A DNA stretch of 64,000 nucleotides from Candidatus Latescibacterota bacterium. Its GTDB lineage: Bacteria > Latescibacterota > UBA2968 > GCA-2709665. Shown piece by piece: positions 1-64,000 of this stretch (its first letter is position 1; every line of letters begins with the position of its first letter). Both the position numbers and the translations under genes were made by a program. The DNA lies in assembly GCA_965219995.1 (NCBI GenBank), contig CBDCOX010000002.1:1632001-1696000 (forward strand), written 5' to 3'. A model generated the notes under the pieces. It worked only from the letters and a program-made list of their open reading frames with translations. It was not told the DNA's origin and searched no databases.

Positions 1-252
1 CCGGGTTGTAAGCAGGTAAGCGACCCGAACACCGGATCGATGCAGATACTGGGTCACGCGGTGCTGTAACCCAAGCGGTGAGATCGTGTCGTCCAGGCCA
101 CCAACGTCCTTGAGAACGTAGCGTTCGCCAGTGCTTGCAGTGACATGGTGAATGTGGGGAAATTGTGGATCGGTTTCTATGGTTTCGGCGTTGACAGGCC
201 AGTCTTCCAGCAGATCACGAATCTTGGCGGTTGGTTTTTCCCGGGTTGTCAT
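1..252 (-). CDS. Phosphotransferase (APH/homoserine kinase type II-like), N-terminal part, runs off the window
   Basis: Hand translation from ATG at 252: MTTREKPTAKIRDLLEDW...GERYVLK...QHRVTQYLHRSGVRVAYLLTTR, open to the window edge. The YVLK strand resembles the APH N-lobe. Confidence 0.55.
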   Translation of the reverse strand, partial: MTTREKPTAKIRDLLEDWPVNAETIETDPQFPHIHHVTASTGERYVLKDVGGLDDTISPLGLQHRVTQYLHRSGVRVAYLLTTR

Positions 253-276
253 GGCGATAGACTTCGCGAAGCTCGC

Positions 277-351
277 GACGAAGTTATGTATTCTGGTTTA
301 GTGCGCGATTAGCGCGTTTATGGCCAATGCCAGAAGAGGAATTTGTTGGGT
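277..351 (-). repeat. Degenerate attC-like palindrome
   Basis: Minus strand ACCCAAC...TTCTGG...CGCG-hairpin...CCAGAA, lying downstream of the 436-1941 gene. The R' GTT core is degenerate. Confidence 0.3.
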
Positions 352-435
352 TGATGGAACTCTCATGTTCGGGACTTCCATCTACTTTTTGTGAATTCGT
401 CCAACCGGAAGCAGTTACACACCATCATCGATGAC

Positions 436-1941
436 CTACTTGTCACCCTCGATTTCTGCGTCGCCGTTTTTTGTGATGCGACCGACAGCGAACCTGAAGC
501 TGAAAAGGTCCGCGTGTTTGAATTGGAACTTCAGGCGCGCGGGCTTTCCGGCGTAATCCCCGGGAGTGAGTCCGGACTGCCACGTGACCGGGTGGTCGAT
601 TTCGTCACCCCGCAGTGGCTTGCAGTCGTTCAGCGTCAGGCCCTTCAAGGGCTGGTCGTTTGCATCCTGGATTTCGACCCGGATTTCCCCGGCAGGTCGG
701 GGCCAGGCGATGTAGTTGAGCTCCAGTTGGCTGCCGTTGAGCACAAACGGTCTTGTCACGATTGTTCCGCCGTCCGGACCGGATCGGACGGAAACGAACC
801 CGTCGACACGGAACGTAAAACGCCTGAGCCGCGTCCTCGGCACGAATGACTTCTTCTTCCACTCCGGGTCGTCATATCCGTACCCTTCGGTGGCGTAGAC
901 GAAGTACTCGCGCTCATTGCCACGAACCAGACCGTGGGCCATGAAGTTGGCCCGGTTGCCATCACGTTGCCGGGGCGCACTGGCGGGAATCAATGGTTCG
1001 CGGCGTCGCAGGAACGAGTTCCCGCCGTCGCGGCTGGTCATCAGGATGGGATGGACCCGGGCGACGGCAAACCGGTCCGTGTATTCGGTGGGAAAGGCGA
1101 TCAGAATGTGTGGCGCGCGTTCATACGGAAGGACGCCGTTGGTGTACATCTCCCGGTCGACCTTGTCCGAATACTTCAGCGGGACGGGTTCCGTCCAGTT
1201 CACAAAATCGTCCGACACGGCCATGTGCACATTGCGCATATAACCTTTTAGCAGATCCCGCACGAATGCGACGTAGCGGCCGCGAACCGGATCCCGGAAC
1301 GCCAGGTTCTGCGAATCGAATCGCCCCTTCGTAATCATGGGCTTTTCGGTCATCAACGTCCAGTGAAGTCCGTCCGGCGACTTGAAGGGATACATGCCGT
1401 AATCGGTGTATTTTCCCGGAATCTGGTGCGCGCCGCGAGCCCCGCGGACCAGTGCCTTGTACCGAGCGTCGGGTTTTACAGTTGGACTGGTGTCGATGAA
1501 CGGGACCATGTCGCCGCGCCATCCCAGGCCGGTGTGGGTTCCCAGTTTGCCTTGCCATTTGTCGGTGGGAAGGTGCTTTCTGCCATCCCCACCGAGGACG
1601 ATGTTGTTGTCCGAGGATCCTCTGAATTCGAATAGACCAAGGTTTGGCTTCGTCCACCGGATGCCGTCGCGGCTTTCCGCGTAACACATCGGTTCGCCTC
1701 GGGCGTCTTCGCCGCTGCCGTGATGATAGCCGCGGTAGTACATGCGAAACAGATCTCCGTCCTTGAGTACCGAGACGTAGCCCAAAGAAGTGTCTTCCCA
1801 GGGCCTGTCGTTCATCAGCACGACCTCTTTGCCCAACGGCTCGTGCAGATGTTGCGCCACGTCGCCCTCGAAACGTTCCACAAGCCAGTCATCAACGAAC
1901 AATTCGCGCCGCATCGGCGATGATGGATTGATGTCTGTCAT
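436..1941 (-). CDS. Five-bladed beta-propeller glycoside hydrolase-like protein
   Basis: Repeated AESRDGIRW / KSPDGLHW / SDDFVNW / SRDGG motifs, ELFVDDWL at the N-terminus and RVDGFVS near the C-terminus. Start moved to MTDINP, which follows GAGGG. Confidence 0.7.
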   Translation of the reverse strand: MTDINPSSPMRRELFVDDWLVERFEGDVAQHLHEPLGKEVVLMNDRPWEDTSLGYVSVLKDGDLFRMYYRGYHHGSGEDARGEPMCYAESRDGIRWTKPNLGLFEFRGSSDNNIVLGGDGRKHLPTDKWQGKLGTHTGLGWRGDMVPFIDTSPTVKPDARYKALVRGARGAHQIPGKYTDYGMYPFKSPDGLHWTLMTEKPMITKGRFDSQNLAFRDPVRGRYVAFVRDLLKGYMRNVHMAVSDDFVNWTEPVPLKYSDKVDREMYTNGVLPYERAPHILIAFPTEYTDRFAVARVHPILMTSRDGGNSFLRRREPLIPASAPRQRDGNRANFMAHGLVRGNEREYFVYATEGYGYDDPEWKKKSFVPRTRLRRFTFRVDGFVSVRSGPDGGTIVTRPFVLNGSQLELNYIAWPRPAGEIRVEIQDANDQPLKGLTLNDCKPLRGDEIDHPVTWQSGLTPGDYAGKPARLKFQFKHADLFSFRFAVGRITKNGDAEIEGDK

Positions 1942-1989
1942 CGGTTTACAGTCCCTCAAGATCTGGTAGCAAAGAACGCATCGTCGGTT

Positions 1990-2048
1990 GCTCAACGCTC
2001 TCGTTAATGCTCGAACCGTTCTCACGCAATTTGAGACAAGCGTTGTAA
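1990..2048 (-). repeat. attC-like site (59 bp)
   Basis: Minus strand TTACAAC-GCT...AGC-GTTGAGC with complementary arms, immediately upstream of the 436-1941 gene. Confidence 0.4.
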
Positions 2049-2287
2049 TCATCTTCCTGTTCGTAAATATTCTGTTTCATAAAACCTCAACCTAAGGTGG
2101 ATTATTCACGAAAACCCTGGTTTTGATGTATAACGGGTTGTCTTTCAATAGATTCTGCGAAATATCACGCGTCAGCATTTCATGAATTACGAAATTGATT
2201 GGTAAGGGAGATGTTTTGTAGCCCACCGAGGTAAGGATCCATCGGTTTGGCCCCGGAATAGTGAGCATTTGTCCTGTTCTTGGTCTT

Positions 2288-2314
2288 CATCCTGTTCATC
2301 CTGTCCATCCATGT
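2288..2314. repeat. Intergenic 9-nt-period triple repeat
   Basis: CATCCTGTT CATCCTGTC CATCCATGT. Confidence 0.6.
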
Positions 2315-2331
2315 AATTTCATATCTATGAA

Positions 2332-2805
2332 TCATTCAGACTCACACAATTGAGCGACTATTTTCAAATTCTCCAACGTCTTCACACAAGCAACAGCAGA
2401 CTCTTCACCTTTAACCTTAAAATGCTCGTGAAAGAAATTCTTATGTTCTTCATTCTCATGAAAATTAATCGGCGTCAAAACCGTTGAAATAATCGGCACC
2501 TCCGTCTCAAGCTGCACCTGCATCATCCCATCAATTACCGTCTCAGCTACAAACTCATGCCGATAAATTCCCCCATTCACAATCAGCCCTGCTGCCACAA
2601 TCACCGCGTAGCGGCCTGTTTTGGCGAGCAACTTTGAATGCAGTGGAATTTCCAGACTGCCCGGCACTTCGTAAAAATCAATCAGATCGCGAGAAACACC
2701 CGACTCGACAACTTTAGCTACAAACGCCTCGCGGCTCTGATCCACAATTTCTTTATGCACACTTGCCTGCACAAAAGCAATCCGTTTTCCCGAATTATCC
2801 ACCAT
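2332..2805 (-). CDS. ribH: 6,7-dimethyl-8-ribityllumazine synthase (type II / RibH2-like)
   Basis: VPGSLEIPL, GGIYRHEFVA and VLTPINFHE...FFHEHFKVKGEE motifs. GGAGG RBS lies before MVDNSG. Confidence 0.88.
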   Translation of the reverse strand: MVDNSGKRIAFVQASVHKEIVDQSREAFVAKVVESGVSRDLIDFYEVPGSLEIPLHSKLLAKTGRYAVIVAAGLIVNGGIYRHEFVAETVIDGMMQVQLETEVPIISTVLTPINFHENEEHKNFFHEHFKVKGEESAVACVKTLENLKIVAQLCESE

Positions 2806-2845
2806 CTGAACCTCCAGTCCTTTTATGAATGCGGGTTGCGACTTC

Positions 2846-3766
2846 TCATTCACCAAAAAACGGGTACGGCTCGCCGGCTTCCACCAGCCTTTGTACCAGA
2901 CTCGAGTACTTCAACACCTCCGTCAGCCGGGTGCGCCAATGCGGGGCGTAGAAGTCGACGAATTCCTGGAAGAACGCTCGCGCATCCTCACTGACGCCAT
3001 CGAAGTATTGCGGCAGCAAAAACCATGGCTGGTCACTGGCGTAGTTCAGCCCCCGCCGGCGCATCGTGAACTCTGCGGCGGCCCGTTTCTTTACCGAGAT
3101 CATCAACGAGCGCCTGAGCTTGTCGGTGTGATAGCGGCCCCGATGAATGCACAACTGGGTAAACAGCACCGCGTCACCGGGTTCCTGGTGGAGACGAACG
3201 GCGCCAGGCATATCGTTCGAGCGGTTGTGGATCCCATCATCGGCGACGCAGATCGCGTGCTCTTCGGGGGAGTAGTCCCGCAGGTGAGACCCCGGCACCA
3301 CTTCGAGATCGTCCGTAGGGACCAATGCGATTTGCATCTGCAACCCGGCTCCGGTCTCCGGTCTCCGGGATACGTCTGCTTCCGCACCGATCTTGTCCTT
3401 GTGCCAAAAACCGTCCTGGCTTTCTCCCGTCGGATTAAAGTAGAGACTGCTCAGGGCGAAGAGGAATTCTTCATCCAGGGCTGCGCTCAGCGATTCGACA
3501 ACCTGGGGCGACCCCATGGCATTGAGCAGAAAGGCAAGATCGTCGGGGTGATCGCGGTGATATTCCGGGTCGTTCAGGTGCCTCATGTAATTGGCCTGGG
3601 GCCCCACCGGTGGATTGTCACAGCGAGGAGCGCGCCGCCACTGTTCCAGCACTCGCTCACAGATCTCGCGCAGCCGTTTTGTCGTCGCTGCGTCGAACAA
3701 ACCGCGCACCACGGCGTAAGAGTGGTGGCGCAGCTGACCAGGGCAGGGTTCAGTAGCAATACTCAT
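2846..3766 (-). CDS. Phytanoyl-CoA dioxygenase (PhyH) family Fe/2OG oxygenase
   Basis: WHKD (HxD), LEVVPGSH, PGDAVLF and IHRG motifs. Confidence 0.8.
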   Translation of the reverse strand: MSIATEPCPGQLRHHSYAVVRGLFDAATTKRLREICERVLEQWRRAPRCDNPPVGPQANYMRHLNDPEYHRDHPDDLAFLLNAMGSPQVVESLSAALDEEFLFALSSLYFNPTGESQDGFWHKDKIGAEADVSRRPETGAGLQMQIALVPTDDLEVVPGSHLRDYSPEEHAICVADDGIHNRSNDMPGAVRLHQEPGDAVLFTQLCIHRGRYHTDKLRRSLMISVKKRAAAEFTMRRRGLNYASDQPWFLLPQYFDGVSEDARAFFQEFVDFYAPHWRTRLTEVLKYSSLVQRLVEAGEPYPFFGE

Positions 3767-3872
3767 GATATCCTCTTGTGTTGCTGTAAGAATTGCGTCG
3801 CAGTTGGACTGTAAAAGTGCGGACTGGCTGTCTCGTGCTGTCTAACTACGTATGGAAATCAATGCTCTATTA

Positions 3873-4068
3873 ACCTTGATTCGTCATTTTTCGAGGACGT
3901 TAATTCGAATAAACGCAAGCTGATAAAGACGATTAAACACCTGATTACCAGGATACTTCAGGTCACTGGACGTGAACTGAATAAATGTGCTTCCCGACGA
4001 CCTTTTCGGCTCGGTGAGGAAATAACTGCAGGGTCACCGCGTTACCACACACGGCGCTTTGCACGGAT
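3873..4068 (+). mobile_element. MITE-like element, copy 1
   Basis: The first ~105 bp (ACCTTGATTCGT...TTAATTCGAATA...GATTACCAGGATAC..CAGGTCACTG.ACGTGAA) recur inverted at 9809-9912. Non-coding; the inner end is approximate. Confidence 0.5.
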
Positions 4069-4070
4069 TC

Positions 4071-4097
4071 CTTTTGTGTCTTTTGTGCTTTTTGTGG
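4071..4097. repeat. Intergenic 9-nt-period triple repeat
   Basis: CTTTTGTGT CTTTTGTGC TTTTTGTGG. Confidence 0.6.
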
Positions 4098-4202
4098 CCA
4101 ATTTTTCGGTGTTCTTTTTTTCCCATTGAGGTTAATTGCGGCTAACGATTTCTGGCCCGGGAAGGAAGTTGGGATAACAGCCTGGCCAGGTCGATGATTC
4201 AA

Positions 4203-6461
4203 TCAGAACTCAGCGGCAATCATCGCGTACTGTCCGATGTTCGTTAGTGTGGTTTCCAGGTGGTTTCCGTCGAACGTGACCTCCAGGTCATCTCCCGTGC
4301 AAACGTCCCACACGCGACGAGGAGTGCCCCGCTCCGTGAGCCGCCAGCGCAGGTTCACTTCGGGTATCGTGGTCACAAAGTCAAACTGTTGGCTGAAGCG
4401 CGGCCAGATCCCCGGCAAATGCTCGACGCGCTCGCCGGTGTGATTGAGCAGAAACAACACCTGGCTTCCCGGTTTCTCATTCGGAATCATCACGAGTTGG
4501 TTCGGGCCGTCGGTCACAAGAGGCCGGCCCTCCGGGTAGAGCCAATCCACCACGGCGCCCAGAAGATCGCGGACCACCAGCAGGCGATATTCGAAATGAA
4601 GCTCCTCCACCGGCGCGGCCAGATAGACGACGCGGCCCTTGCCAACCGTCCGGCAGGTGACGGCGGGACACAGAGCGTCGTCTTCGCGCCCGCCGAAGAC
4701 GATGTTCGCCACCACGTCGGTTCCCGGCCGTGCCTGGACGAACTCGAACCGATTGAGCGGCCACAGCTCCTGCGAGCACCCCTCGGCCAGCCATTGACCC
4801 GGAACGCAGCGACCGTACGTGTCGAACGTCCCGGCGGCCCAGAGGTGTTGTTCGTAATCAGCGAATGGGTCGGGGTTCGGGTCCACGCGGTCCACGCCCA
4901 GAAGGTCCGCCAACGCGAAGTTGTCGCGCATCTCCTCGGGCTCGGCACCGTACAGGCTCGTCCGGTACGTCGCCATGAGCCGCCCGCCCGCCTTCACGTA
5001 TTCCGTGATGCCCTCGACTTCCTCCCGCGTGAGATGGCCGACGTTGGGCAGAAGCAGAACGGGATACTTTGCCAACGCCGCTGGATCGGAGAGAACCCGC
5101 TCCTCGATCACCGACGTCGGCAAATGGTTGGCCAGCATGGCCGAGAAGGCCCCGCGACGGCAGGATTGCTGCGGGGGCGTACGCACGAGATAGCCCGCCT
5201 CGGAGAGCGGGGCCTCGAGCTCCCCCGGACCGTCGGCGAGGTCCTGCCTGGACTGGCCGATGACATCGCGCGGACGATCGCGCATCACCAGGGGCTCGGC
5301 GCGGAACCGCAACCGCTCGAGCATCTCATACACCCGCACCGGCAAGACAAAGGGAATCGCAACAAACGGTGATGGGTGGAGATCTTCGAAGAGTGATTCG
5401 TTCCTCTCCAGGATCTCAAGGAGCGCCGCCAGCTCACGATTGGCTTTATGGGGAGGCGACAGCCAGAGGTTCACGCCGCACGCCACCAGGACGCCCCCTC
5501 CGGAAGCAAAGCTGGCTGCCGCCTCCTCGACGAGTTCCATGCCGAAGCACTGCGCCCGCGACCAGCCCGTCAAGGCGCCGACATATTGCCACATGGCCCA
5601 ACCCGACGACTCGGCCAGACTGGCCGCTTCGAGCCGATGGAGGAAGCCGCCGCCGGCCTCGTAGAGAAATCCATTGTGCACCTCCACGATCCTGCGTTCG
5701 GGCCAGTCGCCCACACCCAGGCCGTGCGTCAGCACCGGGATGTCCTTCTTCTTTCGCGTCGCGGCGGCGAATTCGAGAAAGACATCGCCGACGATCCTGC
5801 CGTACTGCAGGCTCCACTCTTCCAGCATCTCCTTGTCTTCCCGAGGCAGGCTGTGCGGATCGGGTGCATACGGCATTGGGCAGCCGAATTGCCTCTCGAA
5901 CTTCTCGAGGCAATAGTCGCAGTAGCACAAGGGCGACTGCGGGGTGTGGTGCGAATGGTAAGGACAGGCAGAATCGGTGTATATCGCGTCGACGTCGTGG
6001 TCCACCACTTGTGCGATGAAAGCGCAGATGGCCTCTCGGTACGGTGTGTTGAAGCAGACGTGCCGGTGAAATCCGCCGCCGTGGTGCCTCAGGACAGGAG
6101 CGTCGCCTTCGGGGCTCGGGCGGTACATCCACTCCGGATGATGGATCAGCATGTTGTCTTCGGGAATAATGTGCCCCACGGGAATGTACCCGATGACGCG
6201 GACGTCCCGCGCATGGGCCTCGGCGATGGTCTCGGCGAGCAGGTCGCGCTCACCTAATTGAGGGTGCGGGGGAAAGAACTCATTGGGGAAGACCGCCCAT
6301 TTGCCCGCGCTGCCGAACCAAATGGCGTTGGCGTGGTATTTTCGCACGACATCGACGAGCTGCTTCGCGTCAAAATCGATATCGGGCCAGAAGGGCGGGT
6401 GGTATTGCTCTATCTGAAAGGTGCGCGCCCGCCGTACCCACTCGTGACTTGGCTGGATCAA
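4203..6461 (-). CDS. Glycoside hydrolase-like protein (GHL6/GH42-like TIM barrel plus trimerisation domain)
   Basis: DFDAKQLV, HPQLGERDLLAETIAEAHARDVRVIGY, CFNTPY, CYCDYC and LLLPNV...YVKAGG motifs. Likely TTG start at 6461 after GGAGG. Confidence 0.75.
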   Translation of the reverse strand: MIQPSHEWVRRARTFQIEQYHPPFWPDIDFDAKQLVDVVRKYHANAIWFGSAGKWAVFPNEFFPPHPQLGERDLLAETIAEAHARDVRVIGYIPVGHIIPEDNMLIHHPEWMYRPSPEGDAPVLRHHGGGFHRHVCFNTPYREAICAFIAQVVDHDVDAIYTDSACPYHSHHTPQSPLCYCDYCLEKFERQFGCPMPYAPDPHSLPREDKEMLEEWSLQYGRIVGDVFLEFAAATRKKKDIPVLTHGLGVGDWPERRIVEVHNGFLYEAGGGFLHRLEAASLAESSGWAMWQYVGALTGWSRAQCFGMELVEEAAASFASGGGVLVACGVNLWLSPPHKANRELAALLEILERNESLFEDLHPSPFVAIPFVLPVRVYEMLERLRFRAEPLVMRDRPRDVIGQSRQDLADGPGELEAPLSEAGYLVRTPPQQSCRRGAFSAMLANHLPTSVIEERVLSDPAALAKYPVLLLPNVGHLTREEVEGITEYVKAGGRLMATYRTSLYGAEPEEMRDNFALADLLGVDRVDPNPDPFADYEQHLWAAGTFDTYGRCVPGQWLAEGCSQELWPLNRFEFVQARPGTDVVANIVFGGREDDALCPAVTCRTVGKGRVVYLAAPVEELHFEYRLLVVRDLLGAVVDWLYPEGRPLVTDGPNQLVMIPNEKPGSQVLFLLNHTGERVEHLPGIWPRFSQQFDFVTTIPEVNLRWRLTERGTPRRVWDVCTGDDLEVTFDGNHLETTLTNIGQYAMIAAEF

Positions 6462-6622
6462 AGCGATGACCTCCAAAATCCGTACCGTTTTTTTTTGCCC
6501 GCAGAGCCCGCGGAGAACGCAGAGAACGGCCTTCCATGATTCACGGCCGCTCATCATGATCGAGAAGCCGAGAAATATCAGGCGTAACCCAGCCAGCAGC
6601 AGCCCAAGCTCGGCTGTCGCCG
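6135..6622. repeat. 488-bp direct repeat, copy 1
   Basis: Identical to 14715-15202 except 6201 G versus 14781 C. Confidence 0.97.
6500..6526. repeat. Intergenic 9-nt-period triple repeat (also at 15080-15106)
   Basis: CGCAGAGCC CGCGGAGAA CGCAGAGAA. Confidence 0.6.
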
Positions 6623-6676
6623 CCAACTCAGGATCGTCCCAAGCAACAGGAGCAAAGTCAGAGAAAGGACGATAAA

Positions 6677-6781
6677 CGCTCTGGTTGCGAGAGCACGCAC
6701 GTTTAACCCGAGGACCTCAACGACCCTCCCCGCTGGCATGAGGATGGAAGCAGGAGCGCAGGTAACGCCGCAACCAGAGCG
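6677..6781. repeat. Perfect 13-bp inverted repeat enclosing a non-coding segment
   Basis: CGCTCTGGTTGCG (6677-6689) and CGCAACCAGAGCG (6769-6781). Confidence 0.8.
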
Positions 6782-6823
6782 GCACGGAGGTCATTCGCAG
6801 TCATTGGTTTCGACGGGCATGGC

Positions 6824-6920
6824 TGCCAACGTTCCGCCGGTTTGCGAACCCCGACCTTGTCGAGGGGTTGCCGCAGGCCAAGCCGCCAGAGGCGGCGTAG
6901 CGCAAGTCGACGTGTTAGGT
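6824..6920 (-). repeat. attC-like site
   Basis: Minus strand ACCTAAC-acgtcgacttgcg...cgcaaaccggcggaac-GTTGGCA, with internal hairpins GCCGCC/GGCGGC and AACCCC/GGGGTT. Follows the toxin-antitoxin pair. Confidence 0.7.
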
Positions 6921-6975
6921 GGCTGTGCCAGCCGGGGGTGGGGGGCATTGCCACGGACGGCAATGCCGCTGTCTT

Positions 6976-7149
6976 TCAGGTTGAATCTACAGGTTCAACT
7001 CGCTTAGGGGGAAGGGAAGTGAACTGCCTTCCACTCGCTTTTTCTTGCTCTTTTAGATCCTCATATATAGCCTGTAGATCATAGTTAAATTTTTTCGCAT
7101 GTGCTTCGCGGATCCTCCTGACTTCGTCTACAATCGGATCTTTCCACAT
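6976..7149 (-). CDS. Small partner protein of the PIN toxin (putative antitoxin)
   Basis: MWKDPIVDEVRRIREAHAKKFNYDLQAIYEDL, 57 aa, starting 4 nt after the PIN gene stop. Confidence 0.7.
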   Translation of the reverse strand: MWKDPIVDEVRRIREAHAKKFNYDLQAIYEDLKEQEKASGRQFTSLPPKRVEPVDST

Positions 7150-7153
7150 ATCA

Positions 7154-7627
7154 TTATTCCTCCAATAATTCTTCAGGTGTACAGATGACCGTTGGTTCAT
7201 ACCCTTTGGCCCGACAGATCTGCTCGATTTTGCTCCGCATGGCGGCATTAGCCATATGACTGCAATTCCACGTCAGCAGATAATCCATGCCGTTGATTAC
7301 AGCCACTGCGATATGGATCGCATCTTCGGTAGCGTGCCGAGGAAGAGGACCTTTCTCTACCAGCTCTTTGGCAAGAGATAGGGCCTCTTCGGTTACTCCC
7401 AGCAATTCAACTGTTTCCAATGCTGCCAATCGTCTCCGACTCATCTCTTGGTCTCCTGCCTTCGCCTCATCCCAAACAAGCTGAGAAGCGAAAAGATCAA
7501 AGTCCTCCTTCCGCGTACTCCACCACTCATCCGTGATTTGTTGGTGTGCAGCAACGATCAGATCGCGACTCGGACGAGATGTCAGATAACTTATGAACGT
7601 CGTTTCAATATAGGCTTTGGGCTTCAT
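7154..7627 (-). CDS. PIN-domain (VapC-like) toxin
   Basis: YIETTFISYL, EDAIHIAVA, MDYLLTWNCSH and ICTPEEL motifs. Confidence 0.85.
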   Translation of the reverse strand: MKPKAYIETTFISYLTSRPSRDLIVAAHQQITDEWWSTRKEDFDLFASQLVWDEAKAGDQEMSRRRLAALETVELLGVTEEALSLAKELVEKGPLPRHATEDAIHIAVAVINGMDYLLTWNCSHMANAAMRSKIEQICRAKGYEPTVICTPEELLEE

Positions 7628-7739
7628 TTTGTATCCTCTGTCAACCGGCCTGTTGGACTCTGCATCGGGCCACCCCTGTAATTCGCTTTTGCGCCGCCTT
7701 CATGTAACGGTCGGCGCATTCGCCAATTTCCTATCAATT

Positions 7740-8714
7740 TCATTCCTCCCACGGCAGGAAACAGACTTTGACGGCCTGAAGGTTCTCCAACAGGTTGACG
7801 CCTTCAGCGTAGCGTTCGAGCGGCAGCTTGTGCGTGACGAGCGCGGCCAGGTCGAGCTTGCCGCGGCGGATGAGGTCGAGCGCATACTCGGCCGATTCGC
7901 GCGAGTGGCCCTTGTACCCGCACAGCCGCAGCCCGCGGTAATGCTGCGGGCTGTACGTGTAGTCTTCGCGCTGCACGCCGAACAGGGCCAGGGCGTCCTG
8001 AGTCCGGTCCATGAGGAACTCCACCGACGCCTTGGCGCCGACGCAGTCCACGGCCGACTCGAGTTTTGGCCATTCCGGCCGCGCCGGGAATTTCCCCGAC
8101 AAGTCGACCCGCGGGTCGTAGCAACCGGCCGCGCCGAGACGCTCGGCCATGGCGCGGCGGTCGGATACGAAGTCGAACCCGTACACTTCCCTGGCGCCCT
8201 CGGCTCTGGCCATCTGCAGCGCCACCAGCCCGGCCCCGCCCAGGCCGCAGACGCCGAAACAACGGCCCAGGATTGCGTCCATGTCGCGCAGCATCCGGAA
8301 GCAGGCGCCTACGCACATAGCAAGCTCGAGCGGCGCCAGCGCCTCGTCGGGCAATTCTCCGGGGACACGTATTACTCTTGCCGCGTCAATCGCGACGTAT
8401 TGCGCATAGCAACCCTGATGCCCCTCGCCGGTATCGTGCCAGGCGCACACGCGGTCGCCTGCCTTCAAACCAGCTACACCTTTGCCAACAGCCTCGATGC
8501 GGCCGACGGCTTCGTGACCGGGCTTGCCCGGCGTGAAGGGGTAGTGGAATGCATGGCCGACAAACATCGGTTCGTTGTGACGCAGGTGCAGGTCCCACTG
8601 CGGGCAAGTCGTGACCGCCGTGACACGCATCAGCACCTCGTCCGGACCGGGCTCGGGAACGGGGACGTCGAGAATCTCGAACTCGCACGGCGATGTGACT
8701 TGCAGGATCTTCAT
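7740..8714 (-). CDS. Zinc-binding (MDR family) dehydrogenase
   Basis: PGHEAVG, GDRV and GLGGAG (Rossmann) motifs. Confidence 0.85.
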   Translation of the reverse strand: MKILQVTSPCEFEILDVPVPEPGPDEVLMRVTAVTTCPQWDLHLRHNEPMFVGHAFHYPFTPGKPGHEAVGRIEAVGKGVAGLKAGDRVCAWHDTGEGHQGCYAQYVAIDAARVIRVPGELPDEALAPLELAMCVGACFRMLRDMDAILGRCFGVCGLGGAGLVALQMARAEGAREVYGFDFVSDRRAMAERLGAAGCYDPRVDLSGKFPARPEWPKLESAVDCVGAKASVEFLMDRTQDALALFGVQREDYTYSPQHYRGLRLCGYKGHSRESAEYALDLIRRGKLDLAALVTHKLPLERYAEGVNLLENLQAVKVCFLPWEE

Positions 8715-8766
8715 TGTCCGCGCTCCCCGCATGCCCATGAAGTAGCAGAAGTCTTCATCATTCCGC

Positions 8767-9714
8767 CTATCTTACGTGGCCCTGAATTCGTCCGAAGCGT
8801 TCGCGCAGCTTCTCCAACCGCGGTGCATCGAGGTACGGCGGATCAACCACTGGCAGGTTCTCCCGAAACCGTTCCGGCCTGCGCGTCCCGACACAGCAAG
8901 TGCTCACGTCCTGCGCGAGCACGAAGCGAAGCGCCGCCGCGGGCACACTGTAGGGCTTCAGGAAATCAAACAGGTCCGGATCGGTGTACGGCGGCTGGGA
9001 CGGCAGATAGCCGGCCGCGACATGCCGCCGCACGCACTCCAGCGCCGCCGGCACACTGACCAGACCGGACTTCTGGCTCGCCTGGTTCAGCGGCATCATC
9101 ACCGCCGTGCCGACATCGTGCCGGGCACACAGCGGCAGTACCGATTCCACCGCGTTTTGCAGTAGAAAATTGATCGTGAGCATGACCACGTCCAGGGCGC
9201 CGGTGGGAACCGCGCGCTTCAGGATCTCGTGTGTTCCGTCAACCGTGGAGAGCTCGCTGATACCGATGAAACGGACCTTGCCCTGCTCACGAAGCCTGGC
9301 CATGGCCTCGTAGCTGCCATCTTTCATAAAACGGTCCAGAGATTCGAGCGTGCGTATGCCGTGGCCGAGAAGAATATCAAGACGATCACGGCGCAAGCGG
9401 CGCAGGCTCTCCTCGGCAGAGGAGGTCAATGCCGCCGCTGAACCCGTGTATGCCGCATCGCCGCCCCAGCCATCGTAAGGCTGATACTTGGTCTCGACAA
9501 TGATATGGTCGTGGCCCCGCAACGCTTCGCCCAAGGCGCTCTCGCTGTCACCGTTGCCGTAGCCGGCGGCGGTGTCGACGAAGTTGACGCCGCTCTCGAT
9601 CGCTGCGTGTACGGTGGCAATGAACTTCGCCCGGTCCTGCGACGCGCCCCGTGCTGCACCGTAACTGAGTTCCGAGACCTGCAGTTCTGTTCTTCCCAGG
9701 CGGCGATACCGCAT
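8767..9714 (-). CDS. Aldo/keto reductase
   Basis: MRYRRLGRTELQVSELSYG, FVDTAAGYGNGDSE, ESLRRL and GKVRFIGIS motifs. Confidence 0.9.
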   Translation of the reverse strand: MRYRRLGRTELQVSELSYGAARGASQDRAKFIATVHAAIESGVNFVDTAAGYGNGDSESALGEALRGHDHIIVETKYQPYDGWGGDAAYTGSAAALTSSAEESLRRLRRDRLDILLGHGIRTLESLDRFMKDGSYEAMARLREQGKVRFIGISELSTVDGTHEILKRAVPTGALDVVMLTINFLLQNAVESVLPLCARHDVGTAVMMPLNQASQKSGLVSVPAALECVRRHVAAGYLPSQPPYTDPDLFDFLKPYSVPAAALRFVLAQDVSTCCVGTRRPERFRENLPVVDPPYLDAPRLEKLRERFGRIQGHVR

Positions 9715-9719
9715 GATCA

Positions 9720-9912
9720 GCCTCAATCCGAAAAAAACAGCAACGCGGCGACGCGATAAAACCCTCCGAAACGGGGCGTTATCGGCGTATAGAAGGACGT
9801 TCATTTCCTTCACGTTCAGTGACCTGGTGTATCCTGGTAATCCGCCGCCTAATCACCTTTATTTACAAGCACATATTCGAATTAATGTCCCCGAAGACTT
9901 ACGAATCAAGGT
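9720..9912 (-). mobile_element. MITE-like element, copy 2
   Basis: Inverted homolog of the element at 3873. Imperfect terminal IR CCTTGATTCG / CCTCAATCCG. Abuts the stop codon of the 9912-10595 gene. Confidence 0.5.
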
Positions 9913-10595
9913 CAGGCTTTGGTTGCAACGATCGCCAGCAGAGATGGGAGCGTGTCACCATCCAATTCGGCAACTGATTCGAGCCTCAAGTCAGCAGCGA
10001 GCAGTTTGTTGAAGAGTTCGGCAAGAGGAACGTGCCGGACACCCACCTTCGACCGAATGCCCTCACCCAATCCAGGACCTTCGAAAACTCGTGCTGTTTC
10101 CCGGTAACCCGGATGGATCCTGGCAATTCCCGTGTCTCTCTCGATGGTCGCAAATGGTCCCAGAAAACAGGGATGTGAGTTCAAGATAACGAAACGCCCG
10201 TGACGATCCAGGACGCGGTGTGCTTCCGAGAAGAATGGCCCTACATCATCGAAATCAGTGAGTGTCAATACCGACACGACGCGTCGAAACGTGGCTGACG
10301 AGAAAGGCAGACTACGAGCATTGGCTAGGACAACCCTCGGAGAGCGATCACTTGCCAGTCGAAGCTGGTCGGCTGAAAGGTCGACTCCAATCACGGACCA
10401 GCCAAGCGATTGCAGTAGCTGGAGATGCGCACCTGTTCCGCACCCAATGTCCACACAGAGTCCGGAGCCGGGTCCAACCAAACGCGATAGATGAGCTGGG
10501 ATGTTCTCGTAGAAAGGCATCTTGAGATATTCATCGTACCACGTCGCCCAGCCGTCGTATCGGGCGCCATCCTGGTTGGAATTCAAGGAAGGCAT
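9912..10595 (-). CDS. Class I SAM-dependent methyltransferase
   Basis: VDIGCGTG, GVDLS, LPF and HRVL motifs. Confidence 0.85.
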   Translation of the reverse strand: MPSLNSNQDGARYDGWATWYDEYLKMPFYENIPAHLSRLVGPGSGLCVDIGCGTGAHLQLLQSLGWSVIGVDLSADQLRLASDRSPRVVLANARSLPFSSATFRRVVSVLTLTDFDDVGPFFSEAHRVLDRHGRFVILNSHPCFLGPFATIERDTGIARIHPGYRETARVFEGPGLGEGIRSKVGVRHVPLAELFNKLLAADLRLESVAELDGDTLPSLLAIVATKA

Positions 10596-10747
10596 AGTCT
10601 CCTGCTGATGAATAGTCCAACGACTTCCTGCCTGCTTCGCGTCACACTCCTCCGCCGTTATCGGCCGCTAAGATCGCCCAAAGCAGTCCCGTATGTGTGT
10701 CCATGAAGGGATCGTTCCAGTTACTGCCGCCAGGGAGACTCGACAGC

Positions 10748-12202
10748 TCAAACCAGAGCCTTTCGTAGAAGCCTCACTCCCCGTAGAAGCGAGGGCTCTC
10801 CTGCTTCCGAGAATCCCAGCAACACGCCCTCAGGACCGGCTTCTGCTCGGTAGCTCGACAGCGGGAGTAGCTCAAGACCTTCCTTCGCCGCTCGCCTGCA
10901 CACGTCCTCTGCTACCATCCCATTGCGCAGCCAACCTACCAGGTGCATGCCTGTCTCGTCTGGATCCACGTGCAGCAGCCCATCCAGCTTCTCCTCAACT
11001 GCCTCGATTAGTCGGCGCTGTCGCTGGGAGTAGACCCGTCTCATGCGGCGCAAGTGTCGTTGGAAATGTCCTTCCGTCAGGAAGCGCTCCACGACCGCTT
11101 GTTCGAGCACTGGAGGTGGCCCACCGACGATTTGTCGGGCGGCCCTGAAGGCAGGAGCCAGATCCCGTGGCACAACGAGGTATGCCATGCGCAGACCGGA
11201 GAACATCGATTTGCTGAACGACCCGAGGTACATGACTCGCTGATTGGGATCAATTCCTTGTAGAGCTGCCAGGGGTGTCCCTGAGTAGCGGAACTCACTA
11301 TCGTAGTCCTCCTCGAGGATCCAGGCGTCGGCGGTTTTCGCCCACGCCAGCAGATCGGCACGACGCCGAAGCGGCATGGTCTTTCCCAGGGGAAACTGGT
11401 GCGTTGGTGTCACGTGGACGAGCCTTGCCTGCGGGGCACGCTTGCGTCCGGCCTCCACACTCAACCCCTGATCATCTACCGCAACCGGCACGACTTGTGC
11501 ACCCCAGCCAACGAAAGCCCTGTGCGCGCCAAAGTACCCAGGGTCCTCCACCCAGACTGAATCGTCGGGATCCAGCAGGACATTCGCAACAAGAGCAATG
11601 CCCTGCTGACTGCCGCTGACGACGATGACCTGGTCAGGCGTGCATCGAACACCCCGCGTAGTGCCGAGGTGCTCAGCGATCGCTTCCCTCAAGGGCTCGA
11701 ATTCGGAGCGACCCAGGTCCCGAGTCCCGATCAATTGATCCCAGCATTGAACCAGAAGCCTGCGCCAAACCCTGCTTGGAAACAGATCGGCAGGTGCTCC
11801 CATCCCGAAGGCGCGACCGCGAGACTCCCCAGGCAACTGGATTGGCTCCGGCCATCTCTTGGCAAGGTTGTGGATCGCACGACCCTGATGTGAAAGGTTT
11901 CGACGACCACGAGGCTTGTCCAGTTCGGCGGCGCCCGGCCCGAACGGGATACCGCTCGGCAATTCCGTCACGAAGGTGCCGGCGCCCTGTTTGCCTTCCA
12001 GCAAACCCTCGAGAATAAGTTGCTCAAACGCCATGTGAACGGTGTTTCGCGACACACCGCGTGAAGCTGCGAGCGCTCTTGTCGAAGGCATTCGGGCCCC
12101 CACCCGAAACTGACCGGACAGGATTGCGTCTCGAAGGCCATCATAGAGCTGCCTGGAGAGAGAACCCGCTGAGCGATCCAGGCTAAGAGGTGGCAATGTC
12201 AT
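10748..12202 (-). CDS. MocR/GabR-family regulator (GntR wHTH plus PLP aminotransferase domain)
   Basis: MPSTRALA...VSRNTV...GAGTFV, VEDPGY, TPTHQFPLG, EEDYDSEF and GSFSKSMFSGLR motifs. Confidence 0.93.
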   Translation of the reverse strand: MTLPPLSLDRSAGSLSRQLYDGLRDAILSGQFRVGARMPSTRALAASRGVSRNTVHMAFEQLILEGLLEGKQGAGTFVTELPSGIPFGPGAAELDKPRGRRNLSHQGRAIHNLAKRWPEPIQLPGESRGRAFGMGAPADLFPSRVWRRLLVQCWDQLIGTRDLGRSEFEPLREAIAEHLGTTRGVRCTPDQVIVVSGSQQGIALVANVLLDPDDSVWVEDPGYFGAHRAFVGWGAQVVPVAVDDQGLSVEAGRKRAPQARLVHVTPTHQFPLGKTMPLRRRADLLAWAKTADAWILEEDYDSEFRYSGTPLAALQGIDPNQRVMYLGSFSKSMFSGLRMAYLVVPRDLAPAFRAARQIVGGPPPVLEQAVVERFLTEGHFQRHLRRMRRVYSQRQRRLIEAVEEKLDGLLHVDPDETGMHLVGWLRNGMVAEDVCRRAAKEGLELLPLSSYRAEAGPEGVLLGFSEAGEPSLLRGVRLLRKALV

Positions 12203-12336
12203 CCTAAGTGTCCTTTAAAATTTTACAAAATTGGCACTTTTCAGAGACATCTCATCGGTGTATCATGGAGTTCAGAACGGTTCGATGCAAGAATCGAATG
12301 CCCAGACGCGTTTCCCATTTCACAGGAGAATGGACT

Positions 12337-13122
12337 ATGAACCGGGACACAGTCGTAATTGGCGAAGGGAAAACAAAGATCGTAAAGACGAATCCGAATG
12401 ACCCAGCGACGGTCTTTCTATACTTCAAAGACGACATCACAGCCGGAGATGGTGCAAAACACGATGTCTTTGAGGGTAAAGCTGTGCTGGACTGGGCGGT
12501 CAGTCGAGATTGTTTTGAGTTACTCTCGCGACGTGGACTGATCACGCACTATATAGGCAGTCCCGAGGAGCGCGTCATGCTCGTCCGGAAGCTGGACCGT
12601 AAGCTCGAATTGGAGGTGGTCACTCGCCGAGTTGCGACGGGTTCGATTCTCAAGTGGGGTGACTACTCAGAGGGGGATCGATTCGACCCGGTGATCACGC
12701 AGTTCCACTACAAGGACGATCCGCTTCATGATCCGATGCTGGACGACCGATACGTTGAGTTCATGATTCGGGACAAGGACGCGTGGGAATACGCCTCAAT
12801 GCGTCAAGTGAATACCCAGGCGTTCCTGGTACTGGAGGCTGCGTTTGCGCAGTTCGGCGTGCAGCTCGTTGACATCAAGCTGGAGTACGGCATCATCGAT
12901 GGCGAATTGTGCGTGATCGACGAGATCTCGGGCGGCTCCTTCAGGCTGTGGCCTTTCAGATCAGATGCGCCCAACCTTGATTTGAGCAATGTGCTCTCCG
13001 AATTGGCGCCAGAGCAGCGGCTCGACAAAGATACATACCGCATGGGGGGCGCGCAAGATGAAGTCCTGTCCAGGTTCCGAGCGATTTCAGCGTTGACGTC
13101 GCGCTTCAAGGAGGTGGAGTAG
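12337..13122 (+). CDS. purC: SAICAR synthetase (PurC) family protein
   Basis: EGKTK, FKDDITAGDG, LEVVTRRVATGS, YKDD..HDP, LVDIKLEYG, DEIS and LDKDTYR motifs. GGAG RBS lies before MNRDT. Confidence 0.82.
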   Translation: MNRDTVVIGEGKTKIVKTNPNDPATVFLYFKDDITAGDGAKHDVFEGKAVLDWAVSRDCFELLSRRGLITHYIGSPEERVMLVRKLDRKLELEVVTRRVATGSILKWGDYSEGDRFDPVITQFHYKDDPLHDPMLDDRYVEFMIRDKDAWEYASMRQVNTQAFLVLEAAFAQFGVQLVDIKLEYGIIDGELCVIDEISGGSFRLWPFRSDAPNLDLSNVLSELAPEQRLDKDTYRMGGAQDEVLSRFRAISALTSRFKEVE

Positions 13123-13185
13123 GAGCGATGCCAAGGCGCAGTAGCGAACGCTAGTATGTCATGTATGAGATTGAGGATTTTCAGG

Positions 13186-13222
13186 TTGCGAAGCGACCGG
13201 AGCCAGCAACTGTGTGTTAAAT
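13186..13222 (-). repeat. Truncated attC-like site (left arm only)
   Basis: ATTTAAC-acacagttgctggCTCCGGTCGCTTCGC matches the left arm of the 23022-23161 site. No right arm or GTT core was found. Confidence 0.5.
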
Positions 13223-13287
13223 GGAGTCGTGGCTGGGGTGGGGTCTTTTGCACGTATATAGACCCCATCCCATTCACGGGAAGTTCG

Positions 13288-13905
13288 CTATCTCAATAGC
13301 TGGAGAATCTCGTCTGGACGATCCCGCTTTCTGGCATAATCCAGCGGCGTTTCGATTTTGGCAGAAGGTAGGGCCTTATCTGCGCCGGCCTCAAGCAGGA
13401 GTTCGATAATCTCCTTGTCTGCATAAGAAGCCGCAAAGTGTAACGCTGTCTCGCCGTAAGTCCGTGGGGGATCGTCAGTAGAAGTTGGCGCATCCTCATG
13501 GCACCGCTGATTCACATCTGCTCCTGATTGAACAAAAAATCTGACGACCTCAAGATTGTTCACCTGAACCCCGCACTGCAGCCCAGTCAGCCCATTGACT
13601 GCAGAAGCAAGGTTGATATCTGCCCCTACGTCCAGGTAGAGTTGCAGATACTTCAATTGGCCACGCCCGGCAGAGAACATCAGCAGGGTACCTTCGTCGA
13701 ACTCATTATGATTGACATCGGTCCCATGGGTGAAGAGGTAACGCATAATTTCTTCATGTTCGGCCGTTTCCTGCATTGGAGGAATGACGGCAGCAGTAAT
13801 ACAAGAAGCCTCTGCACCGCCCTCAACCAATTGGCGCACCCCATCGAAATCTACCTCTTTTACAGCCTGAATCAGTGCTTTATTTCGGTCAATCTGTTCA
13901 GCCAT
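13288..13905 (-). CDS. Ankyrin-repeat protein
   Basis: GTLLMFSA, GADIN, GETALHFAA and ETPLDYA repeats. GGAGG RBS lies before MAEQ. Confidence 0.9.
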   Translation of the reverse strand: MAEQIDRNKALIQAVKEVDFDGVRQLVEGGAEASCITAAVIPPMQETAEHEEIMRYLFTHGTDVNHNEFDEGTLLMFSAGRGQLKYLQLYLDVGADINLASAVNGLTGLQCGVQVNNLEVVRFFVQSGADVNQRCHEDAPTSTDDPPRTYGETALHFAASYADKEIIELLLEAGADKALPSAKIETPLDYARKRDRPDEILQLLR

Positions 13906-14040
13906 AGTGCCTCCTTGTATGAAGTATGTACGTCCTCGGTAATGACAACCTACTATCTCCAAGATATTTCTCTTTTGGAGCAGCCATACCTAGCTGCTTG
14001 TGGCAGTCTTACCAAGATCTGTTCGACATCTGCGAAGGGG

Positions 14041-14124
14041 TTAGAATTTCCACAATTCAATATCGTATTCGAGCTCTCGAATCACGCCATTTGTCTTGTG
14101 CCTCAACTTCGGATCGCTTTCTTT
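14041..14124 (-). pseudogene. 3' remnant of a gene cut off by the IS21 end
   Basis: Open frame KESDPKLRHKTNGVIRELEYDIELWKF* begins exactly at the IS terminus. Confidence 0.4.
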
Positions 14125-14720
14125 TGTCAAAATCGGTTTTAAATTAGACAGAAACGACGGTTCAAAAATGGACACTTCCGTGTAAGTTCGCTGCAATACG
14201 CAGCGAAGCCCTGCCTGTGCTTATGGTAGGGATATCCACACATATCCCAAAAAGCACAGGAGGGCTCGTACCCATGATATTGAGGGAGATGTCCATGCAA
14301 ATCAAGTATTTGAGTGAAGACGGTGTTCCGAAGGCACGGATTGCCCGACAGTTGGGCGTCTCACGACAGACGGTGTATAACCACCTGAACCGTGAGGAGG
14401 TGTTTCCCAAGGTGAGGGCGCCACCCGCCTCGAAGCTGGATGCGTATAAGGGCGTGATCCGGACGCGTCTGGAGCAGTTCGATTTGCCCGGGACGGTGCT
14501 GTTGCGGGAACTGCGTTTGCAAGGCTATACCGGCGGGATCACGATCCTGCGTGAGTTCATTCGCCCGCTGAAGGCGTCGTTGGTGCGTCGTGTGACGGAA
14601 CGCTTTGAGACGACGCCCGGGCGCCAGGCACAGATGGACTGGGGCGAGTGCGGCACGGTGCAAGTGGGTGATGGTCGCAAGAAGCAGTATGTGTTTGTGC
14701 TGGTGGGCTATTCGCGGATG
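14125..14720 (+). mobile_element. IS21-family element, left-end remnant
   Basis: Starts TGT and has two 17-nt subterminal repeats, CGGTTTTAAATTAGACA (14134) and CGGTTCAAAAATGGACA (14158), followed by a 5' istA fragment. Confidence 0.88.
14274..14720 (+). pseudogene. istA: Truncated IS21 transposase IstA
   Basis: IARQLGVSRQTV (HTH), SKLDAY, GYTGGITIL, RFETTPGRQAQMDWG and GYSR motifs, after which the frame runs into the duplicated GH sequence. Confidence 0.9.
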
Positions 14721-15202
14721 ATGGATCAGCATGTTGTCTTCGGGAATAATGTGCCCCACGGGAATGTACCCGATGACGCGCACGTCCCGCGCATGGGCCT
14801 CGGCGATGGTCTCGGCGAGCAGGTCGCGCTCACCTAATTGAGGGTGCGGGGGAAAGAACTCATTGGGGAAGACCGCCCATTTGCCCGCGCTGCCGAACCA
14901 AATGGCGTTGGCGTGGTATTTTCGCACGACATCGACGAGCTGCTTCGCGTCAAAATCGATATCGGGCCAGAAGGGCGGGTGGTATTGCTCTATCTGAAAG
15001 GTGCGCGCCCGCCGTACCCACTCGTGACTTGGCTGGATCAAAGCGATGACCTCCAAAATCCGTACCGTTTTTTTTTGCCCGCAGAGCCCGCGGAGAACGC
15101 AGAGAACGGCCTTCCATGATTCACGGCCGCTCATCATGATCGAGAAGCCGAGAAATATCAGGCGTAACCCAGCCAGCAGCAGCCCAAGCTCGGCTGTCGC
15201 CG
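14715..15202. repeat. 488-bp direct repeat, copy 2 (5' fragment of the GH gene plus its upstream region)
   Basis: Matches 6135-6622 with one mismatch. Confidence 0.97.
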
Positions 15203-15211
15203 AAGTTATGC
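15162..15211 (-). repeat. Short attC-like site
   Basis: GCATAAC-ttcgg-CGACAGCC-gagcttg-GGCTGCTG-ctggctgg-GTTACGC, directly after the stop of the 15226 gene. Confidence 0.6.
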
Positions 15212-15225
15212 GCCGGCATTGTCTT

Positions 15226-15831
15226 TCAGTCGTTCTCTATCCCACGTTTCCGCAGGTACCCGACGATCTCTTCTCGTGTCTCAAGACCCTCGAATATGAC
15301 AGCATTGTAGATGTGTCTTCCACTCGAATCGGGTGTTCTTCCCTCTGTCGTCAGGAGAGACCGCTTTATCTCGATGATCTTCCTTCTGCCATTCTCGGTC
15401 ATCCTCTCCTTAACTGTCGCCATCTGCGCTTTGTCCTGCTCCAGCAGTTCTGCCTTGGTCGACCAAAGGTCTACTTTCCAGGGAATCTGACGGTCAGGCC
15501 TGCCGACCCTCCAAGTCCAGTGGAGCCCCTCGGGCTGGCCATCTCGGGGAAAATGGGCACAGTCGTGGAAGCTCATTGTCAGGACCTTACCGAGTGAGGC
15601 GACTTGGCTTCCAAGCTCAAAAAACCTCTCGATGGACCAGGGGTCCGGTTCCATCACCATGTGGATGTCCAAGTCGGGCCATACCATCGTGTTCATTTCG
15701 TAGCTGCCCCGGTACCAAACATCTCCGAAAGAGTTTAGGACTTTACCAAGTCCGTACTCGGAGATCAGCTCATCCGCCTCTGCCTTGAGGTCTTCTGCTA
15801 CCTCAAGCGGCTCATCTGGCACCGAGCACAT
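15226..15831 (-). CDS. Hypothetical protein with a nucleotidyltransferase-like motif (cassette gene)
   Basis: RGSYEMNTMVWPDLDIH resembles the GS-x-DxD NTase motif; a third acidic residue lies in WKVDLW. Confidence 0.6.
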   Translation of the reverse strand: MCSVPDEPLEVAEDLKAEADELISEYGLGKVLNSFGDVWYRGSYEMNTMVWPDLDIHMVMEPDPWSIERFFELGSQVASLGKVLTMSFHDCAHFPRDGQPEGLHWTWRVGRPDRQIPWKVDLWSTKAELLEQDKAQMATVKERMTENGRRKIIEIKRSLLTTEGRTPDSSGRHIYNAVIFEGLETREEIVGYLRKRGIEND

Positions 15832-15879
15832 CCCTTGAGTGTCTCCAAAGCAATGGGGTGATGTCTGGATTCTGCTGGC

Positions 15880-16018
15880 GCAAAACGTTTCAGGATTGCA
15901 GACGCCTGCCGTCCCGTCAGGGTTGGCGCGACGCCTGCGTAAGCAGACGGCGTGACAAGGCAGGTGTGCCGCAGGCCGGAGCGACCGAAGGGAGCGAAGC
16001 CGCAACCCGTTGTTACCT
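15880..16018 (-). repeat. Long branched attC-like site
   Basis: AGGTAAC-aacGGGTTGCGG...CTGCAATCCtgaaac-GTTTTGC. Shares internal motifs with 23022-23161. Confidence 0.75.
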
Positions 16019-16084
16019 GTTCGTTGCGACCGGGGTGGGGAGTGGCCCTGCCAGAACGGCAAGGCCACCCACCGTTTCTCCCTA

Positions 16085-16900
16085 CTATTTGTCCGGCAGG
16101 AATCGGAAGAGATGGGTTTGCCATCTTGACAACGGACTTTCCTGCGTCTGTTCAAAGAAGGCGATTGAGGCGCGAGCATTGAGACTTTCAGATCTGTTCA
16201 GCGGATTGCAGAAGCTGTATTCAATGCCCCCATTCTCTTCCTCTCGCACATATGACTCCAAGCAGTCCATCAGATCGGATCGTTCAAGGTCGAACGGAAC
16301 ACAGTCAGTTGTGGCCAGAATCCCCTCGTGGTAGAACCCGGGCACATCGTGTTCGAGTCCGACAATCCTGGAATGTCCGTATTGGTATGAAATGCTAAGG
16401 AAAACAACACCACCACTCTTCAGGTAGTCCCTCGCTCCGCGCAGGATGACTCTTCGGAACTCGAAACCATCATCATTCTCACTGGAAGGTGGATTCGCCA
16501 AGACGAAAGAGACCTGTCCCTTCAATGAAATCAGCGTCTTCAGATCTTGGGCGGCGTAGGGAACGTAGGAGTCTGAATGGAAGAATCCTGTCTTCTTTGC
16601 TGAATCATTCAGTTCCGCATTCTGTAACGCTGTCTTGATGTTGGCCTCATCAATATCAAGACCAAGAACACGGCTCACCGAAGGGACTCTTGCAGCAGCG
16701 ATGCTAAGGCATCCTCCCCCACAGCCCCAATCGAGCCCAATGCCCGAGAGCAGGCCTTGGTGAGTCCCGATGGCCTCCAATGAGATCCTGCTTGCGGGAG
16801 TTATCGGGAAAGTGTCAGGGGGGCTCATAAGCCGCAGACCACCGAGACCAAAGGTGTCTGAGTCAGCAAGCGTAAGGTCGGGTACCGGGGTCTCTTCCAT
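16085..16900 (-). CDS. SAM-dependent methyltransferase (NPP motif, PrmC/MTS-like)
   Basis: LDWGCGGG, GLDID and ANPP motifs. GGAGG RBS lies before MEETP. Confidence 0.75.
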   Translation of the reverse strand: MEETPVPDLTLADSDTFGLGGLRLMSPPDTFPITPASRISLEAIGTHQGLLSGIGLDWGCGGGCLSIAAARVPSVSRVLGLDIDEANIKTALQNAELNDSAKKTGFFHSDSYVPYAAQDLKTLISLKGQVSFVLANPPSSENDDGFEFRRVILRGARDYLKSGGVVFLSISYQYGHSRIVGLEHDVPGFYHEGILATTDCVPFDLERSDLMDCLESYVREEENGGIEYSFCNPLNRSESLNARASIAFFEQTQESPLSRWQTHLFRFLPDK

Positions 16901-16945
16901 TCTGCCTCCGTTGTTGTAGTCGTTAGTCAGTCCTCTCGTTTGGCG

Positions 16946-17103
16946 CCAAGACGGCGCCATCTTCCCGCTGCGAACCTGCCGCAGGCAGGTTTCCTGCGAA
17001 GGCCGGATGGCCGGAGCCGATGCCCGTCGTGTAATGTGCAGTTGCAATCCCGGTTATCGCCGGCCTTGCCACGGATGGCAAAGTCGGAAATGGGCTGTTA
17101 CCT
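16946..17103 (-). repeat. attC-like site with a degenerate R' core (GTC)
   Basis: AGGTAAC-agCCCATTTCCG...CGGGAAGATGGcgcc-GTCTTGG, with an AACCTGCC/GGCAGGTT hairpin. Confidence 0.55.
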
Positions 17104-17114
17104 CAGAACCTCAA

Positions 17115-17888
17115 TCAAGCTTTCTTCCGGCGAAATGCTAAAGCAGTTTCGTAATGCTTGATGATCGATCCTCCGTAGTTCCTGTTTATCAGGTCAGCGA
17201 TACCGTCAAATAGGAGCGTGCGATTGAACTCGGGCAGCGCGATGTGATCAGAATAGGTGCCAATAAGTTTGATGTACTGTTCCGCAGAGTAGTTTACGCT
17301 CCACGGATACACTCGGTGGATAGGATCGGAAAAAGCAGTAGTTCCGGGTTCCGGAGACTCTGACCTCGTCGGAGTACTGGGATCCTGAGGGGTATCTGAA
17401 ACTACATAATGCTTGGCATAAACTCCCTGGACTTCAGCAAAGAAACCTTCGTCTTTTCTTACATGTTGGTTGGAGAAGATGGCCAATGATCCCCTAGCCT
17501 TCAGGGTGTCACGGGCTCTGATGAATCTGACTCTTGGACTCACCCAGCGGAATGCAGTCGCGGAGATCACAAGGTCAAACTTGCTAGTCGAGTCCCAATC
17601 TTCGAAAGCACACAGGACGAAGCGAACGTTCTTGTAGTTGTTGAGTCGCGCCCTCGCAACCTCGATCAAATCGTGGCCAATATCCAAACAGGTCATTTCG
17701 CAACCGAGGGTGGCAAATAATCTCGAAGCCTGTCCGGTTCCACATCCGACTTCCAGGATTTTTCCGCATCTATCCATTCCGGAGAGGTCCAAGACATCCC
17801 TGACAAGCTCATCAGGGTATCCGGGCCTACCTTCGTCATAGAGCGAGGCAATGGTATTGAAAGTGGTTTTGAGATCAGGGCGGGGCAC
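17115..17888 (-). CDS. Class I SAM-dependent methyltransferase
   Basis: YDEGRPGYP, LEVGCGTG and FDLVISATAF motifs. Confidence 0.88.
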   Translation of the reverse strand: MPRPDLKTTFNTIASLYDEGRPGYPDELVRDVLDLSGMDRCGKILEVGCGTGQASRLFATLGCEMTCLDIGHDLIEVARARLNNYKNVRFVLCAFEDWDSTSKFDLVISATAFRWVSPRVRFIRARDTLKARGSLAIFSNQHVRKDEGFFAEVQGVYAKHYVVSDTPQDPSTPTRSESPEPGTTAFSDPIHRVYPWSVNYSAEQYIKLIGTYSDHIALPEFNRTLLFDGIADLINRNYGGSIIKHYETALAFRRKKA

Positions 17889-17951
17889 TGGAAATTTCCA
17901 TGATTTGGGCTTAAGCGGCGCGGGGAGGCGTCGCTCTGGGACTGCAATTTC

Positions 17952-18035
17952 ACATAACGTCTTCTGTACCCCCGAACCGCGTAGCGGTTTGGGCGAAGGG
18001 CCGAACGGCCCGAAGCCGGGGGCACGGTGTTAACC
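17952..18035 (-). repeat. attC-like site
   Basis: GGTTAAC-accgtGCCCCCG...CGGGGGTacagaagac-GTTATGT, with an AACCGCTACGCGGTT hairpin. Confidence 0.75.
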
Positions 18036-18082
18036 GCTGGCGGCAGTCCTCATTTTGATCGTCCGAATCAATTCGCTGTCGC

Positions 18083-19090
18083 TCATACCAAACTAGGTAG
18101 GTGCTGATCGAGGTCCACGAATCCAGCGTATCTAAGGGCTGCTTCCCTAAGCTCTGGCAGATACCGAGCAATGTAATCAACGTCAGGGTCGGGCTCGCCC
18201 CATCGAACGATCCGGATGTGGTAGTAGAACACGGCCATGGCAAGCATAAACGTGTAGTCTTCTCCAGAAACAGCCCTTCCTGTCTCTGCTTGATAGCCTG
18301 CCAAGACGCTTGCCCAGGGCAGTTCATTTGGCGAGCACCACCTAAAAACGCGCTCCAATTGCATCAGTTCCGTTCCCAGTCGTGCCATCTCCAGGTCGAA
18401 AAAGCCCTGGAACTTGCCTCGGTAGGAATGACATTGCAGGTCTTCGTGGTAGATCAGGTGCCTCTGTCCCGCAATTGATCCCAGTTGGCTTTCCACTAGC
18501 GACAACGACTCGTTATAGAATGGATCGACACCCGATTCCTTCGACTTCTGATCCAAACGACATAGATCAACGTAGAACTCCACTGCCTTCCTGAGGTCAG
18601 TGTTCCATGGCAAGAGCTCGTAGTCCCGAAGGATAGAGTATCCGATTCCGTTATCAGGTAACGGTAAGTTCACCAGCTTCCCGATCGCTGCGCCAAGCTC
18701 GCGGGCAAGCCTATCCACCTCCGTCCGCGTCAACTCGCTATACACTGCGTCGTCACCGATGAAAATCCCGGGCAGATAAGAGGTCACAATCAGTGTTTCT
18801 GGAACCGCAGCATGTACTTGTGGCACAACCCCGGTGGTGGCGAAATGCGAGAGAAACGCACGTTCATTCCGCCATCGAGGCGCTCCCCATTCGGGGTGGA
18901 AGTACTTGAAAACGATCGGTGCTCCTTCACGGTGTCCCCAGAGCACGAAATTGGTACCGTGACCATTCAGTTGATTGTGTACTTGCTCTGGCTGATCAGC
19001 GTCGAGGACGTAGTTTGGATTGCCCCGGACGAAGTCCTCGACTTCTGCTGATGCTGCATCAAACATCTGTTTTCGCCATTCGACAGCCAT
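18083..19090 (-). CDS. APH/choline-kinase-like phosphotransferase (cassette gene)
   Basis: IVFKYF, IYHEDL (Brenner-like) and FFDLE motifs. Confidence 0.7.
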   Translation of the reverse strand: MAVEWRKQMFDAASAEVEDFVRGNPNYVLDADQPEQVHNQLNGHGTNFVLWGHREGAPIVFKYFHPEWGAPRWRNERAFLSHFATTGVVPQVHAAVPETLIVTSYLPGIFIGDDAVYSELTRTEVDRLARELGAAIGKLVNLPLPDNGIGYSILRDYELLPWNTDLRKAVEFYVDLCRLDQKSKESGVDPFYNESLSLVESQLGSIAGQRHLIYHEDLQCHSYRGKFQGFFDLEMARLGTELMQLERVFRWCSPNELPWASVLAGYQAETGRAVSGEDYTFMLAMAVFYYHIRIVRWGEPDPDVDYIARYLPELREAALRYAGFVDLDQHLPSLV

Positions 19091-19158
19091 GATGCTTCGC
19101 CTTCAATTGAGCGGACGCATCACCGATTCGAACGCGGCGTCACTGATTTTCCGCTTGC

Positions 19159-19253
19159 GGTTAACTACGGTATTACCGAACAGTTACGGTAATGCGTACC
19201 TGTTCCGAAGATCTGCGAACGTTCGGGAACATTCCACGCTGGAGCTTGTAGCC
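19159..19253 (-). other. attI-like recombination site, internal copy
   Basis: Minus strand ends CGGTAAT-accgta-GTTAACC. About 90 bp are similar to 26550-26635, and the similarity stops exactly at the GTT. Confidence 0.55.
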
Positions 19254-19321
19254 CGAGCAGGTTCAGGAGTGCTTCCTATGGTGGCATCGTCTCTAATCAA
19301 AAACTGCCTCCCATTCTTCCA

Positions 19322-19741
19322 TCAATGCATCCCTGTCCGCTTCGACACATCGGGGTCCTCTTTGAGCTTATGGATACCGATCTGATTCCCGTCCGGGTCC
19401 TTGATCACGGCAATACTGCAGCGGGCTCCTTCGAAGGGTCCCAATTCAATCGATATGCCACAGCTTTCAATGTGCGCGATAGCCTCTTCGAAATCCTCCA
19501 CCTCCAACGAGAGTCCCGCGCTGAGCACGGCTGGCGGTTCGCCACGAAACCAGGTCGTGGTCACCGCGAGCGTATCGTGGGGGCCGACAGCGTACTCGAT
19601 GAAGCCGTCATCCCCATCGGGTCCCCGCGGAGGGTCGATGACATTGGGTTCCGGCAGGCGCAGAACCGTCTCGTAGAATTCACGCGCGCGCTTCAGACTC
19701 GTCACCGGATGGCCGACAAAGGCGAATCCTCTAATCTTCAC
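19322..19741 (-). CDS. VOC/glyoxalase family protein
   Basis: RAREFYETVL, LEVEDFEEA and IKDPDGNQIGIH motifs. Confidence 0.88.
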   Translation of the reverse strand: MKIRGFAFVGHPVTSLKRAREFYETVLRLPEPNVIDPPRGPDGDDGFIEYAVGPHDTLAVTTTWFRGEPPAVLSAGLSLEVEDFEEAIAHIESCGISIELGPFEGARCSIAVIKDPDGNQIGIHKLKEDPDVSKRTGMH

Positions 19742-19931
19742 GCAACGCTCCCTTTCAGTTGATTCCTTCCAATGCTCAGTTCCTTGCAGACGATCGAAAA
19801 TTGTGGATCGCCAAATCTCCGCAGATCATCGAAATCCCATTGTCTTCATACTATCTGCTTTCTATAACATTGCCTGATCCAATATTCGAAAAGGCTATCA
19901 TGTGGCGCGCTTTCAGTGGATTACGGTCCGC

Positions 19932-20387
19932 CTATGTGATATCCCCCAGATATACCGGCGGTGATTCAGAGCAGGAGTCAAGATGATCGAGCAAGGCTTT
20001 GGGATAGAATCTCAGGCGCTTAAGTCTACCGATACTCATCCATTTCACGCCAACCTGAATTGAATCTCCCTCCGGGGCTTCGGAGGCATTATATGCTTCG
20101 TCCACGGAACATCGGAAGATGAAGTCAACCAGGTGGACACCCTTTGCCCAGGAATCGGGATGATTGTCAGTGATATATTCTCGAACGAATTGCAGACCTT
20201 CAACCCTGACATCGGCGCCTATTTCTTCCTGGCACTCCCGCTTGAGAGCATCCAAGAGTGTTTCTTTGCAAGGTTCCGTACCTCCTCCAGGAAGAATGTA
20301 CCAAAGACCTTTGTCGTCGATGTTCTCAGTAACGAGAATTCGGTCACCTCTCTGGATCAGAGCCTTGGCCGCATTTCGCAATTTCAT
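19932..20387 (-). CDS. NUDIX hydrolase
   Basis: LPGGG...ETLLDALKRECQEEIG (Nudix box). Confidence 0.9.
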   Translation of the reverse strand: MKLRNAAKALIQRGDRILVTENIDDKGLWYILPGGGTEPCKETLLDALKRECQEEIGADVRVEGLQFVREYITDNHPDSWAKGVHLVDFIFRCSVDEAYNASEAPEGDSIQVGVKWMSIGRLKRLRFYPKALLDHLDSCSESPPVYLGDIT

Positions 20388-20400
20388 AATGGATGCCTCA

Positions 20401-20533
20401 AAAGAACGTGAAGATCGCACGATCTTGCTGCAGGGACAAGATAAAGCAAAGCCCTCTGGTCAGCGAGGGCTTTGAACTGCAGCAGGTTGGGCGAAGGCCC
20501 TTGTGGCCTGAACCGTGCACTGTCGTGTTTTGC
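20401..20533 (-). repeat. attC-like site
   Basis: GCAAAAC-acgacaGTGCACG...CGTGCGatcttcac-GTTCTTT. Shares the GGCC...CCTTCGCCCAA segment with the 17952 site. Confidence 0.65.
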
Positions 20534-20607
20534 GGCGTTGGCGCTCTTTCAGCCTGTAGAGAACGGAGCTTGTGTCAGGCCTGTGAAACCAGCTCTCGAA
20601 TACCAGT

Positions 20608-22887
20608 CTACTTCCTTGCACCAAATCTCTTCAGCAGTGACCCGATGTCTACATCCTCCGAGTCTATGCGAACGTACTCCTTCCTGCCCTGCGGTTCCTC
20701 GCTCCAGGCCAGAGGCGTCGCCCATTCCGCGCCCGCCAGGTTCGGATCGGCATCCGCCTCCAACATGAACCTGGCAAGTTCGGGCCATTCATAGAGCACT
20801 GCCATGGCCAGGGGCGTCGATTGCCTCTCTCCGCCCAGAACGTTTATCTCCGCACCGTGTTTCAGCAGCTTCTCTGCAAACACGATCCGGTCCCTCTCAG
20901 TTACGTGCCACGTGATCTCCGCGGTCCAATGCAGGGGTGTCAAGCCGCTTACTTTCGCACGGGCATTTGGATCGAATCCTCCTTCAAGGAGAAGCTCGAA
21001 GCACTCGTAAAAGTGCTCCACACACGCCTTTCCCGGATTGCCGGGACACCTCAGCCTCCACATGCGCATGGCCTGGCACAACACGTCGTGCATTTCGCTC
21101 TCCGTAAAACTCGGACTCTGTGAGAGGCAGACTGCCACCAGGTCCGGATGCCCGCCGTGGACGGCTCCCTTCAGGACCTCCTTTGCACACGATGGATCTG
21201 AACTTACGAGCGCGGCATCGACGGAGACATTGTCGCTGTTCGCGGCGTAGAATCCAGGAGAGGCACCGTCGTCGAACCCGGGAAATGCCCCATGCCGCAA
21301 CAGCAGTTTCTCCATCGCGTCGTTCCCGTTCGCGATCGCCCAGTTCAAGGCGTTGCCGGACGCATCCATCACGGTATGCGCCGATGCCCCGTGCTCCAGG
21401 AGCAGCGTTGCCATCTCCAGGTCGTCATTGAGAGCCGCGGCGTGCAGCGGCGCGCCTCGCTCGGCCACGGGGTAGCCTTCGTACTTGTCATACGGCGTAT
21501 CCGGGTCCGCACCCCGTTCCAGGAGGAGGCGCACCACCTCAAGGTGTCCCTTGTCGGCGGCAATCGAGATCGGATACGCGTCCATCCCGGGATAGTTCCG
21601 GGCCCAGTCGTTCACGGCATCGGGATCGGCATCCAGAATTCTCCGCGCCCCGTCGACGTCGCCGATGGCGCAGGCAACCCACAGGTCGTATTCTGCGCCG
21701 TGTCCCAGCAGGATCCCGCCGATTACCGGCCACAGGGGGCTTGGCGGCGGGTCCCATCCGCGTTTGGGCCGCGGCCCGAGCGCGAGGTGGATGGCCTTCT
21801 TCCCGCGTGCGTTCACTTCGTTGGGTTCGGCCCCGCGAACCAGGAGTTCCGTGACCACCGGGATATGATGGTATTCCACGGCGACGTGAAGTGCCGTATT
21901 CCCTGACTTGTCTACTCCGTGAATCGCCGAGGGGTCACCATCGAGCAGCTGTCTTACCGCTTCGACATCGCCCTTGCCCGCGGCCTGGCAAAGGGCGATT
22001 CCCAACTCAGTCTCACCGGTCCGCCTGGCTCGCCATTCCTCCATTGACGCGACCACATCTGCATGACCCTTGCTTCGGGCCATATCCAAAGCCGAAACCC
22101 GCTCTCCATATGTTACCCTGGTGGGACTGGCGCCGGCGTTCAGCAGGTGCTCGACAACCGCCAGGTGTCCCTCCCGTGCCGCGTAGTGTATGGCCTGATA
22201 CCCCTGTTCGCCGTCTCGGTGCGCCAGCTCCGGCTTCTTCTCCAGGATGGCCTTGATTCGATCCAGATCTCCCTCCTGTGCGGCGTTGCAGATTCCGACT
22301 ACGCTGACGAAAGCATCGTCCTGGGAAGGCGCGTTTTTGCGCAACTCTTTCTTCGCCATTGCGAGTAACCCCTTTTCAAGGCGTTTCCGCGCCGATCGCA
22401 GCCGGTTGTTGACCGTGTCCGGCGAGACCTGCAGAAACGCTGCAATCTCTTGATGAGAATGAGCACCCATGTAGAACATCGTCGTGACCGCACGTTCCGT
22501 CTCTGGAAGCGCGTCAACCGAGTTCTGAATCCGGACCCTCATTTCCTGCGCTTCCATTTCATCCAGCGGTGAAGGACTGCCTGATGGAACATCGTGCACG
22601 TCTTCGATCGGAACCATTTCCGGGCGCTTCTGCCTCGCGAACTGAGTGCAACAGGACCGAACTATCGCTTTGAACCAACCGGGGAAGGCTTCAGGACTTC
22701 GCAGATCCTCCAATTTTCGGTACGCGATCAGAAACGCTTCCTGCGCGGCATCCTCTGCCAGGTGGTAGTCGCCCAGTATGCTGTAGGCATACCCCGCAGC
22801 CATGTCTTGAAACCGTATCACGACGCCCTCATAGGCACGCAAGTTTCCCGATTTGACTGCACGCAATTGGTCCGATAGTCTATCCAC
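20608..22887 (-). CDS. ECF sigma factor fused to an ankyrin-repeat domain (cassette gene)
   Basis: AEDAAQEAFL...FPGWF (sigma region 2) and SHQEIAAFL...TVNNRLRSAR (region 4), followed by many ankyrin repeats (GNTALH, GAPLH, GLTPLH, STPLA). Confidence 0.9.
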   Translation of the reverse strand: MDRLSDQLRAVKSGNLRAYEGVVIRFQDMAAGYAYSILGDYHLAEDAAQEAFLIAYRKLEDLRSPEAFPGWFKAIVRSCCTQFARQKRPEMVPIEDVHDVPSGSPSPLDEMEAQEMRVRIQNSVDALPETERAVTTMFYMGAHSHQEIAAFLQVSPDTVNNRLRSARKRLEKGLLAMAKKELRKNAPSQDDAFVSVVGICNAAQEGDLDRIKAILEKKPELAHRDGEQGYQAIHYAAREGHLAVVEHLLNAGASPTRVTYGERVSALDMARSKGHADVVASMEEWRARRTGETELGIALCQAAGKGDVEAVRQLLDGDPSAIHGVDKSGNTALHVAVEYHHIPVVTELLVRGAEPNEVNARGKKAIHLALGPRPKRGWDPPPSPLWPVIGGILLGHGAEYDLWVACAIGDVDGARRILDADPDAVNDWARNYPGMDAYPISIAADKGHLEVVRLLLERGADPDTPYDKYEGYPVAERGAPLHAAALNDDLEMATLLLEHGASAHTVMDASGNALNWAIANGNDAMEKLLLRHGAFPGFDDGASPGFYAANSDNVSVDAALVSSDPSCAKEVLKGAVHGGHPDLVAVCLSQSPSFTESEMHDVLCQAMRMWRLRCPGNPGKACVEHFYECFELLLEGGFDPNARAKVSGLTPLHWTAEITWHVTERDRIVFAEKLLKHGAEINVLGGERQSTPLAMAVLYEWPELARFMLEADADPNLAGAEWATPLAWSEEPQGRKEYVRIDSEDVDIGSLLKRFGARK

Positions 22888-23021
22888 TGCCGTTCCTTTG
22901 AGAAGGCCCTCTATTTTAAAGGAGGCACCCGAGGCACGGAATTGGTAGAAAAAAGCGAAAGAAGCGCGAAAAAGAATAGCTGTGCTTACAGTGAGGAGCT
23001 CTCAGGGATCTTGCCAATGCC

Positions 23022-23161
23022 GAATAACGGTCTTGCGGTGTGCGAACCTTGCCATCCCAAAGGGCTGGCGCTACGTTCGCGTCTCTCAGCAAATGACGTG
23101 ACAGAGGTGAGGTTGCCTCGGAGGGAGCGAAGCGACCGGAGCGCAAGGCCGCGTGTTACAC
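23022..23161 (-). repeat. Long branched attC-like site
   Basis: GTGTAAC-acgcGGCCTTGCG...CGCAAGACC-GTTATTC. Confidence 0.75.
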
Positions 23162-23319
23162 GCTTGCGGCGCGCCGCTTCCACGGCGAATCCCTCAACGG
23201 GGCTGAAATAAAGTGCACACCATAGACAGGTGGCTTCCTGCTTTCTCGTCTTGTTTCGAATGAAAATCAGGCGCCCGTCAATAGCACCCAGGAAAGAAAC
23301 AGGGTTTGAACTTCGCTCA

Positions 23320-23814
23320 TTAGATGGGGTTCGCCTTGATGAGTTGGAAGAGGTCACCTTTACCGGGACGTTCGGATGTCAAAATCAGCATCAGCTTTGC
23401 CAGCAGGTCAGCCCGGTCGAAACGTTTGAATTCCGGGTACAGCCCGATACGCCAATGGAGATAAGCTTCAAGCTGGTTCACATCAGGGAAGATCTGTCTG
23501 GCCGCAAGGAATTCTGTCTGCAGGGCACGACGATGTGCGTAGGCATGCGAGCGTGAGGCCAGTTTGTGCCGGATTTCCACCTGCTCGTGCAGTGCGAGCA
23601 AGTGCGCGTACTGCTCATCGAATTCGATTAGATCCGCCGGGATGTAAATCGTTCCTGTTTCGTCGTAGAAAACGAGATCGGGTGTATTGCCTTTATAGCG
23701 AAACACCGTATAGGAGAGGGCAAGGTCTGCCACGACTGCCTGCTCAGTGCGGATGACGTTTTGCTTAATCGCGTTGAGCAACTCAGTAGCTTCCGGGTAT
23801 GGCAATCGGAGCAT
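23320..23814 (-). CDS. Hypothetical protein (cassette gene)
   Basis: 164-aa ORF with natural composition lying between two attC-like sites. Contains LHEQVE...HAYAH. Confidence 0.6.
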   Translation of the reverse strand: MLRLPYPEATELLNAIKQNVIRTEQAVVADLALSYTVFRYKGNTPDLVFYDETGTIYIPADLIEFDEQYAHLLALHEQVEIRHKLASRSHAYAHRRALQTEFLAARQIFPDVNQLEAYLHWRIGLYPEFKRFDRADLLAKLMLILTSERPGKGDLFQLIKANPI

Positions 23815-23907
23815 ACGTAATGTCTCTTCGGTGGGTTGTGTTCTGGGTTTTTGCTCATGTGCACGATTTGCAGGGGTGGGGTGGTTGGGTCATCCTGCGC
23901 CGCTTGC

Positions 23908-23980
23908 GTGTAACATCCCGGCTGTTCCTGAACCGCGTAGCGGTGGGATTCCGGTGAGGTGCATGAATCTGGTGTTGCAC
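23908..23980 (-). repeat. attC-like site
   Basis: GTGCAAC...ACCGCTACGCGGTTC...ggat-GTTACAC. Confidence 0.7.
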
Positions 23981-24067
23981 GCTGTTTGGGGAGGCGTCGT
24001 CACTATCAGCATTTCCATCAGGACGACAGTCAAGCACGCTCCGTCACTCCGTTTTTTCTCCCATCTT

Positions 24068-26458
24068 TTATTCGTATCTCAAGGCGTCTATTGGATTGGC
24101 TCGTGCAGCTTTCAAGGCCTGATACGCGATGGTGATCAGAGTGACCACAAGCGCCGCTCCGGTACTCCCGATGAAATGGATGGGACTCAGGTCAATCCGA
24201 TAGGCGAAATTCTCAAGCCAACTGTTCAGGGTGTAAAAGGCCATCGGACAAGCGATTAAACTCGCCAATACAACGAGCATGAGAAACTCCCTTGCCAGCA
24301 AACTCACAATGCCAATTTCTGTTGCGCCAAGAACTTTGCGAATGCCGATTTCCTTGGTGCGCACCTCGGCAGTGTAAGAAATGAGACCCAGCAAACCAAG
24401 ACAGGCGATTGCGATTGCCAGACCGGCACTGAGGCTGCACAGACGTCCGAGCAGTCGCTCTTTGGCATAAACCGCAGCCAGCGCGTCATCCAAAAACTGA
24501 TACACAAAGGGCCTTGTTGGATCGGCGGTCTTCCAGGCGGCTTTGGTGCGACTGAGCACATCTTGGATATCGCTGCCGAAAGTGCGCATGCTGACGTAGA
24601 CCTGCTCATCGTAAATGGCGGGGATCAGAACAAGCGGGCCGATGGATACACGGAAGTTCTCGTACTGGAAGTCTGCGAAAATGCCGATCACTTCCCAAGT
24701 CGCACCCCAGAATCGGACGGTGTCACCAGACCGAATACCCAGTAGCTTTGCTCCGGTTTGGTTGAGCATCACCCTCGTGGTGCCCCATTCATCGTCAACC
24801 GTCTGCACGTCGGTGGCAGCAAATGTTCGACCTTCAATGACCGGAATTTCGTACACTTCAAAGAAATCCTCGTCTGTGTACAGGTAGGGCAAGAGGATTT
24901 CTTTGTCTATCCCGGCGGACCTTATCGATACAACGTCGTCGTATCGACTGCGGGGTTCAGCAGCCACAAGGGGCAGGTGCTGAAGCGAAACACCTTTGAC
25001 TCCCGGCACCTGTAGCAGTCGTTCTTTCACGAGCCGACCGACCTTGTTGATACGTGGAAACACGAGAATCGCGTTCCGGTTGTATCCAGGATCTGCGGAT
25101 GTAATATAACTCGTCTGTTCGACAATAACGAGGGTGGCGACGATGAGCGTGATTGTGACTGTAAATTGGAGAACGACAAGCCCCCTTCTGACCGCCCCGT
25201 GTCCAGACACAACTCCTCGGATGGGCTTTAGCGCGGATATCGGTGAAAACGATGAGATAAAAAGCGCGGGATAGCTTCCTGCAATGATACCGACGCCTGC
25301 AGCAAAGGCGAACAGCAACGGCAGCATGTCCATCCCGATGGAGAGGCTCGTGCCCATCAGGGCATTCGCGCCGGGCAACGCAAGCTTTATTATCCCCAAC
25401 GCTGCGGCAAAGGCGAGCACCGTAACCAGGATAGATTCCCCCATGAACTGCACTACGAGTTGCCGCTGCTGAGCACCCACAACTCTTCGCATGCCGACCT
25501 CGCGCATCCTGCGAATGGACCGGGCAGTGGCGAGGTTCATAAAGTTGACGCAGGCCACGCCGACAATGAGAAGGCCGATGACGGCTAGAGCGTAGCAGGT
25601 GTTCAGGTCGCCCTCAACCGCAAGGCCAAAACGTTGACGGCCCTGGAGATGCAGCTCGGTCAGGGGCGTCATTTCGATCCCCTTCTGCGAACCCTCACGC
25701 CAATGCCGAAGAGCGAAGTCAGGTAACTTCGACCGAACAGATGCCGAAGATGCGCCCGGCTTGAGCAACACGTAGGTTTGGGTAATAAGCCATCCACCCC
25801 ATGTCTCCCACATGGAATGCATCGTCGCAGGGTCCTTCCTGGGCCTCGTCATGGTGATGAAATCGGGAGAAAGGCCGGGGGTGCTTGTCTGGGGAGGATC
25901 TTCCAGGATGCCCGTGATCGTATATGTGTCTTCGAAGAACTTGGACTTGAGGAACACGGTCTTGCCCAGCGCTGGCGCATCGCCAAAGAGTCTTACGGCA
26001 AGACGCTTTGTGGCAAACGCTGAAAAAGGGGTTGCAAGGTCACGCATCGGATCGCCTTTGATGGTCTGGAAATCGAACACATGGAAGAACCGATCATCGA
26101 CGACAAAAACATGGGAGTTTGTGCCTTCCTGAGTCCCAACACTGACGTTCACACGACGGCCTATAAACCGGGCGGCATCCTCAACCTCGGGTATCTCTTC
26201 CACAAGTGCAGGTCCCACCGGACCGTTCGCCGCGTAATGGTAGGCCACCTCGCCGTTCTCCTGGCGAAAGGAAGACAAAACCCGATGGATGCGCTCGGCC
26301 TTCCTGTGGTGGCGGTCGTAGCTAAACTCGTGTTCAAGGTAGAGCAAAATAAGGGTACCGCATGTGAGACCAATAGCCAGACCAGCAATATTGATGAAAG
26401 AATATGCTTTTTGCTTCCAGAGATTTCTGTAAGCAACCCTCAGATAGTTTCTGAACAA
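24068..26458 (-). CDS. MacB/FtsX-like ABC transporter permease (duplicated domain)
   Basis: MFRNYLRVAYRNLWK, ACVNFMNLATARS..R.REVGMR, RTKEIGIRKVLGA and ANPIDALRYE motifs. Confidence 0.92.
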   Translation of the reverse strand: MFRNYLRVAYRNLWKQKAYSFINIAGLAIGLTCGTLILLYLEHEFSYDRHHRKAERIHRVLSSFRQENGEVAYHYAANGPVGPALVEEIPEVEDAARFIGRRVNVSVGTQEGTNSHVFVVDDRFFHVFDFQTIKGDPMRDLATPFSAFATKRLAVRLFGDAPALGKTVFLKSKFFEDTYTITGILEDPPQTSTPGLSPDFITMTRPRKDPATMHSMWETWGGWLITQTYVLLKPGASSASVRSKLPDFALRHWREGSQKGIEMTPLTELHLQGRQRFGLAVEGDLNTCYALAVIGLLIVGVACVNFMNLATARSIRRMREVGMRRVVGAQQRQLVVQFMGESILVTVLAFAAALGIIKLALPGANALMGTSLSIGMDMLPLLFAFAAGVGIIAGSYPALFISSFSPISALKPIRGVVSGHGAVRRGLVVLQFTVTITLIVATLVIVEQTSYITSADPGYNRNAILVFPRINKVGRLVKERLLQVPGVKGVSLQHLPLVAAEPRSRYDDVVSIRSAGIDKEILLPYLYTDEDFFEVYEIPVIEGRTFAATDVQTVDDEWGTTRVMLNQTGAKLLGIRSGDTVRFWGATWEVIGIFADFQYENFRVSIGPLVLIPAIYDEQVYVSMRTFGSDIQDVLSRTKAAWKTADPTRPFVYQFLDDALAAVYAKERLLGRLCSLSAGLAIAIACLGLLGLISYTAEVRTKEIGIRKVLGATEIGIVSLLAREFLMLVVLASLIACPMAFYTLNSWLENFAYRIDLSPIHFIGSTGAALVVTLITIAYQALKAARANPIDALRYE

Positions 26459-26545
26459 AACACGCTCACATTTTTACGTGAAAGACAGGTTTAGTTGTGA
26501 TTATTGCTTGCTATCTGCTTCTCTTTGGGGTGCCGGGGCAATTTC

Positions 26546-26635
26546 GGCCAACTACGGTATTACCGAACAGTTACGGCGTACCTGATCCAAAGATCTGCGA
26601 ACGTTCGAAAGCATGTTACGTTGGCGCTTGTAGCC
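26546..26635 (-). other. attI-like recombination site at the head of the array
   Basis: Minus strand CGGTAAT-accgta-GTTGGCC. The 27 nt next to the core are identical to 19163-19189. Confidence 0.55.
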
Positions 26636-26732
26636 AAAGTTGTTGATGAATGATGTTATTGCCAGGGGCCGTAGATAGTTGACGTCTTAAGCGCCTACCA
26701 AGTTGGAACGGGACTTGCCCGAACGGGGACGT

Positions 26733-26798
26733 TGAGCTTGTCGAATTGCCCGCGTTTCGGTACCTTTTTGAGCCTTCGCCGACCCTTCGACAAGCTCA
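26733..26798. repeat. REP-like inverted repeat
   Basis: TGAGCTTGTCGAA (26733-26745) and TTCGACAAGCTCA (26786-26798). Confidence 0.75.
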
Positions 26799-26954
26799 GG
26801 GAGCGGCTCAGGGTGCCAGGTCAATGGTGTGTAATAATGTAAACTGTAGCGTGCCCCCTGTAATAATTGCGGAATCGACTCCGACCGGATCCTGCCCGCC
26901 GTTCATTCATCTTTGCTTCAAGCGGGCGCCAGGAGAGTTGCTCTCAAACAGACC

Positions 26955-27710
26955 TTACCTTTCCCCCCAACGATTTCGCAATTCGATGACGGTCAGCATG
27001 GTCATCTCTCCCGTGGGATCGAGTCCGGCGTCCGCCTGGAACTTGCGCAACGCCTCGCGGGTGGCTGCGTTCAGTTCCCCGTCGACCGGTCCAATTTCGT
27101 ATCCCAGTCGATTCAGAATCGTCTGCACCTCGTAGGTATGCTCGGGCCCGGCCGGCATATCGGACGCTTCTTCGGCTTCTTCGGGCTTCTCTTCGACCAC
27201 TGCCGTATCCTCGGAGATCAGCACCCAGCGCAGTAGGCGAATCTCAAAAAAGACGGCCACGGTCGCGATCAACCACAGCAGGCCGAACAGCAGCGCGAAC
27301 CCCCATCGTATCGCCATGTCTCCTTCCGCAACTGCCGCGGGATCGGAGCGATCGAAGACTTCGGGCGCAAGCAGATAGCGCATGCACAGCCAGAGCCCCG
27401 CGTGCACGAACGCGAGGACAACCGGCGTGCGGACCGGCACCCTGAGCGGCGACCTCGCGGGGCGCCAGAACCGGGCGATTGCAAGGGTCCAGAAATCGAC
27501 CAGCATCAGAAACAGGGGCATTTCAGCGAGGAAACCCACGGCCCGGTCAGCCGTACCGGATTCACGCGTCCACGCCCACCAGGCTGCACCCAGAATCGCC
27601 GCCGCCAGCACGATCGATGTCCCTCCGCGAAGCAGGAGAGCGGTTCGCGAACGCCCGGCGTTCGGCTCGGACGAGCCGGGTTCGGGTTGAAGGCGGTTCA
27701 TTGAAAACAC
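26955..27710 (-). CDS. Membrane protein with a C-terminal peptidoglycan-binding domain
   Basis: About 4 hydrophobic segments, then VQTILNRLGY..GPVDG...TREALRKFQADAGL..TG (PG_binding_1-like). Confidence 0.8.
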   Translation of the reverse strand: MFSMNRLQPEPGSSEPNAGRSRTALLLRGGTSIVLAAAILGAAWWAWTRESGTADRAVGFLAEMPLFLMLVDFWTLAIARFWRPARSPLRVPVRTPVVLAFVHAGLWLCMRYLLAPEVFDRSDPAAVAEGDMAIRWGFALLFGLLWLIATVAVFFEIRLLRWVLISEDTAVVEEKPEEAEEASDMPAGPEHTYEVQTILNRLGYEIGPVDGELNAATREALRKFQADAGLDPTGEMTMLTVIELRNRWGER

Positions 27711-27817
27711 TCCGTACCGTGTGTTTTTCCTGTTAATCCTTCCGAGACGCAGTTCACTTGGCTATATTGTAGAGTACGCGACCGCACCGTGTCCAGCAAA
27801 CAATCGAGCCACGAACG

Positions 27818-29944
27818 ATGCGTCCACAATCCGAAATCCTGGCTGTCGAACTGGTTGGCGGCAACCGGGTGGCGTATTATACGCGCGAAGGACGGGAGAC
27901 CCATCCGTTTTCGCCTTGGCTGCTGGTCGAGGCGCCGGAGGACTGCGACAGAGCCGGCCTCTCAGGCGTACGAAAAATCGCTCGCCTCAGAGGCGCGGGT
28001 CAGCTTCGTTATCTGGTCCGATTCCACTCCTGGAACGATTTTCTCGATGCCAGGGGAACACTGTCGGCAGACGGCATCACCCATTTCGACTTCAACAATC
28101 CGGTGAAGCAGCACCTGCTGCTTTCCGGAAACACGCTCTTTCGGGGACTGCGTTACAACGACGCCCATCGCCTGCAGCTGGACATTGAGACCACCGGCCT
28201 CAACCCCGAGGCCCGTGACGCGCGCATCATCCTGGTCGCACTTTCCGACAACCGGAGCTACGAGGAGGTACTCGGCGCCGGGGAGATGTCCGAAGGCGCA
28301 CTCCTCGAAGCCCTCAACCAGCGTATTCGAAGCCGCGATCCCGATATTATCGAAGGCCACAACATATTCGACTTCGACCTCAACTATATCCGGGTCCGAG
28401 CGCGGGCCCTGAACGTCGGTCTACCCTGGGGTCGGGACGGCTCGGAACTGAAAGCCGGGAACGGCACGCGCCGGTACAGGGTCGCCGCCCGCAGCCGCAC
28501 CTTTCGCCCGGCTTTCATTCACGGCCGTCACATCATCGATACCTATCACCAGGTCCAGCGATACGACATCGGCGGTCGTCTGGAGAGCTACGGCCTGAAG
28601 AACGTCGTTCGCGCGCTCGGCCTGGAGCGCGCGGGCCGGGTGTTCGTCGAAGGGGCCGAAATCGGAAAGACGTGGCGGAACAATCCCGGCCGGGTGGCGG
28701 ACTACGCGCTGGACGACGTCCGCGACGTTCGTGCGTTGAGTGAAATGGTCGCCACCACGGAATTCTACCAGACCCAGGTGCTGCCTTACCGGTTTCAGGA
28801 AGCTGCAATTACCGGTCCGGGCGAAAAGATCAACGCCCTGATGATCGGCGCCTATCTCAGACGGGGCCTCGCCATTCCGCGACCTCAGCACTCGGAGCCG
28901 TTCGGGGGCGGATATACCGAACTGTTTGCCTCGGGCATTTTCAACCGGGTTGTCAAGGCCGACGTGGAGAGCCTCTACCCTTCCATCATGCTGAAGTACG
29001 GCATACGACCCGGTTCCGATACGGAAAACGTGTTCCTGCCGATGTTGCAGCGCCTGACCGAACGACGCCTCAAGGCCAAATCCAGCCTGAATGACGCCGA
29101 AACAAATGCGGACCGGTCCTACTGGGACGGCGTACAGGGAAGTTACAAGGTCCTGATCAATTCGTTCTACGGATACCTGGCGTACGGAAGGGCAAATTTC
29201 AATGACTACTCGGCGGCTGCGCGGATTACAACCCACGGCCAGCAGATTGCGCGGCGGCTTGTGACAATGCTCAGCGAAAGGAACGCCAGGCTCATCGAAG
29301 CCGATACCGACGGCGTGTATTTCGTCGTTCCTCCCGGGATCGAGACGGAACGGGACGAGCACGACTTCGTTGACGCACTGTCCGGAGAACTGCCGGAGGG
29401 CATTCACCTTTCCCACGACGGCAGGTTCCAGGGTATGATCAGCCTCAAGGCCAAGAACTACATCCTGATCGACTTCAGCGGACGCCTGATCATCAAGGGC
29501 AGCAGCTTGCGCAGCCGGCGTGACGAGCGCGTATTCCGTGAATTCGTCAGAAAACTCGCACTGCTGTTGATCAACCGGCAGTCCGGCGCCGCGTCTGCCC
29601 TGTATTCGGAATTCGCCGACCGTCTTCAGGCGGGGCAATTCGACCGCGGGGAAATCTGTCGCAGGGAGACCGTTACCGAGAGGACATTCGCGAATCCGAA
29701 CCTGCGCCGGCTGGCCGCTGCCGCACAGGGATGTGAAACAGGAGAAAGGATTGCCGTCTATCAGAGAAATGACGGCAGCCTCGCGCGAATCGAAAACTAC
29801 GCGAATGACGAAGACAGGGGCTATCTGCTGCGACGACTGCACGATATGGCCGGGCGCTTCCGGGGCCTCTTCGGCGAGTTCGAATTCGATCGGCTCTTTC
29901 CACTCCGGAAGCGATCCGCGGGAGAGCAGCTCAGCCTGTTTTAG
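27818..29944 (+). CDS. polB: Family B DNA polymerase with 3'-5' exonuclease
   Basis: DIETTG (ExoI), GHNIFDFD (ExoII), YALDD (ExoIII), DVESLYPS, KVLINSFYG, ADTDG and KAKNY motifs. Confidence 0.92.
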   Translation: MRPQSEILAVELVGGNRVAYYTREGRETHPFSPWLLVEAPEDCDRAGLSGVRKIARLRGAGQLRYLVRFHSWNDFLDARGTLSADGITHFDFNNPVKQHLLLSGNTLFRGLRYNDAHRLQLDIETTGLNPEARDARIILVALSDNRSYEEVLGAGEMSEGALLEALNQRIRSRDPDIIEGHNIFDFDLNYIRVRARALNVGLPWGRDGSELKAGNGTRRYRVAARSRTFRPAFIHGRHIIDTYHQVQRYDIGGRLESYGLKNVVRALGLERAGRVFVEGAEIGKTWRNNPGRVADYALDDVRDVRALSEMVATTEFYQTQVLPYRFQEAAITGPGEKINALMIGAYLRRGLAIPRPQHSEPFGGGYTELFASGIFNRVVKADVESLYPSIMLKYGIRPGSDTENVFLPMLQRLTERRLKAKSSLNDAETNADRSYWDGVQGSYKVLINSFYGYLAYGRANFNDYSAAARITTHGQQIARRLVTMLSERNARLIEADTDGVYFVVPPGIETERDEHDFVDALSGELPEGIHLSHDGRFQGMISLKAKNYILIDFSGRLIIKGSSLRSRRDERVFREFVRKLALLLINRQSGAASALYSEFADRLQAGQFDRGEICRRETVTERTFANPNLRRLAAAAQGCETGERIAVYQRNDGSLARIENYANDEDRGYLLRRLHDMAGRFRGLFGEFEFDRLFPLRKRSAGEQLSLF

Positions 29945-31319
29945 GGGTTCCTCTCAGGACCTTTCCGCAATTCTCCAGTCGATTCTTCCCCTCTCGCAGG
30001 CTTCCAACGTGCATCCACAGGACCAATGCCAGCAGACATCCAGAGATTGCGGGTACAAGCGCCGTCAGCGCGGCGCCGTGGAAATGGTGCGCCAGAATTC
30101 CGGCGCCCGTTCCCGCCGCGACCAGAACCACCATCCAAACCACCGCTCGACCCTGCCTGTGGGCGGCGAGCAGGGCGGTATGCGCCAGGCCGCACAACAC
30201 GAAAGGCGGCACGCACCAGACCAGCAGCCTTGCGAACGGCACCGATGGCGTATAAGCCTGACCCAGAAACCAGGATACCGCCGGCCCGAGCATCACGTGA
30301 ACGACGGCTGAAACGGCGACGGCAAGGCCCGTCAGCGTCACCGCGGACCGGGCGGCGAGTTTCAGGAACGCCTGCCGATCGGAAAGCCGGGTGCTCAGGG
30401 CGGGCAAGACGGCCTCGAAACTCGCTCCGATCAGGATGAGCAGCGCCGCCGCCAGCCGGTACCCGACGGCCAGATACCCGGCTTCGACGCCGCCGCCGGT
30501 CTGATTATACATCGTGAGGTAATTCAGATTCAACAGATTGATGAGGAAAACCACCGCGGGCAGGTGTTTCAATCCGTCAACGAACCGGCGCCGATTGAAT
30601 CCGGCGCGAAGAAACGGACCGACTTCACACCCCGTCCGCCGGACAGATACGAACCCCGCCCCAAAATACAATGCGCGACAGACCAGATAGCACAACCCCA
30701 CGCCCACAAGATCCCAACCCGCCATCATCGCGCCGATCCCGCCTGCCAGCAGCAGGACGTTGGCTCCGAGCATAAGCACGGCGCAGGTCGCGGATCTCTG
30801 CAAGCCCTTAAACACCGCGACGAGCCCGTCCCCCATGCTCATCAACACCGTCGATCCGCCCACAAGGAGTACGGCCAGCGTCACATCCGGTCCGGTATCG
30901 AATGCACGTGTGGCCGCCAGCATCACCGCCAGCACCGGGATCGCCAGCGCCAGCTTGAACGACAGGGCCTCCGAACACGCGATCCGACCCTCTGCCAGAC
31001 TCGCGGCCGAGGCCTTGATAACCCGGTTGTTCGATCCCGCATCCAGGAGTGGAACGAAAAAAGCGGTCAGACCAACGACAAAGACGTAGTCGGCCAGCCC
31101 GCTTTCCCCGAGAAGGCGCGCGACACCCACCAGAAGCAGCATCCCGCCAAGCAGGTGGGCGCCTTTCTCCACTGTGATAAAGATCGCGTTTTCCGAAACC
31201 CGCGCCAACGTCCCCTCCCATGCCACCAGAAACACGAAAAGCAGGTCCATGCCTGCTTTTCGTGTCATTGACCCGTGTGAAAATCCCTCACAGTTCATAT
31301 CCGAGACGGTCGTCCACAC
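29931..31319 (-). CDS. Wzx/MATE-like oligosaccharide flippase
   Basis: About 12 hydrophobic helices and ARLLG, DAG, EAGYLAVGYRL, LPALS motifs. Start uncertain. Confidence 0.7.
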   Translation of the reverse strand: MWTTVSDMNCEGFSHGSMTRKAGMDLLFVFLVAWEGTLARVSENAIFITVEKGAHLLGGMLLLVGVARLLGESGLADYVFVVGLTAFFVPLLDAGSNNRVIKASAASLAEGRIACSEALSFKLALAIPVLAVMLAATRAFDTGPDVTLAVLLVGGSTVLMSMGDGLVAVFKGLQRSATCAVLMLGANVLLLAGGIGAMMAGWDLVGVGLCYLVCRALYFGAGFVSVRRTGCEVGPFLRAGFNRRRFVDGLKHLPAVVFLINLLNLNYLTMYNQTGGGVEAGYLAVGYRLAAALLILIGASFEAVLPALSTRLSDRQAFLKLAARSAVTLTGLAVAVSAVVHVMLGPAVSWFLGQAYTPSVPFARLLVWCVPPFVLCGLAHTALLAAHRQGRAVVWMVVLVAAGTGAGILAHHFHGAALTALVPAISGCLLALVLWMHVGSLREGKNRLENCGKVLRGTPKTG

Positions 31320-32007
31320 GTATCGTTACGGTATCCGGTTCGCTGGTGATTGCGCCTTCCGCAATGAGGACATCGTCACGGACGCGCAATTCAAAAACAA
31401 AGTCGGCGGGAGCGACGGCCCGGAAGACGGGCATGGGGTTCGCTGCGTCGAAATCGACCCCGGGGCCGTCCAACTGTGTCCACATATACCGGAGCGGGTC
31501 CCGTTCCGGGTCCGAACTGCCGGCGCCGTCCAGTGCCACCTGGAGTCCGCTCGAATAGGCGATGGTGCGATCCATTCCCGCATCCGCGACGGGCGGACCC
31601 TGGGTGACGTGAATTTCTACCATCCCTTCCGTTTTGGTGCCGGATTTCCCGTCGTCCACCTCAACCTTGAGTGTATAGACGCCCACCGCTACCGGCGCGA
31701 TCCAGACGACAGTCACAGAATCCTGAAAAAGCCCCCTCAATGAATCCAGCTTGCTTTCGTCGAAGAGGCCGCCCTCCTCCTTTTTGAGGTCGGTCCAGAG
31801 ATAGTCCAGCTCGTCGTTGTCCGCGTCGTTCGTGAAAAGCGTAATCTTGACCTCGCTTCCCCGCCCTACGGATGGGTGGTCGTCCTGGTCGGTGGTAAGC
31901 GCCACAATCTGAGGCTGTTCCTGTCTGTCCAGGAGGCCGCATCCCGAAAGAGCAACCAGGCTTGCCAACGCCAGTGTCCAGCGCACGATATCCCTCAGAT
32001 TATTCAT
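31288..32007 (-). CDS. Lipoprotein with Ig-like/PKD domains
   Basis: Lipobox LSG-C, DADNDEL.Y.W, and PVADAG.D...LDGAGSSDPE..PLRY.WTQ.DG motifs. Confidence 0.8.
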   Translation of the reverse strand: MNNLRDIVRWTLALASLVALSGCGLLDRQEQPQIVALTTDQDDHPSVGRGSEVKITLFTNDADNDELDYLWTDLKKEEGGLFDESKLDSLRGLFQDSVTVVWIAPVAVGVYTLKVEVDDGKSGTKTEGMVEIHVTQGPPVADAGMDRTIAYSSGLQVALDGAGSSDPERDPLRYMWTQLDGPGVDFDAANPMPVFRAVAPADFVFELRVRDDVLIAEGAITSEPDTVTIRVDDRLGYEL

Positions 32008-32218
32008 GACGGACGAGACAACCCCATTGACCGGGTTCACCGGGGTTTTCAACGAGACTGTGTCAGGAAGGGAATGGAACACCAGTTCTAACTCTCTGGC
32101 CGCAACGGAGTTCCATCAAACGGTCGGAGCAACCGCGTAAGCCGGCGCCGAAACGGTTACGGCGCCGGAGAACATGGGCGGAACGGGCGCTGAACCTCGC
32201 TCCCGGATGCGGGGAAAC

Positions 32219-32851
32219 TCAGTCGCTTTCCTTTAGCAGCATCTTCAGGTCCGGGAGCAGTTTCTTCGCGAGGACCGGGTCGGTCCCGTCGTAATAGGCC
32301 CGAACCCGCCCCTTTCTGTCCACCAGCGCAAAGCGCAGGCTGTGCATGATCTGGTCCGTGCCTTCTTCCACCCCTCCCACGGCCAGTTGAAAGCCTTCGC
32401 GTATGACGGCGTACACCCGGGGTTTCTCACCCGTCAGAAACAGCCACCGATCCTCGTGGGCGAGATAACGGTCCGCGTACTCGGAAAGCACGGGGGGGGT
32501 ATCCCGTTCCGGATCCACCGAAAAAGACACCAGCCGGGCGTCCTCGTATTTCCTCAGCGGCGCTTGTAACGCCTGCATATTGGCCGACAGCAGCGGGCAC
32601 GGACCCGCGCAATGAGTGAAGATGAAATCCGCAACCCAGACCCGGCCAAGCAGATCCGATAGGCCCATTCCCCTGCCGCTGCGTTCCAGGAGTGAAAACT
32701 CCGGGACGTGGCTCAGAACCGGCAGACGTTGCGAATGCGCCCGTATGGCCTTTACTTCACGCAGGAAAAGAAACGCGCCCACGGTCAGCATCAAAAGAGT
32801 CGCTCCAGCCAGCACCAGCCAGAAAACACGAATCTGTCGGGGTACGCCCAT
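32219..32851 (-). CDS. SCO family copper chaperone
   Basis: FIFTHCAGPC (CxxxC), SVDPERDTP and IMHS motifs with an N-terminal TM helix. Confidence 0.92.
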   Translation of the reverse strand: MGVPRQIRVFWLVLAGATLLMLTVGAFLFLREVKAIRAHSQRLPVLSHVPEFSLLERSGRGMGLSDLLGRVWVADFIFTHCAGPCPLLSANMQALQAPLRKYEDARLVSFSVDPERDTPPVLSEYADRYLAHEDRWLFLTGEKPRVYAVIREGFQLAVGGVEEGTDQIMHSLRFALVDRKGRVRAYYDGTDPVLAKKLLPDLKMLLKESD

Positions 32852-32856
32852 CGGTT

Positions 32857-33666
32857 TTATCGCGCTCCTTCCCGTCGTCTGATCACAGCCAGGGAAATGC
32901 TCAACGTCAACAGGACAAACAGACACGTCACCAGAAGGCATGTTTCCGGCGACGGAACCCGTCCCGTCAGTTCTGGCGCGTCGAGATACAGCGCGTGCCG
33001 GACACCTGCGACGCCGTACGTCAACGGATTGATCCTCATCACCCACGCGAGCCATTCAGGCACGCCGGAAAGCGGAAACAATGCCCCGGAAAGCGCCCAC
33101 ATCGGCAACAGGAAGAGGTTCATAATGGCATGGAAACCGGCCGTGGACGCCATTCGCCACGCAATTGCGAAACCCAGGCCCGTCAGCGCCAGGCCCACCA
33201 GAAACAGAAATGCCACCGTTGCGACGAGAGAAACAGGGCTGACCGGAATGTCCAGCTGGAATACGAACAAAAGGAACACCGTCCCTTCCAGCACCGCCAG
33301 CGTCGTCCCCCCCAGCACCTTGCCGATGACCACACCGCTCCTGGAAACCGGAGCGACCAGCACGGATTGCATGAACCCCTCTCTCCGGTCCTCAACCACC
33401 GAAATTGTGGAGAAGATGGCCGTAAAGAGCAAGACCATCAACAGAGCGCCGGGATAGATGTATTCCAGGTAACTCATCGTGCCGGCCATTCCGGCGGGCG
33501 CGAATGACGCGCTCATTCCAATGCCCAGCAGCAGCCAGAACACAAATGGCTGCAGGATCGCGCCAAGCAGCCGGTGCCGGTCCCTGACGAATCGCACGAG
33601 TTCCCGCCGCCACAGCGTGGCAGCCGGCAGGAAAAACCCTTCACCGTGCCTCACCTCACCCGGCAT
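32857..33666 (-). CDS. ABC-2 type transporter permease
   Basis: DRREGF..VLVAPVSR...GKVLGG, LSGALFP and NPLTYGV motifs. Confidence 0.9.
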   Translation of the reverse strand: MPGEVRHGEGFFLPAATLWRRELVRFVRDRHRLLGAILQPFVFWLLLGIGMSASFAPAGMAGTMSYLEYIYPGALLMVLLFTAIFSTISVVEDRREGFMQSVLVAPVSRSGVVIGKVLGGTTLAVLEGTVFLLFVFQLDIPVSPVSLVATVAFLFLVGLALTGLGFAIAWRMASTAGFHAIMNLFLLPMWALSGALFPLSGVPEWLAWVMRINPLTYGVAGVRHALYLDAPELTGRVPSPETCLLVTCLFVLLTLSISLAVIRRREGAR

Positions 33667-34597
33667 TGCCGCCCTCCATCGCCGCGAACGGACGCCCCGT
33701 CTCCCGGATGAACACGTCCTCCAGCGTGGGCCTTCCCAGTCTGATTGCGGAAATTCGTTCCCGGAAGCCGGCGTACAGTGACGCCATCATTGCCTGCCCG
33801 TCCTCGCACTCAATCCGCAACGTACCGTCGACAAGCACGGTGGAAACGCTCGCCTGGGCTTCGATCTCGGCTCTGAGCGCCTCCGTATCTTCGGCTTCGA
33901 TCACCAGCACGTCCTTGTTCATCGAACGCTTCAGCGCCTCCGGCGCGCCCTCCGCGACAAGCCGCCCCCGATCCAGAATGCCCACGCGGTCGCACCGCTC
34001 CGCTTCCTCGATGAAATGCGTGGTCAACAGCACGGTGACGCCCCGCTCCCCCCGTAGCCTCCGGAGATCGTCCCACATTGCCCGTCGCGCCAGCGGGTCC
34101 AATCCACTGGAGGGTTCGTCGAACAACAGCAACTCCGGTCGGTGCAACAGTCCCCTCGCCAGATCCACCCGCCTCCGAAGTCCGCCGGAAAGGTCCTCGG
34201 TCCGGTCGTCCCTGCGATCCGCCAGGCGGACCGTACGGAGCACCGATTCAATCCGCTCCTGGAGGCTTCGTCCTCGCAGGCCATAAAGATGTCCCTGGTG
34301 GCGCAGGTTCTCGAAGGCCGTCAGCTTGAGGTCCAGGCTGGCATGTTGAAACACGACCCCGATGCGCGCCCGTATTCCCGCCGCATCCTGCAGCGGATCG
34401 CGTCCCAATATTCGTACTGTCCCGCCGGTGGGTTCGAGAAGGGTGGTAAGGATGCGGAAGAGCGTCGTCTTCCCGCCGCCGTTCGGGCCGAGCATGCCAT
34501 AGACTTCCCCCTTCTCTATTCGAAGATCGATCCCGTCCAGCGCAATCCGATCACCGTAACGATGGCGCAACCCGGAAACGGTTATGGCAGCCGACAC
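33656..34597 (-). CDS. ABC transporter ATP-binding protein
   Basis: GPNGGGKT, LSGG, LLFDEP and TTH motifs. Confidence 0.95.
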   Translation of the reverse strand: MSAAITVSGLRHRYGDRIALDGIDLRIEKGEVYGMLGPNGGGKTTLFRILTTLLEPTGGTVRILGRDPLQDAAGIRARIGVVFQHASLDLKLTAFENLRHQGHLYGLRGRSLQERIESVLRTVRLADRRDDRTEDLSGGLRRRVDLARGLLHRPELLLFDEPSSGLDPLARRAMWDDLRRLRGERGVTVLLTTHFIEEAERCDRVGILDRGRLVAEGAPEALKRSMNKDVLVIEAEDTEALRAEIEAQASVSTVLVDGTLRIECEDGQAMMASLYAGFRERISAIRLGRPTLEDVFIRETGRPFAAMEGGNAG

Positions 34598-34694
34598 TGA
34601 GACTCCTTACCGGAAATCGTTAACTTCCGAAAAGAGAAAGGTGATAGGCTACCCCTATCACCCGGAACGACGTGGCTTGTATAGCCCCATCACA

Positions 34695-35600
34695 TTACAG
34701 GAACGTATCGAACAGCAGGGCGATCCAGAGCAGAGGCAGATAAACAAGCGTCGTGCGCAGCAGCCGTCTCGCGTTCTGCTCAGACCGGGTACCGGCAAAC
34801 ATAATTACGGCATACAGGAGACAGAGTCCCGCGGCCGCTGCCGCGGCGGCATAAACCGCACCACAAAGACCCGCAAGGTACGGAAGCACGGAACAGGCCA
34901 GCAGGACCGCGCTGTAGACGGCGATCTGACCGGCCGTTCGCCGGCCGGCCGGATCGCCCGCGGAAATCATCTTGAATCCGCCGCGCACGTAGTCCTCCCT
35001 GTAGATCCAGGCGATGGAGAAAAAGTGCGGGAACTGCCAGAAAAACACGATACCGAACAGCATCCACGCGCCGCTGCCGATCTCTCCCTGCGCCGCGGCC
35101 CAGCCGCCCATAGGCGGCAACGCCCCCGCGACGGCGCCAACGGCGGTGTTGTGCGTGGACACCCGCTTGAGCGGCGTATACGCGAAAAGATAGATAACCG
35201 AGGTCAACGCGGCCAGAAAGCCGGCAAGCCAGTTGATCTGCAGCCCCATATAGAGGACGCCGGTTCCGGACAGCAGAAGACCGAACAGATAGGCTTCTTC
35301 CGGATAAAGGCGGCCGGCAGGCAGGGGCCTGCTCGCCGTACGCTCCATACGGGAATCCAACTTCCGTTCCAGGAACTGGTTCAGCACCGCCGATCCGCTT
35401 GCGATCAGGACCGTCGCCAACAGTGTATGCAGAAGCCGGGAAACCTCGAAAACACCGGCCGCACCCATAACGAACCCAACCGTTGTGCTCAAGACGACGA
35501 AAACGGTGATTTTGGGCTTGGTAAGGGTCAGATAATCCATCAGACGCGCCCACGACAGAGCCGGACTCGCCGCCCCGGTTTCAACCTGCGGTTTCATCAA
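34695..35600 (-). CDS. ctaB: Heme o synthase (protoheme IX farnesyltransferase)
   Basis: LTKPKI, D.RMERTASRPLPAG, YTPLKR and WQFPHF motifs. Confidence 0.95.
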   Translation of the reverse strand: MMKPQVETGAASPALSWARLMDYLTLTKPKITVFVVLSTTVGFVMGAAGVFEVSRLLHTLLATVLIASGSAVLNQFLERKLDSRMERTASRPLPAGRLYPEEAYLFGLLLSGTGVLYMGLQINWLAGFLAALTSVIYLFAYTPLKRVSTHNTAVGAVAGALPPMGGWAAAQGEIGSGAWMLFGIVFFWQFPHFFSIAWIYREDYVRGGFKMISAGDPAGRRTAGQIAVYSAVLLACSVLPYLAGLCGAVYAAAAAAAGLCLLYAVIMFAGTRSEQNARRLLRTTLVYLPLLWIALLFDTFL

Positions 35601-36653
35601 TCAAGGACCTCCAGCACCTCTGCGGTCAGCATGTAATGATGCGATCCCGGAATTACGCGCGGCATCCATCCGCAAAACGCGAAGCGTCAGCACCAGGCTG
35701 GTTCCCAGCACCGCGGCGCCCACGACCACGTGCAACGTCGTGATTGCGACCGCCTTGCCGGTCCAGATCACCAGGGCGCCCAGCGCGAGTTGAACAAGAA
35801 GCAGCGCCAGCAACCCCACGGAGGGCTTCGTCAGTTCGGATCGGGTCCCGTGGGCGCGCAGGACACGGTACGCGGTCCAGACCAGAACAACGGACACGAC
35901 GACTGCCCACGCCCGATGGGCAAAGTGAACGGCAACCCGGGTCCGGAACGTGTCGATCGAGATTGGAAACGGGTCCGTTGCATCGACAGTCAATTCCGAG
36001 AAGGGTGGAATCACGCGTCCGAAGGAAAGCGGAAAATCGGGAATGGCCAGGCCGGATTCGGTATGCCGCATCAGCGCGCCGAGGATCAACTGAATGAAAA
36101 CCACCACCGTGCCGGCCGCGGCCAGCCATTTCAACGGCACCCCGCCCGTCTCCGGCAATGGCTCTGCGGCCCCCTGCCAACCCGCAGACGTGAACAGCGC
36201 GATGCCCACCGTCAGACAGAAGAAGGCCTGCGCCAGGCAGGCGTGGCTTACCGAGATCCACGTGGGCAGGAGATAGAGCACCGTCAGGCCGCCCAGCATC
36301 CCCTGCAGGACAATCGCGGCCAGGGCCGCCGCACCCAGATTCCGCAACCAGCGCCGTTCTTCCCGGCGCCACAGCCAGATGGCGAGAACCGTGGTCAGCA
36401 CCCCCACGAACGCCGCCACCATCCGATGGCCGTGTTCGTAGAATATTCCGCCGACCATGGGCGGAAATACCATACCGTAGGATAGCGGCCAGTCCGGAAC
36501 CGCCAGTCCCGAACCCGTGCTGCTGACCATCGCGCCGGCGAAAATTAAAAAAAGGGTCGCGCCGGCCGTGAACACGGAAAAACGGTGCAACCAGCGATAC
36601 CCCTGAGACATTGCGATATCCACTTCCGTCCGGCCTGCCCGCCAACCCTGCAC
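35601..36653 (-). CDS. ctaA: Heme a synthase
   Basis: GSGLAVPDWP, EHGHR, QGMLGGLTV, HFAHR and LHVVVG motifs. Start uncertain. Confidence 0.88.
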   Translation of the reverse strand: MQGWRAGRTEVDIAMSQGYRWLHRFSVFTAGATLFLIFAGAMVSSTGSGLAVPDWPLSYGMVFPPMVGGIFYEHGHRMVAAFVGVLTTVLAIWLWRREERRWLRNLGAAALAAIVLQGMLGGLTVLYLLPTWISVSHACLAQAFFCLTVGIALFTSAGWQGAAEPLPETGGVPLKWLAAAGTVVVFIQLILGALMRHTESGLAIPDFPLSFGRVIPPFSELTVDATDPFPISIDTFRTRVAVHFAHRAWAVVVSVVLVWTAYRVLRAHGTRSELTKPSVGLLALLLVQLALGALVIWTGKAVAITTLHVVVGAAVLGTSLVLTLRVLRMDAARNSGIASLHADRRGAGGP

Positions 36654-36659
36654 GGACTG

Positions 36660-36932
36660 CTATTCCGCGTCGGCGGCAAGCCATTTGCCGTTCATGCCGA
36701 GAATCCCCGGTTGTTGTTTTGAATGACGTCGCGCGCGGCGCATCCAGAAGATCGCCACACCTGCAATACCCACCAGCACGGACACGACAATACCCATGAG
36801 CACCAGAACCCCGGCCGCCGCGCCCTTTGCCATATCCGATTCCGGATTCCCGTAACACACGGCGCAAGCCTGAAGGGTCCCGGGAATCAACAGCGTCCCG
36901 GTCACGGCCGCTGCAAACCAATCACGCCTCAC
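36660..36932 (-). CDS. Small membrane protein with CxxC (oxidase-cluster accessory protein)
   Basis: ACAVCYG followed by a TM helix. The GTG start overlaps the upstream TGA. Confidence 0.65.
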   Translation of the reverse strand: MRRDWFAAAVTGTLLIPGTLQACAVCYGNPESDMAKGAAAGVLVLMGIVVSVLVGIAGVAIFWMRRARRHSKQQPGILGMNGKWLAADAE

Positions 36933-37135
36933 AGATAACTCCATCCCTTGAGCTTCTTCAGAAACCAGAGGCCGTACCAGACCAGGACGACGCACCCCGC
37001 AAATGAACCGACGCCAAGCACGAGATTCGTCCCGTTGCCGGTTGCGGCGTAATCCTGAATCGCCCAGATTCCGAAACCCAGGCAGCAGAGTATGGACACA
37101 ATGACAAAGACCACGTGGAATGCCTTGAGAGACAT
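36929..37135 (-). CDS. Small 2-TM membrane protein (oxidase cluster)
   Basis: MSLKAFHVVFV..., 68 aa, in the operon with a GGAG RBS. Confidence 0.7.
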   Translation of the reverse strand: MSLKAFHVVFVIVSILCCLGFGIWAIQDYAATGNGTNLVLGVGSFAGCVVLVWYGLWFLKKLKGWSYL

Positions 37136-37148
37136 CGCGTTCTCCGGT

Positions 37149-37466
37149 TCAAACCTCGCCCGTCATGTCACCCACGCCCGAGAATTCCGTAACGGACGGA
37201 AGCAGCATCAGGGCGGCAAAAAAGACGACCGTCAGTGCCAGTACCCAGAAGACAATCTGTTTTTCGGACACCAGATGCATGAAATATCCGGCAACCAGCC
37301 CGCCTTTGATACTCGCGATGAACAGCGCGATCAGGACCGTTGCCGCCACCGACTCGATCTTGAGGTAGGAGACGCCAACCGTCACGACCGTGAGTACAGC
37401 CAACGCGGCAAACACCAGAATGTAGACCCGAACATGCTTCCTGATCTCTTCGGCACTCTCAGCCAT
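37149..37466 (-). CDS. ctaF: Cytochrome c oxidase subunit IV family protein
   Basis: YILVFAALAVLT, IASIK..LV..YFMHL; 3 TM segments. Confidence 0.88.
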   Translation of the reverse strand: MAESAEEIRKHVRVYILVFAALAVLTVVTVGVSYLKIESVAATVLIALFIASIKGGLVAGYFMHLVSEKQIVFWVLALTVVFFAALMLLPSVTEFSGVGDMTGEV

Positions 37467-37488
37467 ACGATGCTCCTTGCAACGTTCC

Positions 37489-38088
37489 TTACAACAGATA
37501 AAGAATCGGGAACAGGAAGATCCATACCAGATCCACGAAGTGCCAGTAGAGACCGGCGCACTCGATCCGGTTGGCGAACTGCTCGGGCGCCGTATGCCAG
37601 AGCTTGCTTCCCGGGAACAGCAGGTAGAGATTCACGATAATGCCGCCCACCACGTGAAGCCCGTGCAGGCCGGTCATCGTAAAGTAGGTGGCGTAGAACG
37701 TGCTGGTGGACGGAAAGATGCCAAGATGGAATTTGTGGGTGTATTCGAAATACTTGATCACCAGAAACACGAAGGCCAGCAGTACCGTCAGCCCCAGATA
37801 GAGTTTGAACCTGCCGAAGTTGTCCATTTTCAGGGATGCCCAGGACATCACCATGGTCACACTGGACGCGATGAGCACGAACGTATTCAGCGTGGCCAGC
37901 GGTACATTCAGCAACTCCGAACCCTGAGGCCAGCTGGGCGCGCCCACCCTGAGCAGGACCAGCGTTGAAAACAGCGCGCCGAAAAGCATCACCTCGGACG
38001 CCAGGAACAGCCAGATCCCGAACTTTCCGTTATACACCCCCGTAATCGGATGCGGCTCCACCGTGTGGGGAATTTCTTCAACAGACAC
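37489..38088 (-). CDS. ctaE: Cytochrome c oxidase subunit III
   Basis: GIWLFLASEVMLF, TGLHGLHV and GLYWHFVDLVW motifs. Confidence 0.95.
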   Translation of the reverse strand: MSVEEIPHTVEPHPITGVYNGKFGIWLFLASEVMLFGALFSTLVLLRVGAPSWPQGSELLNVPLATLNTFVLIASSVTMVMSWASLKMDNFGRFKLYLGLTVLLAFVFLVIKYFEYTHKFHLGIFPSTSTFYATYFTMTGLHGLHVVGGIIVNLYLLFPGSKLWHTAPEQFANRIECAGLYWHFVDLVWIFLFPILYLL

Positions 38089-38131
38089 CGTTTGTCTCCT
38101 TTACGTTTGTAGCGGACAGACCGGTCTAATT

Positions 38132-39928
38132 CTAGTCGTCGTCCGCGGGCGTGGGCGCCGGTTCGGGTTCGGGTTGAGCCACCTGCCCGTTTTCAGACGC
38201 ATGCTGCGGTATGAAGTCACTGGATGCGCCGGGAACACTGTATTCGTACGGCCCCCGGTAGACCCTGGGTGTAACCGCGAAATTCCCGTGCGGCGGGGGC
38301 GTGGGCGTGGCCCACTCCAGGGTGGTGGCCTGCCACGGATTGTCCGACTCGACCTTTTTCCCCTTCCTCATGCTCCAAAAGAAATTGACGATGAAGAAGA
38401 TCTGCGCCAGTCCCAGCAGCCATGCAGACCAGGAACTCATGGCAGTCAGGCCCTGCACCTGCGCCCCGTAGGCGTACTGCGTCTGGTCGTAAAGCCGCCG
38501 TGATACCCCGGCCATCCCCACGAACAACATCGGCATGAACACACCGTTCATAAAGATCAGGCTGGTCCAGAAATGCAGTTTGCCCAGCGCATCGTTCATC
38601 ATGCGGCCCGTTGCCTTTGGGAACCAGTAATAGATCCCGGCAAACAGCGCGAATATCGTACCCGGCGCCACCACATAGTGGAAATGACCGATCACGTAAT
38701 AGGTATCGTGCAGGTGCAGGTCCGAGGCGGTGAGGCCCAGCGGCAGCCCCGTCAACCCTCCAATGGCGAACATGGGAATGAACGCCAGGCAGAACAGCAT
38801 GGGTACCGAAAACCGGATGGACCCGCCGTGCAGGCTCAATGCGAACGCCGTCAGGATGATCACCGAAGGAATGGAGATGATCATGGTCGTGGCCTGGAAG
38901 AAGGTGCTGATGGTCGTTCCCATCCCCGTCATGAACATGTGATGCGCCCAGACGATAAACGACATGAATCCGAGAAAGACGATCGAGTAGACCAGCGTGC
39001 GATACCCCCACAGCGGCCGGCGCGTGTTGTTCGCCACGATCTCGCCCACGATGCCCATTGCCGGAAGAATCAGCACATAGACTTCCGGATGCGCGAGAAA
39101 CCAGAACAGGTGCTGCCACAACAGCGGGCTGCCGCCGCCGCTCACGTCCAGCGCCTGTCCGGTGACGACGAGGCCGCTGGGCATGAAGAAGCTGGTCCCC
39201 GCGATCCGGTCCATGAGTTGCATGACCCCGGCGGCCTCGAGCGGCGGGAACGCCAGCAACAGCAGAAACGCAGTGACAAACTGCGCCCAAACGAAGAACG
39301 GCAGCCGGAAAAAGGAAAGCCCTTCGGCCCTCATCTGTACTGTTGTGACGATGAAATTCACCGAGCCCAGCAGAGACGAGGTGATGAGGGCAACCATCCC
39401 CCAAAGCCACCAGGTCTGCCCCGTGGGCGCGATAACGGCAAGCGGCGGATAGGACGTCCAGCCGGACTGGGCCGCACCCTCGGGAACGAAAAAGCTGGCC
39501 AGCATAATGACGCCACCCACGAAAAACACCCAGTAACTCGCCATGTTGAGCTTCGGAAACGCCATATCCGGCGCGCCGATCTGGAGCGGCAGCACGTAGT
39601 TTCCAAAACCGCCGACAGCCAGCGGAACCACGCCCAGAAAGACCATGATTGTCCCATGCATGGCCCCGAGCTGGTTGTAAAACTCGGGAACCATGATGCC
39701 TTCCGGCATATTCACCTCGCCGAACAAGGTCCCGATCCAGGGCATCGGCTGCCCGGGATAGGCAAGTTGCCACCGCATCATCATCATCAGGCAGAAGCCG
39801 AATAGCAGGAAGAACAGCGCGGTTACCGCGTACTGGATCCCGATGACCTTGTGGTCGGTGGAAAACACGTACTTTTGCCAGAAAGGCAACTCATGGTGTC
39901 CATGATCGCCGTGTGCATGCTCAGCCAT
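38132..39928 (-). CDS. ctaD: Cytochrome c oxidase subunit I (A1-type)
   Basis: STDHKVIG, HGTIM, DMAFP, HPEVY, VWAHHM and GHFHY motifs. Confidence 0.97.
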   Translation of the reverse strand: MAEHAHGDHGHHELPFWQKYVFSTDHKVIGIQYAVTALFFLLFGFCLMMMMRWQLAYPGQPMPWIGTLFGEVNMPEGIMVPEFYNQLGAMHGTIMVFLGVVPLAVGGFGNYVLPLQIGAPDMAFPKLNMASYWVFFVGGVIMLASFFVPEGAAQSGWTSYPPLAVIAPTGQTWWLWGMVALITSSLLGSVNFIVTTVQMRAEGLSFFRLPFFVWAQFVTAFLLLLAFPPLEAAGVMQLMDRIAGTSFFMPSGLVVTGQALDVSGGGSPLLWQHLFWFLAHPEVYVLILPAMGIVGEIVANNTRRPLWGYRTLVYSIVFLGFMSFIVWAHHMFMTGMGTTISTFFQATTMIISIPSVIILTAFALSLHGGSIRFSVPMLFCLAFIPMFAIGGLTGLPLGLTASDLHLHDTYYVIGHFHYVVAPGTIFALFAGIYYWFPKATGRMMNDALGKLHFWTSLIFMNGVFMPMLFVGMAGVSRRLYDQTQYAYGAQVQGLTAMSSWSAWLLGLAQIFFIVNFFWSMRKGKKVESDNPWQATTLEWATPTPPPHGNFAVTPRVYRGPYEYSVPGASSDFIPQHASENGQVAQPEPEPAPTPADDD

Positions 39929-39940
39929 TGAAAAGGCTCC

Positions 39941-40711
39941 TTAAAACGAAAATTCGTCTTCTTCGTCTGCGGCCGCGGACTGCTCATCGAACCAGGCCTG
40001 GAACGCCGCTTTCGACTCGACCGTCAACTGTCCGCGCATGCGATAGTGGCCCAATCCGCACAGCTGCGCACAGGCGATGTCGAAGGTGCCGTTCTTTGTG
40101 GCCTCGAACCAGATCCTGATATCCTGGCCGGGAATCGCGTCCTGCGTCAGCCGCAGTACCGGTATCTTGAAGCTGTGAATAACATCCTTCGACGAGATGT
40201 GCGCAATGACGGGCTTGTCTTTCACAATATGCAGGTTGTTGATCGCATTGAAATCGTCGTTGCCGACCGGGTCGTCGGGATCCAGCCCGAGGAGATTGTC
40301 AGCGCTGACGAACTCGGGCGCCGTCCGTCCGAACTTTCCGTCTTTGCCCGAGTAGTGGATATTCCAGGCAAACTGCTCGGGTATCACCCGGACGACAAGC
40401 GCGTCGGACTCATCGGGAAACGCGTGCTTGAAGTCGGCCCAGAGCGGCATGGACAGCCCGACGAGCAGCACCGCCTCGACGACGATCACACCGTACTCCA
40501 CGTACTTGGCGATCTTTCCCTTGATGGGATCGTAGGTCGCGTCCGGGTTCGCCCTTCTCCGATAGCGGACGAGACAATAGACAAAGAAGACGCCCCAGCC
40601 CAGAAACAGCGCCACCATGAAGACATGCAGCCAATTGATCAGCCAATCCACGGTTGCGCCGTGGGTGGAGATGTCAATTGGCAGCCAGTAGCCGTACACC
40701 TTTTCCTGCAT
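39941..40711 (-). CDS. ctaC: Cytochrome c oxidase subunit II (CuA, no fused cytochrome c)
   Basis: QFAW, DVIHSF, DAIPG and CAQLCGLGHYRM motifs. Confidence 0.95.
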   Translation of the reverse strand: MQEKVYGYWLPIDISTHGATVDWLINWLHVFMVALFLGWGVFFVYCLVRYRRRANPDATYDPIKGKIAKYVEYGVIVVEAVLLVGLSMPLWADFKHAFPDESDALVVRVIPEQFAWNIHYSGKDGKFGRTAPEFVSADNLLGLDPDDPVGNDDFNAINNLHIVKDKPVIAHISSKDVIHSFKIPVLRLTQDAIPGQDIRIWFEATKNGTFDIACAQLCGLGHYRMRGQLTVESKAAFQAWFDEQSAAADEEDEFSF

Positions 40712-40783
40712 TCGGGACCCCTCCCGTGTTATCGCGGTGCGGGCGCGCGCCCGCGCACCCTGCGCCAGCCCATCGAAATACGT

Positions 40784-41524
40784 CTATTTTTTCGGCTTTA
40801 TCTTGAACAGGAAGTCCAGGGTCCTGGACTCGCCGTCGGCAACGGTTAACTCCTCCGTCATCGTGCCCAGCCGCTTGCTTTCGTGCCATGCCTCGATCGT
40901 GTACGTGCCCGCCGGCAGCCCGGCGATCTCGAATTTCCCTCCCTCGCCGCTGACGGAGAAAAACGGGTGTTCCATCACGCCGATATACGACTGCATCCAG
41001 GGGTGCACGTCGCATTTGACAGGTACCATTACCTCCGGATTCGCGAACGAAATCGTGATCTTCTTCATGAACTTCGGCATGGCCTTGTTGATTTCGTCCG
41101 AGTTCTGCGGCTTCGGGTGGATGTTGTGCAGCGTGCCGTCGCTGTTGAGTACCGTGATCGGTTGCCCCGCCCTGACGCCCATCACGTGGGGCACGTAAAT
41201 GCAGCCCTGCTGGTCCAGAACCGCAGGCTCGGCAGGCACTTCGAATTTCTCGCCCTCGAGGCCTTTTTTTACGTAGACAAATACGTTGTGCAGACTGCCG
41301 TCGTCCTCAACCACCACGACTTCGCTCAGTGCCGGACCGGCGGTGTGCTTTCCCGCGCAGACCGGGTCGGCCGCCATCTGGATTTTCTTGCGGCCCGGTT
41401 TCTTGCCCCCCGGGAATTCCAGTTTGATGGTTCCGGAAACCGTTGCTCCCGCCATCGCGTCACCGGACGCAAACCATGCGAAACTCACCGCGATGATCAC
41501 TGCGATAGACCCACGTCGTATCAT
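40784..41524 (-). CDS. Secreted protein with a cupredoxin-like H...CxxHPxM site and a transthyretin-like domain
   Basis: Signal peptide, LDQQGC.Y.PHV, NSDGTLHNIH, KCDVHPWM and LPAGTYTIEAWHE motifs. Confidence 0.7.
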   Translation of the reverse strand: MIRRGSIAVIIAVSFAWFASGDAMAGATVSGTIKLEFPGGKKPGRKKIQMAADPVCAGKHTAGPALSEVVVVEDDGSLHNVFVYVKKGLEGEKFEVPAEPAVLDQQGCIYVPHVMGVRAGQPITVLNSDGTLHNIHPKPQNSDEINKAMPKFMKKITISFANPEVMVPVKCDVHPWMQSYIGVMEHPFFSVSGEGGKFEIAGLPAGTYTIEAWHESKRLGTMTEELTVADGESRTLDFLFKIKPKK

Positions 41525-41621
41525 TCCTCTGTCCCCTCTCTTCCGTGTACGGTTGACAGCCCGCCAGCCGGCTGATTCTTCCTTTATTGTTTGAATCGTA
41601 AGGACTCCCTGAATGTTCCAA

Positions 41622-44600
41622 CTATCGCCTGGTCAGCCGGGCATCCTGGTGCAGGCCGTAGATGATGTAGTCGGTAATCGCCTCGATGACGACGTCGGTC
41701 GGCAGAACGAGCAGGCCGTCTTCCGGCTTGACTCCCTCGGGGAGCTTCAGATAGGCGGCCATTTCCTCCGGCAGGTAGGTCATTTCGTCGCCGAAGAAAG
41801 TGGGCATCTTGGTGCCCGGCTGTATCTTCTGCGGATCCCACAGCCAGTCCCGGATCCATGCCGGTTTCAGCCGCTCCCGCGCGAGCTTCAGGTCGGGCGC
41901 CCAGCTTGCCGGGTCGCCCGTAGGCTTGATGTCGCCCTGCTGGTGGCACGTGAAGCAGTTGTATATGTCGGCGCTGAACAGCTTCTTCGCGCCCGTGATA
42001 TCGCTTGAACTCAACCGCTTATGCACAAACGTCGCATACGGGAACTGTTCATTGTCGAGGCGCGAAAAATAGGTGACCAGGTCGATGGCCTGCTGGTCTT
42101 CGAAACCAAATGTGGGCATTCGGACCTCGAGCCACGGACGGATGGGCTCCACGTTCTTCAGGAACGAGAAGAACCAGTCCGGCTGAACTTTTCTGCCTTC
42201 GCCGTTCAGTTCCGGCGGCACGAAACCCACGGCGTCGGACGCGGAGACGTCCTCGTCGCCGTAAGCCTTCACCATCGGGTCCCGGATTGCTCCCCCCTGG
42301 TTCTCCACCACATGGCACCCTTGACAGTTCCTGTCGTATACCAGCCAGCGGCCCTTCTCGATATCCACTTCATCGGGTGCGAGACGTTTGATCGCGTCCG
42401 AGCCCGCCTGGCTCCGGTTCAGGCTCAGCAGCGCCGTCGTCAACGCGTGCGCATCCTCGTCGCTCAGACCGTACTGGGGCATACGCAGCTTGTCGTCGAA
42501 CAGTTTCACCTTCCCCTTGTCGAAGACCCGGGGCTGCTTGAGCTTCTTGTAGAACCAGTCGTGACGCGTATAGGGAATGGCGTCGGGATCGGTGTTGTAG
42601 GAGCCCGGTTTCCTGGCCAGCAGACCAAAGTCCAGCTTGTCGACGTCCTTGCTGCCTTCCTCGGTCAGTTCCGTGCCGATGGGCTGGGCATCTTCGAAAC
42701 CGGGAATGAGGTGGCATCCGAAGCAGCCCTGCCGGGAGATGATCTTCTCGCCAAGCCAGATGTCCCGCTCGTGGCCCGACATCCCTGCCAGTTGCTCCTT
42801 CGCGGTCTTCACGGGCAGCCTGCTTCGCAGATAGTTCAGCACAAGGTCGTCGCGCACCTGCGCGTCCACTGCCGCCACCTGTCGGGCTTCAAACTCCGTA
42901 TTCCGGAGGGTAAGCAGATATGCGGTAATGTCGGCAGCTTCCCGGTCGGTCAGCCGCAGATTCGGCATCCGTGTTTCCGGAAAATAGGCCGTGGGATCCT
43001 TCAGCCAGGCGAACAGCCATCCTGAAGACAGCTTGCTGCCCACGTCGTTCAGGTTCGGACCGAAATTCCGGAGTCCGTATTCCTGTCCCAACCGATCGTC
43101 CGCACCCACCACGTGACAGGCCTTGCAACCCACCATTTCGACGAGGCGCTCTCCGCGGCCGGCATCGCCCTGCACCGGGGGCGCGGGGTATTCGGGCCGC
43201 TCCGACTTGTCGAAGATATAGGTCACGACGGCGTTGACCGCGGCCGTATTGCGCGCGATATCCTCCGTCCCGCTCACGTTGGCCAGATCGAAAATCTTCG
43301 GCATCTTCGTCGAAGGCCGGAACCCCTTGGGATCACGCACCCACTTGATTGCCCAGTTGCGATCCAGCTTGCCGGCCGCCTTTCTCAGATCGGGTCCGAC
43401 CTCTCGCCCATCCTGCAGCGTATGTTTTGCTATTTTATGGCACCCGTGGCAACCCAGCGTGCGAACGAGGTGGATGCCGCGATTCAGGTTGTCCGCCTGC
43501 GGCACGTCCACAACGCCAGCGTGGCACTGCGCGCACGTGGATTCGACATAGCGGCTGGGCAGCATCGGGTGGTCCCAGTATTTCATTTTCTTCCAGCCGT
43601 ACAGCTTCTTCCAGCGGGCAGCCTCGACGTCGTCGCCCGGGGTATGGGCCGTATTCTTGAATGTAACGCCACGGTCCCGCCCGAGATGACAGGTCGTGCA
43701 TCCGGACTCGTCGATTGGATGCGGCGAGCCGCTGCTCAGGAAAAGGTCCAGTCTCGGATGCGTGGCGAATGCTCTGGTGCGGCCAAGCCGTACATCCTCA
43801 TCCGCGTGGACCGTTTCCATATACGACCTGAGCGTCTCATCCTTGAACCAGCCGGTTTCGGGATCGAGTTCGTACCCCGGACGATCGATGTTCAGGTGGC
43901 ACGTGGTACACCGGTCCACCCGGGGTACCCGGGTAAAATTGAGTTCATTTCTCAGATCGGCCAGAACGACCTGCCGGACCTTTATGGACGGATCGATAAA
44001 ATCGACCATCGGCAGGTTTCGGAACACATTGGGAAAACTGGGCACAAGCCCCGTCAACTTCCGCCTCAGGTTGTCTTCATCCTTGCGCAGCGAGCGCCGC
44101 CTGGACGCCAGCGCCTGACGCTTCCCGGCTACTTCATCGATGATCTTCTGCTGCGCCGCCTGTTTCTCCTCCACAGCCTCTTTGGTCAGCCGGAACTCGA
44201 AGATCCGGACTTCCATGGCCTCCATCTCGGCCTTCTTCTTCGCCGCGGTTTCCTCGTACCCGGCCTTGGCCGCGTCTTCGTACTCAAACTTCACCACGTC
44301 GTATTGCGCTTTTTCGAACTTGAGCCTCTGATCGGCGCTGTACCAATCCGCCTGCGTCAGCCTTTTCAACTCGGTCGTCGCCGCGTCGTATTGTTCCTGG
44401 TGCGCCTGGATTGCGGCCCGGATCCCGCCGAGTTCGTCCTCGATTGCCTTCAGCGCGTCCTGATCGACGTTCTCCTGCGCCAGCTTGATTTCCGCCTCGG
44501 TCTTATAGGCCTCCAGCGCCATCGCATCCTTCTGAAAATCCTTCCATTCCCGGTCGTAGTCGTCCCAGACCATCCAGAGCACGGCGAGAACCAGCACCAC

Positions 44601-44675
44601 GCTGGACACGGCGAAAATCATGTTCATTCTGTCTACGTTGTAGACGAAGTCTATGAAGCGCTTCGGCTCATTCAT
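41622..44675 (-). CDS. Membrane-anchored octaheme cytochrome c
   Basis: N-terminal TM helix, a long coiled coil, and 8 CxxCH motifs (CTTCH x2, CAQCH, CHGCH, CKACH, CFGCH, CQGCH, CFTCH). Confidence 0.92.
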   Translation of the reverse strand: MNEPKRFIDFVYNVDRMNMIFAVSSVVLVLAVLWMVWDDYDREWKDFQKDAMALEAYKTEAEIKLAQENVDQDALKAIEDELGGIRAAIQAHQEQYDAATTELKRLTQADWYSADQRLKFEKAQYDVVKFEYEDAAKAGYEETAAKKKAEMEAMEVRIFEFRLTKEAVEEKQAAQQKIIDEVAGKRQALASRRRSLRKDEDNLRRKLTGLVPSFPNVFRNLPMVDFIDPSIKVRQVVLADLRNELNFTRVPRVDRCTTCHLNIDRPGYELDPETGWFKDETLRSYMETVHADEDVRLGRTRAFATHPRLDLFLSSGSPHPIDESGCTTCHLGRDRGVTFKNTAHTPGDDVEAARWKKLYGWKKMKYWDHPMLPSRYVESTCAQCHAGVVDVPQADNLNRGIHLVRTLGCHGCHKIAKHTLQDGREVGPDLRKAAGKLDRNWAIKWVRDPKGFRPSTKMPKIFDLANVSGTEDIARNTAAVNAVVTYIFDKSERPEYPAPPVQGDAGRGERLVEMVGCKACHVVGADDRLGQEYGLRNFGPNLNDVGSKLSSGWLFAWLKDPTAYFPETRMPNLRLTDREAADITAYLLTLRNTEFEARQVAAVDAQVRDDLVLNYLRSRLPVKTAKEQLAGMSGHERDIWLGEKIISRQGCFGCHLIPGFEDAQPIGTELTEEGSKDVDKLDFGLLARKPGSYNTDPDAIPYTRHDWFYKKLKQPRVFDKGKVKLFDDKLRMPQYGLSDEDAHALTTALLSLNRSQAGSDAIKRLAPDEVDIEKGRWLVYDRNCQGCHVVENQGGAIRDPMVKAYGDEDVSASDAVGFVPPELNGEGRKVQPDWFFSFLKNVEPIRPWLEVRMPTFGFEDQQAIDLVTYFSRLDNEQFPYATFVHKRLSSSDITGAKKLFSADIYNCFTCHQQGDIKPTGDPASWAPDLKLARERLKPAWIRDWLWDPQKIQPGTKMPTFFGDEMTYLPEEMAAYLKLPEGVKPEDGLLVLPTDVVIEAITDYIIYGLHQDARLTRR

Positions 44676-44779
44676 CGAACGGCTCCAGGGTGGCGGCGTC
44701 GGACCGTCGTGCCGCCTCCACCAACCCCTTCAAATCCCACACAGGATGCTGCAGCGGCGCCGGCAACAGGAGTGAACCC

Positions 44780-45856
44780 TCAGATATTGAAGAAATACTC
44801 CGGTATGGCGACGATGTATTTCAGGTTGAACAGCCAGCGCAGCAACATCTTGATGGGGAGGGCGACCATGCAGAGGAAGAAGAAGATCATCACGCTGTAG
44901 CGGGCGAACCCCATATTCTTGTAGAAGTCCTTGAACACCGTCTGCGCGAGTAATGGCGGCGGAACCAGAAAATACAGGATCACCAGCAGAAATCCCCATA
45001 TCTCGCGCGTCAACCAGAAGGAAGGCAAACCCGTGCCCAGCCATTGGACGTAGATGTATTCCGAGAGATTGACGTTGACCAGCGCTTCCAGCTTATGTAC
45101 GTCCCAGAATTCGTACGGTCCGAAAAAGTTCCAGTTCGGTCCGCGCAGGAACGTGCCGATCATGATCAGCACCACCCACAACACCACAAAACCGAAAAGG
45201 AACACTGTAATGGCGAACCGGCGTTCCTTGAAGGTGTAGTAGCCCAGACCCTTCGGATTCCGATCGATAAACGGAATGGCCATGAGTCCCACAATCACGA
45301 GGGTTGGAAGGACAACCCCGGCGATCCACGGATCGTAATACACCAGCATTTCCTGGAGCCCCAGGAAATACCACGGCGCCTTGGATGGATTGGGGGTCTT
45401 TGCGGGGTTGGCCGGCTCTTCGATGGGCGCCTTTATCAGTACGGACCAGAGAATCAGGAAGACGGTGGCCAGCGTCAGGCAGATCAATTCCGTGTAGACC
45501 AGATGGGGCCAGGTGAGGACTTTTTCCTTGAATTCCGCTTTTTCAATCGGTCCTTCGCCCCGCGCGATGCGTTCGTCGTTGTCGTACCCCTGTTTCAGGC
45601 TGTACCAGACAAAGAAACCTACCAGGAACAGCAGCATGACAATGGGGATATTGTCACCCTTCGTCACGATGATGCGAAAATTCTCATCCTGAAAACTGAC
45701 CAGGAAAAAGACGATCGAGGCGATCAGGGCGGGCAGGCCGAAACGGACCGTCCATACCCAGCGGGTCCGCAAAGCCAGAAAGAAGAGAATGGCAAACAAC
45801 GGCATGAAATATTCAGGCGTAAGAAGCCAATTGACGAAGCCTTTCAGAACGTCCAT
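44780..45856 (-). CDS. Rieske/cytb complex subunit IV-like protein (extended)
   Basis: TWPHLVY.E and EEPANPAKTPNPSKAPWYFLGLQEML (PEWY-equivalent loop), with extra TM helices at both ends. Confidence 0.85.
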   Translation of the reverse strand: MDVLKGFVNWLLTPEYFMPLFAILFFLALRTRWVWTVRFGLPALIASIVFFLVSFQDENFRIIVTKGDNIPIVMLLFLVGFFVWYSLKQGYDNDERIARGEGPIEKAEFKEKVLTWPHLVYTELICLTLATVFLILWSVLIKAPIEEPANPAKTPNPSKAPWYFLGLQEMLVYYDPWIAGVVLPTLVIVGLMAIPFIDRNPKGLGYYTFKERRFAITVFLFGFVVLWVVLIMIGTFLRGPNWNFFGPYEFWDVHKLEALVNVNLSEYIYVQWLGTGLPSFWLTREIWGFLLVILYFLVPPPLLAQTVFKDFYKNMGFARYSVMIFFFLCMVALPIKMLLRWLFNLKYIVAIPEYFFNI

Positions 45857-45905
45857 CGTGTTCCTCTGTGAAACCCCGGATTTGCAGCGTGGAGGCCGTT
45901 TCTAC

Positions 45906-46691
45906 CTACATTGGTCCCGATATCCCGCCGTCTTTCCGCACCCGCCAGAAGTGAACTGCCATCAATACAGCCGCCACGAACGGGATGAACAGACAGTGCA
46001 GTACATAGAATCTGAGCAGCGCCCCCTCCCCGACAAAGCGGCCCCCCAACAGTGCGAATCGGGCATCGTCGCCGGCGTGAACCAGGTTGATATCACCAAG
46101 CATGAGGAACGCCGCTCCGGGCCCCTCGTGACCGAGAAAAGGGGTTGCCCGGGCCATATTCGACCCCACGGTGATCGCCCAGATGGCAAGCTGATCCCAG
46201 GGCAGAAGGTACCCTGTAAAGCTCAACAACAACGTCAGAAGAAGCAGAATAACCCCGATTGCCCAGTTGAATTCGCGGGGAGGCTTGTAAGACCCGGTCA
46301 TAAACACGCGCAACATGTGGAGCCAGACCGTAATAATCATGGCGTGGGCGCCCCATCGGTGGATCTCCCGCATGATGCCCAGCGGCACCTGCTCGCCCAG
46401 GTCTATAATGTCTGTGTAAGCGTATTCGAGAGTCGGCCGGTAATAGAACATCAGCAGAATACCGGTGATCGTCTCAATCAGAAAAATAAAAAAGGTGAGC
46501 CCACCCATACACCAGGTGTAGCGCACCCTGATTCCCGATTTGGGAGTGCGCACAGGATGCAGATGCAGGAATACATTGGTCAATACCACCTGCGCGCGAC
46601 CGCGTTCGTCTCTCGGCACGTCGTGCCGGAAGATGGACTTCCAGATCTGAGAGCGCTTGGTCCGGTCCAGGAGGCCGGAAATCTTCGGCAT
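45906..46691 (-). CDS. Cytochrome b6-like subunit (split cytochrome b)
   Basis: [23 protein letters not shown]...[28 protein letters not shown] and LH-x14-H motifs. Confidence 0.95.
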
Positions 46692-46777
46692 ACCTTGTTC
46701 TCCCGATGATACCGCAATGCTGAAGCAGTCGCTGAAATGGCCTTGAGGAGGATACCGCCGGCGGCGTGCAGGCGCGA

Positions 46778-47728
46778 CTATATCCGCAGGAAGGACTCCG
46801 GGTTGTCCCAGTGACCTTTCTCGTACTGAAATTTCCGGGTCTTGTCGACCAGCACCTGCCCGTCTTCGGCAAGCACGATACGCGCCCGTTCAAGGGGGCG
46901 CGGCGCCGGCCCCTCGAAGTTGATGCCCGACATGTAAAAACCGCTGCCGTGACACGGACATTTGAATTTCTGTTCGTTACCCAGCCAGTTGGGCGTACAT
47001 CCCAGATGCGTGCACACCGAAATGAGCGCGAACATATCCTGCGTGGACTTGACGATCCAGACGCTGAACTTGTCCTTCCAGCGTTCGTCCACGCCCAGAT
47101 CGTAATCTTCCGCGAATCCGATCTTGAAAGACTGGGGCGGTTCAAACAGCACGTTCGGGAACAGAAAGCGCCCGAAACCCAGAAGCCCGGCTGCCGACGC
47201 GGCCGCAAAGGACGCCCAGGCCAGGGTCAGCCAGGTGAAGAACCCGCGGCGGGTGGTCATGCCGCCTTCCGCGACGGATTGCGTTCTCTCGGGACCGGGG
47301 CGGATTGCGGGTGGCGCCGGAGACGTCTGAACGATCACACGCTCCTCGACGGGCTCGTCGGTTTTCTGCGTCAACGCGCGAGCGGCGGCGGCCCGGTCCG
47401 CGGTGGACGCGGCTTTCCTGGCCGGCGCGCCGGACGGCGCCGGTTTTGCGCCGCCGCGAGCCTTGCGCATCAGTTCCGCCTTGGCCTTTGCGCGGGCAAC
47501 GCGGTCCTGGATCTCGTCCAGCGATGAAAGATCCACCTCGGCGGCGGCGGATTCGCCTCCCGATTCCTCCGGGGCCTTCGCGGCAGCCTCGACTGCCGGC
47601 GTCTCCCCGGACGCATCTCCCGCGGCGGCCTCCCGGGCCTTTCGGAGCGCTTCCGCTTTGGCCTTGGCCCTGGCCACCCGGTCCGGAATCTCGTCAAATT
47701 CCGAAAGATCGATTTTTTCGTCCGACAT
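46778..47728 (-). CDS. Rieske 2Fe-2S protein with a ~155-aa N-terminal extension
   Basis: CTHLGC, CPCHGS and GPAPRPL motifs. The Tat-like TTRRGFF plus TM helix lies internally at about residue 160. Confidence 0.95.
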
Positions 47729-47850
47729 GGTATTCTCCGGAAACCGAGCGGGCAGCTTTTGGAGCGGAAATCTCAGACCTGAATTATATATGATATAAGT
47801 TTATAAAATACCGGAAATTGCATCGTTTACGGCCTGAAATACACCGGGCC

Positions 47851-47879
47851 AATATATCCAAACCACCCCGGAATGTCAA
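47851..47879 (-). promoter_or_regulatory. Sigma70-type promoter for the respiratory operon
   Basis: TTGACA-17 nt-TATATT. Confidence 0.7.
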
Positions 47880-47917
47880 GCGGGATTTTCTGCAGATTCG
47901 CACCTCCCGGGTGCCAG

Positions 47918-47960
47918 AAAAAAAGGGATCCGACAGGCGCCCTCGCGGGCCGGATCCCTT
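47918..47960 (-). terminator. Intrinsic terminator after the HEAT-repeat gene
   Basis: AAGGGATCCG...CGGATCCCTT stem followed by a T-run on the minus strand. Confidence 0.7.
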
Positions 47961-47986
47961 GCCGAAATTCCATCGGTTCAACCCGT

Positions 47987-48895
47987 TCATTTCCCCTCCC
48001 ATCCATTCATAACCTCGATGGCGGCCTGCCGGACCCGCAAGTCCGGGTCCTGACTACGCAGCCGCTGCAGCGCGGGGGCCAGAGACGTCGCGTTGAGCAT
48101 GCCCACGGCCCTGATCGCTTCGACCAGGATATTCCGACGACCCTCTCCGCTTATCCTTTCGAAACCATTCAGATACCCCGGGCTCAGCATCTCCCCCAGC
48201 ACCTCCAGACCCGCGCTGTTACCTGCGGAAGCCAGTTGCAGGGCGGCGTTCCAGCGAACATCGGGAGCCCGGTCGTGAAGCGCCTGTTCGAGTGCCTGCG
48301 GCACCCGCGGATCATCGAAATTGCCCAGCGCGAATACCGCGGCCTTGCGCAATCCGGCATCGTCGCCTGACGCGATCCTGATAAGATGCGGGACGGCCAT
48401 GGGGTCTGCCTGCGCCCGGAGCGAGAACATCGCGTTGATCCGGGTTTCGTCGTCCGGGTCATCCAGCGCGGAAATCAGAACGCCGACGAGTTCGGGATCC
48501 CGCACCCTTCCCATCGCCGCGGCCAGAAAGCGCCTCACGCGCGGGTCGTCCGAACGGGAAGCTTCGAACACCCGGATCAACTCCCCGACGAACCTGCGAC
48601 CGATCCGTCCTTCCCGCTGTTCCCGGTCGAGTACCGTGGCCAGTTCATAGGCCGCCTGCCACCGGCTGTTGATGCCGCCCACGCGAATGGTATTGAGATA
48701 GTCCTCCGCGGTCTTTCTTTCGGCCGTCAACAACCCCAATCCCAGGTATATCGCAAGCGCCACGAGGATGATCGCCACCGGAAAAATGACGAACTGCGAC
48801 ACGAGCCTTGCCCGTGAGACGTCCGCGTCGGAAACCGGAGCGGTGGCGTCTTCGGCGATTTTTCTGAGTTCCTCTTCGGGAGTCGGTTCGTTCAT
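47987..48895 (-). CDS. Membrane-anchored HEAT-repeat protein
   Basis: One TM helix followed by DPRVR, DDETR, DAGLRKAA, APDVRWNAA and DPDLRVRQAA repeats. Confidence 0.85.
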   Translation of the reverse strand: MNEPTPEEELRKIAEDATAPVSDADVSRARLVSQFVIFPVAIILVALAIYLGLGLLTAERKTAEDYLNTIRVGGINSRWQAAYELATVLDREQREGRIGRRFVGELIRVFEASRSDDPRVRRFLAAAMGRVRDPELVGVLISALDDPDDETRINAMFSLRAQADPMAVPHLIRIASGDDAGLRKAAVFALGNFDDPRVPQALEQALHDRAPDVRWNAALQLASAGNSAGLEVLGEMLSPGYLNGFERISGEGRRNILVEAIRAVGMLNATSLAPALQRLRSQDPDLRVRQAAIEVMNGWEGK

Positions 48896-48964
48896 TTCAC
48901 AGCCTCTGCCAGGAAAAACTGCAATTGCCACCCACCGGGTGGACGCGCGAATACGCGCGGTCCA

Positions 48965-48994
48965 AATATATACAGCGCCGGCACGCGCTGTCAA
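48965..48994 (-). promoter_or_regulatory. Putative promoter of the HEAT-repeat gene
   Basis: TTGACA-18 nt-TATATT. Confidence 0.5.
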
Positions 48995-49039
48995 GATTTT
49001 GGTCCCCGCGAAGTTTGCCCGGCCCCTAACCCTTCCTCC

Positions 49040-49068
49040 TTGACAACCCCCGTCAAAGAGGTTATTTT
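49040..49068 (+). promoter_or_regulatory. Putative promoter of the ferredoxin gene
   Basis: TTGACA-17 nt-TATTTT. The -35 overlaps the palindrome TTGAC-N7-GTCAA. Confidence 0.5.
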
Positions 49069-49125
49069 ATTCCCAGACGACTCAGACTGCATCGGGAATT
49101 TCCGAACACAGGAGATCACAATCCA

Positions 49126-49857
49126 GTGAACGTCGACCTTACACAGTTTGACGGCATCACCGACCGGGTTGCGCGCGCCAGGGCCAAAGCCGAGGCCATG
49201 CGGAACGCAAAACAGGGCGGCGGCGACGCGGAATCCGTCCCCGACCCGGCCGAGGCCGAACTGGAAGCTTCGGCCGCACCCGCGGAAGCCGAACAGGAAC
49301 CCGCCGGACTTGCCATTCTCGAATTCAGGCCCGGCATCCACTTCAAACTGGACGGGCGGGCCGGACGGACGGTGGGCATTCGATACGACCTGGTCAGTTT
49401 CGTGTACGACGACGACCCCGACCAACTCGTTACCGCGGACCGATACCGCCTCAGCCACGCCCACGCCGAAGGCACGCTGGTTTTCGCGCCGAAGTCGGAG
49501 GTCTACAGACCGGAGCGCGTCGCGAAGAAAGAACGCGTCGACTTCCACGAACACCTGTGGCTCGAGTCCCGCTCCGGCATGACGGCCAAGAAGAAACGGC
49601 CGCGGCATATTGCCATTATCAACCCGGACTATTGCACCGGCTGCAATGCCTGTATCGAAGTCTGCCCGACCGACTGTATCGAGGAAGTGGACGTGGCCGA
49701 CGCAGGCCTCGACGGCATCGGCACATTCTGTGAAGTCCGCCTCGAAGACTGCATCGGATGTATCCAGTGCGTGCACATCTGCCCATGGGAAGCCATCGAA
49801 ATGGTAGACACGCCGCGGGTTGAAGAAGCATACGGTATTCCCGTGGGGACGCTGTAG
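49126..49857 (+). CDS. 2x[4Fe-4S] ferredoxin with an N-terminal peptide shared with the Rieske protein
   Basis: CTGCNACIEVCP and CIGCIQCVHICP motifs. N-terminus VDLTQFDGITDRVARARAKAEAMR; AGGAG RBS. Confidence 0.88.
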   Translation: MNVDLTQFDGITDRVARARAKAEAMRNAKQGGGDAESVPDPAEAELEASAAPAEAEQEPAGLAILEFRPGIHFKLDGRAGRTVGIRYDLVSFVYDDDPDQLVTADRYRLSHAHAEGTLVFAPKSEVYRPERVAKKERVDFHEHLWLESRSGMTAKKKRPRHIAIINPDYCTGCNACIEVCPTDCIEEVDVADAGLDGIGTFCEVRLEDCIGCIQCVHICPWEAIEMVDTPRVEEAYGIPVGTL

Positions 49858-49884
49858 AACGATATTCACAAGAGATCAAATGAA

Positions 49885-49920
49885 GAGAGCGTCGGCCGGA
49901 CCCGGGCGACGCTCTTTTAC
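49885..49920 (+). terminator. Hairpin terminator between convergent genes
   Basis: AGAGCGTCG...CGACGCTCT followed by TTT. Confidence 0.7.
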
Positions 49921-49957
49921 TTTGGCTGGAATCTCTAACGGCGAACACCGCGGCCTG

Positions 49958-50926
49958 TCAACTGACGCCTGACGTCAGCGCCTGGGAAACGCATGCCATG
50001 TCCGGAGGCGGGTCCGCGCGGAATTCCAGTGCGTTGCTCGTGACCGGATGGTTGAAACCGAGCACGCCGGCATGCAGCATCTGCCGATTCGCCAGATCCA
50101 GGACGGTCCTGGCCGCGTTCCGCAGCGGCGGCGCGATCCCCCGAATCCGTTTCGCGCCGCCTCCGTAGGCGGTATCTCCGAATACCGGATGGCCGATATG
50201 GGCGAGATGCACGCGAATCTGATGCGTTCTGCCCGTCTCCAGCCTCAATCCCAGCGTCGACGCGAACCCGTGGAACGCCTTTACCTCGTACCGGGTGGCG
50301 GCAGCGCGCCCACCGGTGTCCACCACGGCCATGCGCCTGCGGTCTTCAGGGCTCCTGCCGATGGCCTCCTCGATGCGGCCGCGCTCCGCCCGGGGTTGGC
50401 CCCAGACAATGGCGGTATATCGTCTGGTTACCGTACGCGCCTCCAACTGCCCTGCCAGCCCCCGGTGGGCGGCGTCGTTCTTGGCCACCATCAGCAGACC
50501 CGACGTCTCTCTGTCCAGCCGGTGAACGATTCCGGGTCGCAGAACGCCGTTGATCCCTGAGAGACCGTCGCAATGGGCAAGGAGGCCGTTCACCAGAGTT
50601 CCGGATCGCATGCCGCCCGTGGGGTGCACGACCATGCCCGCAGGCTTGTTGACGACCAGCAGGTGCGCGTCTTCAAACAGGACGTCCAGAGGAATCTCCT
50701 CCGGATCGACTGTGGACGGCCGGGCGGCAGGCAGACAGACGGCGATCCTTTGTCCAGCCGAAACCCTGTAGCTTGATCGAACCGGTTTTCCCGCGACCAG
50801 CACATCCCCCGAGGCAATCAGCGCCTGGATCCGGGACCGGGAGAGCGGTTCGCACATGGCCGCCAGCAGGCGGTCCAGCCGGTTGCCCGCGTGTTCCGGA
50901 AGGACGGCAACGTCAATCTTCGTCAT
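49958..50926 (-). CDS. rluD: RluA/RluD pseudouridine synthase
   Basis: S4 domain RLD...SRSRIQ, and VNKPAGMVVHP, HRLDRETSG, TGRTHQIRVH motifs. Confidence 0.93.
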   Translation of the reverse strand: MTKIDVAVLPEHAGNRLDRLLAAMCEPLSRSRIQALIASGDVLVAGKPVRSSYRVSAGQRIAVCLPAARPSTVDPEEIPLDVLFEDAHLLVVNKPAGMVVHPTGGMRSGTLVNGLLAHCDGLSGINGVLRPGIVHRLDRETSGLLMVAKNDAAHRGLAGQLEARTVTRRYTAIVWGQPRAERGRIEEAIGRSPEDRRRMAVVDTGGRAAATRYEVKAFHGFASTLGLRLETGRTHQIRVHLAHIGHPVFGDTAYGGGAKRIRGIAPPLRNAARTVLDLANRQMLHAGVLGFNHPVTSNALEFRADPPPDMACVSQALTSGVS

Positions 50927-51377
50927 CCTTTCCGCCCTTCAGAAGACCGCAGCCCAGTATCAACAGGCCGGCCCCCACCGTGACGGATGCGTCGGCGACG
51001 TTGAACACCCACCAGCGAAGGGATCCGAGTCCGAAATCAAGAAAATCGACCACGGCGCCGAAACGGACCCGGTCGATGACGTTGCCGACGGCGCCGCCCA
51101 GCACAAGCGCCAGGCCGGCCGACGCCACCCGTTCCCCCGGCGGCAGCCGGAGCCACATCACCGCGACCATGATCAATGCCACGCCGGCGAAGACCAGATG
51201 TGCAACGTTCCCGCCCAGCCTCAATCCGAACACGGCGCCGGGATTGTGTATATAGGTCAACCTGAAGAATGAGCCCAGCACGGGAATCGACTCGCCGAGG
51301 AACATCGATTCCATCACCATCCGCTTTGACACCTGGTCGAGGAAAACGACAACACCGGAAATCCAGAGGCTCCGCAC
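50913..51377 (-). CDS. lspA: Lipoprotein signal peptidase
   Basis: DQVSK, NPGAVFG, GGAVGNVIDR, VVDFLD and FNVAD motifs. Confidence 0.95.
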   Translation of the reverse strand: MRSLWISGVVVFLDQVSKRMVMESMFLGESIPVLGSFFRLTYIHNPGAVFGLRLGGNVAHLVFAGVALIMVAVMWLRLPPGERVASAGLALVLGGAVGNVIDRVRFGAVVDFLDFGLGSLRWWVFNVADASVTVGAGLLILGCGLLKGGKDDED

Positions 51378-51436
51378 ATCGCCCCCAATGGTGACGAATC
51401 GAACGCGCCCGGTCCTGCAACGGGCCGGCGGACGAA

Positions 51437-51820
51437 TTATGAAGATCGAAAACCCTGCCGATGTTCGCCTTCCTTGCAGGGAACGCACAGGCGGGTTGTG
51501 GGTACGGCCTCCAGACGCGCTTTCGGGATCGCTTTGGTGCACAGCCTGCATGCTCCGAACGTCCCGGCCTTTATGCGCTGAAGCGCGTCCTCCACCTGGG
51601 TCAGGTAGGCTCCGTCCCGAGACGCGAACAGGAACGCCTTTTCCCGTTCGATGGAGTCGCTGCCCAGCTCCGGCATATGATCCGAGTATATCTGTCCGCC
51701 GGATGCCTCCTCGGACGTCGCATGCATGGACCTCTGTTCCAGCATCCCCAGATCCTGAACGATGGACAACCGCTTTTTTTCCAGGATCTCCCGGAAGTAT
51801 TCCAGATCTTTATCGGTCAT
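51437..51820 (-). CDS. DksA/TraR C4 zinc-finger protein
   Basis: ALQRI..GTFGACRLC...I...RLEAVP...LCVPC. Confidence 0.88.
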   Translation of the reverse strand: MTDKDLEYFREILEKKRLSIVQDLGMLEQRSMHATSEEASGGQIYSDHMPELGSDSIEREKAFLFASRDGAYLTQVEDALQRIKAGTFGACRLCTKAIPKARLEAVPTTRLCVPCKEGEHRQGFRSS

Positions 51821-51917
51821 CGGCCTCTCCGACTGTCAATTCCAGTTGTGCGCACCCGCAGGATGCCGCAGTCCTCGCGCGTCCGTGATGTCCGGACCGA
51901 ATATCGCCACATAACGT

Positions 51918-54900
51918 TCAATTGCGCAAAATGCCGATTGTGCCGCGCAATCCGTTCACCTGCCACTCCCGCTTGAACTGGCAGGAATCCGGCAGTTGGC
52001 CCACCAGCAATTCCTCGGCAAGCGTCTCCCCGCCGACGTACGCCCGGTAGCGGGCGACCGCACGCTCAAGACGGCCTTCTCCCGAAACCCCCACCCGGAT
52101 GCGGTCGACGACGTTCAATCCCATCTCCTTCCGCATGTTCTGAACGCGGTTGACGAATTCACGCGCGGTGCACTCTTCGATCAGTTCCTCGTCGAGATGC
52201 ACGTCCAGCCCCACGCACAGGTTGTTCTCAACGGCAACGACCACGTCGTCTTTCTTCCGCCGCTGGATTTCCAGGTCTTCGAGAGCGATTTCGCCCCCAG
52301 CCACCGCCAGCGTCTCCCCCGTCTGCAGGCGTTCGACCTCGCGGGGCGCCAACCCGGCGATCCGTCCGGTCACTTCCTTCATGCGTTTCCCGAAACGCGG
52401 ACCGAGCGCCCTGAAATTGGGTCTGTAGGTAATTTCGCTCAACTCGGTCTCATCCTCGACAAACACGATCTCTTTGATATTCAGTTCCTCTGCGATCATT
52501 CCCTGCATCGACGCCAGCGCGTCGCGCCCGGCGGCATCGGGCGGCAGCACGTAGACCCGTCGCAGCGGTTGGCGGACCTTCAGGTCGTGACGGCTGCGAA
52601 GCGACCGGCCGAGGGCGACCGCGCGCATTGCCAGATGCATCTGCGCCTCGAGTTCGGGATCGCGCAACGACTCATCCGCTTGGGGCATTTCGCACAAGTG
52701 CACACTCTCCGGCGCTTGCGGGTACACTCTTCTCACCAGATTCTGATAGATATGCTCGGTTATGAACGGCAATACAGGCGCCATGGCCTTGACCAGCACG
52801 ACCAACACCTCGTAGAGCGTCTCGTAAACCGCCGCCTTGTCCTCGTCGTCTTCCGACTTCCAGAAGCGGCGGCGGCTGCGGCGGATGTACCAGTTCGTCA
52901 GCTTTTCCACGAACGAAACCATGACCGGCACGGTCCTGTACAAGCGGTAAGCGGACATTTCCGCGTTCATGTCGTGGAGCAAGGTCTGCAATTCCGACAG
53001 GATCCAGCGGTCCAGTTCGCGTGCGGGCGTGGACCCGGTCGACGAGGCCGGCGTCCAGCCGTCGATATTTGCATAGGTGACGAAAATTCCGCCGTACGCG
53101 TTCCACAGCGGGATAATGACCGACCTGAGGCTCTCCTGAATGCCCCGCTCGCTGATTCTCAGTTCCTCGGCCTTGAGCGCCGGGGAGTTGAGGAGATACA
53201 ACCTCAGCGCGTCCGCGCCGTACGCATCCAGCATTTCGGTGGGTTCCGGATAGTTCTTCAGCCGCTTGCTCATCTTGCGTCCGTCCTCAGCCAGCAGCAT
53301 CCCGGAAACAATGCAATTCCTGAACGCCGGTTCCTCAAACAGCGCGGCGGCGAGAACCGTCAGCGTATAAAACCAGCCGCGGGTCTGGTCCAGCCCTTCC
53401 GAAATGAAATCTGCCGGGAAATTCGCATCGAAAAACGTCCGGTTCGCGAACGGATAGTGTGTCTGGGCGTAGGGCATGGATCCGGACTCGAACCAGCAAT
53501 CCAGCACCTCGGGCACGCGTTTCAACACGCCCCTCCCGGTGGGGCTGGGAATTTCGATATGGTCGATCAGGTGCTTGTGCAGATCCTCCACCTTGCGGCC
53601 GCTCAAGCGCTCCAGTTCTTCCCGGCTTCCGAGACAGACCGTCTCCTTCGTCTCCTCATTGCGCCAGACGGGTAACGGCGTGCCCCAGTACCGGTTCCGG
53701 CTGATCGCCCAATCGCGCGCATCCTCAAGCCATCGTCCGAACCGCCCGTTCTTGATGTGCTCCGGCACCCAGCGGATCCGCTGATTGGCGGCGATCATCT
53801 TCTCCTTGATCGGCCCGATGGAAACAAACCACGTTGAAATCGCGCGATAAATCAGCGGGGAATCGCACCGCCAGCAATACGGGTAACTGTGTACCAGCGT
53901 TCCGTCGGAAAACAGCAATTCACTCTTTCTCAGCTGCCGCACAATATCGCGGTCGACATCCTTTACGAAACGTCCCGCATAGTCCGGGACTTCGCCGGTA
54001 AACGCGCAGTCTTCGTCGATCGGGCACACGACCGGGATGCCCTTTTCAACGCCCAACTGATAGTCGTCTTCGCCGAAACCCGGGGCGACATGGACAATTC
54101 CGGTGCCGTCGTCGGTGGACACGAAATCGGCCGCAACCACGCGAAACGCGCCCTCGTCTCCCAGATCCGCAAAATAGGGGAACAACGGCTCGTAGCACAT
54201 CTCCAGCAACCCTTCCGTCGGCTCCGGCTCCGCCCGTACCACTTCTCCATTTCGCCTGCCGAACACGGCATCGAAACGCGGCTCCGCAAGGATCAACTGC
54301 TCTCCGTTCTCCATGTGGACGCGCACGTACCGGATATCCTCCCCCACCGCGAGCGCCATGTTTGAAGGCAGCGTCCACGGGGTGGTTGTCCAGGCCAGAA
54401 TCGACGTATTCGCCTGTCCTCGCACACGGAACCGCACCGTAATCGAAGGATCCTGGGTGTCCCGGTAACCCCCCAGGTTCACCTCGAAATTCGAAAGCGG
54501 CGTGGCGCACCTTGGACAATAGGCGAGCGAATAGTACCCCTCGTAGACCAGGTCCTTCTCCCACAGGCTCTTGAACACCCACCACACCGACTCCATGAAA
54601 TCCGGATCCATCGTCCTGTACTGGTGGTCCCAGTCCACCCACCGTCCGCATCGCTGGATGACCTGCTTCCACTCCGCCGTATATTGAAGCACCTGTTCAC
54701 GGCAGAACTCGTTGAACCGGTCCACTCCGAATGCAAGGATGTCTTTCCGGGACTTCAGGCCCAACTGCTTCTCGGCCTCGTTTTCGACCGGCAGACCGTG
54801 GCAATCCCATCCGAAACGCCGGTCCACGCGGTATCCGCGCATCGTCCAGTACCGTGGTACGACGTCCTTGATGATGGAAGCCAGCAGATGACCGTAGTGC

Positions 54901-55097
54901 GGAAGCCCGCTGGCGAAGGGCGGTCCGTCATTGAAAACGAACGCGCTGGATGCCGGGCGGGTCGCCACCGACTTCGCAAACGTCCGGTTCTTCTCCCAGA
55001 AACGAAGGACTTCCCGCTCCATTTCAGGAAAGTTCATCCTGCCGGAAACATCCGCGAATCCCTTGCCTGACTGCTCTAACGCCGCCATGGGGGTCAT
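51918..55097 (-). CDS. ileS: Isoleucyl-tRNA synthetase (type 2)
   Basis: DGPPFASGLPHYGH, GWDCHGLP, WTTTPWTLPSN, EGLDQTRGWF and KMSKR motifs; no C-terminal Zn finger. Confidence 0.97.
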   Translation of the reverse strand: MTPMAALEQSGKGFADVSGRMNFPEMEREVLRFWEKNRTFAKSVATRPASSAFVFNDGPPFASGLPHYGHLLASIIKDVVPRYWTMRGYRVDRRFGWDCHGLPVENEAEKQLGLKSRKDILAFGVDRFNEFCREQVLQYTAEWKQVIQRCGRWVDWDHQYRTMDPDFMESVWWVFKSLWEKDLVYEGYYSLAYCPRCATPLSNFEVNLGGYRDTQDPSITVRFRVRGQANTSILAWTTTPWTLPSNMALAVGEDIRYVRVHMENGEQLILAEPRFDAVFGRRNGEVVRAEPEPTEGLLEMCYEPLFPYFADLGDEGAFRVVAADFVSTDDGTGIVHVAPGFGEDDYQLGVEKGIPVVCPIDEDCAFTGEVPDYAGRFVKDVDRDIVRQLRKSELLFSDGTLVHSYPYCWRCDSPLIYRAISTWFVSIGPIKEKMIAANQRIRWVPEHIKNGRFGRWLEDARDWAISRNRYWGTPLPVWRNEETKETVCLGSREELERLSGRKVEDLHKHLIDHIEIPSPTGRGVLKRVPEVLDCWFESGSMPYAQTHYPFANRTFFDANFPADFISEGLDQTRGWFYTLTVLAAALFEEPAFRNCIVSGMLLAEDGRKMSKRLKNYPEPTEMLDAYGADALRLYLLNSPALKAEELRISERGIQESLRSVIIPLWNAYGGIFVTYANIDGWTPASSTGSTPARELDRWILSELQTLLHDMNAEMSAYRLYRTVPVMVSFVEKLTNWYIRRSRRRFWKSEDDEDKAAVYETLYEVLVVLVKAMAPVLPFITEHIYQNLVRRVYPQAPESVHLCEMPQADESLRDPELEAQMHLAMRAVALGRSLRSRHDLKVRQPLRRVYVLPPDAAGRDALASMQGMIAEELNIKEIVFVEDETELSEITYRPNFRALGPRFGKRMKEVTGRIAGLAPREVERLQTGETLAVAGGEIALEDLEIQRRKKDDVVVAVENNLCVGLDVHLDEELIEECTAREFVNRVQNMRKEMGLNVVDRIRVGVSGEGRLERAVARYRAYVGGETLAEELLVGQLPDSCQFKREWQVNGLRGTIGILRN

Positions 55098-55242
55098 TCC
55101 GTCAATTGGTGCGTCTGCAATCCTGTGGATATCGGCCGCTTCAACGGCCCGTCATTTCGGGTACCGCGACCGATCGGAACTCGTTCCCTTCCGTGCCGAA
55201 GGCCGGTTCAGCCGGTCTTGTCGCGCATCGGAATATCGGATA

Positions 55243-55713
55243 TCAACGAGTCGACCGACCGTTCACCATCGCGACAATCCGATTTTCGTTCTCCTTCAGC
55301 AGCGCCTTCTGCTCCGGCCACATCATCACCGGCAACCGATCGATCGGGAACCAGTCCACGACTTCGTGATGTTTCACGTCGGTGGGCACGACGTGCACCT
55401 GTTCGGTCCGGTAGAGGAAATAGTGCGTGGTCTTCCATTCCGTGCGACGATAATTCATCCGTGCCCGCACGCCGATCGACCGGATCAGCTCCATTTCGGT
55501 AAAACCCGCCTCCTCCTCGATCTCCCGTCTCGCGGCTTCCTCGACGGACTCGCCTCTGTCCACGTGCCCCTTGGGAAGCACATATTCCTCGTACGACTGT
55601 TCGCGAATCAGCGCCACCAGCACGCGACCGTCCGCCACCCTTGCAACCACGCCCCCCGCCGATACGGCTTCCGGGACGTCCTCGGGCCTCCTGTACCATC
55701 GCTCATCGATCAT
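55243..55713 (-). CDS. NUDIX hydrolase
   Basis: LPKGHVDRGESVEEAARREIEEEAG. Confidence 0.92.
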   Translation of the reverse strand: MIDERWYRRPEDVPEAVSAGGVVARVADGRVLVALIREQSYEEYVLPKGHVDRGESVEEAARREIEEEAGFTEMELIRSIGVRARMNYRRTEWKTTHYFLYRTEQVHVVPTDVKHHEVVDWFPIDRLPVMMWPEQKALLKENENRIVAMVNGRSTR

Positions 55714-56597
55714 TCGGACCCACCCAGATAACGTCCGTACAAGACACGCAGCCGTTGCCTCGCTTCATCGGGAATGGCGTCGGGCGCCGTGATGATCGCG
55801 TCCCGCGCCGCGTGCAGGCATTCGCAATCGGTCGTCTCCGGAAGCAGCCCGGAGATCTCTCTCACGACCGCATTGGCCGTCTGCGTATTGGCCTTCAGGA
55901 TCGCCAGAACGGACTCGATTTCGACGTCCCCTTCCTGCTCGTGCCAACAATCGTAATCCGTGCCCATGGAGAGCGCGGCATAACACATCTCGGCCTCGCG
56001 GGCAAGTTTGGCCTCGGGAAGCGCCGTCATTCCAATCACCGTGGCATCTGCGACCCGTCGGTAAAAGTGCGACTCCGCCCGGGTCGAAAACTGCGGCCCT
56101 TCCATGCAGATGTAGGTGCCGCCTTCGTGAACCACAGCGCCCCGGTTCCGCGCCGCCCGCACCACCAGGGAGCGCAGGTCCGCGCAGAACGGGTCTGCGA
56201 AGGCAACGTGTCCCACCACACCGTCGCCGAAAAACGTGGACGGCCGGATTCCCTTGGTACGGTCGAAAATCTGGTCCGGCACCACCATGTCCCCGGGCCT
56301 GATGTGTTCCTTCATGATTCCCACGGCGCCTACCGCGAGGACGTGGGTAATCTCCAGTTGTTTCAACGCATGGATATTGGCGCGGTATCTCACCTCGGAA
56401 GGCAGCAACCTGTGACCCCGCCCATGGCGGGGCAGAAACACGACCCTGCGTCCGTCGATATCCGTTTCCACCAGAAGATCGGACGGGCGTCCGAACGGCG
56501 TATCCACCTCATGTTCCCGCACCACCGTGACGCCATCCATCTCATAGAACCCGGATCCGCCGATCACACCCAGGCGCAGCGGGGTAGGCTTTGTCAT
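55710..56597 (-). CDS. mtnP: S-methyl-5'-thioadenosine phosphorylase
   Basis: GVIGGSG, TPFG.PS, LPRHG, EGPQFSTRAES, GMT..PEAKLARE and TDYDCW motifs. Confidence 0.93.
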   Translation of the reverse strand: MTKPTPLRLGVIGGSGFYEMDGVTVVREHEVDTPFGRPSDLLVETDIDGRRVVFLPRHGRGHRLLPSEVRYRANIHALKQLEITHVLAVGAVGIMKEHIRPGDMVVPDQIFDRTKGIRPSTFFGDGVVGHVAFADPFCADLRSLVVRAARNRGAVVHEGGTYICMEGPQFSTRAESHFYRRVADATVIGMTALPEAKLAREAEMCYAALSMGTDYDCWHEQEGDVEIESVLAILKANTQTANAVVREISGLLPETTDCECLHAARDAIITAPDAIPDEARQRLRVLYGRYLGGSE

Positions 56598-56618
56598 GGA
56601 ACCGCTCCGCTCCCGCTT

Positions 56619-57221
56619 TTACGACACACTCAGGCCAAAGACCGTGAGAACGGCCGCCTTGGCGAAATTCAACAGCAGGATCAACAGAATCGGCGACAGA
56701 TCGAACATCCCCAGCGGCGGAATCAGGCGCCGGAAAGGGGCCATCACGGGCTCAGTCAGCGCATACAGCGACCAGATCAACCGCCCGTTTCGCAGAAAGG
56801 GCATCCAGGAAACAATGATGCGAGCGAGGATCAACACAAGATAGACCGAAATCGCCCCGTAAAAGAGCCAGCCGATGACCTGAAGAAACGCCACGTTCAA
56901 TAGTGCCCTGACCACGCCTTCCAACGCCAGAAGCACGTCGTTGCTGACCCACTTCAGAAAAAACGCGGCCAACAACGTTGCAAGAATCACGAACAACGGC
57001 GCAATGCCCAGACTGTTGGGCGCGGGCAGACTTTGCGCAACCGGCCAGATCATCGGATCGGTCCATTCCCGGACGACCTGGGCCAGCCGGCCAAAGGGCT
57101 GCACCCTGAACAGGACCCATCGCAGAACCATCAGAACAACCACAGCCACAACCGCCGCAAAAGCCACGAAATCGACGGCCGCGCGCATATAGTCGATTAC
57201 CTGAAGCAAAACGTATAACAT
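56619..57221 (-). CDS. yggT: YggT family membrane protein (two repeats)
   Basis: TDPMIWP and TEPVMAPFRRLIPPLGMFDLSP motifs. Confidence 0.85.
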   Translation of the reverse strand: MLYVLLQVIDYMRAAVDFVAFAAVVAVVVLMVLRWVLFRVQPFGRLAQVVREWTDPMIWPVAQSLPAPNSLGIAPLFVILATLLAAFFLKWVSNDVLLALEGVVRALLNVAFLQVIGWLFYGAISVYLVLILARIIVSWMPFLRNGRLIWSLYALTEPVMAPFRRLIPPLGMFDLSPILLILLLNFAKAAVLTVFGLSVS

Positions 57222-57314
57222 AGCTGCCCTTCGCTGAACCCTGCAGACGCGGAATGTCGCGCCCGTCCGGCGGCGGGACGCAGCGGCTTCATCGAAAAGC
57301 GTCCTGCCCCCGCG

Positions 57315-58004
57315 TCATCGCCTCGAGCCGAAGATCGCCGACCCGATTCGTACCATTGTGGCGCCTTCCTCGATTGCCACCTCAAAGTCCCCCGTCATCC
57401 CCATGGAAAGGTGTGCCATCGACACGCCGGGCAACCCCGCCGCCGCGACCGTCTCGCTCAGTTGACGCAACTGGACGAAACTTGGCCGCACCGCCTCCGG
57501 ATCCGGCAGAAACCGGCCGATCGTCATCAACCCCTCCACACCCAAGCCCTGTACTTCCGAAATACGCCCGACCAGATCGACGGTGGCGTCGGGTTCGGAT
57601 CCGAATTGCGAGTGCGCCCCCGACGTATTCACCTGAACGAGCGTCCGCGCGGAAATCCCTGCCTGCACGGCTCGTTTCCCGATCTCCTTTGCCAATCGAA
57701 GACTGTCCACCGAGTGAACCATTTCGAACATGCGGAGGGCGCTCTTCACCTTGTTCCGCTGCAAATGTCCCACGAGGTGCCATTCCACGGCATCCGTTAC
57801 GCTGCCAACCTTCGTCTCGGCCTCCTGTACGCGGTTCTCGCCCAGCACGCGGATCCCGGCCTGCACGGCTTCCCCGACAGCCTCGACGGGCTTCGACTTT
57901 GAGACCGCGACAAGGGTCACGTCGTGCGCCTGCCGCCCCGTTCGCTCCGCGGCGCGGGCGATGCGTTCCCGGACCCGTTTCAGATTCTCGGAAATCGATT
58001 CCAT
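57315..58004 (-). CDS. yggS: YggS/PROSC PLP-homeostasis protein
   Basis: [28 protein letters not shown] and RIGSAIFG motifs. Confidence 0.95.
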
Positions 58005-58165
58005 TGGCGCTGCGCCCTGGCGAAATAGGGTGAATCGCGGTTCCGATACAGAATGACAAATTTACAAAAAGACAACCGTTTTGGCAACCTATTCGCAGAC
58101 CCGGAATACCGGAATTCGACCATCGGCTTTGCCAGCAAACTCCCGAATAACGAAAAACAGGCGGA

Positions 58166-60805
58166 TTACGCGGAAGATCCCACAAAGCCGCCGGTTCCCG
58201 GTCCGCGTCCGGACGGGTCTGCCGGATCCGGCGATACCGGAGACCCGCTTCCCTCGTCGTGGATTTCGACGACACCAAGGCTGCCATCCACCGTAATCCG
58301 GTCTCCCGTACGGATTCGCCGCGTTGCGCCCGATACCCCCACCACTGCCGGCACCCGGTACTCCCGGGCGATCACCGAACTGTGGTTCAGCACGCCGCCG
58401 ATTTCCGTCACCACCGCGCTTGCACGCCGGAAGAGCGGGGTCCATCCCGGGTCGGTACCGGGTGCGACCAGCACCTCCCCCTGCGCCAGCGCCTCGAACT
58501 CCTCGGGGCCGCGTATCAGCCGGGCGATTCCGGTCGCCGTACCCGGGCTCGTGCCAACGCCTTCAAGTCTGCTCGCATCGGGGTCTCCCCCCGGAATCGG
58601 GTTCTCGCCGCGACCTTCAATCCAGAAGAAATACGGCTGCCGGCGACGCGCACGTTCGAAATCGGCGATCCGTCGATCGACTTCATCCTCGCTTGCGACG
58701 GAGCCGCTCCTGAACGCATTCTCGACTTCGCCACACGACAGAAAAAACACCTCATCCCTCCGCCGCAGCAGCCCGCGGGATACGAGATGGTCCCCCAGTT
58801 TCAGATAGACCGCTCTGTATCCGGCAAACAACCTGTCCAGGCGGAATCTCAACTCTTCACGCAGTCCGAGATAGATTCTGGCGTATTTCAACACCCGTCT
58901 AAATACCGTGGTCCGCGCCCATCGCCACGGCGAATCGGACAGACGTTTCAATACCTTCGCTTCCGCGGACCGCACCACTTCCCGTGGCTTCTTCCCGCCC
59001 GGCACAGGTCCGGTGCAAATGTTCTGACGTAGCATCTGCACAACAGTCTCAGGGCGTTCACGCCAGCGTTCAAACGTAAAATCCCGATTCGCAGAGCGAA
59101 CTCCGTACGCGTCGATAAACGCGTTGAACCCGGATGCAAATTCGCCATGGCCCGCCTGAAGGCATTCGAGAAACGAAGCGTCGGTCCCGGTCTCCAGCGT
59201 CCGCCGAAGCACGGCATTGCTCCTTGCCTCATCCGACAATTTTCCCAGTGCGGCATTGACGTCGGACGTCGTATTGCGTTCAGGCAACAGCAGCAGATCC
59301 TTGAATGTGGCCATATCGAGATCCGCCCAGCGGACCAGCATCGCGCGCAAAGCCCAGATGCAGTTCATCGCATACGCGTAACTCCACTGGTTGACGTCCC
59401 TCTGCTGACGCACGGCGAGTTCCGTCAGACGACTCGCCGCCAGAAGCAGGACGTCCGGGTCCCGCGCCGAGGAAATCTGGCTTTCAATGGAACGTATCCG
59501 CCGGTTGAATACCGGGAAAAACGCCTGCCTGACCCTTCGGTGATTGCTGTGAATCAGACCGTACGGTTCGGTCATCAGGAGGCCCGGCAGACGCAGCAGC
59601 GCAGGGACGATCCCCATCCAGGTCCGGCGCGCGCATGCCACCTCCCGCCGTAGTTTTCGCGGCAGAATAGCCAGCGCATCGTCCATCAGCAGTTTCGCGG
59701 GAACCAGTTTGAGCGCTTGCGCAACGGCATTCGCGTTCACGTACATGTAGGAATCGATCACCTTCATCATATCGTCGCGTACCAGCGCCCCGAGTCCGAG
59801 GCGCCGCGCGGGCCCCTGAAACGTGTACGCGTGGCTCAGGTTGTCCGCAATGACGGACGCCGTCATCGGAGAGAGGGCCTCGGACCAGACGTCGTCGCAG
59901 ATCCCCCGGGACCAGGCGCCGTGCGGCCTGGATACGCTCGTCGTAATCGGTCGCGTTTGCAGGAGGTAAAGCCGGCCGCGGGAAAACGCCCATTCGACGT
60001 CCTGGGGCCGCCCGTCGAAAAACGACTCGATCTCGCAGCCCCGCCGCCACAACGTTTGCAGCTCGCGCGGAGAAAGCGCTTCCTCGTCCCGCAGCCCCTC
60101 GGGCATGGGTTCAGGCCGGCGGCCACCCGGTCGCAGGCGCCACAGCTTGTGCGCGATCCGCTTCTCCACGACCCGGCCCGTATTTCGGTCCAGCACGTAA
60201 GAATCGGGGGAAACCTCGCCCCCGACAACGGTCTCGCCGAGACCCCAGTTGGCCTCCACAAAAAGACCCGGCGCGCCTGAGGCCACCGGGTTCCGTGTAA
60301 AAAGGATGCCTGATTTTTCGGCCTCGACCATCTCCTGTACGACAACCGCAATGCGCGGAACCAGACCGGGCGCGTAGATTCGCAACCGTTCGTTCCACGC
60401 CGACGCCCAGCACAGACGGACGTGCTCGAGTACAGACGCGACATCCGTCAGGTTCAGATAGGTTTCGAACTGTCCGGCAAAGGCGAACGCACTGCCGTCC
60501 TCGGACGCACCGGACGAACGGACGGCCACGGGTCTGGCGCCCGCGTCCATCTGAGATTCGAACGAGCATCGGATGGCTGTTTCGACTTCGGACGGGAACG
60601 AACCCCGGGCAACGGTCTCCCCGGTCGCGCCGGCCGGATCCAGGCCATTGTGTTCCAGAAACCGGACACAGGCGTCCGCCGTCACGCAAAATCCGTCCGG
60701 AACGCGGAATCCGCCCGCGAGCAGACGACCCAGATTTCGCGCCTTCCCACCGACCTGCTCCAATGAAGCCCCGCACGCCTGAGCGAGTTCAACGACCATT
60801 TCCAT
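58166..60805 (-). CDS. PEP-synthase/rifampicin-phosphotransferase-like enzyme (ATP-grasp, central and C-terminal His-swivel domains)
   Basis: VGGKA, VAVRSS..EDG...FAGQ, QDVEWA, LQTRPIT, TDPGWTP and GGVLNHSSVIAREY motifs. Confidence 0.85.
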   Translation of the reverse strand: MEMVVELAQACGASLEQVGGKARNLGRLLAGGFRVPDGFCVTADACVRFLEHNGLDPAGATGETVARGSFPSEVETAIRCSFESQMDAGARPVAVRSSGASEDGSAFAFAGQFETYLNLTDVASVLEHVRLCWASAWNERLRIYAPGLVPRIAVVVQEMVEAEKSGILFTRNPVASGAPGLFVEANWGLGETVVGGEVSPDSYVLDRNTGRVVEKRIAHKLWRLRPGGRRPEPMPEGLRDEEALSPRELQTLWRRGCEIESFFDGRPQDVEWAFSRGRLYLLQTRPITTSVSRPHGAWSRGICDDVWSEALSPMTASVIADNLSHAYTFQGPARRLGLGALVRDDMMKVIDSYMYVNANAVAQALKLVPAKLLMDDALAILPRKLRREVACARRTWMGIVPALLRLPGLLMTEPYGLIHSNHRRVRQAFFPVFNRRIRSIESQISSARDPDVLLLAASRLTELAVRQQRDVNQWSYAYAMNCIWALRAMLVRWADLDMATFKDLLLLPERNTTSDVNAALGKLSDEARSNAVLRRTLETGTDASFLECLQAGHGEFASGFNAFIDAYGVRSANRDFTFERWRERPETVVQMLRQNICTGPVPGGKKPREVVRSAEAKVLKRLSDSPWRWARTTVFRRVLKYARIYLGLREELRFRLDRLFAGYRAVYLKLGDHLVSRGLLRRRDEVFFLSCGEVENAFRSGSVASEDEVDRRIADFERARRRQPYFFWIEGRGENPIPGGDPDASRLEGVGTSPGTATGIARLIRGPEEFEALAQGEVLVAPGTDPGWTPLFRRASAVVTEIGGVLNHSSVIAREYRVPAVVGVSGATRRIRTGDRITVDGSLGVVEIHDEGSGSPVSPDPADPSGRGPGTGGFVGSSA

Positions 60806-60807
60806 AG

Positions 60808-61797
60808 CTATCGGTCCGTCCGGAGCGCCTGCAGGAAACCGTGCATCTGCCCGACGCAGAACGCGATATAGGCCCGCCCTTCCTCGTCGCCGGCAAGTTC
60901 CATGATGTGGTCGTAGTCGATGGCGCCGTCAAAGCCCACGTCGTGCAGCGCGCGAACCACCTGGAACATATTCAGGTCTCCCGTATCCGGAATCACCTCC
61001 TCGTATCCTCCGGTTTCCGGAATTGTCCCCCGTACGTTCCGAAAGTGGACGTGGAAGATCTTCCCCTGCCCGCCAAATCGCCGGATTCCCTCGAACACGT
61101 CCTCGCCGGATTCGTACCGCGTCCCAACGCAGAACGTCATCCCGTTTGCCGGCGAGGGCACTTCCGAAAACAACCGGTCGAACGCCTCGAAATCGAACAG
61201 GACCTGCGGCACTCCGTAGAGGCTTGGCACAGGAGGGTCGTTCCCGTGCATGGCGACCCGTGTGCCGGCCGCTTCCGCGACCGGTACCGCCGCACGAAAA
61301 ACCTTCAGGGTTCGTTCCCAGAGTTCTTCGTGCGTCGGGGCGCCTTCCGGCGCCGGTTTGTTCAACGCGTCGGTTAAATCGACTTTCAGATGCCGATAGC
61401 CGCCGCGTCCTTCGACCCATTGGTAGACGCCCCGCGGCGTCCCGCCGAACTGAGCCGCCTGAAAACACTGGATCCCCACGACGGGAAACCCGAGCTCCCC
61501 GCAGAGCGCGACGTTGGCCACAAGCCGGTCCAGCTCCGCTCCTGCATCCGCCTCATCCAGGAAAATTGCGCGCATATAGTTGTTGGTTGAATTCGCCCGC
61601 TCGATCTTCAGGCCGGCACCGTCCACCACCTCCACCACCCGCTCCACGCTCTCGCGGCACAGCCTTCCGGACTCCCTGTAGCCCGGAAAAATATCCAGCG
61701 TCACATCCACCACGTCCACGCCGATCTGCTTCAGGAACCGCAAGTCCTCCGGCCGGTCCAGCCAGCCCGGATCGATCCGCGTTCCAATCTTGATCAC
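60808..61797 (-). CDS. uxuA: Mannonate dehydratase (UxuA) family protein
   Basis: AMHGNDPP, PSPANGMTFCVG, HVHFRNV and DYDH motifs. Confidence 0.78.
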   Translation of the reverse strand: MIKIGTRIDPGWLDRPEDLRFLKQIGVDVVDVTLDIFPGYRESGRLCRESVERVVEVVDGAGLKIERANSTNNYMRAIFLDEADAGAELDRLVANVALCGELGFPVVGIQCFQAAQFGGTPRGVYQWVEGRGGYRHLKVDLTDALNKPAPEGAPTHEELWERTLKVFRAAVPVAEAAGTRVAMHGNDPPVPSLYGVPQVLFDFEAFDRLFSEVPSPANGMTFCVGTRYESGEDVFEGIRRFGGQGKIFHVHFRNVRGTIPETGGYEEVIPDTGDLNMFQVVRALHDVGFDGAIDYDHIMELAGDEEGRAYIAFCVGQMHGFLQALRTDR

Positions 61798-61885
61798 GAG
61801 ACACCTCTCAGGAAGACAATTTCGTTTTCACAAGTTCATGCCCTGGACTATATTGCCTGCGTTCTGAAGATCGCCGACAGCCTGC

Positions 61886-62839
61886 TTGCCGGGGAGCCTG
61901 CCGGAGATGTATTCCGACGACTTTAAAAATCGACTTAAACACACCCATGCGTTCGTGGTCACGCCGTTCGAAAGGCAAGACCGCGGTCGACTTGCCGTCG
62001 ACGCCCTTGAACGGAACCTGGGTTTTCTGATCGAGCACGGCGTAAAGGTACTGAACCTCGGAGGGGGCACCGGGGAGGTCAACGCCCTCTCCGGAGCCGA
62101 ACTCCTGGCGATGACCCGGGAAACCTTCGACATCGCGGGGTCGGGCCCGCTGGTCATTCCCACCCTGCCGGACAACCTGGGCGCCGCTCTGGAACTCGCG
62201 CCGGTCTACGAACGCATGGGCGCCCGGGTCGCGCTGGGCATGGCGCCCTATATTCGCAATGAAACGCCCGACGACCTGGAGGGTGTTTTCAACCACTACC
62301 GGATCCTGGCGCGCGCGTCCGGTCTCGCGTTAATGCCCTATAACACGCAGGCCTGGCCCGCAAGGTTCTTCCTCAGGCTCGCAGAGATCGACCGGATTGT
62401 CGGAATCAAGGATCCGTGCCGGGCGCCGCACAATCTGTTCGCCGCGATTCAGATCCTGGGCGACCGCTTTGTCTGGATCGGCAACAAGCGGCATGATCCG
62501 GGCGTGCTGCACCTGCGCTTCCAGATGGGCATCGACGGCTTCTCCGCCGGCTTCGTCAACTTCGCGCCGCAATACGAACTCGAACTCTTCGACCTGGCCT
62601 GTAAGAAAAACTGGGCGGCCATGGTCTCCCTTCAGCGTCGGCTGGCCCCGCTTGAACGGCTGAGAGCCAGGTACGGCGACGTTGCGATGATCAAAGCCGG
62701 CATGGACCTGGCCGGTCTGCACGGCGGACCCGTCCGGCCGCCTCGCGTCGACGTTCACGTCGCGGGTCGCGCGGAAATCCGCGCCGCGCTCACGGAACTC
62801 GGCGCCAAAACGACCGGCGCATCATCCGAAGCGGGCTAA
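61886..62839 (+). CDS. Dihydrodipicolinate synthase (DapA)-family aldolase/dehydratase
   Basis: VTPF, GGTGE, MPYN, VGIKD and RPP motifs. Start uncertain. Confidence 0.82.
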   Translation: MPGSLPEMYSDDFKNRLKHTHAFVVTPFERQDRGRLAVDALERNLGFLIEHGVKVLNLGGGTGEVNALSGAELLAMTRETFDIAGSGPLVIPTLPDNLGAALELAPVYERMGARVALGMAPYIRNETPDDLEGVFNHYRILARASGLALMPYNTQAWPARFFLRLAEIDRIVGIKDPCRAPHNLFAAIQILGDRFVWIGNKRHDPGVLHLRFQMGIDGFSAGFVNFAPQYELELFDLACKKNWAAMVSLQRRLAPLERLRARYGDVAMIKAGMDLAGLHGGPVRPPRVDVHVAGRAEIRAALTELGAKTTGASSEAG

Positions 62840-62873
62840 CCACAGCAGACCGCGCACACGGTCTGTCGACGGT

Positions 62874-63998
62874 TCAACGCCCTTCGGAAATGACGGGTGC
62901 CGCATTGAAGTACGACGCGTCGCCGAACCAGGGAAACATGCCGAAACCCGCATCCAGGTCCCGCTGCTCCCATACAAGCCCGGTTTCGCAATAGCTCAGC
63001 GAGCCGTGGGCGGGTGGTGAAAACTCCGGACGTCCCAGCAGGTCGCTTCGGAACCAGACGCTCCGATGCCCGAAACACACGCCCCTCTCCAGGTTCTCCC
63101 GAACGAATTCAACCATATGCGGAAACGTCCGCTGGTACTCCGCCCCCCGGCCGTATTCAATGTGAGCCTTCAGACTCTCGCCCGCAGCCTGGACCTCGCG
63201 CATGGACATGGGGGCTCCGCCATTTACGAACAGCGCATCGGCATTCGGATCCACCACCGCCCATTTGCCGTACTCGTCGAACCAGACCTCCGCCACGAAA
63301 TGCCCGTTGAATCCGTTCACCGCTTCGGTGAGAACGGCGCATCTGGCCGGAATGCCCGCCGCCTGGGCGCAGCTTACGAAAGCAGCCGCATAATGAACGC
63401 ACATCGCCACGGGCCGCTTTCCATTGTGTCCCTCCTGCCGCGGCGCCCATGCGAGGAGGGTTTCCGCGTCCCACGGGGCATATTGGCCGGCCCTGAGCGA
63501 ATTGGTATGCTCCCAGCTGGACGCCAGCCAGGCCGATAGCGCACGGACCCGGTTGATCAGCGGGCCCTGGTCTCGCGCGACCGGCGGCAGCAAACGCCTC
63601 AACGACACCAGCCGCGGCGACTCCGCGACCTCCCATGCCATGGCGGGAGGCTGCGGATCCTCTCCCTCCTCGAGCCGTGCCCGGACGACGTACTCACCCA
63701 GAACCGAGTTGAGGTAGCCCATTCGATCGCTCCGCCAGGTCCCGCCGCCGTCGTCGCTGACCGCGCTGTCCGGCTCCGCGTGACCCGCTTCCATCGCGAG
63801 CGACCATCCGTCCATCGCCGTACCATCGGTCCAGAGTTCGAAGGTGTTGGCACCGGCTCTCAATCCCGCCACCGACAGCTCATACCAGGAATACGCACCG
63901 GGCCTGTCGGGCTCGAGCGCCGCCACCTCGGCGCCGTTCAGGGCCACCCGAAGCGGCGCGTCGTTATCGGGATAGGGCCGGGCGAGGATGTAGACCCG
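62874..63998 (-). CDS. Transglutaminase-like protein (5' end outside the window)
   Basis: AMCVHYA, GHFVAEVW and VVDP (Cys-His-Asp triad). The frame stays open to the window edge. Confidence 0.75.
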   Translation of the reverse strand, partial: RVYILARPYPDNDAPLRVALNGAEVAALEPDRPGAYSWYELSVAGLRAGANTFELWTDGTAMDGWSLAMEAGHAEPDSAVSDDGGGTWRSDRMGYLNSVLGEYVVRARLEEGEDPQPPAMAWEVAESPRLVSLRRLLPPVARDQGPLINRVRALSAWLASSWEHTNSLRAGQYAPWDAETLLAWAPRQEGHNGKRPVAMCVHYAAAFVSCAQAAGIPARCAVLTEAVNGFNGHFVAEVWFDEYGKWAVVDPNADALFVNGGAPMSMREVQAAGESLKAHIEYGRGAEYQRTFPHMVEFVRENLERGVCFGHRSVWFRSDLLGRPEFSPPAHGSLSYCETGLVWEQRDLDAGFGMFPWFGDASYFNAAPVISEGR

Positions 63999-64000
63999 CC

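Follow-up and report, generated by a model that had tools for sequence, protein, structure and literature searches.

A short helical tag common to a Rieske subunit and its neighbouring ferredoxin in Latescibacterota, with relatives on respiratory proteins of Marinimicrobia

Several described systems resemble, in one respect or another, the arrangement reported here. In the Rnf complex, for which structures have been solved, the C-terminal repeats of RnfC/RsxC are helical, rich in Ala, Lys and Arg, and located on the cytoplasmic Fe-S subunit of a membrane redox complex. Encapsulation peptides of bacterial microcompartments (BMCs), as found on Pdu and Eut enzymes, consist of a terminal helix and a poorly conserved linker, while CsoS2 and the CcmM-type Rubisco-binding repeats recruit cargo with short conserved helices, often in several copies, on non-conserved linkers. 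As for cytochrome b6f and related heme-cn bc complexes, where ferredoxin or FNR electrons have long been proposed to enter at the n-side, we know of no subunit bearing a sequence tag common to its ferredoxin, and none was found in the literature searched.

In heme-cn-type complexes, heme cn is bound covalently at a CxGG box in the N-terminal part of cytochrome b. According to the available part of the source, this heme may take electrons from ferredoxins, FNR has been co-purified with a b6f complex, and planctomycete and anammox Rieske/cytochrome b complexes, cited there, contain NAD(P)-binding Fe-S oxidoreductase subunits (PMC5600118). As far as that part of the source describes them, these complexes likewise combine a heme-cn-type cytochrome b with a low-potential redox module on the cytoplasmic side that is linked to it genetically, in their case a large flavin/Fe-S oxidoreductase within the operon. 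In the Latescibacterota locus described here, in contrast, the module is a small barrel-bearing 2x[4Fe-4S] protein that is encoded by a divergent gene and has a tag in common with the Rieske subunit.

The window analysed is a stretch of 64,000 nucleotides from a Candidatus Latescibacterota genome, and the features of the locus are collected in Table 1. Judged from its predicted subunits, the host complex belongs to the heme-cn-type Rieske/cytochrome b (b6f-like) complexes, as Rieske boxes, a split cytochrome b and the CxGG box are all present. The Rieske boxes CTHLGC and CPCHGS were invariant in 25 of 25 aligned homologs, and 31 related loci out of 32 contained R[YF]TWCxGG, the remaining one ending before the gene. 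Like b6f and heme-cn bc complexes, the complex combines a split cytochrome b and CxGG box with a Rieske protein anchored N-terminus inside; it differs from b6f in being non-photosynthetic, in its 1017-aa multihaem cytochrome c and in an adjoining aa3 oxidase cluster, encoded just downstream. The multihaem cytochrome c, which is syntenic in orthologous loci, presumably accepts electrons from the Rieske centre. In NCBIfam, cytochrome b and subunit IV were best matched by the cytochrome b pair ExtP/ExtQ of the Geobacter selenite/tellurite-reduction operon (NF040969, NF040970), both below cut-off (269 bits against 290 and 64.5 bits against 150, respectively); this likeness concerns the host complex only and not the tag. 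Between the genes for Rieske and ferredoxin lies that of a HEAT-repeat membrane protein, which had been overlooked in the preliminary description; the start of this protein was fixed by upstream stop codons in orthologs. Promoter-like consensus sites were observed three times, against 0.8 expected.

Table 1. Features of the Rieske/ferredoxin locus (positions within the window)
Feature	Position	Strand	Evidence or remark
Membrane-anchored multihaem cytochrome c, 1017 aa	41622..44675	-	Cytochrom_C E 1.8e-24 and related families
Subunit IV-like membrane subunit, 358 aa	44780..45856	-	PF00032 E 1.4e-08
Cytochrome b6-like subunit, 261 aa	45906..46691	-	PF00033 E 3.1e-41
CxGG box (heme cn cysteine) of cytochrome b, within WCMGG (residues 60-64)	46500-46511	-	sequence motif
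Rieske [2Fe-2S] subunit, 316 aa, with ~157-residue cytoplasmic N-terminal extension	46778..47728	-	ORF; PF00355 E 8e-08, residues 220-280
Twin-arginine motif TRRGFF (158-164) and TM anchor, residues 158-189	47162..47257	-	AlphaFold2 helix 160-189
Two further conserved cytoplasmic segments, residues 109-120 and 131-148	47285..47404	-	pairwise identity 0.62, 0.63
Tag copy 2, Rieske residues 65-91	47456..47536	-	62.6 bits; only in part of clade
Linker 1, acidic, Ala/Glu/Pro-rich, residues 33-64	47537..47632	-	net charge -7; identity 0.16; pLDDT <50
Tag copy 1, Rieske residues 6-32	47633..47713	-	62.2 bits
HEAT/PBS-lyase-like repeat single-pass membrane protein, 302 aa from conserved Met	47987..48895	-	HEAT_2 E 2.1e-26, HEAT_PBS E 2.1e-12
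Promoter-like site TTGACA-18-TATATT, HEAT/ferredoxin intergenic	48994..48965	-	consensus match only
Promoter-like site TTGACA-17-TATTTT, HEAT/ferredoxin intergenic	49040..49068	+	consensus match only
Tagged ferredoxin, 243 aa: tag, linker, SH3-like barrel, basic segment, 2x[4Fe-4S]	49126..49857	+	ORF; Fer4 at 155-228
Ferredoxin tag, residues 3-29	49132..49212	+	65.1 bits
Acidic ferredoxin linker, residues 31-61	49216..49308	+	net charge -9; identity 0.20; pLDDT 30-45
Small beta-barrel (SH3/Tudor-like)	49309..49500	+	pLDDT 82-92; four strands and helix; no family match

The preliminary description had reported a 27-residue peptide occurring twice on the Rieske protein and once on the ferredoxin, and the translations and coordinates of all three copies, as well as the assignment of both host proteins, proved exact. 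Pairwise, the copies have 21, 18 and 18 of 27 residues and 58, 54 and 53 of 81 bases in common. When an HMM built from them was run against the 108,909 six-frame open frames of at least 25 aa in the 5,435,880-base genome, only the Rieske frame (E 7.8e-32, two domains) and the ferredoxin frame (E 9.3e-18) were matched. With the runner-up at E 0.98 (11.9 bits), the match greatly exceeds what chance would give, and no other protein of this genome has it. The 5.4-Mb genome thus contains exactly three copies, two on the N-terminal extension of the Rieske protein and one at the N-terminus of the ferredoxin. In each copy, a basic Ala-rich helix comes after a cap that is acidic and hydrophobic (DLSxFDxIxD). 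Eight columns of the tag were invariant in an alignment of 40 Latescibacterota copies (A2), and six more were conserved to at least 90%. AlphaFold2 monomer models gave the tag helices moderate confidence (pLDDT 68-82), with helices at residues 9-13 and 17-36 for Rieske copy 1 (pLDDT about 78-82) and at 14-30 for the ferredoxin tag (pLDDT about 75).

The low-complexity sequence said to follow each copy is indeed an Ala/Glu/Pro-rich, acidic and non-conserved linker. Mean pairwise identity was 0.77 for the tag against 0.20 for the linker in the ferredoxin, and 0.66 for tag copy 1 against 0.16 for the linker among 25 Rieske homologs. Compared with 27 orthologs, the ferredoxin tag differed at 11.5 of 27 third codon positions and at 3.9 of 54 first and second positions. 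By these alignments, purifying selection acts on the tag, whereas its linkers drift. In our reading, the 27-residue unit is an autonomous helical tag, and the acidic linker that carries it is flexible.

On the Rieske protein, a Tat-like motif and membrane anchor had been placed near residue 160, and this agrees with the TRRGFF motif, whose R160, R161 and G162 are invariant in the homolog alignment, and with the modelled transmembrane helix. The Tat motif and anchor place the Rieske tags in the cytoplasm, as had been proposed. A role of the tag as Tat signal peptide or REMP-binding region was rejected, since residues 32 and 91 are the last of the two tags and the arginine pair is at 160-161. 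Between tags and anchor lie the two further conserved segments, with flanks of lower mean pairwise identity (0.21-0.37). Among the 120 Rieske homologs listed, two tag copies were present in 23, one in 19 and none in 78. Other N-terminal appendages occur as well: many homologs have PAKKA-like stretches in the linker after the tag, the Rieske proteins of L112 and L113 carry other basic repeats (PQKAVSKR), and that of L111, from another family of the phylum, has a different duplicated module with sub-threshold Pfam matches to Rho_N (E 0.038) and Ribosomal_S3_C (E 1e-4). Since the L111 module is found on no other protein of that genome, N-terminal appendages of Rieske proteins need not be shared tags.

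The ferredoxin gene is transcribed divergently from the Rieske gene, and inspection of the protein revealed no RR motif with a hydrophobic stretch after it. Its best match to Fer4 families was at E 1e-11, the CxxCxxCxxxCP boxes (C170/173/176/180 and C209/212/215/219) were invariant in 25 of 25 sequences, and 46 of 49 homologs carried the tag. The SH3-like barrel within it, not mentioned previously, has weak structural matches only, the best (Z 5-6.8) to Tudor, CarD and KOW barrels. A natural split form also exists (L027/L116, L115, and proteins P0172, P0174, P0185 and P0187), in which tags and barrel form a unit with a C-terminal membrane anchor and the Fe-S domain is encoded by a separate adjacent gene.

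All data derive from metagenome-assembled genomes. Within the phylum, the tag was detected in 30 of 168 genomes, each with two to three copies at one locus and each (30/30) with a Rieske/ferredoxin pair. The preliminary description had proposed looking for the motif in orthologous pairs, and it was present in all 28 such loci. In these the tag is co-inherited with the heme-cn-type Rieske/cytochrome b operon, the HEAT protein and the ferredoxin, whose divergent gene has kept its synteny throughout (28/28). Orthologous cytochrome b (at least 89% identical) occurs in 28 of 53 genomes of the order, exactly those bearing the tag; in relatives without the tag the whole operon is missing. The barrel domain was found in 29 of 168 genomes, that is, the tag-bearing set minus one (G039).

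It had also been asked whether the motif corresponds to a characterised domain or is common in unrelated proteins. The tag was not found in Pfam, NCBIfam, the PDB or the literature searched: the PDB profile search gave nothing at E 1 or better, and no HeH, SAP or Rho_N-type Pfam family matched either N-terminal region with an E-value of up to 10. Nor is it common, as there were no matches in 52 unrelated loci and the A2 profile matched only 32 of 1.84 billion (1.84e9) protein representatives. All 32 sequences were inspected and nine were scanned with Pfam. Twenty are Rieske or ferredoxin N-termini of the Latescibacterota clade (P0188 and P0189 included), and seven others belong to Fe-S subunits of the NuoI type or to an SRPBCC membrane protein. 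P0200 bears a Rieske-type tag on a 153-aa sequence without other assignment, P0192 is a fragment without family assignment, and P0195 and P0196 are weak matches to repeat proteins that look spurious. The loose resemblance of the ARAKAK core to RnfC/RsxC, suggested earlier, was not borne out. The two have in common Ala/Lys/Arg-rich helices on a cytoplasmic Fe-S subunit; by profile search and domain content, however, none of the 32 matches had RnfC domains or architecture, and RnfC_N (PF13375) was without a match in the source genome (98.6% complete, 7.6% estimated contamination).

The wider occurrence of the tag had gone unnoticed before. In Marinimicrobia, whose tags matched the Latescibacterota profile at library-wide E-values of 3.9e-8 to 8.2e-4, a related tag is present once on NuoC (Complex1_30kDa at E about 1e-39 in four of four ORFs examined), and an SRPBCC membrane protein from the same genomes has three to four internal tags; at least 19 genomes are tagged at both loci. 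Other genomes carry two to three tags on NuoI within the nuo operon. The tag is C-terminal on NuoI, while on Rieske, ferredoxin and NuoC it occupies the extreme N-terminus. The Marinimicrobia tags resemble those of Latescibacterota in their core (DxxxxN/DxIxDRVxRxKAK, then a basic helix), in their placement on linkers of cytoplasm-facing respiratory subunits, and in that the NuoC tag is common to a separate SRPBCC protein. They differ in their hosts (complex I and a START-like membrane protein), in copy number (up to four), in an extra helix before the NuoC tag and in about 30 more helical residues after the NuoI tag. Alignment of A2 with 23 Marinimicrobia copies (A6) by hhalign gave a probability of 97.9% and E 3.2e-13, a partly circular comparison. 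D13, R17 and K21 are invariant in both sets, the layout of acidic cap and basic helix is kept, and the core of the wider family can be written as hydrophobic-x-x-hydrophobic-[DN]-x-I-x-D-R-V-x-R-x-K-A-K, then a basic helix, on a linker. By these sequence comparisons, the Rieske/ferredoxin and NuoC/NuoI/SRPBCC tags form one family. We read it as an undescribed tag family of FCB-group bacteria, located on cytoplasm-facing parts of respiratory complexes and accessory proteins; no description of the tagged Marinimicrobia proteins was found in the literature searched.

The tag is probably a protein-docking element of some kind. Most likely, it would keep the 2x[4Fe-4S] ferredoxin at the cytoplasmic (n) face of the heme-cn-type complex; we infer that it binds a partner, which might be another tag, the HEAT protein or something else. 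To this overall reading, a docking tag family that keeps the ferredoxin at the complex, we assign a probability of roughly 0.45, and the mechanism we favour for it is that tags pair directly. One tag might place its acidic cap along the conserved basic/small face (R14, R17, A18, K21, A24, A28) of another, so that one or two Rieske tags per monomer would capture the ferredoxin tag. Ferredoxin and complex could exchange electrons, and the complex would feed the multihaem cytochrome c and the aa3 oxidase. Docking is favoured by the restriction of the three copies to two proteins, by the conservation of the tag relative to its linkers, by the matching phyletic pattern of tag, barrel and orthologous cytochrome b, by the conserved synteny, by the split form in which tags and barrel stay together, and by the independent parallel in Marinimicrobia. 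Pairing as such we consider less likely than not. Variable positions, for example A/E at position 16, exhibited no consistent co-variation when the Rieske and ferredoxin copies of a given genome were compared. In Marinimicrobia, tagged NuoI stands alone and some genomes have a single tag on NuoC (although assemblies may be incomplete), which indicates that a second tagged protein is not always there.

Alternatively, both tags might dock on a common receptor, with the HEAT-repeat protein as adaptor subunit. Solenoids of the HEAT and ARM type typically have a concave face that accommodates basic helical peptides, and the HEAT protein would serve as an adaptor in this manner. Its gene lies between those of Rieske and ferredoxin in 28 of 28 loci, with the divergent intergenic region common with the ferredoxin gene, and the protein has a membrane anchor as well as HEAT/PBS-lyase-like repeats that span about 245 residues and include many invariant positions. 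Nevertheless, a 43%-identical homolog occurs in the related L111 cluster, which lacks both tag and ferredoxin, and the HEAT protein is therefore associated with the cytochrome b complex rather than with the tag. Its membrane side is ambiguous (the C-terminal flank was richer in Lys+Arg in 12 of 20 sequences), and its soluble domain is only mildly acidic (net charge -2). Furthermore, four Marinimicrobia nuo loci that encode a tagged NuoC showed on inspection neither a HEAT nor a barrel gene (three NuoI loci were inspected for gene order only), which favours tag-tag pairing or a universal receptor. We regard the HEAT protein as an unlikely receptor. Slightly less likely still is a generic anchor to polyanions or the membrane surface, in which the basic helix would lie on acidic phospholipids or nucleic acid with no specific partner. 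The helix is net basic, the PAKKA-like stretches and PQKAVSKR repeats mentioned above are of similar character, and similar Lys/Ala repeats are reported to bind DNA in actinobacterial proteins. Non-specific electrostatics, however, would not call for Asp, Leu, Ile and Ala positions that stay invariant throughout 40 copies and in two phyla, a helical wheel of the tag helix revealed no hydrophobic face suited to membrane insertion, and the Rieske protein is membrane-anchored already.

The tag might instead be a handle in biogenesis or quality control, recognized by a chaperone, cofactor-insertion factor or protease and not a permanent docking element. Three carriers are Fe-S proteins (Rieske, ferredoxin and NuoI), the tag is often at the extreme N-terminus, and on Rieske it precedes the Tat signal-anchor. 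On the other hand, no Fe-S cysteine boxes were seen in the NuoC and SRPBCC sequences inspected, the Rieske tags lie 125-150 residues upstream of the twin-arginine motif, which the ferredoxin lacks, and the C-terminal tags of NuoI and internal tags of SRPBCC proteins fit poorly to a terminal degron or signal; we consider such a handle improbable, a little more so than a polyanion anchor. A shell-docking or encapsulation peptide for BMCs is far less probable than any of these. The likeness to BMC peptides, CsoS2 and CcmM is one of form only, namely conserved short helices (14-30 and 17-36) parted by non-conserved linkers (identity 0.16-0.20), and the genome has eight BMC shell-domain matches. 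There is, however, no sequence relationship, and the carriers are integral or complex-bound subunits of respiratory membrane complexes (Tat-anchored Rieske, NuoC, NuoI). Nor does the phyletic pattern follow shell genes, which occur in 152 of 168 genomes of the phylum as against 30 with the tag; only 12 of 79 tag-bearing Marinimicrobia genomes had a shell match (incomplete assemblies possible), and 0.7-1.5 Mb separate the shell loci from the window. Finally, the richness of the helix in Ala, Lys and Arg might suggest a functionless by-product of low complexity, or the copies a recent duplication or gene conversion. This we regard as next to negligible, and it is refuted by three observations taken together. 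The genome-wide runner-up is at E 0.98, versus 1e-17 or better for the copies; the copies differ at 23-28 of 81 bases, yet each keeps its place and its sequence from one genus or family to the next; and the third-codon-position bias of substitutions indicates selection and not recent duplication. The absence from unrelated loci likewise speaks against such a by-product.

Taken as a docking element, the tag on Rieske and ferredoxin, together with its relatives in a second phylum, points to an undescribed way in which these bacteria may clip partners onto the respiratory chain.

The tag family is real, conserved and previously undescribed. Translation bore out the three 27-residue stretches of the preliminary description, two in the Rieske protein and one in the ferredoxin; the copies agree with one another at 18-21 of their 27 residues and at 53-58 of the 81 bases. 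A hidden Markov model built from the three copies and run against the 108,909 six-frame open frames of the host genome retrieved the Rieske protein (E 7.8e-32) and the ferredoxin (E 9.3e-18) and no other protein, the next-best match having an E value of 0.98. The same kind of profile gave zero matches in 52 unrelated loci. The tag also proved to match no characterised domain: there was no meaningful Pfam match in either N-terminal region at E <= 10, NCBIfam matched neither tag nor barrel, and a profile search of the PDB returned three matches only, at E 4-9. ESM Atlas gave no usable match for ferredoxin residues 1-160. Our literature search covered papers open without subscription; there the core strings of the tag appeared in no paper, and nothing pertinent was found on the tag, on tagged Rieske/ferredoxin pairs or on respiration in Latescibacteria. 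The loose resemblance to RnfC/RsxC repeats noted in the preliminary description received no support from the profile search, and the same literature held no description of RnfC repeats related to the tag.

Models of the tag show a short helix, then a turn and a second helix of 17-20 residues. Among 40 aligned Latescibacterota copies, D4, L5, I11, D13, R14, R17, A18 and K21 are invariant, and conservation reaches at least 90% at D9, V15, A20, A24, R26 and A28. Like Rieske subunits in general, this one is an N-in Tat signal-anchor protein, so its first ~157 residues are cytoplasmic; both of its tags fall within this stretch, upstream of the twin-arginine motif and membrane helix, in agreement with the side proposed in the preliminary description. 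In the ferredoxin, both cysteine boxes of the 2x[4Fe-4S] domain are invariant, and the small beta-barrel is modelled confidently (pLDDT 82-92). A fold search with the barrel returned weak Tudor/SH3/KOW-like matches (Z <= 6.8); since all of these are common small barrels, the search assigns it no function.

Features of the tag-bearing locus and of related loci (nucleotide positions refer to the window unless a locus or contig is named; layout rows give residues)
Feature	Position	Strand	Remark
HEAT-repeat membrane protein	47987-48895	-	first in minus-strand order
Rieske protein	46778-47728	-	after HEAT gene
Cytochrome b6-like protein	45906-46691	-	after Rieske gene
Subunit IV-like protein	44780-45856	-	after cytochrome b6-like gene
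Multihaem cytochrome c	41622-44675	-	1017 aa; after subunit IV-like gene
Secreted protein (246 aa), CoxII, CoxI, CoxIII, heme A/O synthase-like genes, SCO1	32222-41524	-	downstream of multihaem cytochrome c
Ferredoxin	49126-49857	+	divergent from HEAT gene
Family B DNA polymerase	27818-29941	+	708 aa
Rieske layout: tag, copy 1	6-32
Rieske layout: acidic linker
Rieske layout: tag, copy 2	65-91
Rieske layout: PAKKA-like stretch			in many homologs
Rieske layout: further conserved segments	109-120, 131-148
Rieske layout: TRRGFF + TM helix	158-189		then Rieske domain
Ferredoxin layout: tag	3-29
Ferredoxin layout: acidic linker	31-61
Ferredoxin layout: small beta-barrel	62-125
Ferredoxin layout: basic segment
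Ferredoxin layout: acidic 2x[4Fe-4S] domain
BMC shell-domain matches, host genome	G000:C2:162892-164576, 2393402-2400160		eight matches
Split ferredoxin	L027:9206-10042, 10058-10375	+	tag/barrel protein, then Fe-S protein
Rieske protein, different N-terminal module	L111:9788-10855	-	genome G008; ~45 aa, helical, present twice
Rieske protein, PQKAVSKR repeats	L112:10010-10765	-
Rieske protein, PQKAVSKR repeats	L113:9487-10233	+
Tag-family ORF, Marinimicrobia	L133:6776-7477	+
Tag-family ORF, Marinimicrobia	L134:6499-7191	-
Tag-family ORF, Marinimicrobia	L135:6010-6711	-
Tag-family ORF, Marinimicrobia	L136:6270-6974	-
Tag-family ORF, Marinimicrobia	L126:10141-11400	-
Tag-family ORF, Marinimicrobia	L127:about 8900-10100
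Tag-family ORF, Marinimicrobia	L128:9432-10871	+

The window occupies C2:1632001-1696000, on a 5.4-Mb contig of the Candidatus Latescibacterota genome G000. A spacer of 230 bp separates the HEAT and ferredoxin genes, with promoter-like sites on both strands. The oxidase subunit, heme synthase-like and SCO1 genes downstream place the Rieske/cytochrome b operon within an aerobic respiratory supercluster; the names of CoxII and of the two heme-synthase-like genes come from reading the sequence alone (CuA-type box and UbiA-like prenyltransferase appearance, respectively), and the secreted protein had no NCBIfam match. In NCBIfam, cytochrome b comes closest to ExtP (269 bits, just below cut-off) and subunit IV to ExtQ (64.5 bits, below cut-off), both of the Geobacter selenite/tellurite-reduction operon. 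The multihaem cytochrome c begins with a TM helix, followed by ~190 residues reading as charged coiled coil before the first CxxCH, and its best NCBIfam match is a SoxX-like unit (E 3.7e-26). The membrane-anchored HEAT protein contains PBS-lyase HEAT-like repeats, with sub-threshold NCBIfam matches to CpcE (E 2.3e-9) and NblB (E 3.6e-8). Elsewhere in the window, the DNA polymerase gene (DNA_pol_B E 3.1e-15, plus an exonuclease domain) adjoins polysaccharide-synthesis and PKD-domain genes.

Selection on the tag is apparent from its divergence pattern. Mean pairwise identity is 0.77 for the ferredoxin tag versus 0.20 for its linker, and 0.66 versus 0.16 for the first Rieske copy. In comparison with 27 orthologs, differences in the ferredoxin tag affect 11.5 of 27 third codon positions and only 3.9 of 54 first and second positions. 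The tag was present in 46 of 49 ferredoxin relatives among database homologs. Among the best 120 Rieske relatives listed, 23 carried two tags, 19 one and 78 none; the tag-less proteins were short, with lengths of 176-330 aa, and the source labels, given for a few, read Fidelibacterota, Latescibacteria or Omnitrophota. The HEAT gene is flanked by the Rieske gene and the divergent ferredoxin gene in 28 of 28 orthologous loci, and no tag was found outside these two flanking genes within the loci (4-21 kb, most ~20 kb). Across the phylum, 30 of 168 genomes possess the tag, invariably as two to three copies at a single locus, and the barrel occurs in 29, one diverged genome being missing from an otherwise identical set. 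Within the order, an orthologous cytochrome b (at least 89% identical) is confined to the genomes with the tag, 28 in number, and the remaining 25 have at most paralogs, with identities no higher than 49%. From this synteny and the matching distributions we conclude that the complex is gained or lost as one unit with the HEAT protein, the ferredoxin and the tags. Judged by eye, Rieske and ferredoxin tag variants showed no consistent pattern of covariation.

Other families of the phylum harbour variants of this arrangement. In family f3 (loci L027/L116 and L115) and in four metagenomic protein clusters (P0172, P0174, P0185 and P0187) the ferredoxin is split: two tags and the barrel reside on one protein, which has a C-terminal membrane anchor of TM helices, and a separate 105-aa 2x[4Fe-4S] protein follows it. 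Tags and barrel therefore act together as an adaptor, with fusion to the Fe-S domain optional. The different N-terminal module of the L111 Rieske protein gave sub-threshold Pfam matches to Rho_N (E 0.038) and Ribosomal_S3_C (E 1e-4), and no second carrier was detected among the other proteins of its genome; the L111 cluster includes a HEAT homolog and lacks the ferredoxin. The Rieske N-terminal extensions of L112 and L113 each bear a short basic repeat, PQKAVSKR, twice, and that of L114 has an acidic tail as its appendage. PAKKA-like runs follow the second tag in many tag-bearing Rieske homologs (columns ~130-150 of the Rieske alignment). Both the PQKAVSKR repeats and the PAKKA-like runs recall the Lys/Ala DNA-binding tails of actinobacterial proteins.

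A search of 1.84e9 representative proteins with the 40-copy profile (E <= 0.001) gave 32 matches in all. The first 20 were Rieske or ferredoxin N-termini of the Latescibacterota tag clade, often fragments. The distant matches were of two kinds: i) 2x[4Fe-4S] proteins of Candidatus Marinimicrobia, which are genuine NuoI subunits, their genes lying between nuoH and nuoJ, and ii) a membrane protein in which a weak SRPBCC/START-like domain is combined with three to four tags. As for i), the C-terminus of NuoI carries a ~60-aa module two to three times, and the tag makes up the first half of this module; the module occurred in 28 of 251 sampled genomes, and no tagged NuoI was found in the Neomarinimicrobiota genome containing locus L069. 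As for ii), the membrane protein was detected in 53 of the 251 genomes. Its gene does not neighbour respiratory genes. Many genomes with this protein contain a second tag-bearing ORF of ~235-250 aa; in four of four examined cases it is NuoC, located between nuoB and nuoD, its N-terminus bearing the tag and a linker. A Marinimicrobia tag profile detected tags in 79 of 251 genomes, at least 19 of them with tags on both NuoC-sized and SRPBCC-sized ORFs. Hence the tagging of NuoC and the SRPBCC protein represents a second, independent case of a respiratory-complex subunit and a separate protein with a common tag. The two tag sets align over 31 columns in hhalign (probability 97.9%, E 3.2e-13), a figure that is partly circular since the Marinimicrobia copies were delimited with the Latescibacterota model; independent support comes from the library-wide E values of 3.9e-8 to 8.2e-4.

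We favour the reading of the tag as a docking element, the best available one and as yet unproven, because a short, strongly selected helix sits on a drifting linker, because each genome has it exclusively on a respiratory subunit and on a single accessory protein, and because it is co-inherited with its carriers in a pattern that recurs on complex I in another phylum. A tag without function is largely excluded by its genome-wide exclusivity (next match E 0.98) and the bias of changes towards third codon positions. A docking peptide for bacterial microcompartments is likewise largely excluded, shell genes being present in 152 of 168 phylum genomes versus 30 for the tag. An encapsulin reading was also set aside. 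Eight BMC shell-domain matches occur in the host genome, grouped at two loci. Two further rivals to docking would make the tag a generic anchor for polyanions or membrane, or a handle for biogenesis.

If the tag docks, its receptor has to be considered. The HEAT protein might be the common receptor of the tags; its positive-inside count (12/20) gives no clear orientation, and the net charges of the candidate receptors do not discriminate between them. Against the HEAT protein, and equally against the barrel, neither gene is found in the four NuoC-tagged nuo loci read, and both versions of the tag retain an acidic cap beside a basic, small-residue helix face. The presence of a HEAT homolog in the tag-less L111 cluster also speaks against the HEAT protein. 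On the first two of these grounds, the Marinimicrobia cases favour a tag that would bind another tag or a universal receptor. The HEAT protein, which accompanies a CxGG cytochrome b even in that tag-less cluster, may have another role. E/F-type bilin lyases form a single thioether to a tetrapyrrole, and on this account we infer, purely by analogy, that the HEAT protein is a candidate factor for attaching heme cn in these lineages; no HEAT homolog was found within 20 kb in L114, another CxGG cluster.

The tethered ferredoxin may, we infer, exchange electrons with the complex. In favour of this we count the CxGG heme-cn box in cytochrome b (31 of 32 loci), the two POR_N-type oxidoreductases of the host genome together with its lack of an RnfC_N match, and the published suggestion that heme cn is able to accept electrons from ferredoxin (PMC5600118). 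More broadly, the tag family could constitute a general clip system of the respiratory chain in the FCB group, fixing a ferredoxin by heme cn and a START-like protein on complex I, an improbable reading to which we assign a chance of roughly one in eight. Such a clip would hold the 2x[4Fe-4S] ferredoxin beside heme cn, turning the Rieske/cytochrome b complex into a ferredoxin:quinone entry point. In a genome without Rnf, the two 2-oxoacid:ferredoxin oxidoreductases would supply low-potential electrons, which would enter at the n-side quinone site and go on to the neighbouring aa3 oxidase. The partner that the same clip would attach to complex I in Marinimicrobia is a START-like protein binding lipid or quinone.

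Meetings of soluble low-potential carriers with membrane respiratory complexes are mostly explained by transient electrostatic encounters. For b6f it has long been asked whether heme-cn cytochrome b complexes can take up electrons from ferredoxin at their n-side, and a ferredoxin-to-b6f route is an old proposal for cyclic electron flow; if the clip reading is true, the present complex would be a natural, hard-wired version of that route. Here, a ferredoxin and the Rieske subunit of a heme-cn complex bear the same strongly selected tag and are inherited jointly, with a counterpart on complex I in a second phylum. Even as no more than an element for assembly or membrane affinity, the tag is a conserved module of core respiratory subunits that had gone undescribed. 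If it is a docking element, it would provide a sequence-level marker for accessory subunits in the respiratory chains of uncultured organisms, a peptide-sized, tractable handle on ferredoxin-bc coupling, and a small modular tether reusable in engineering.
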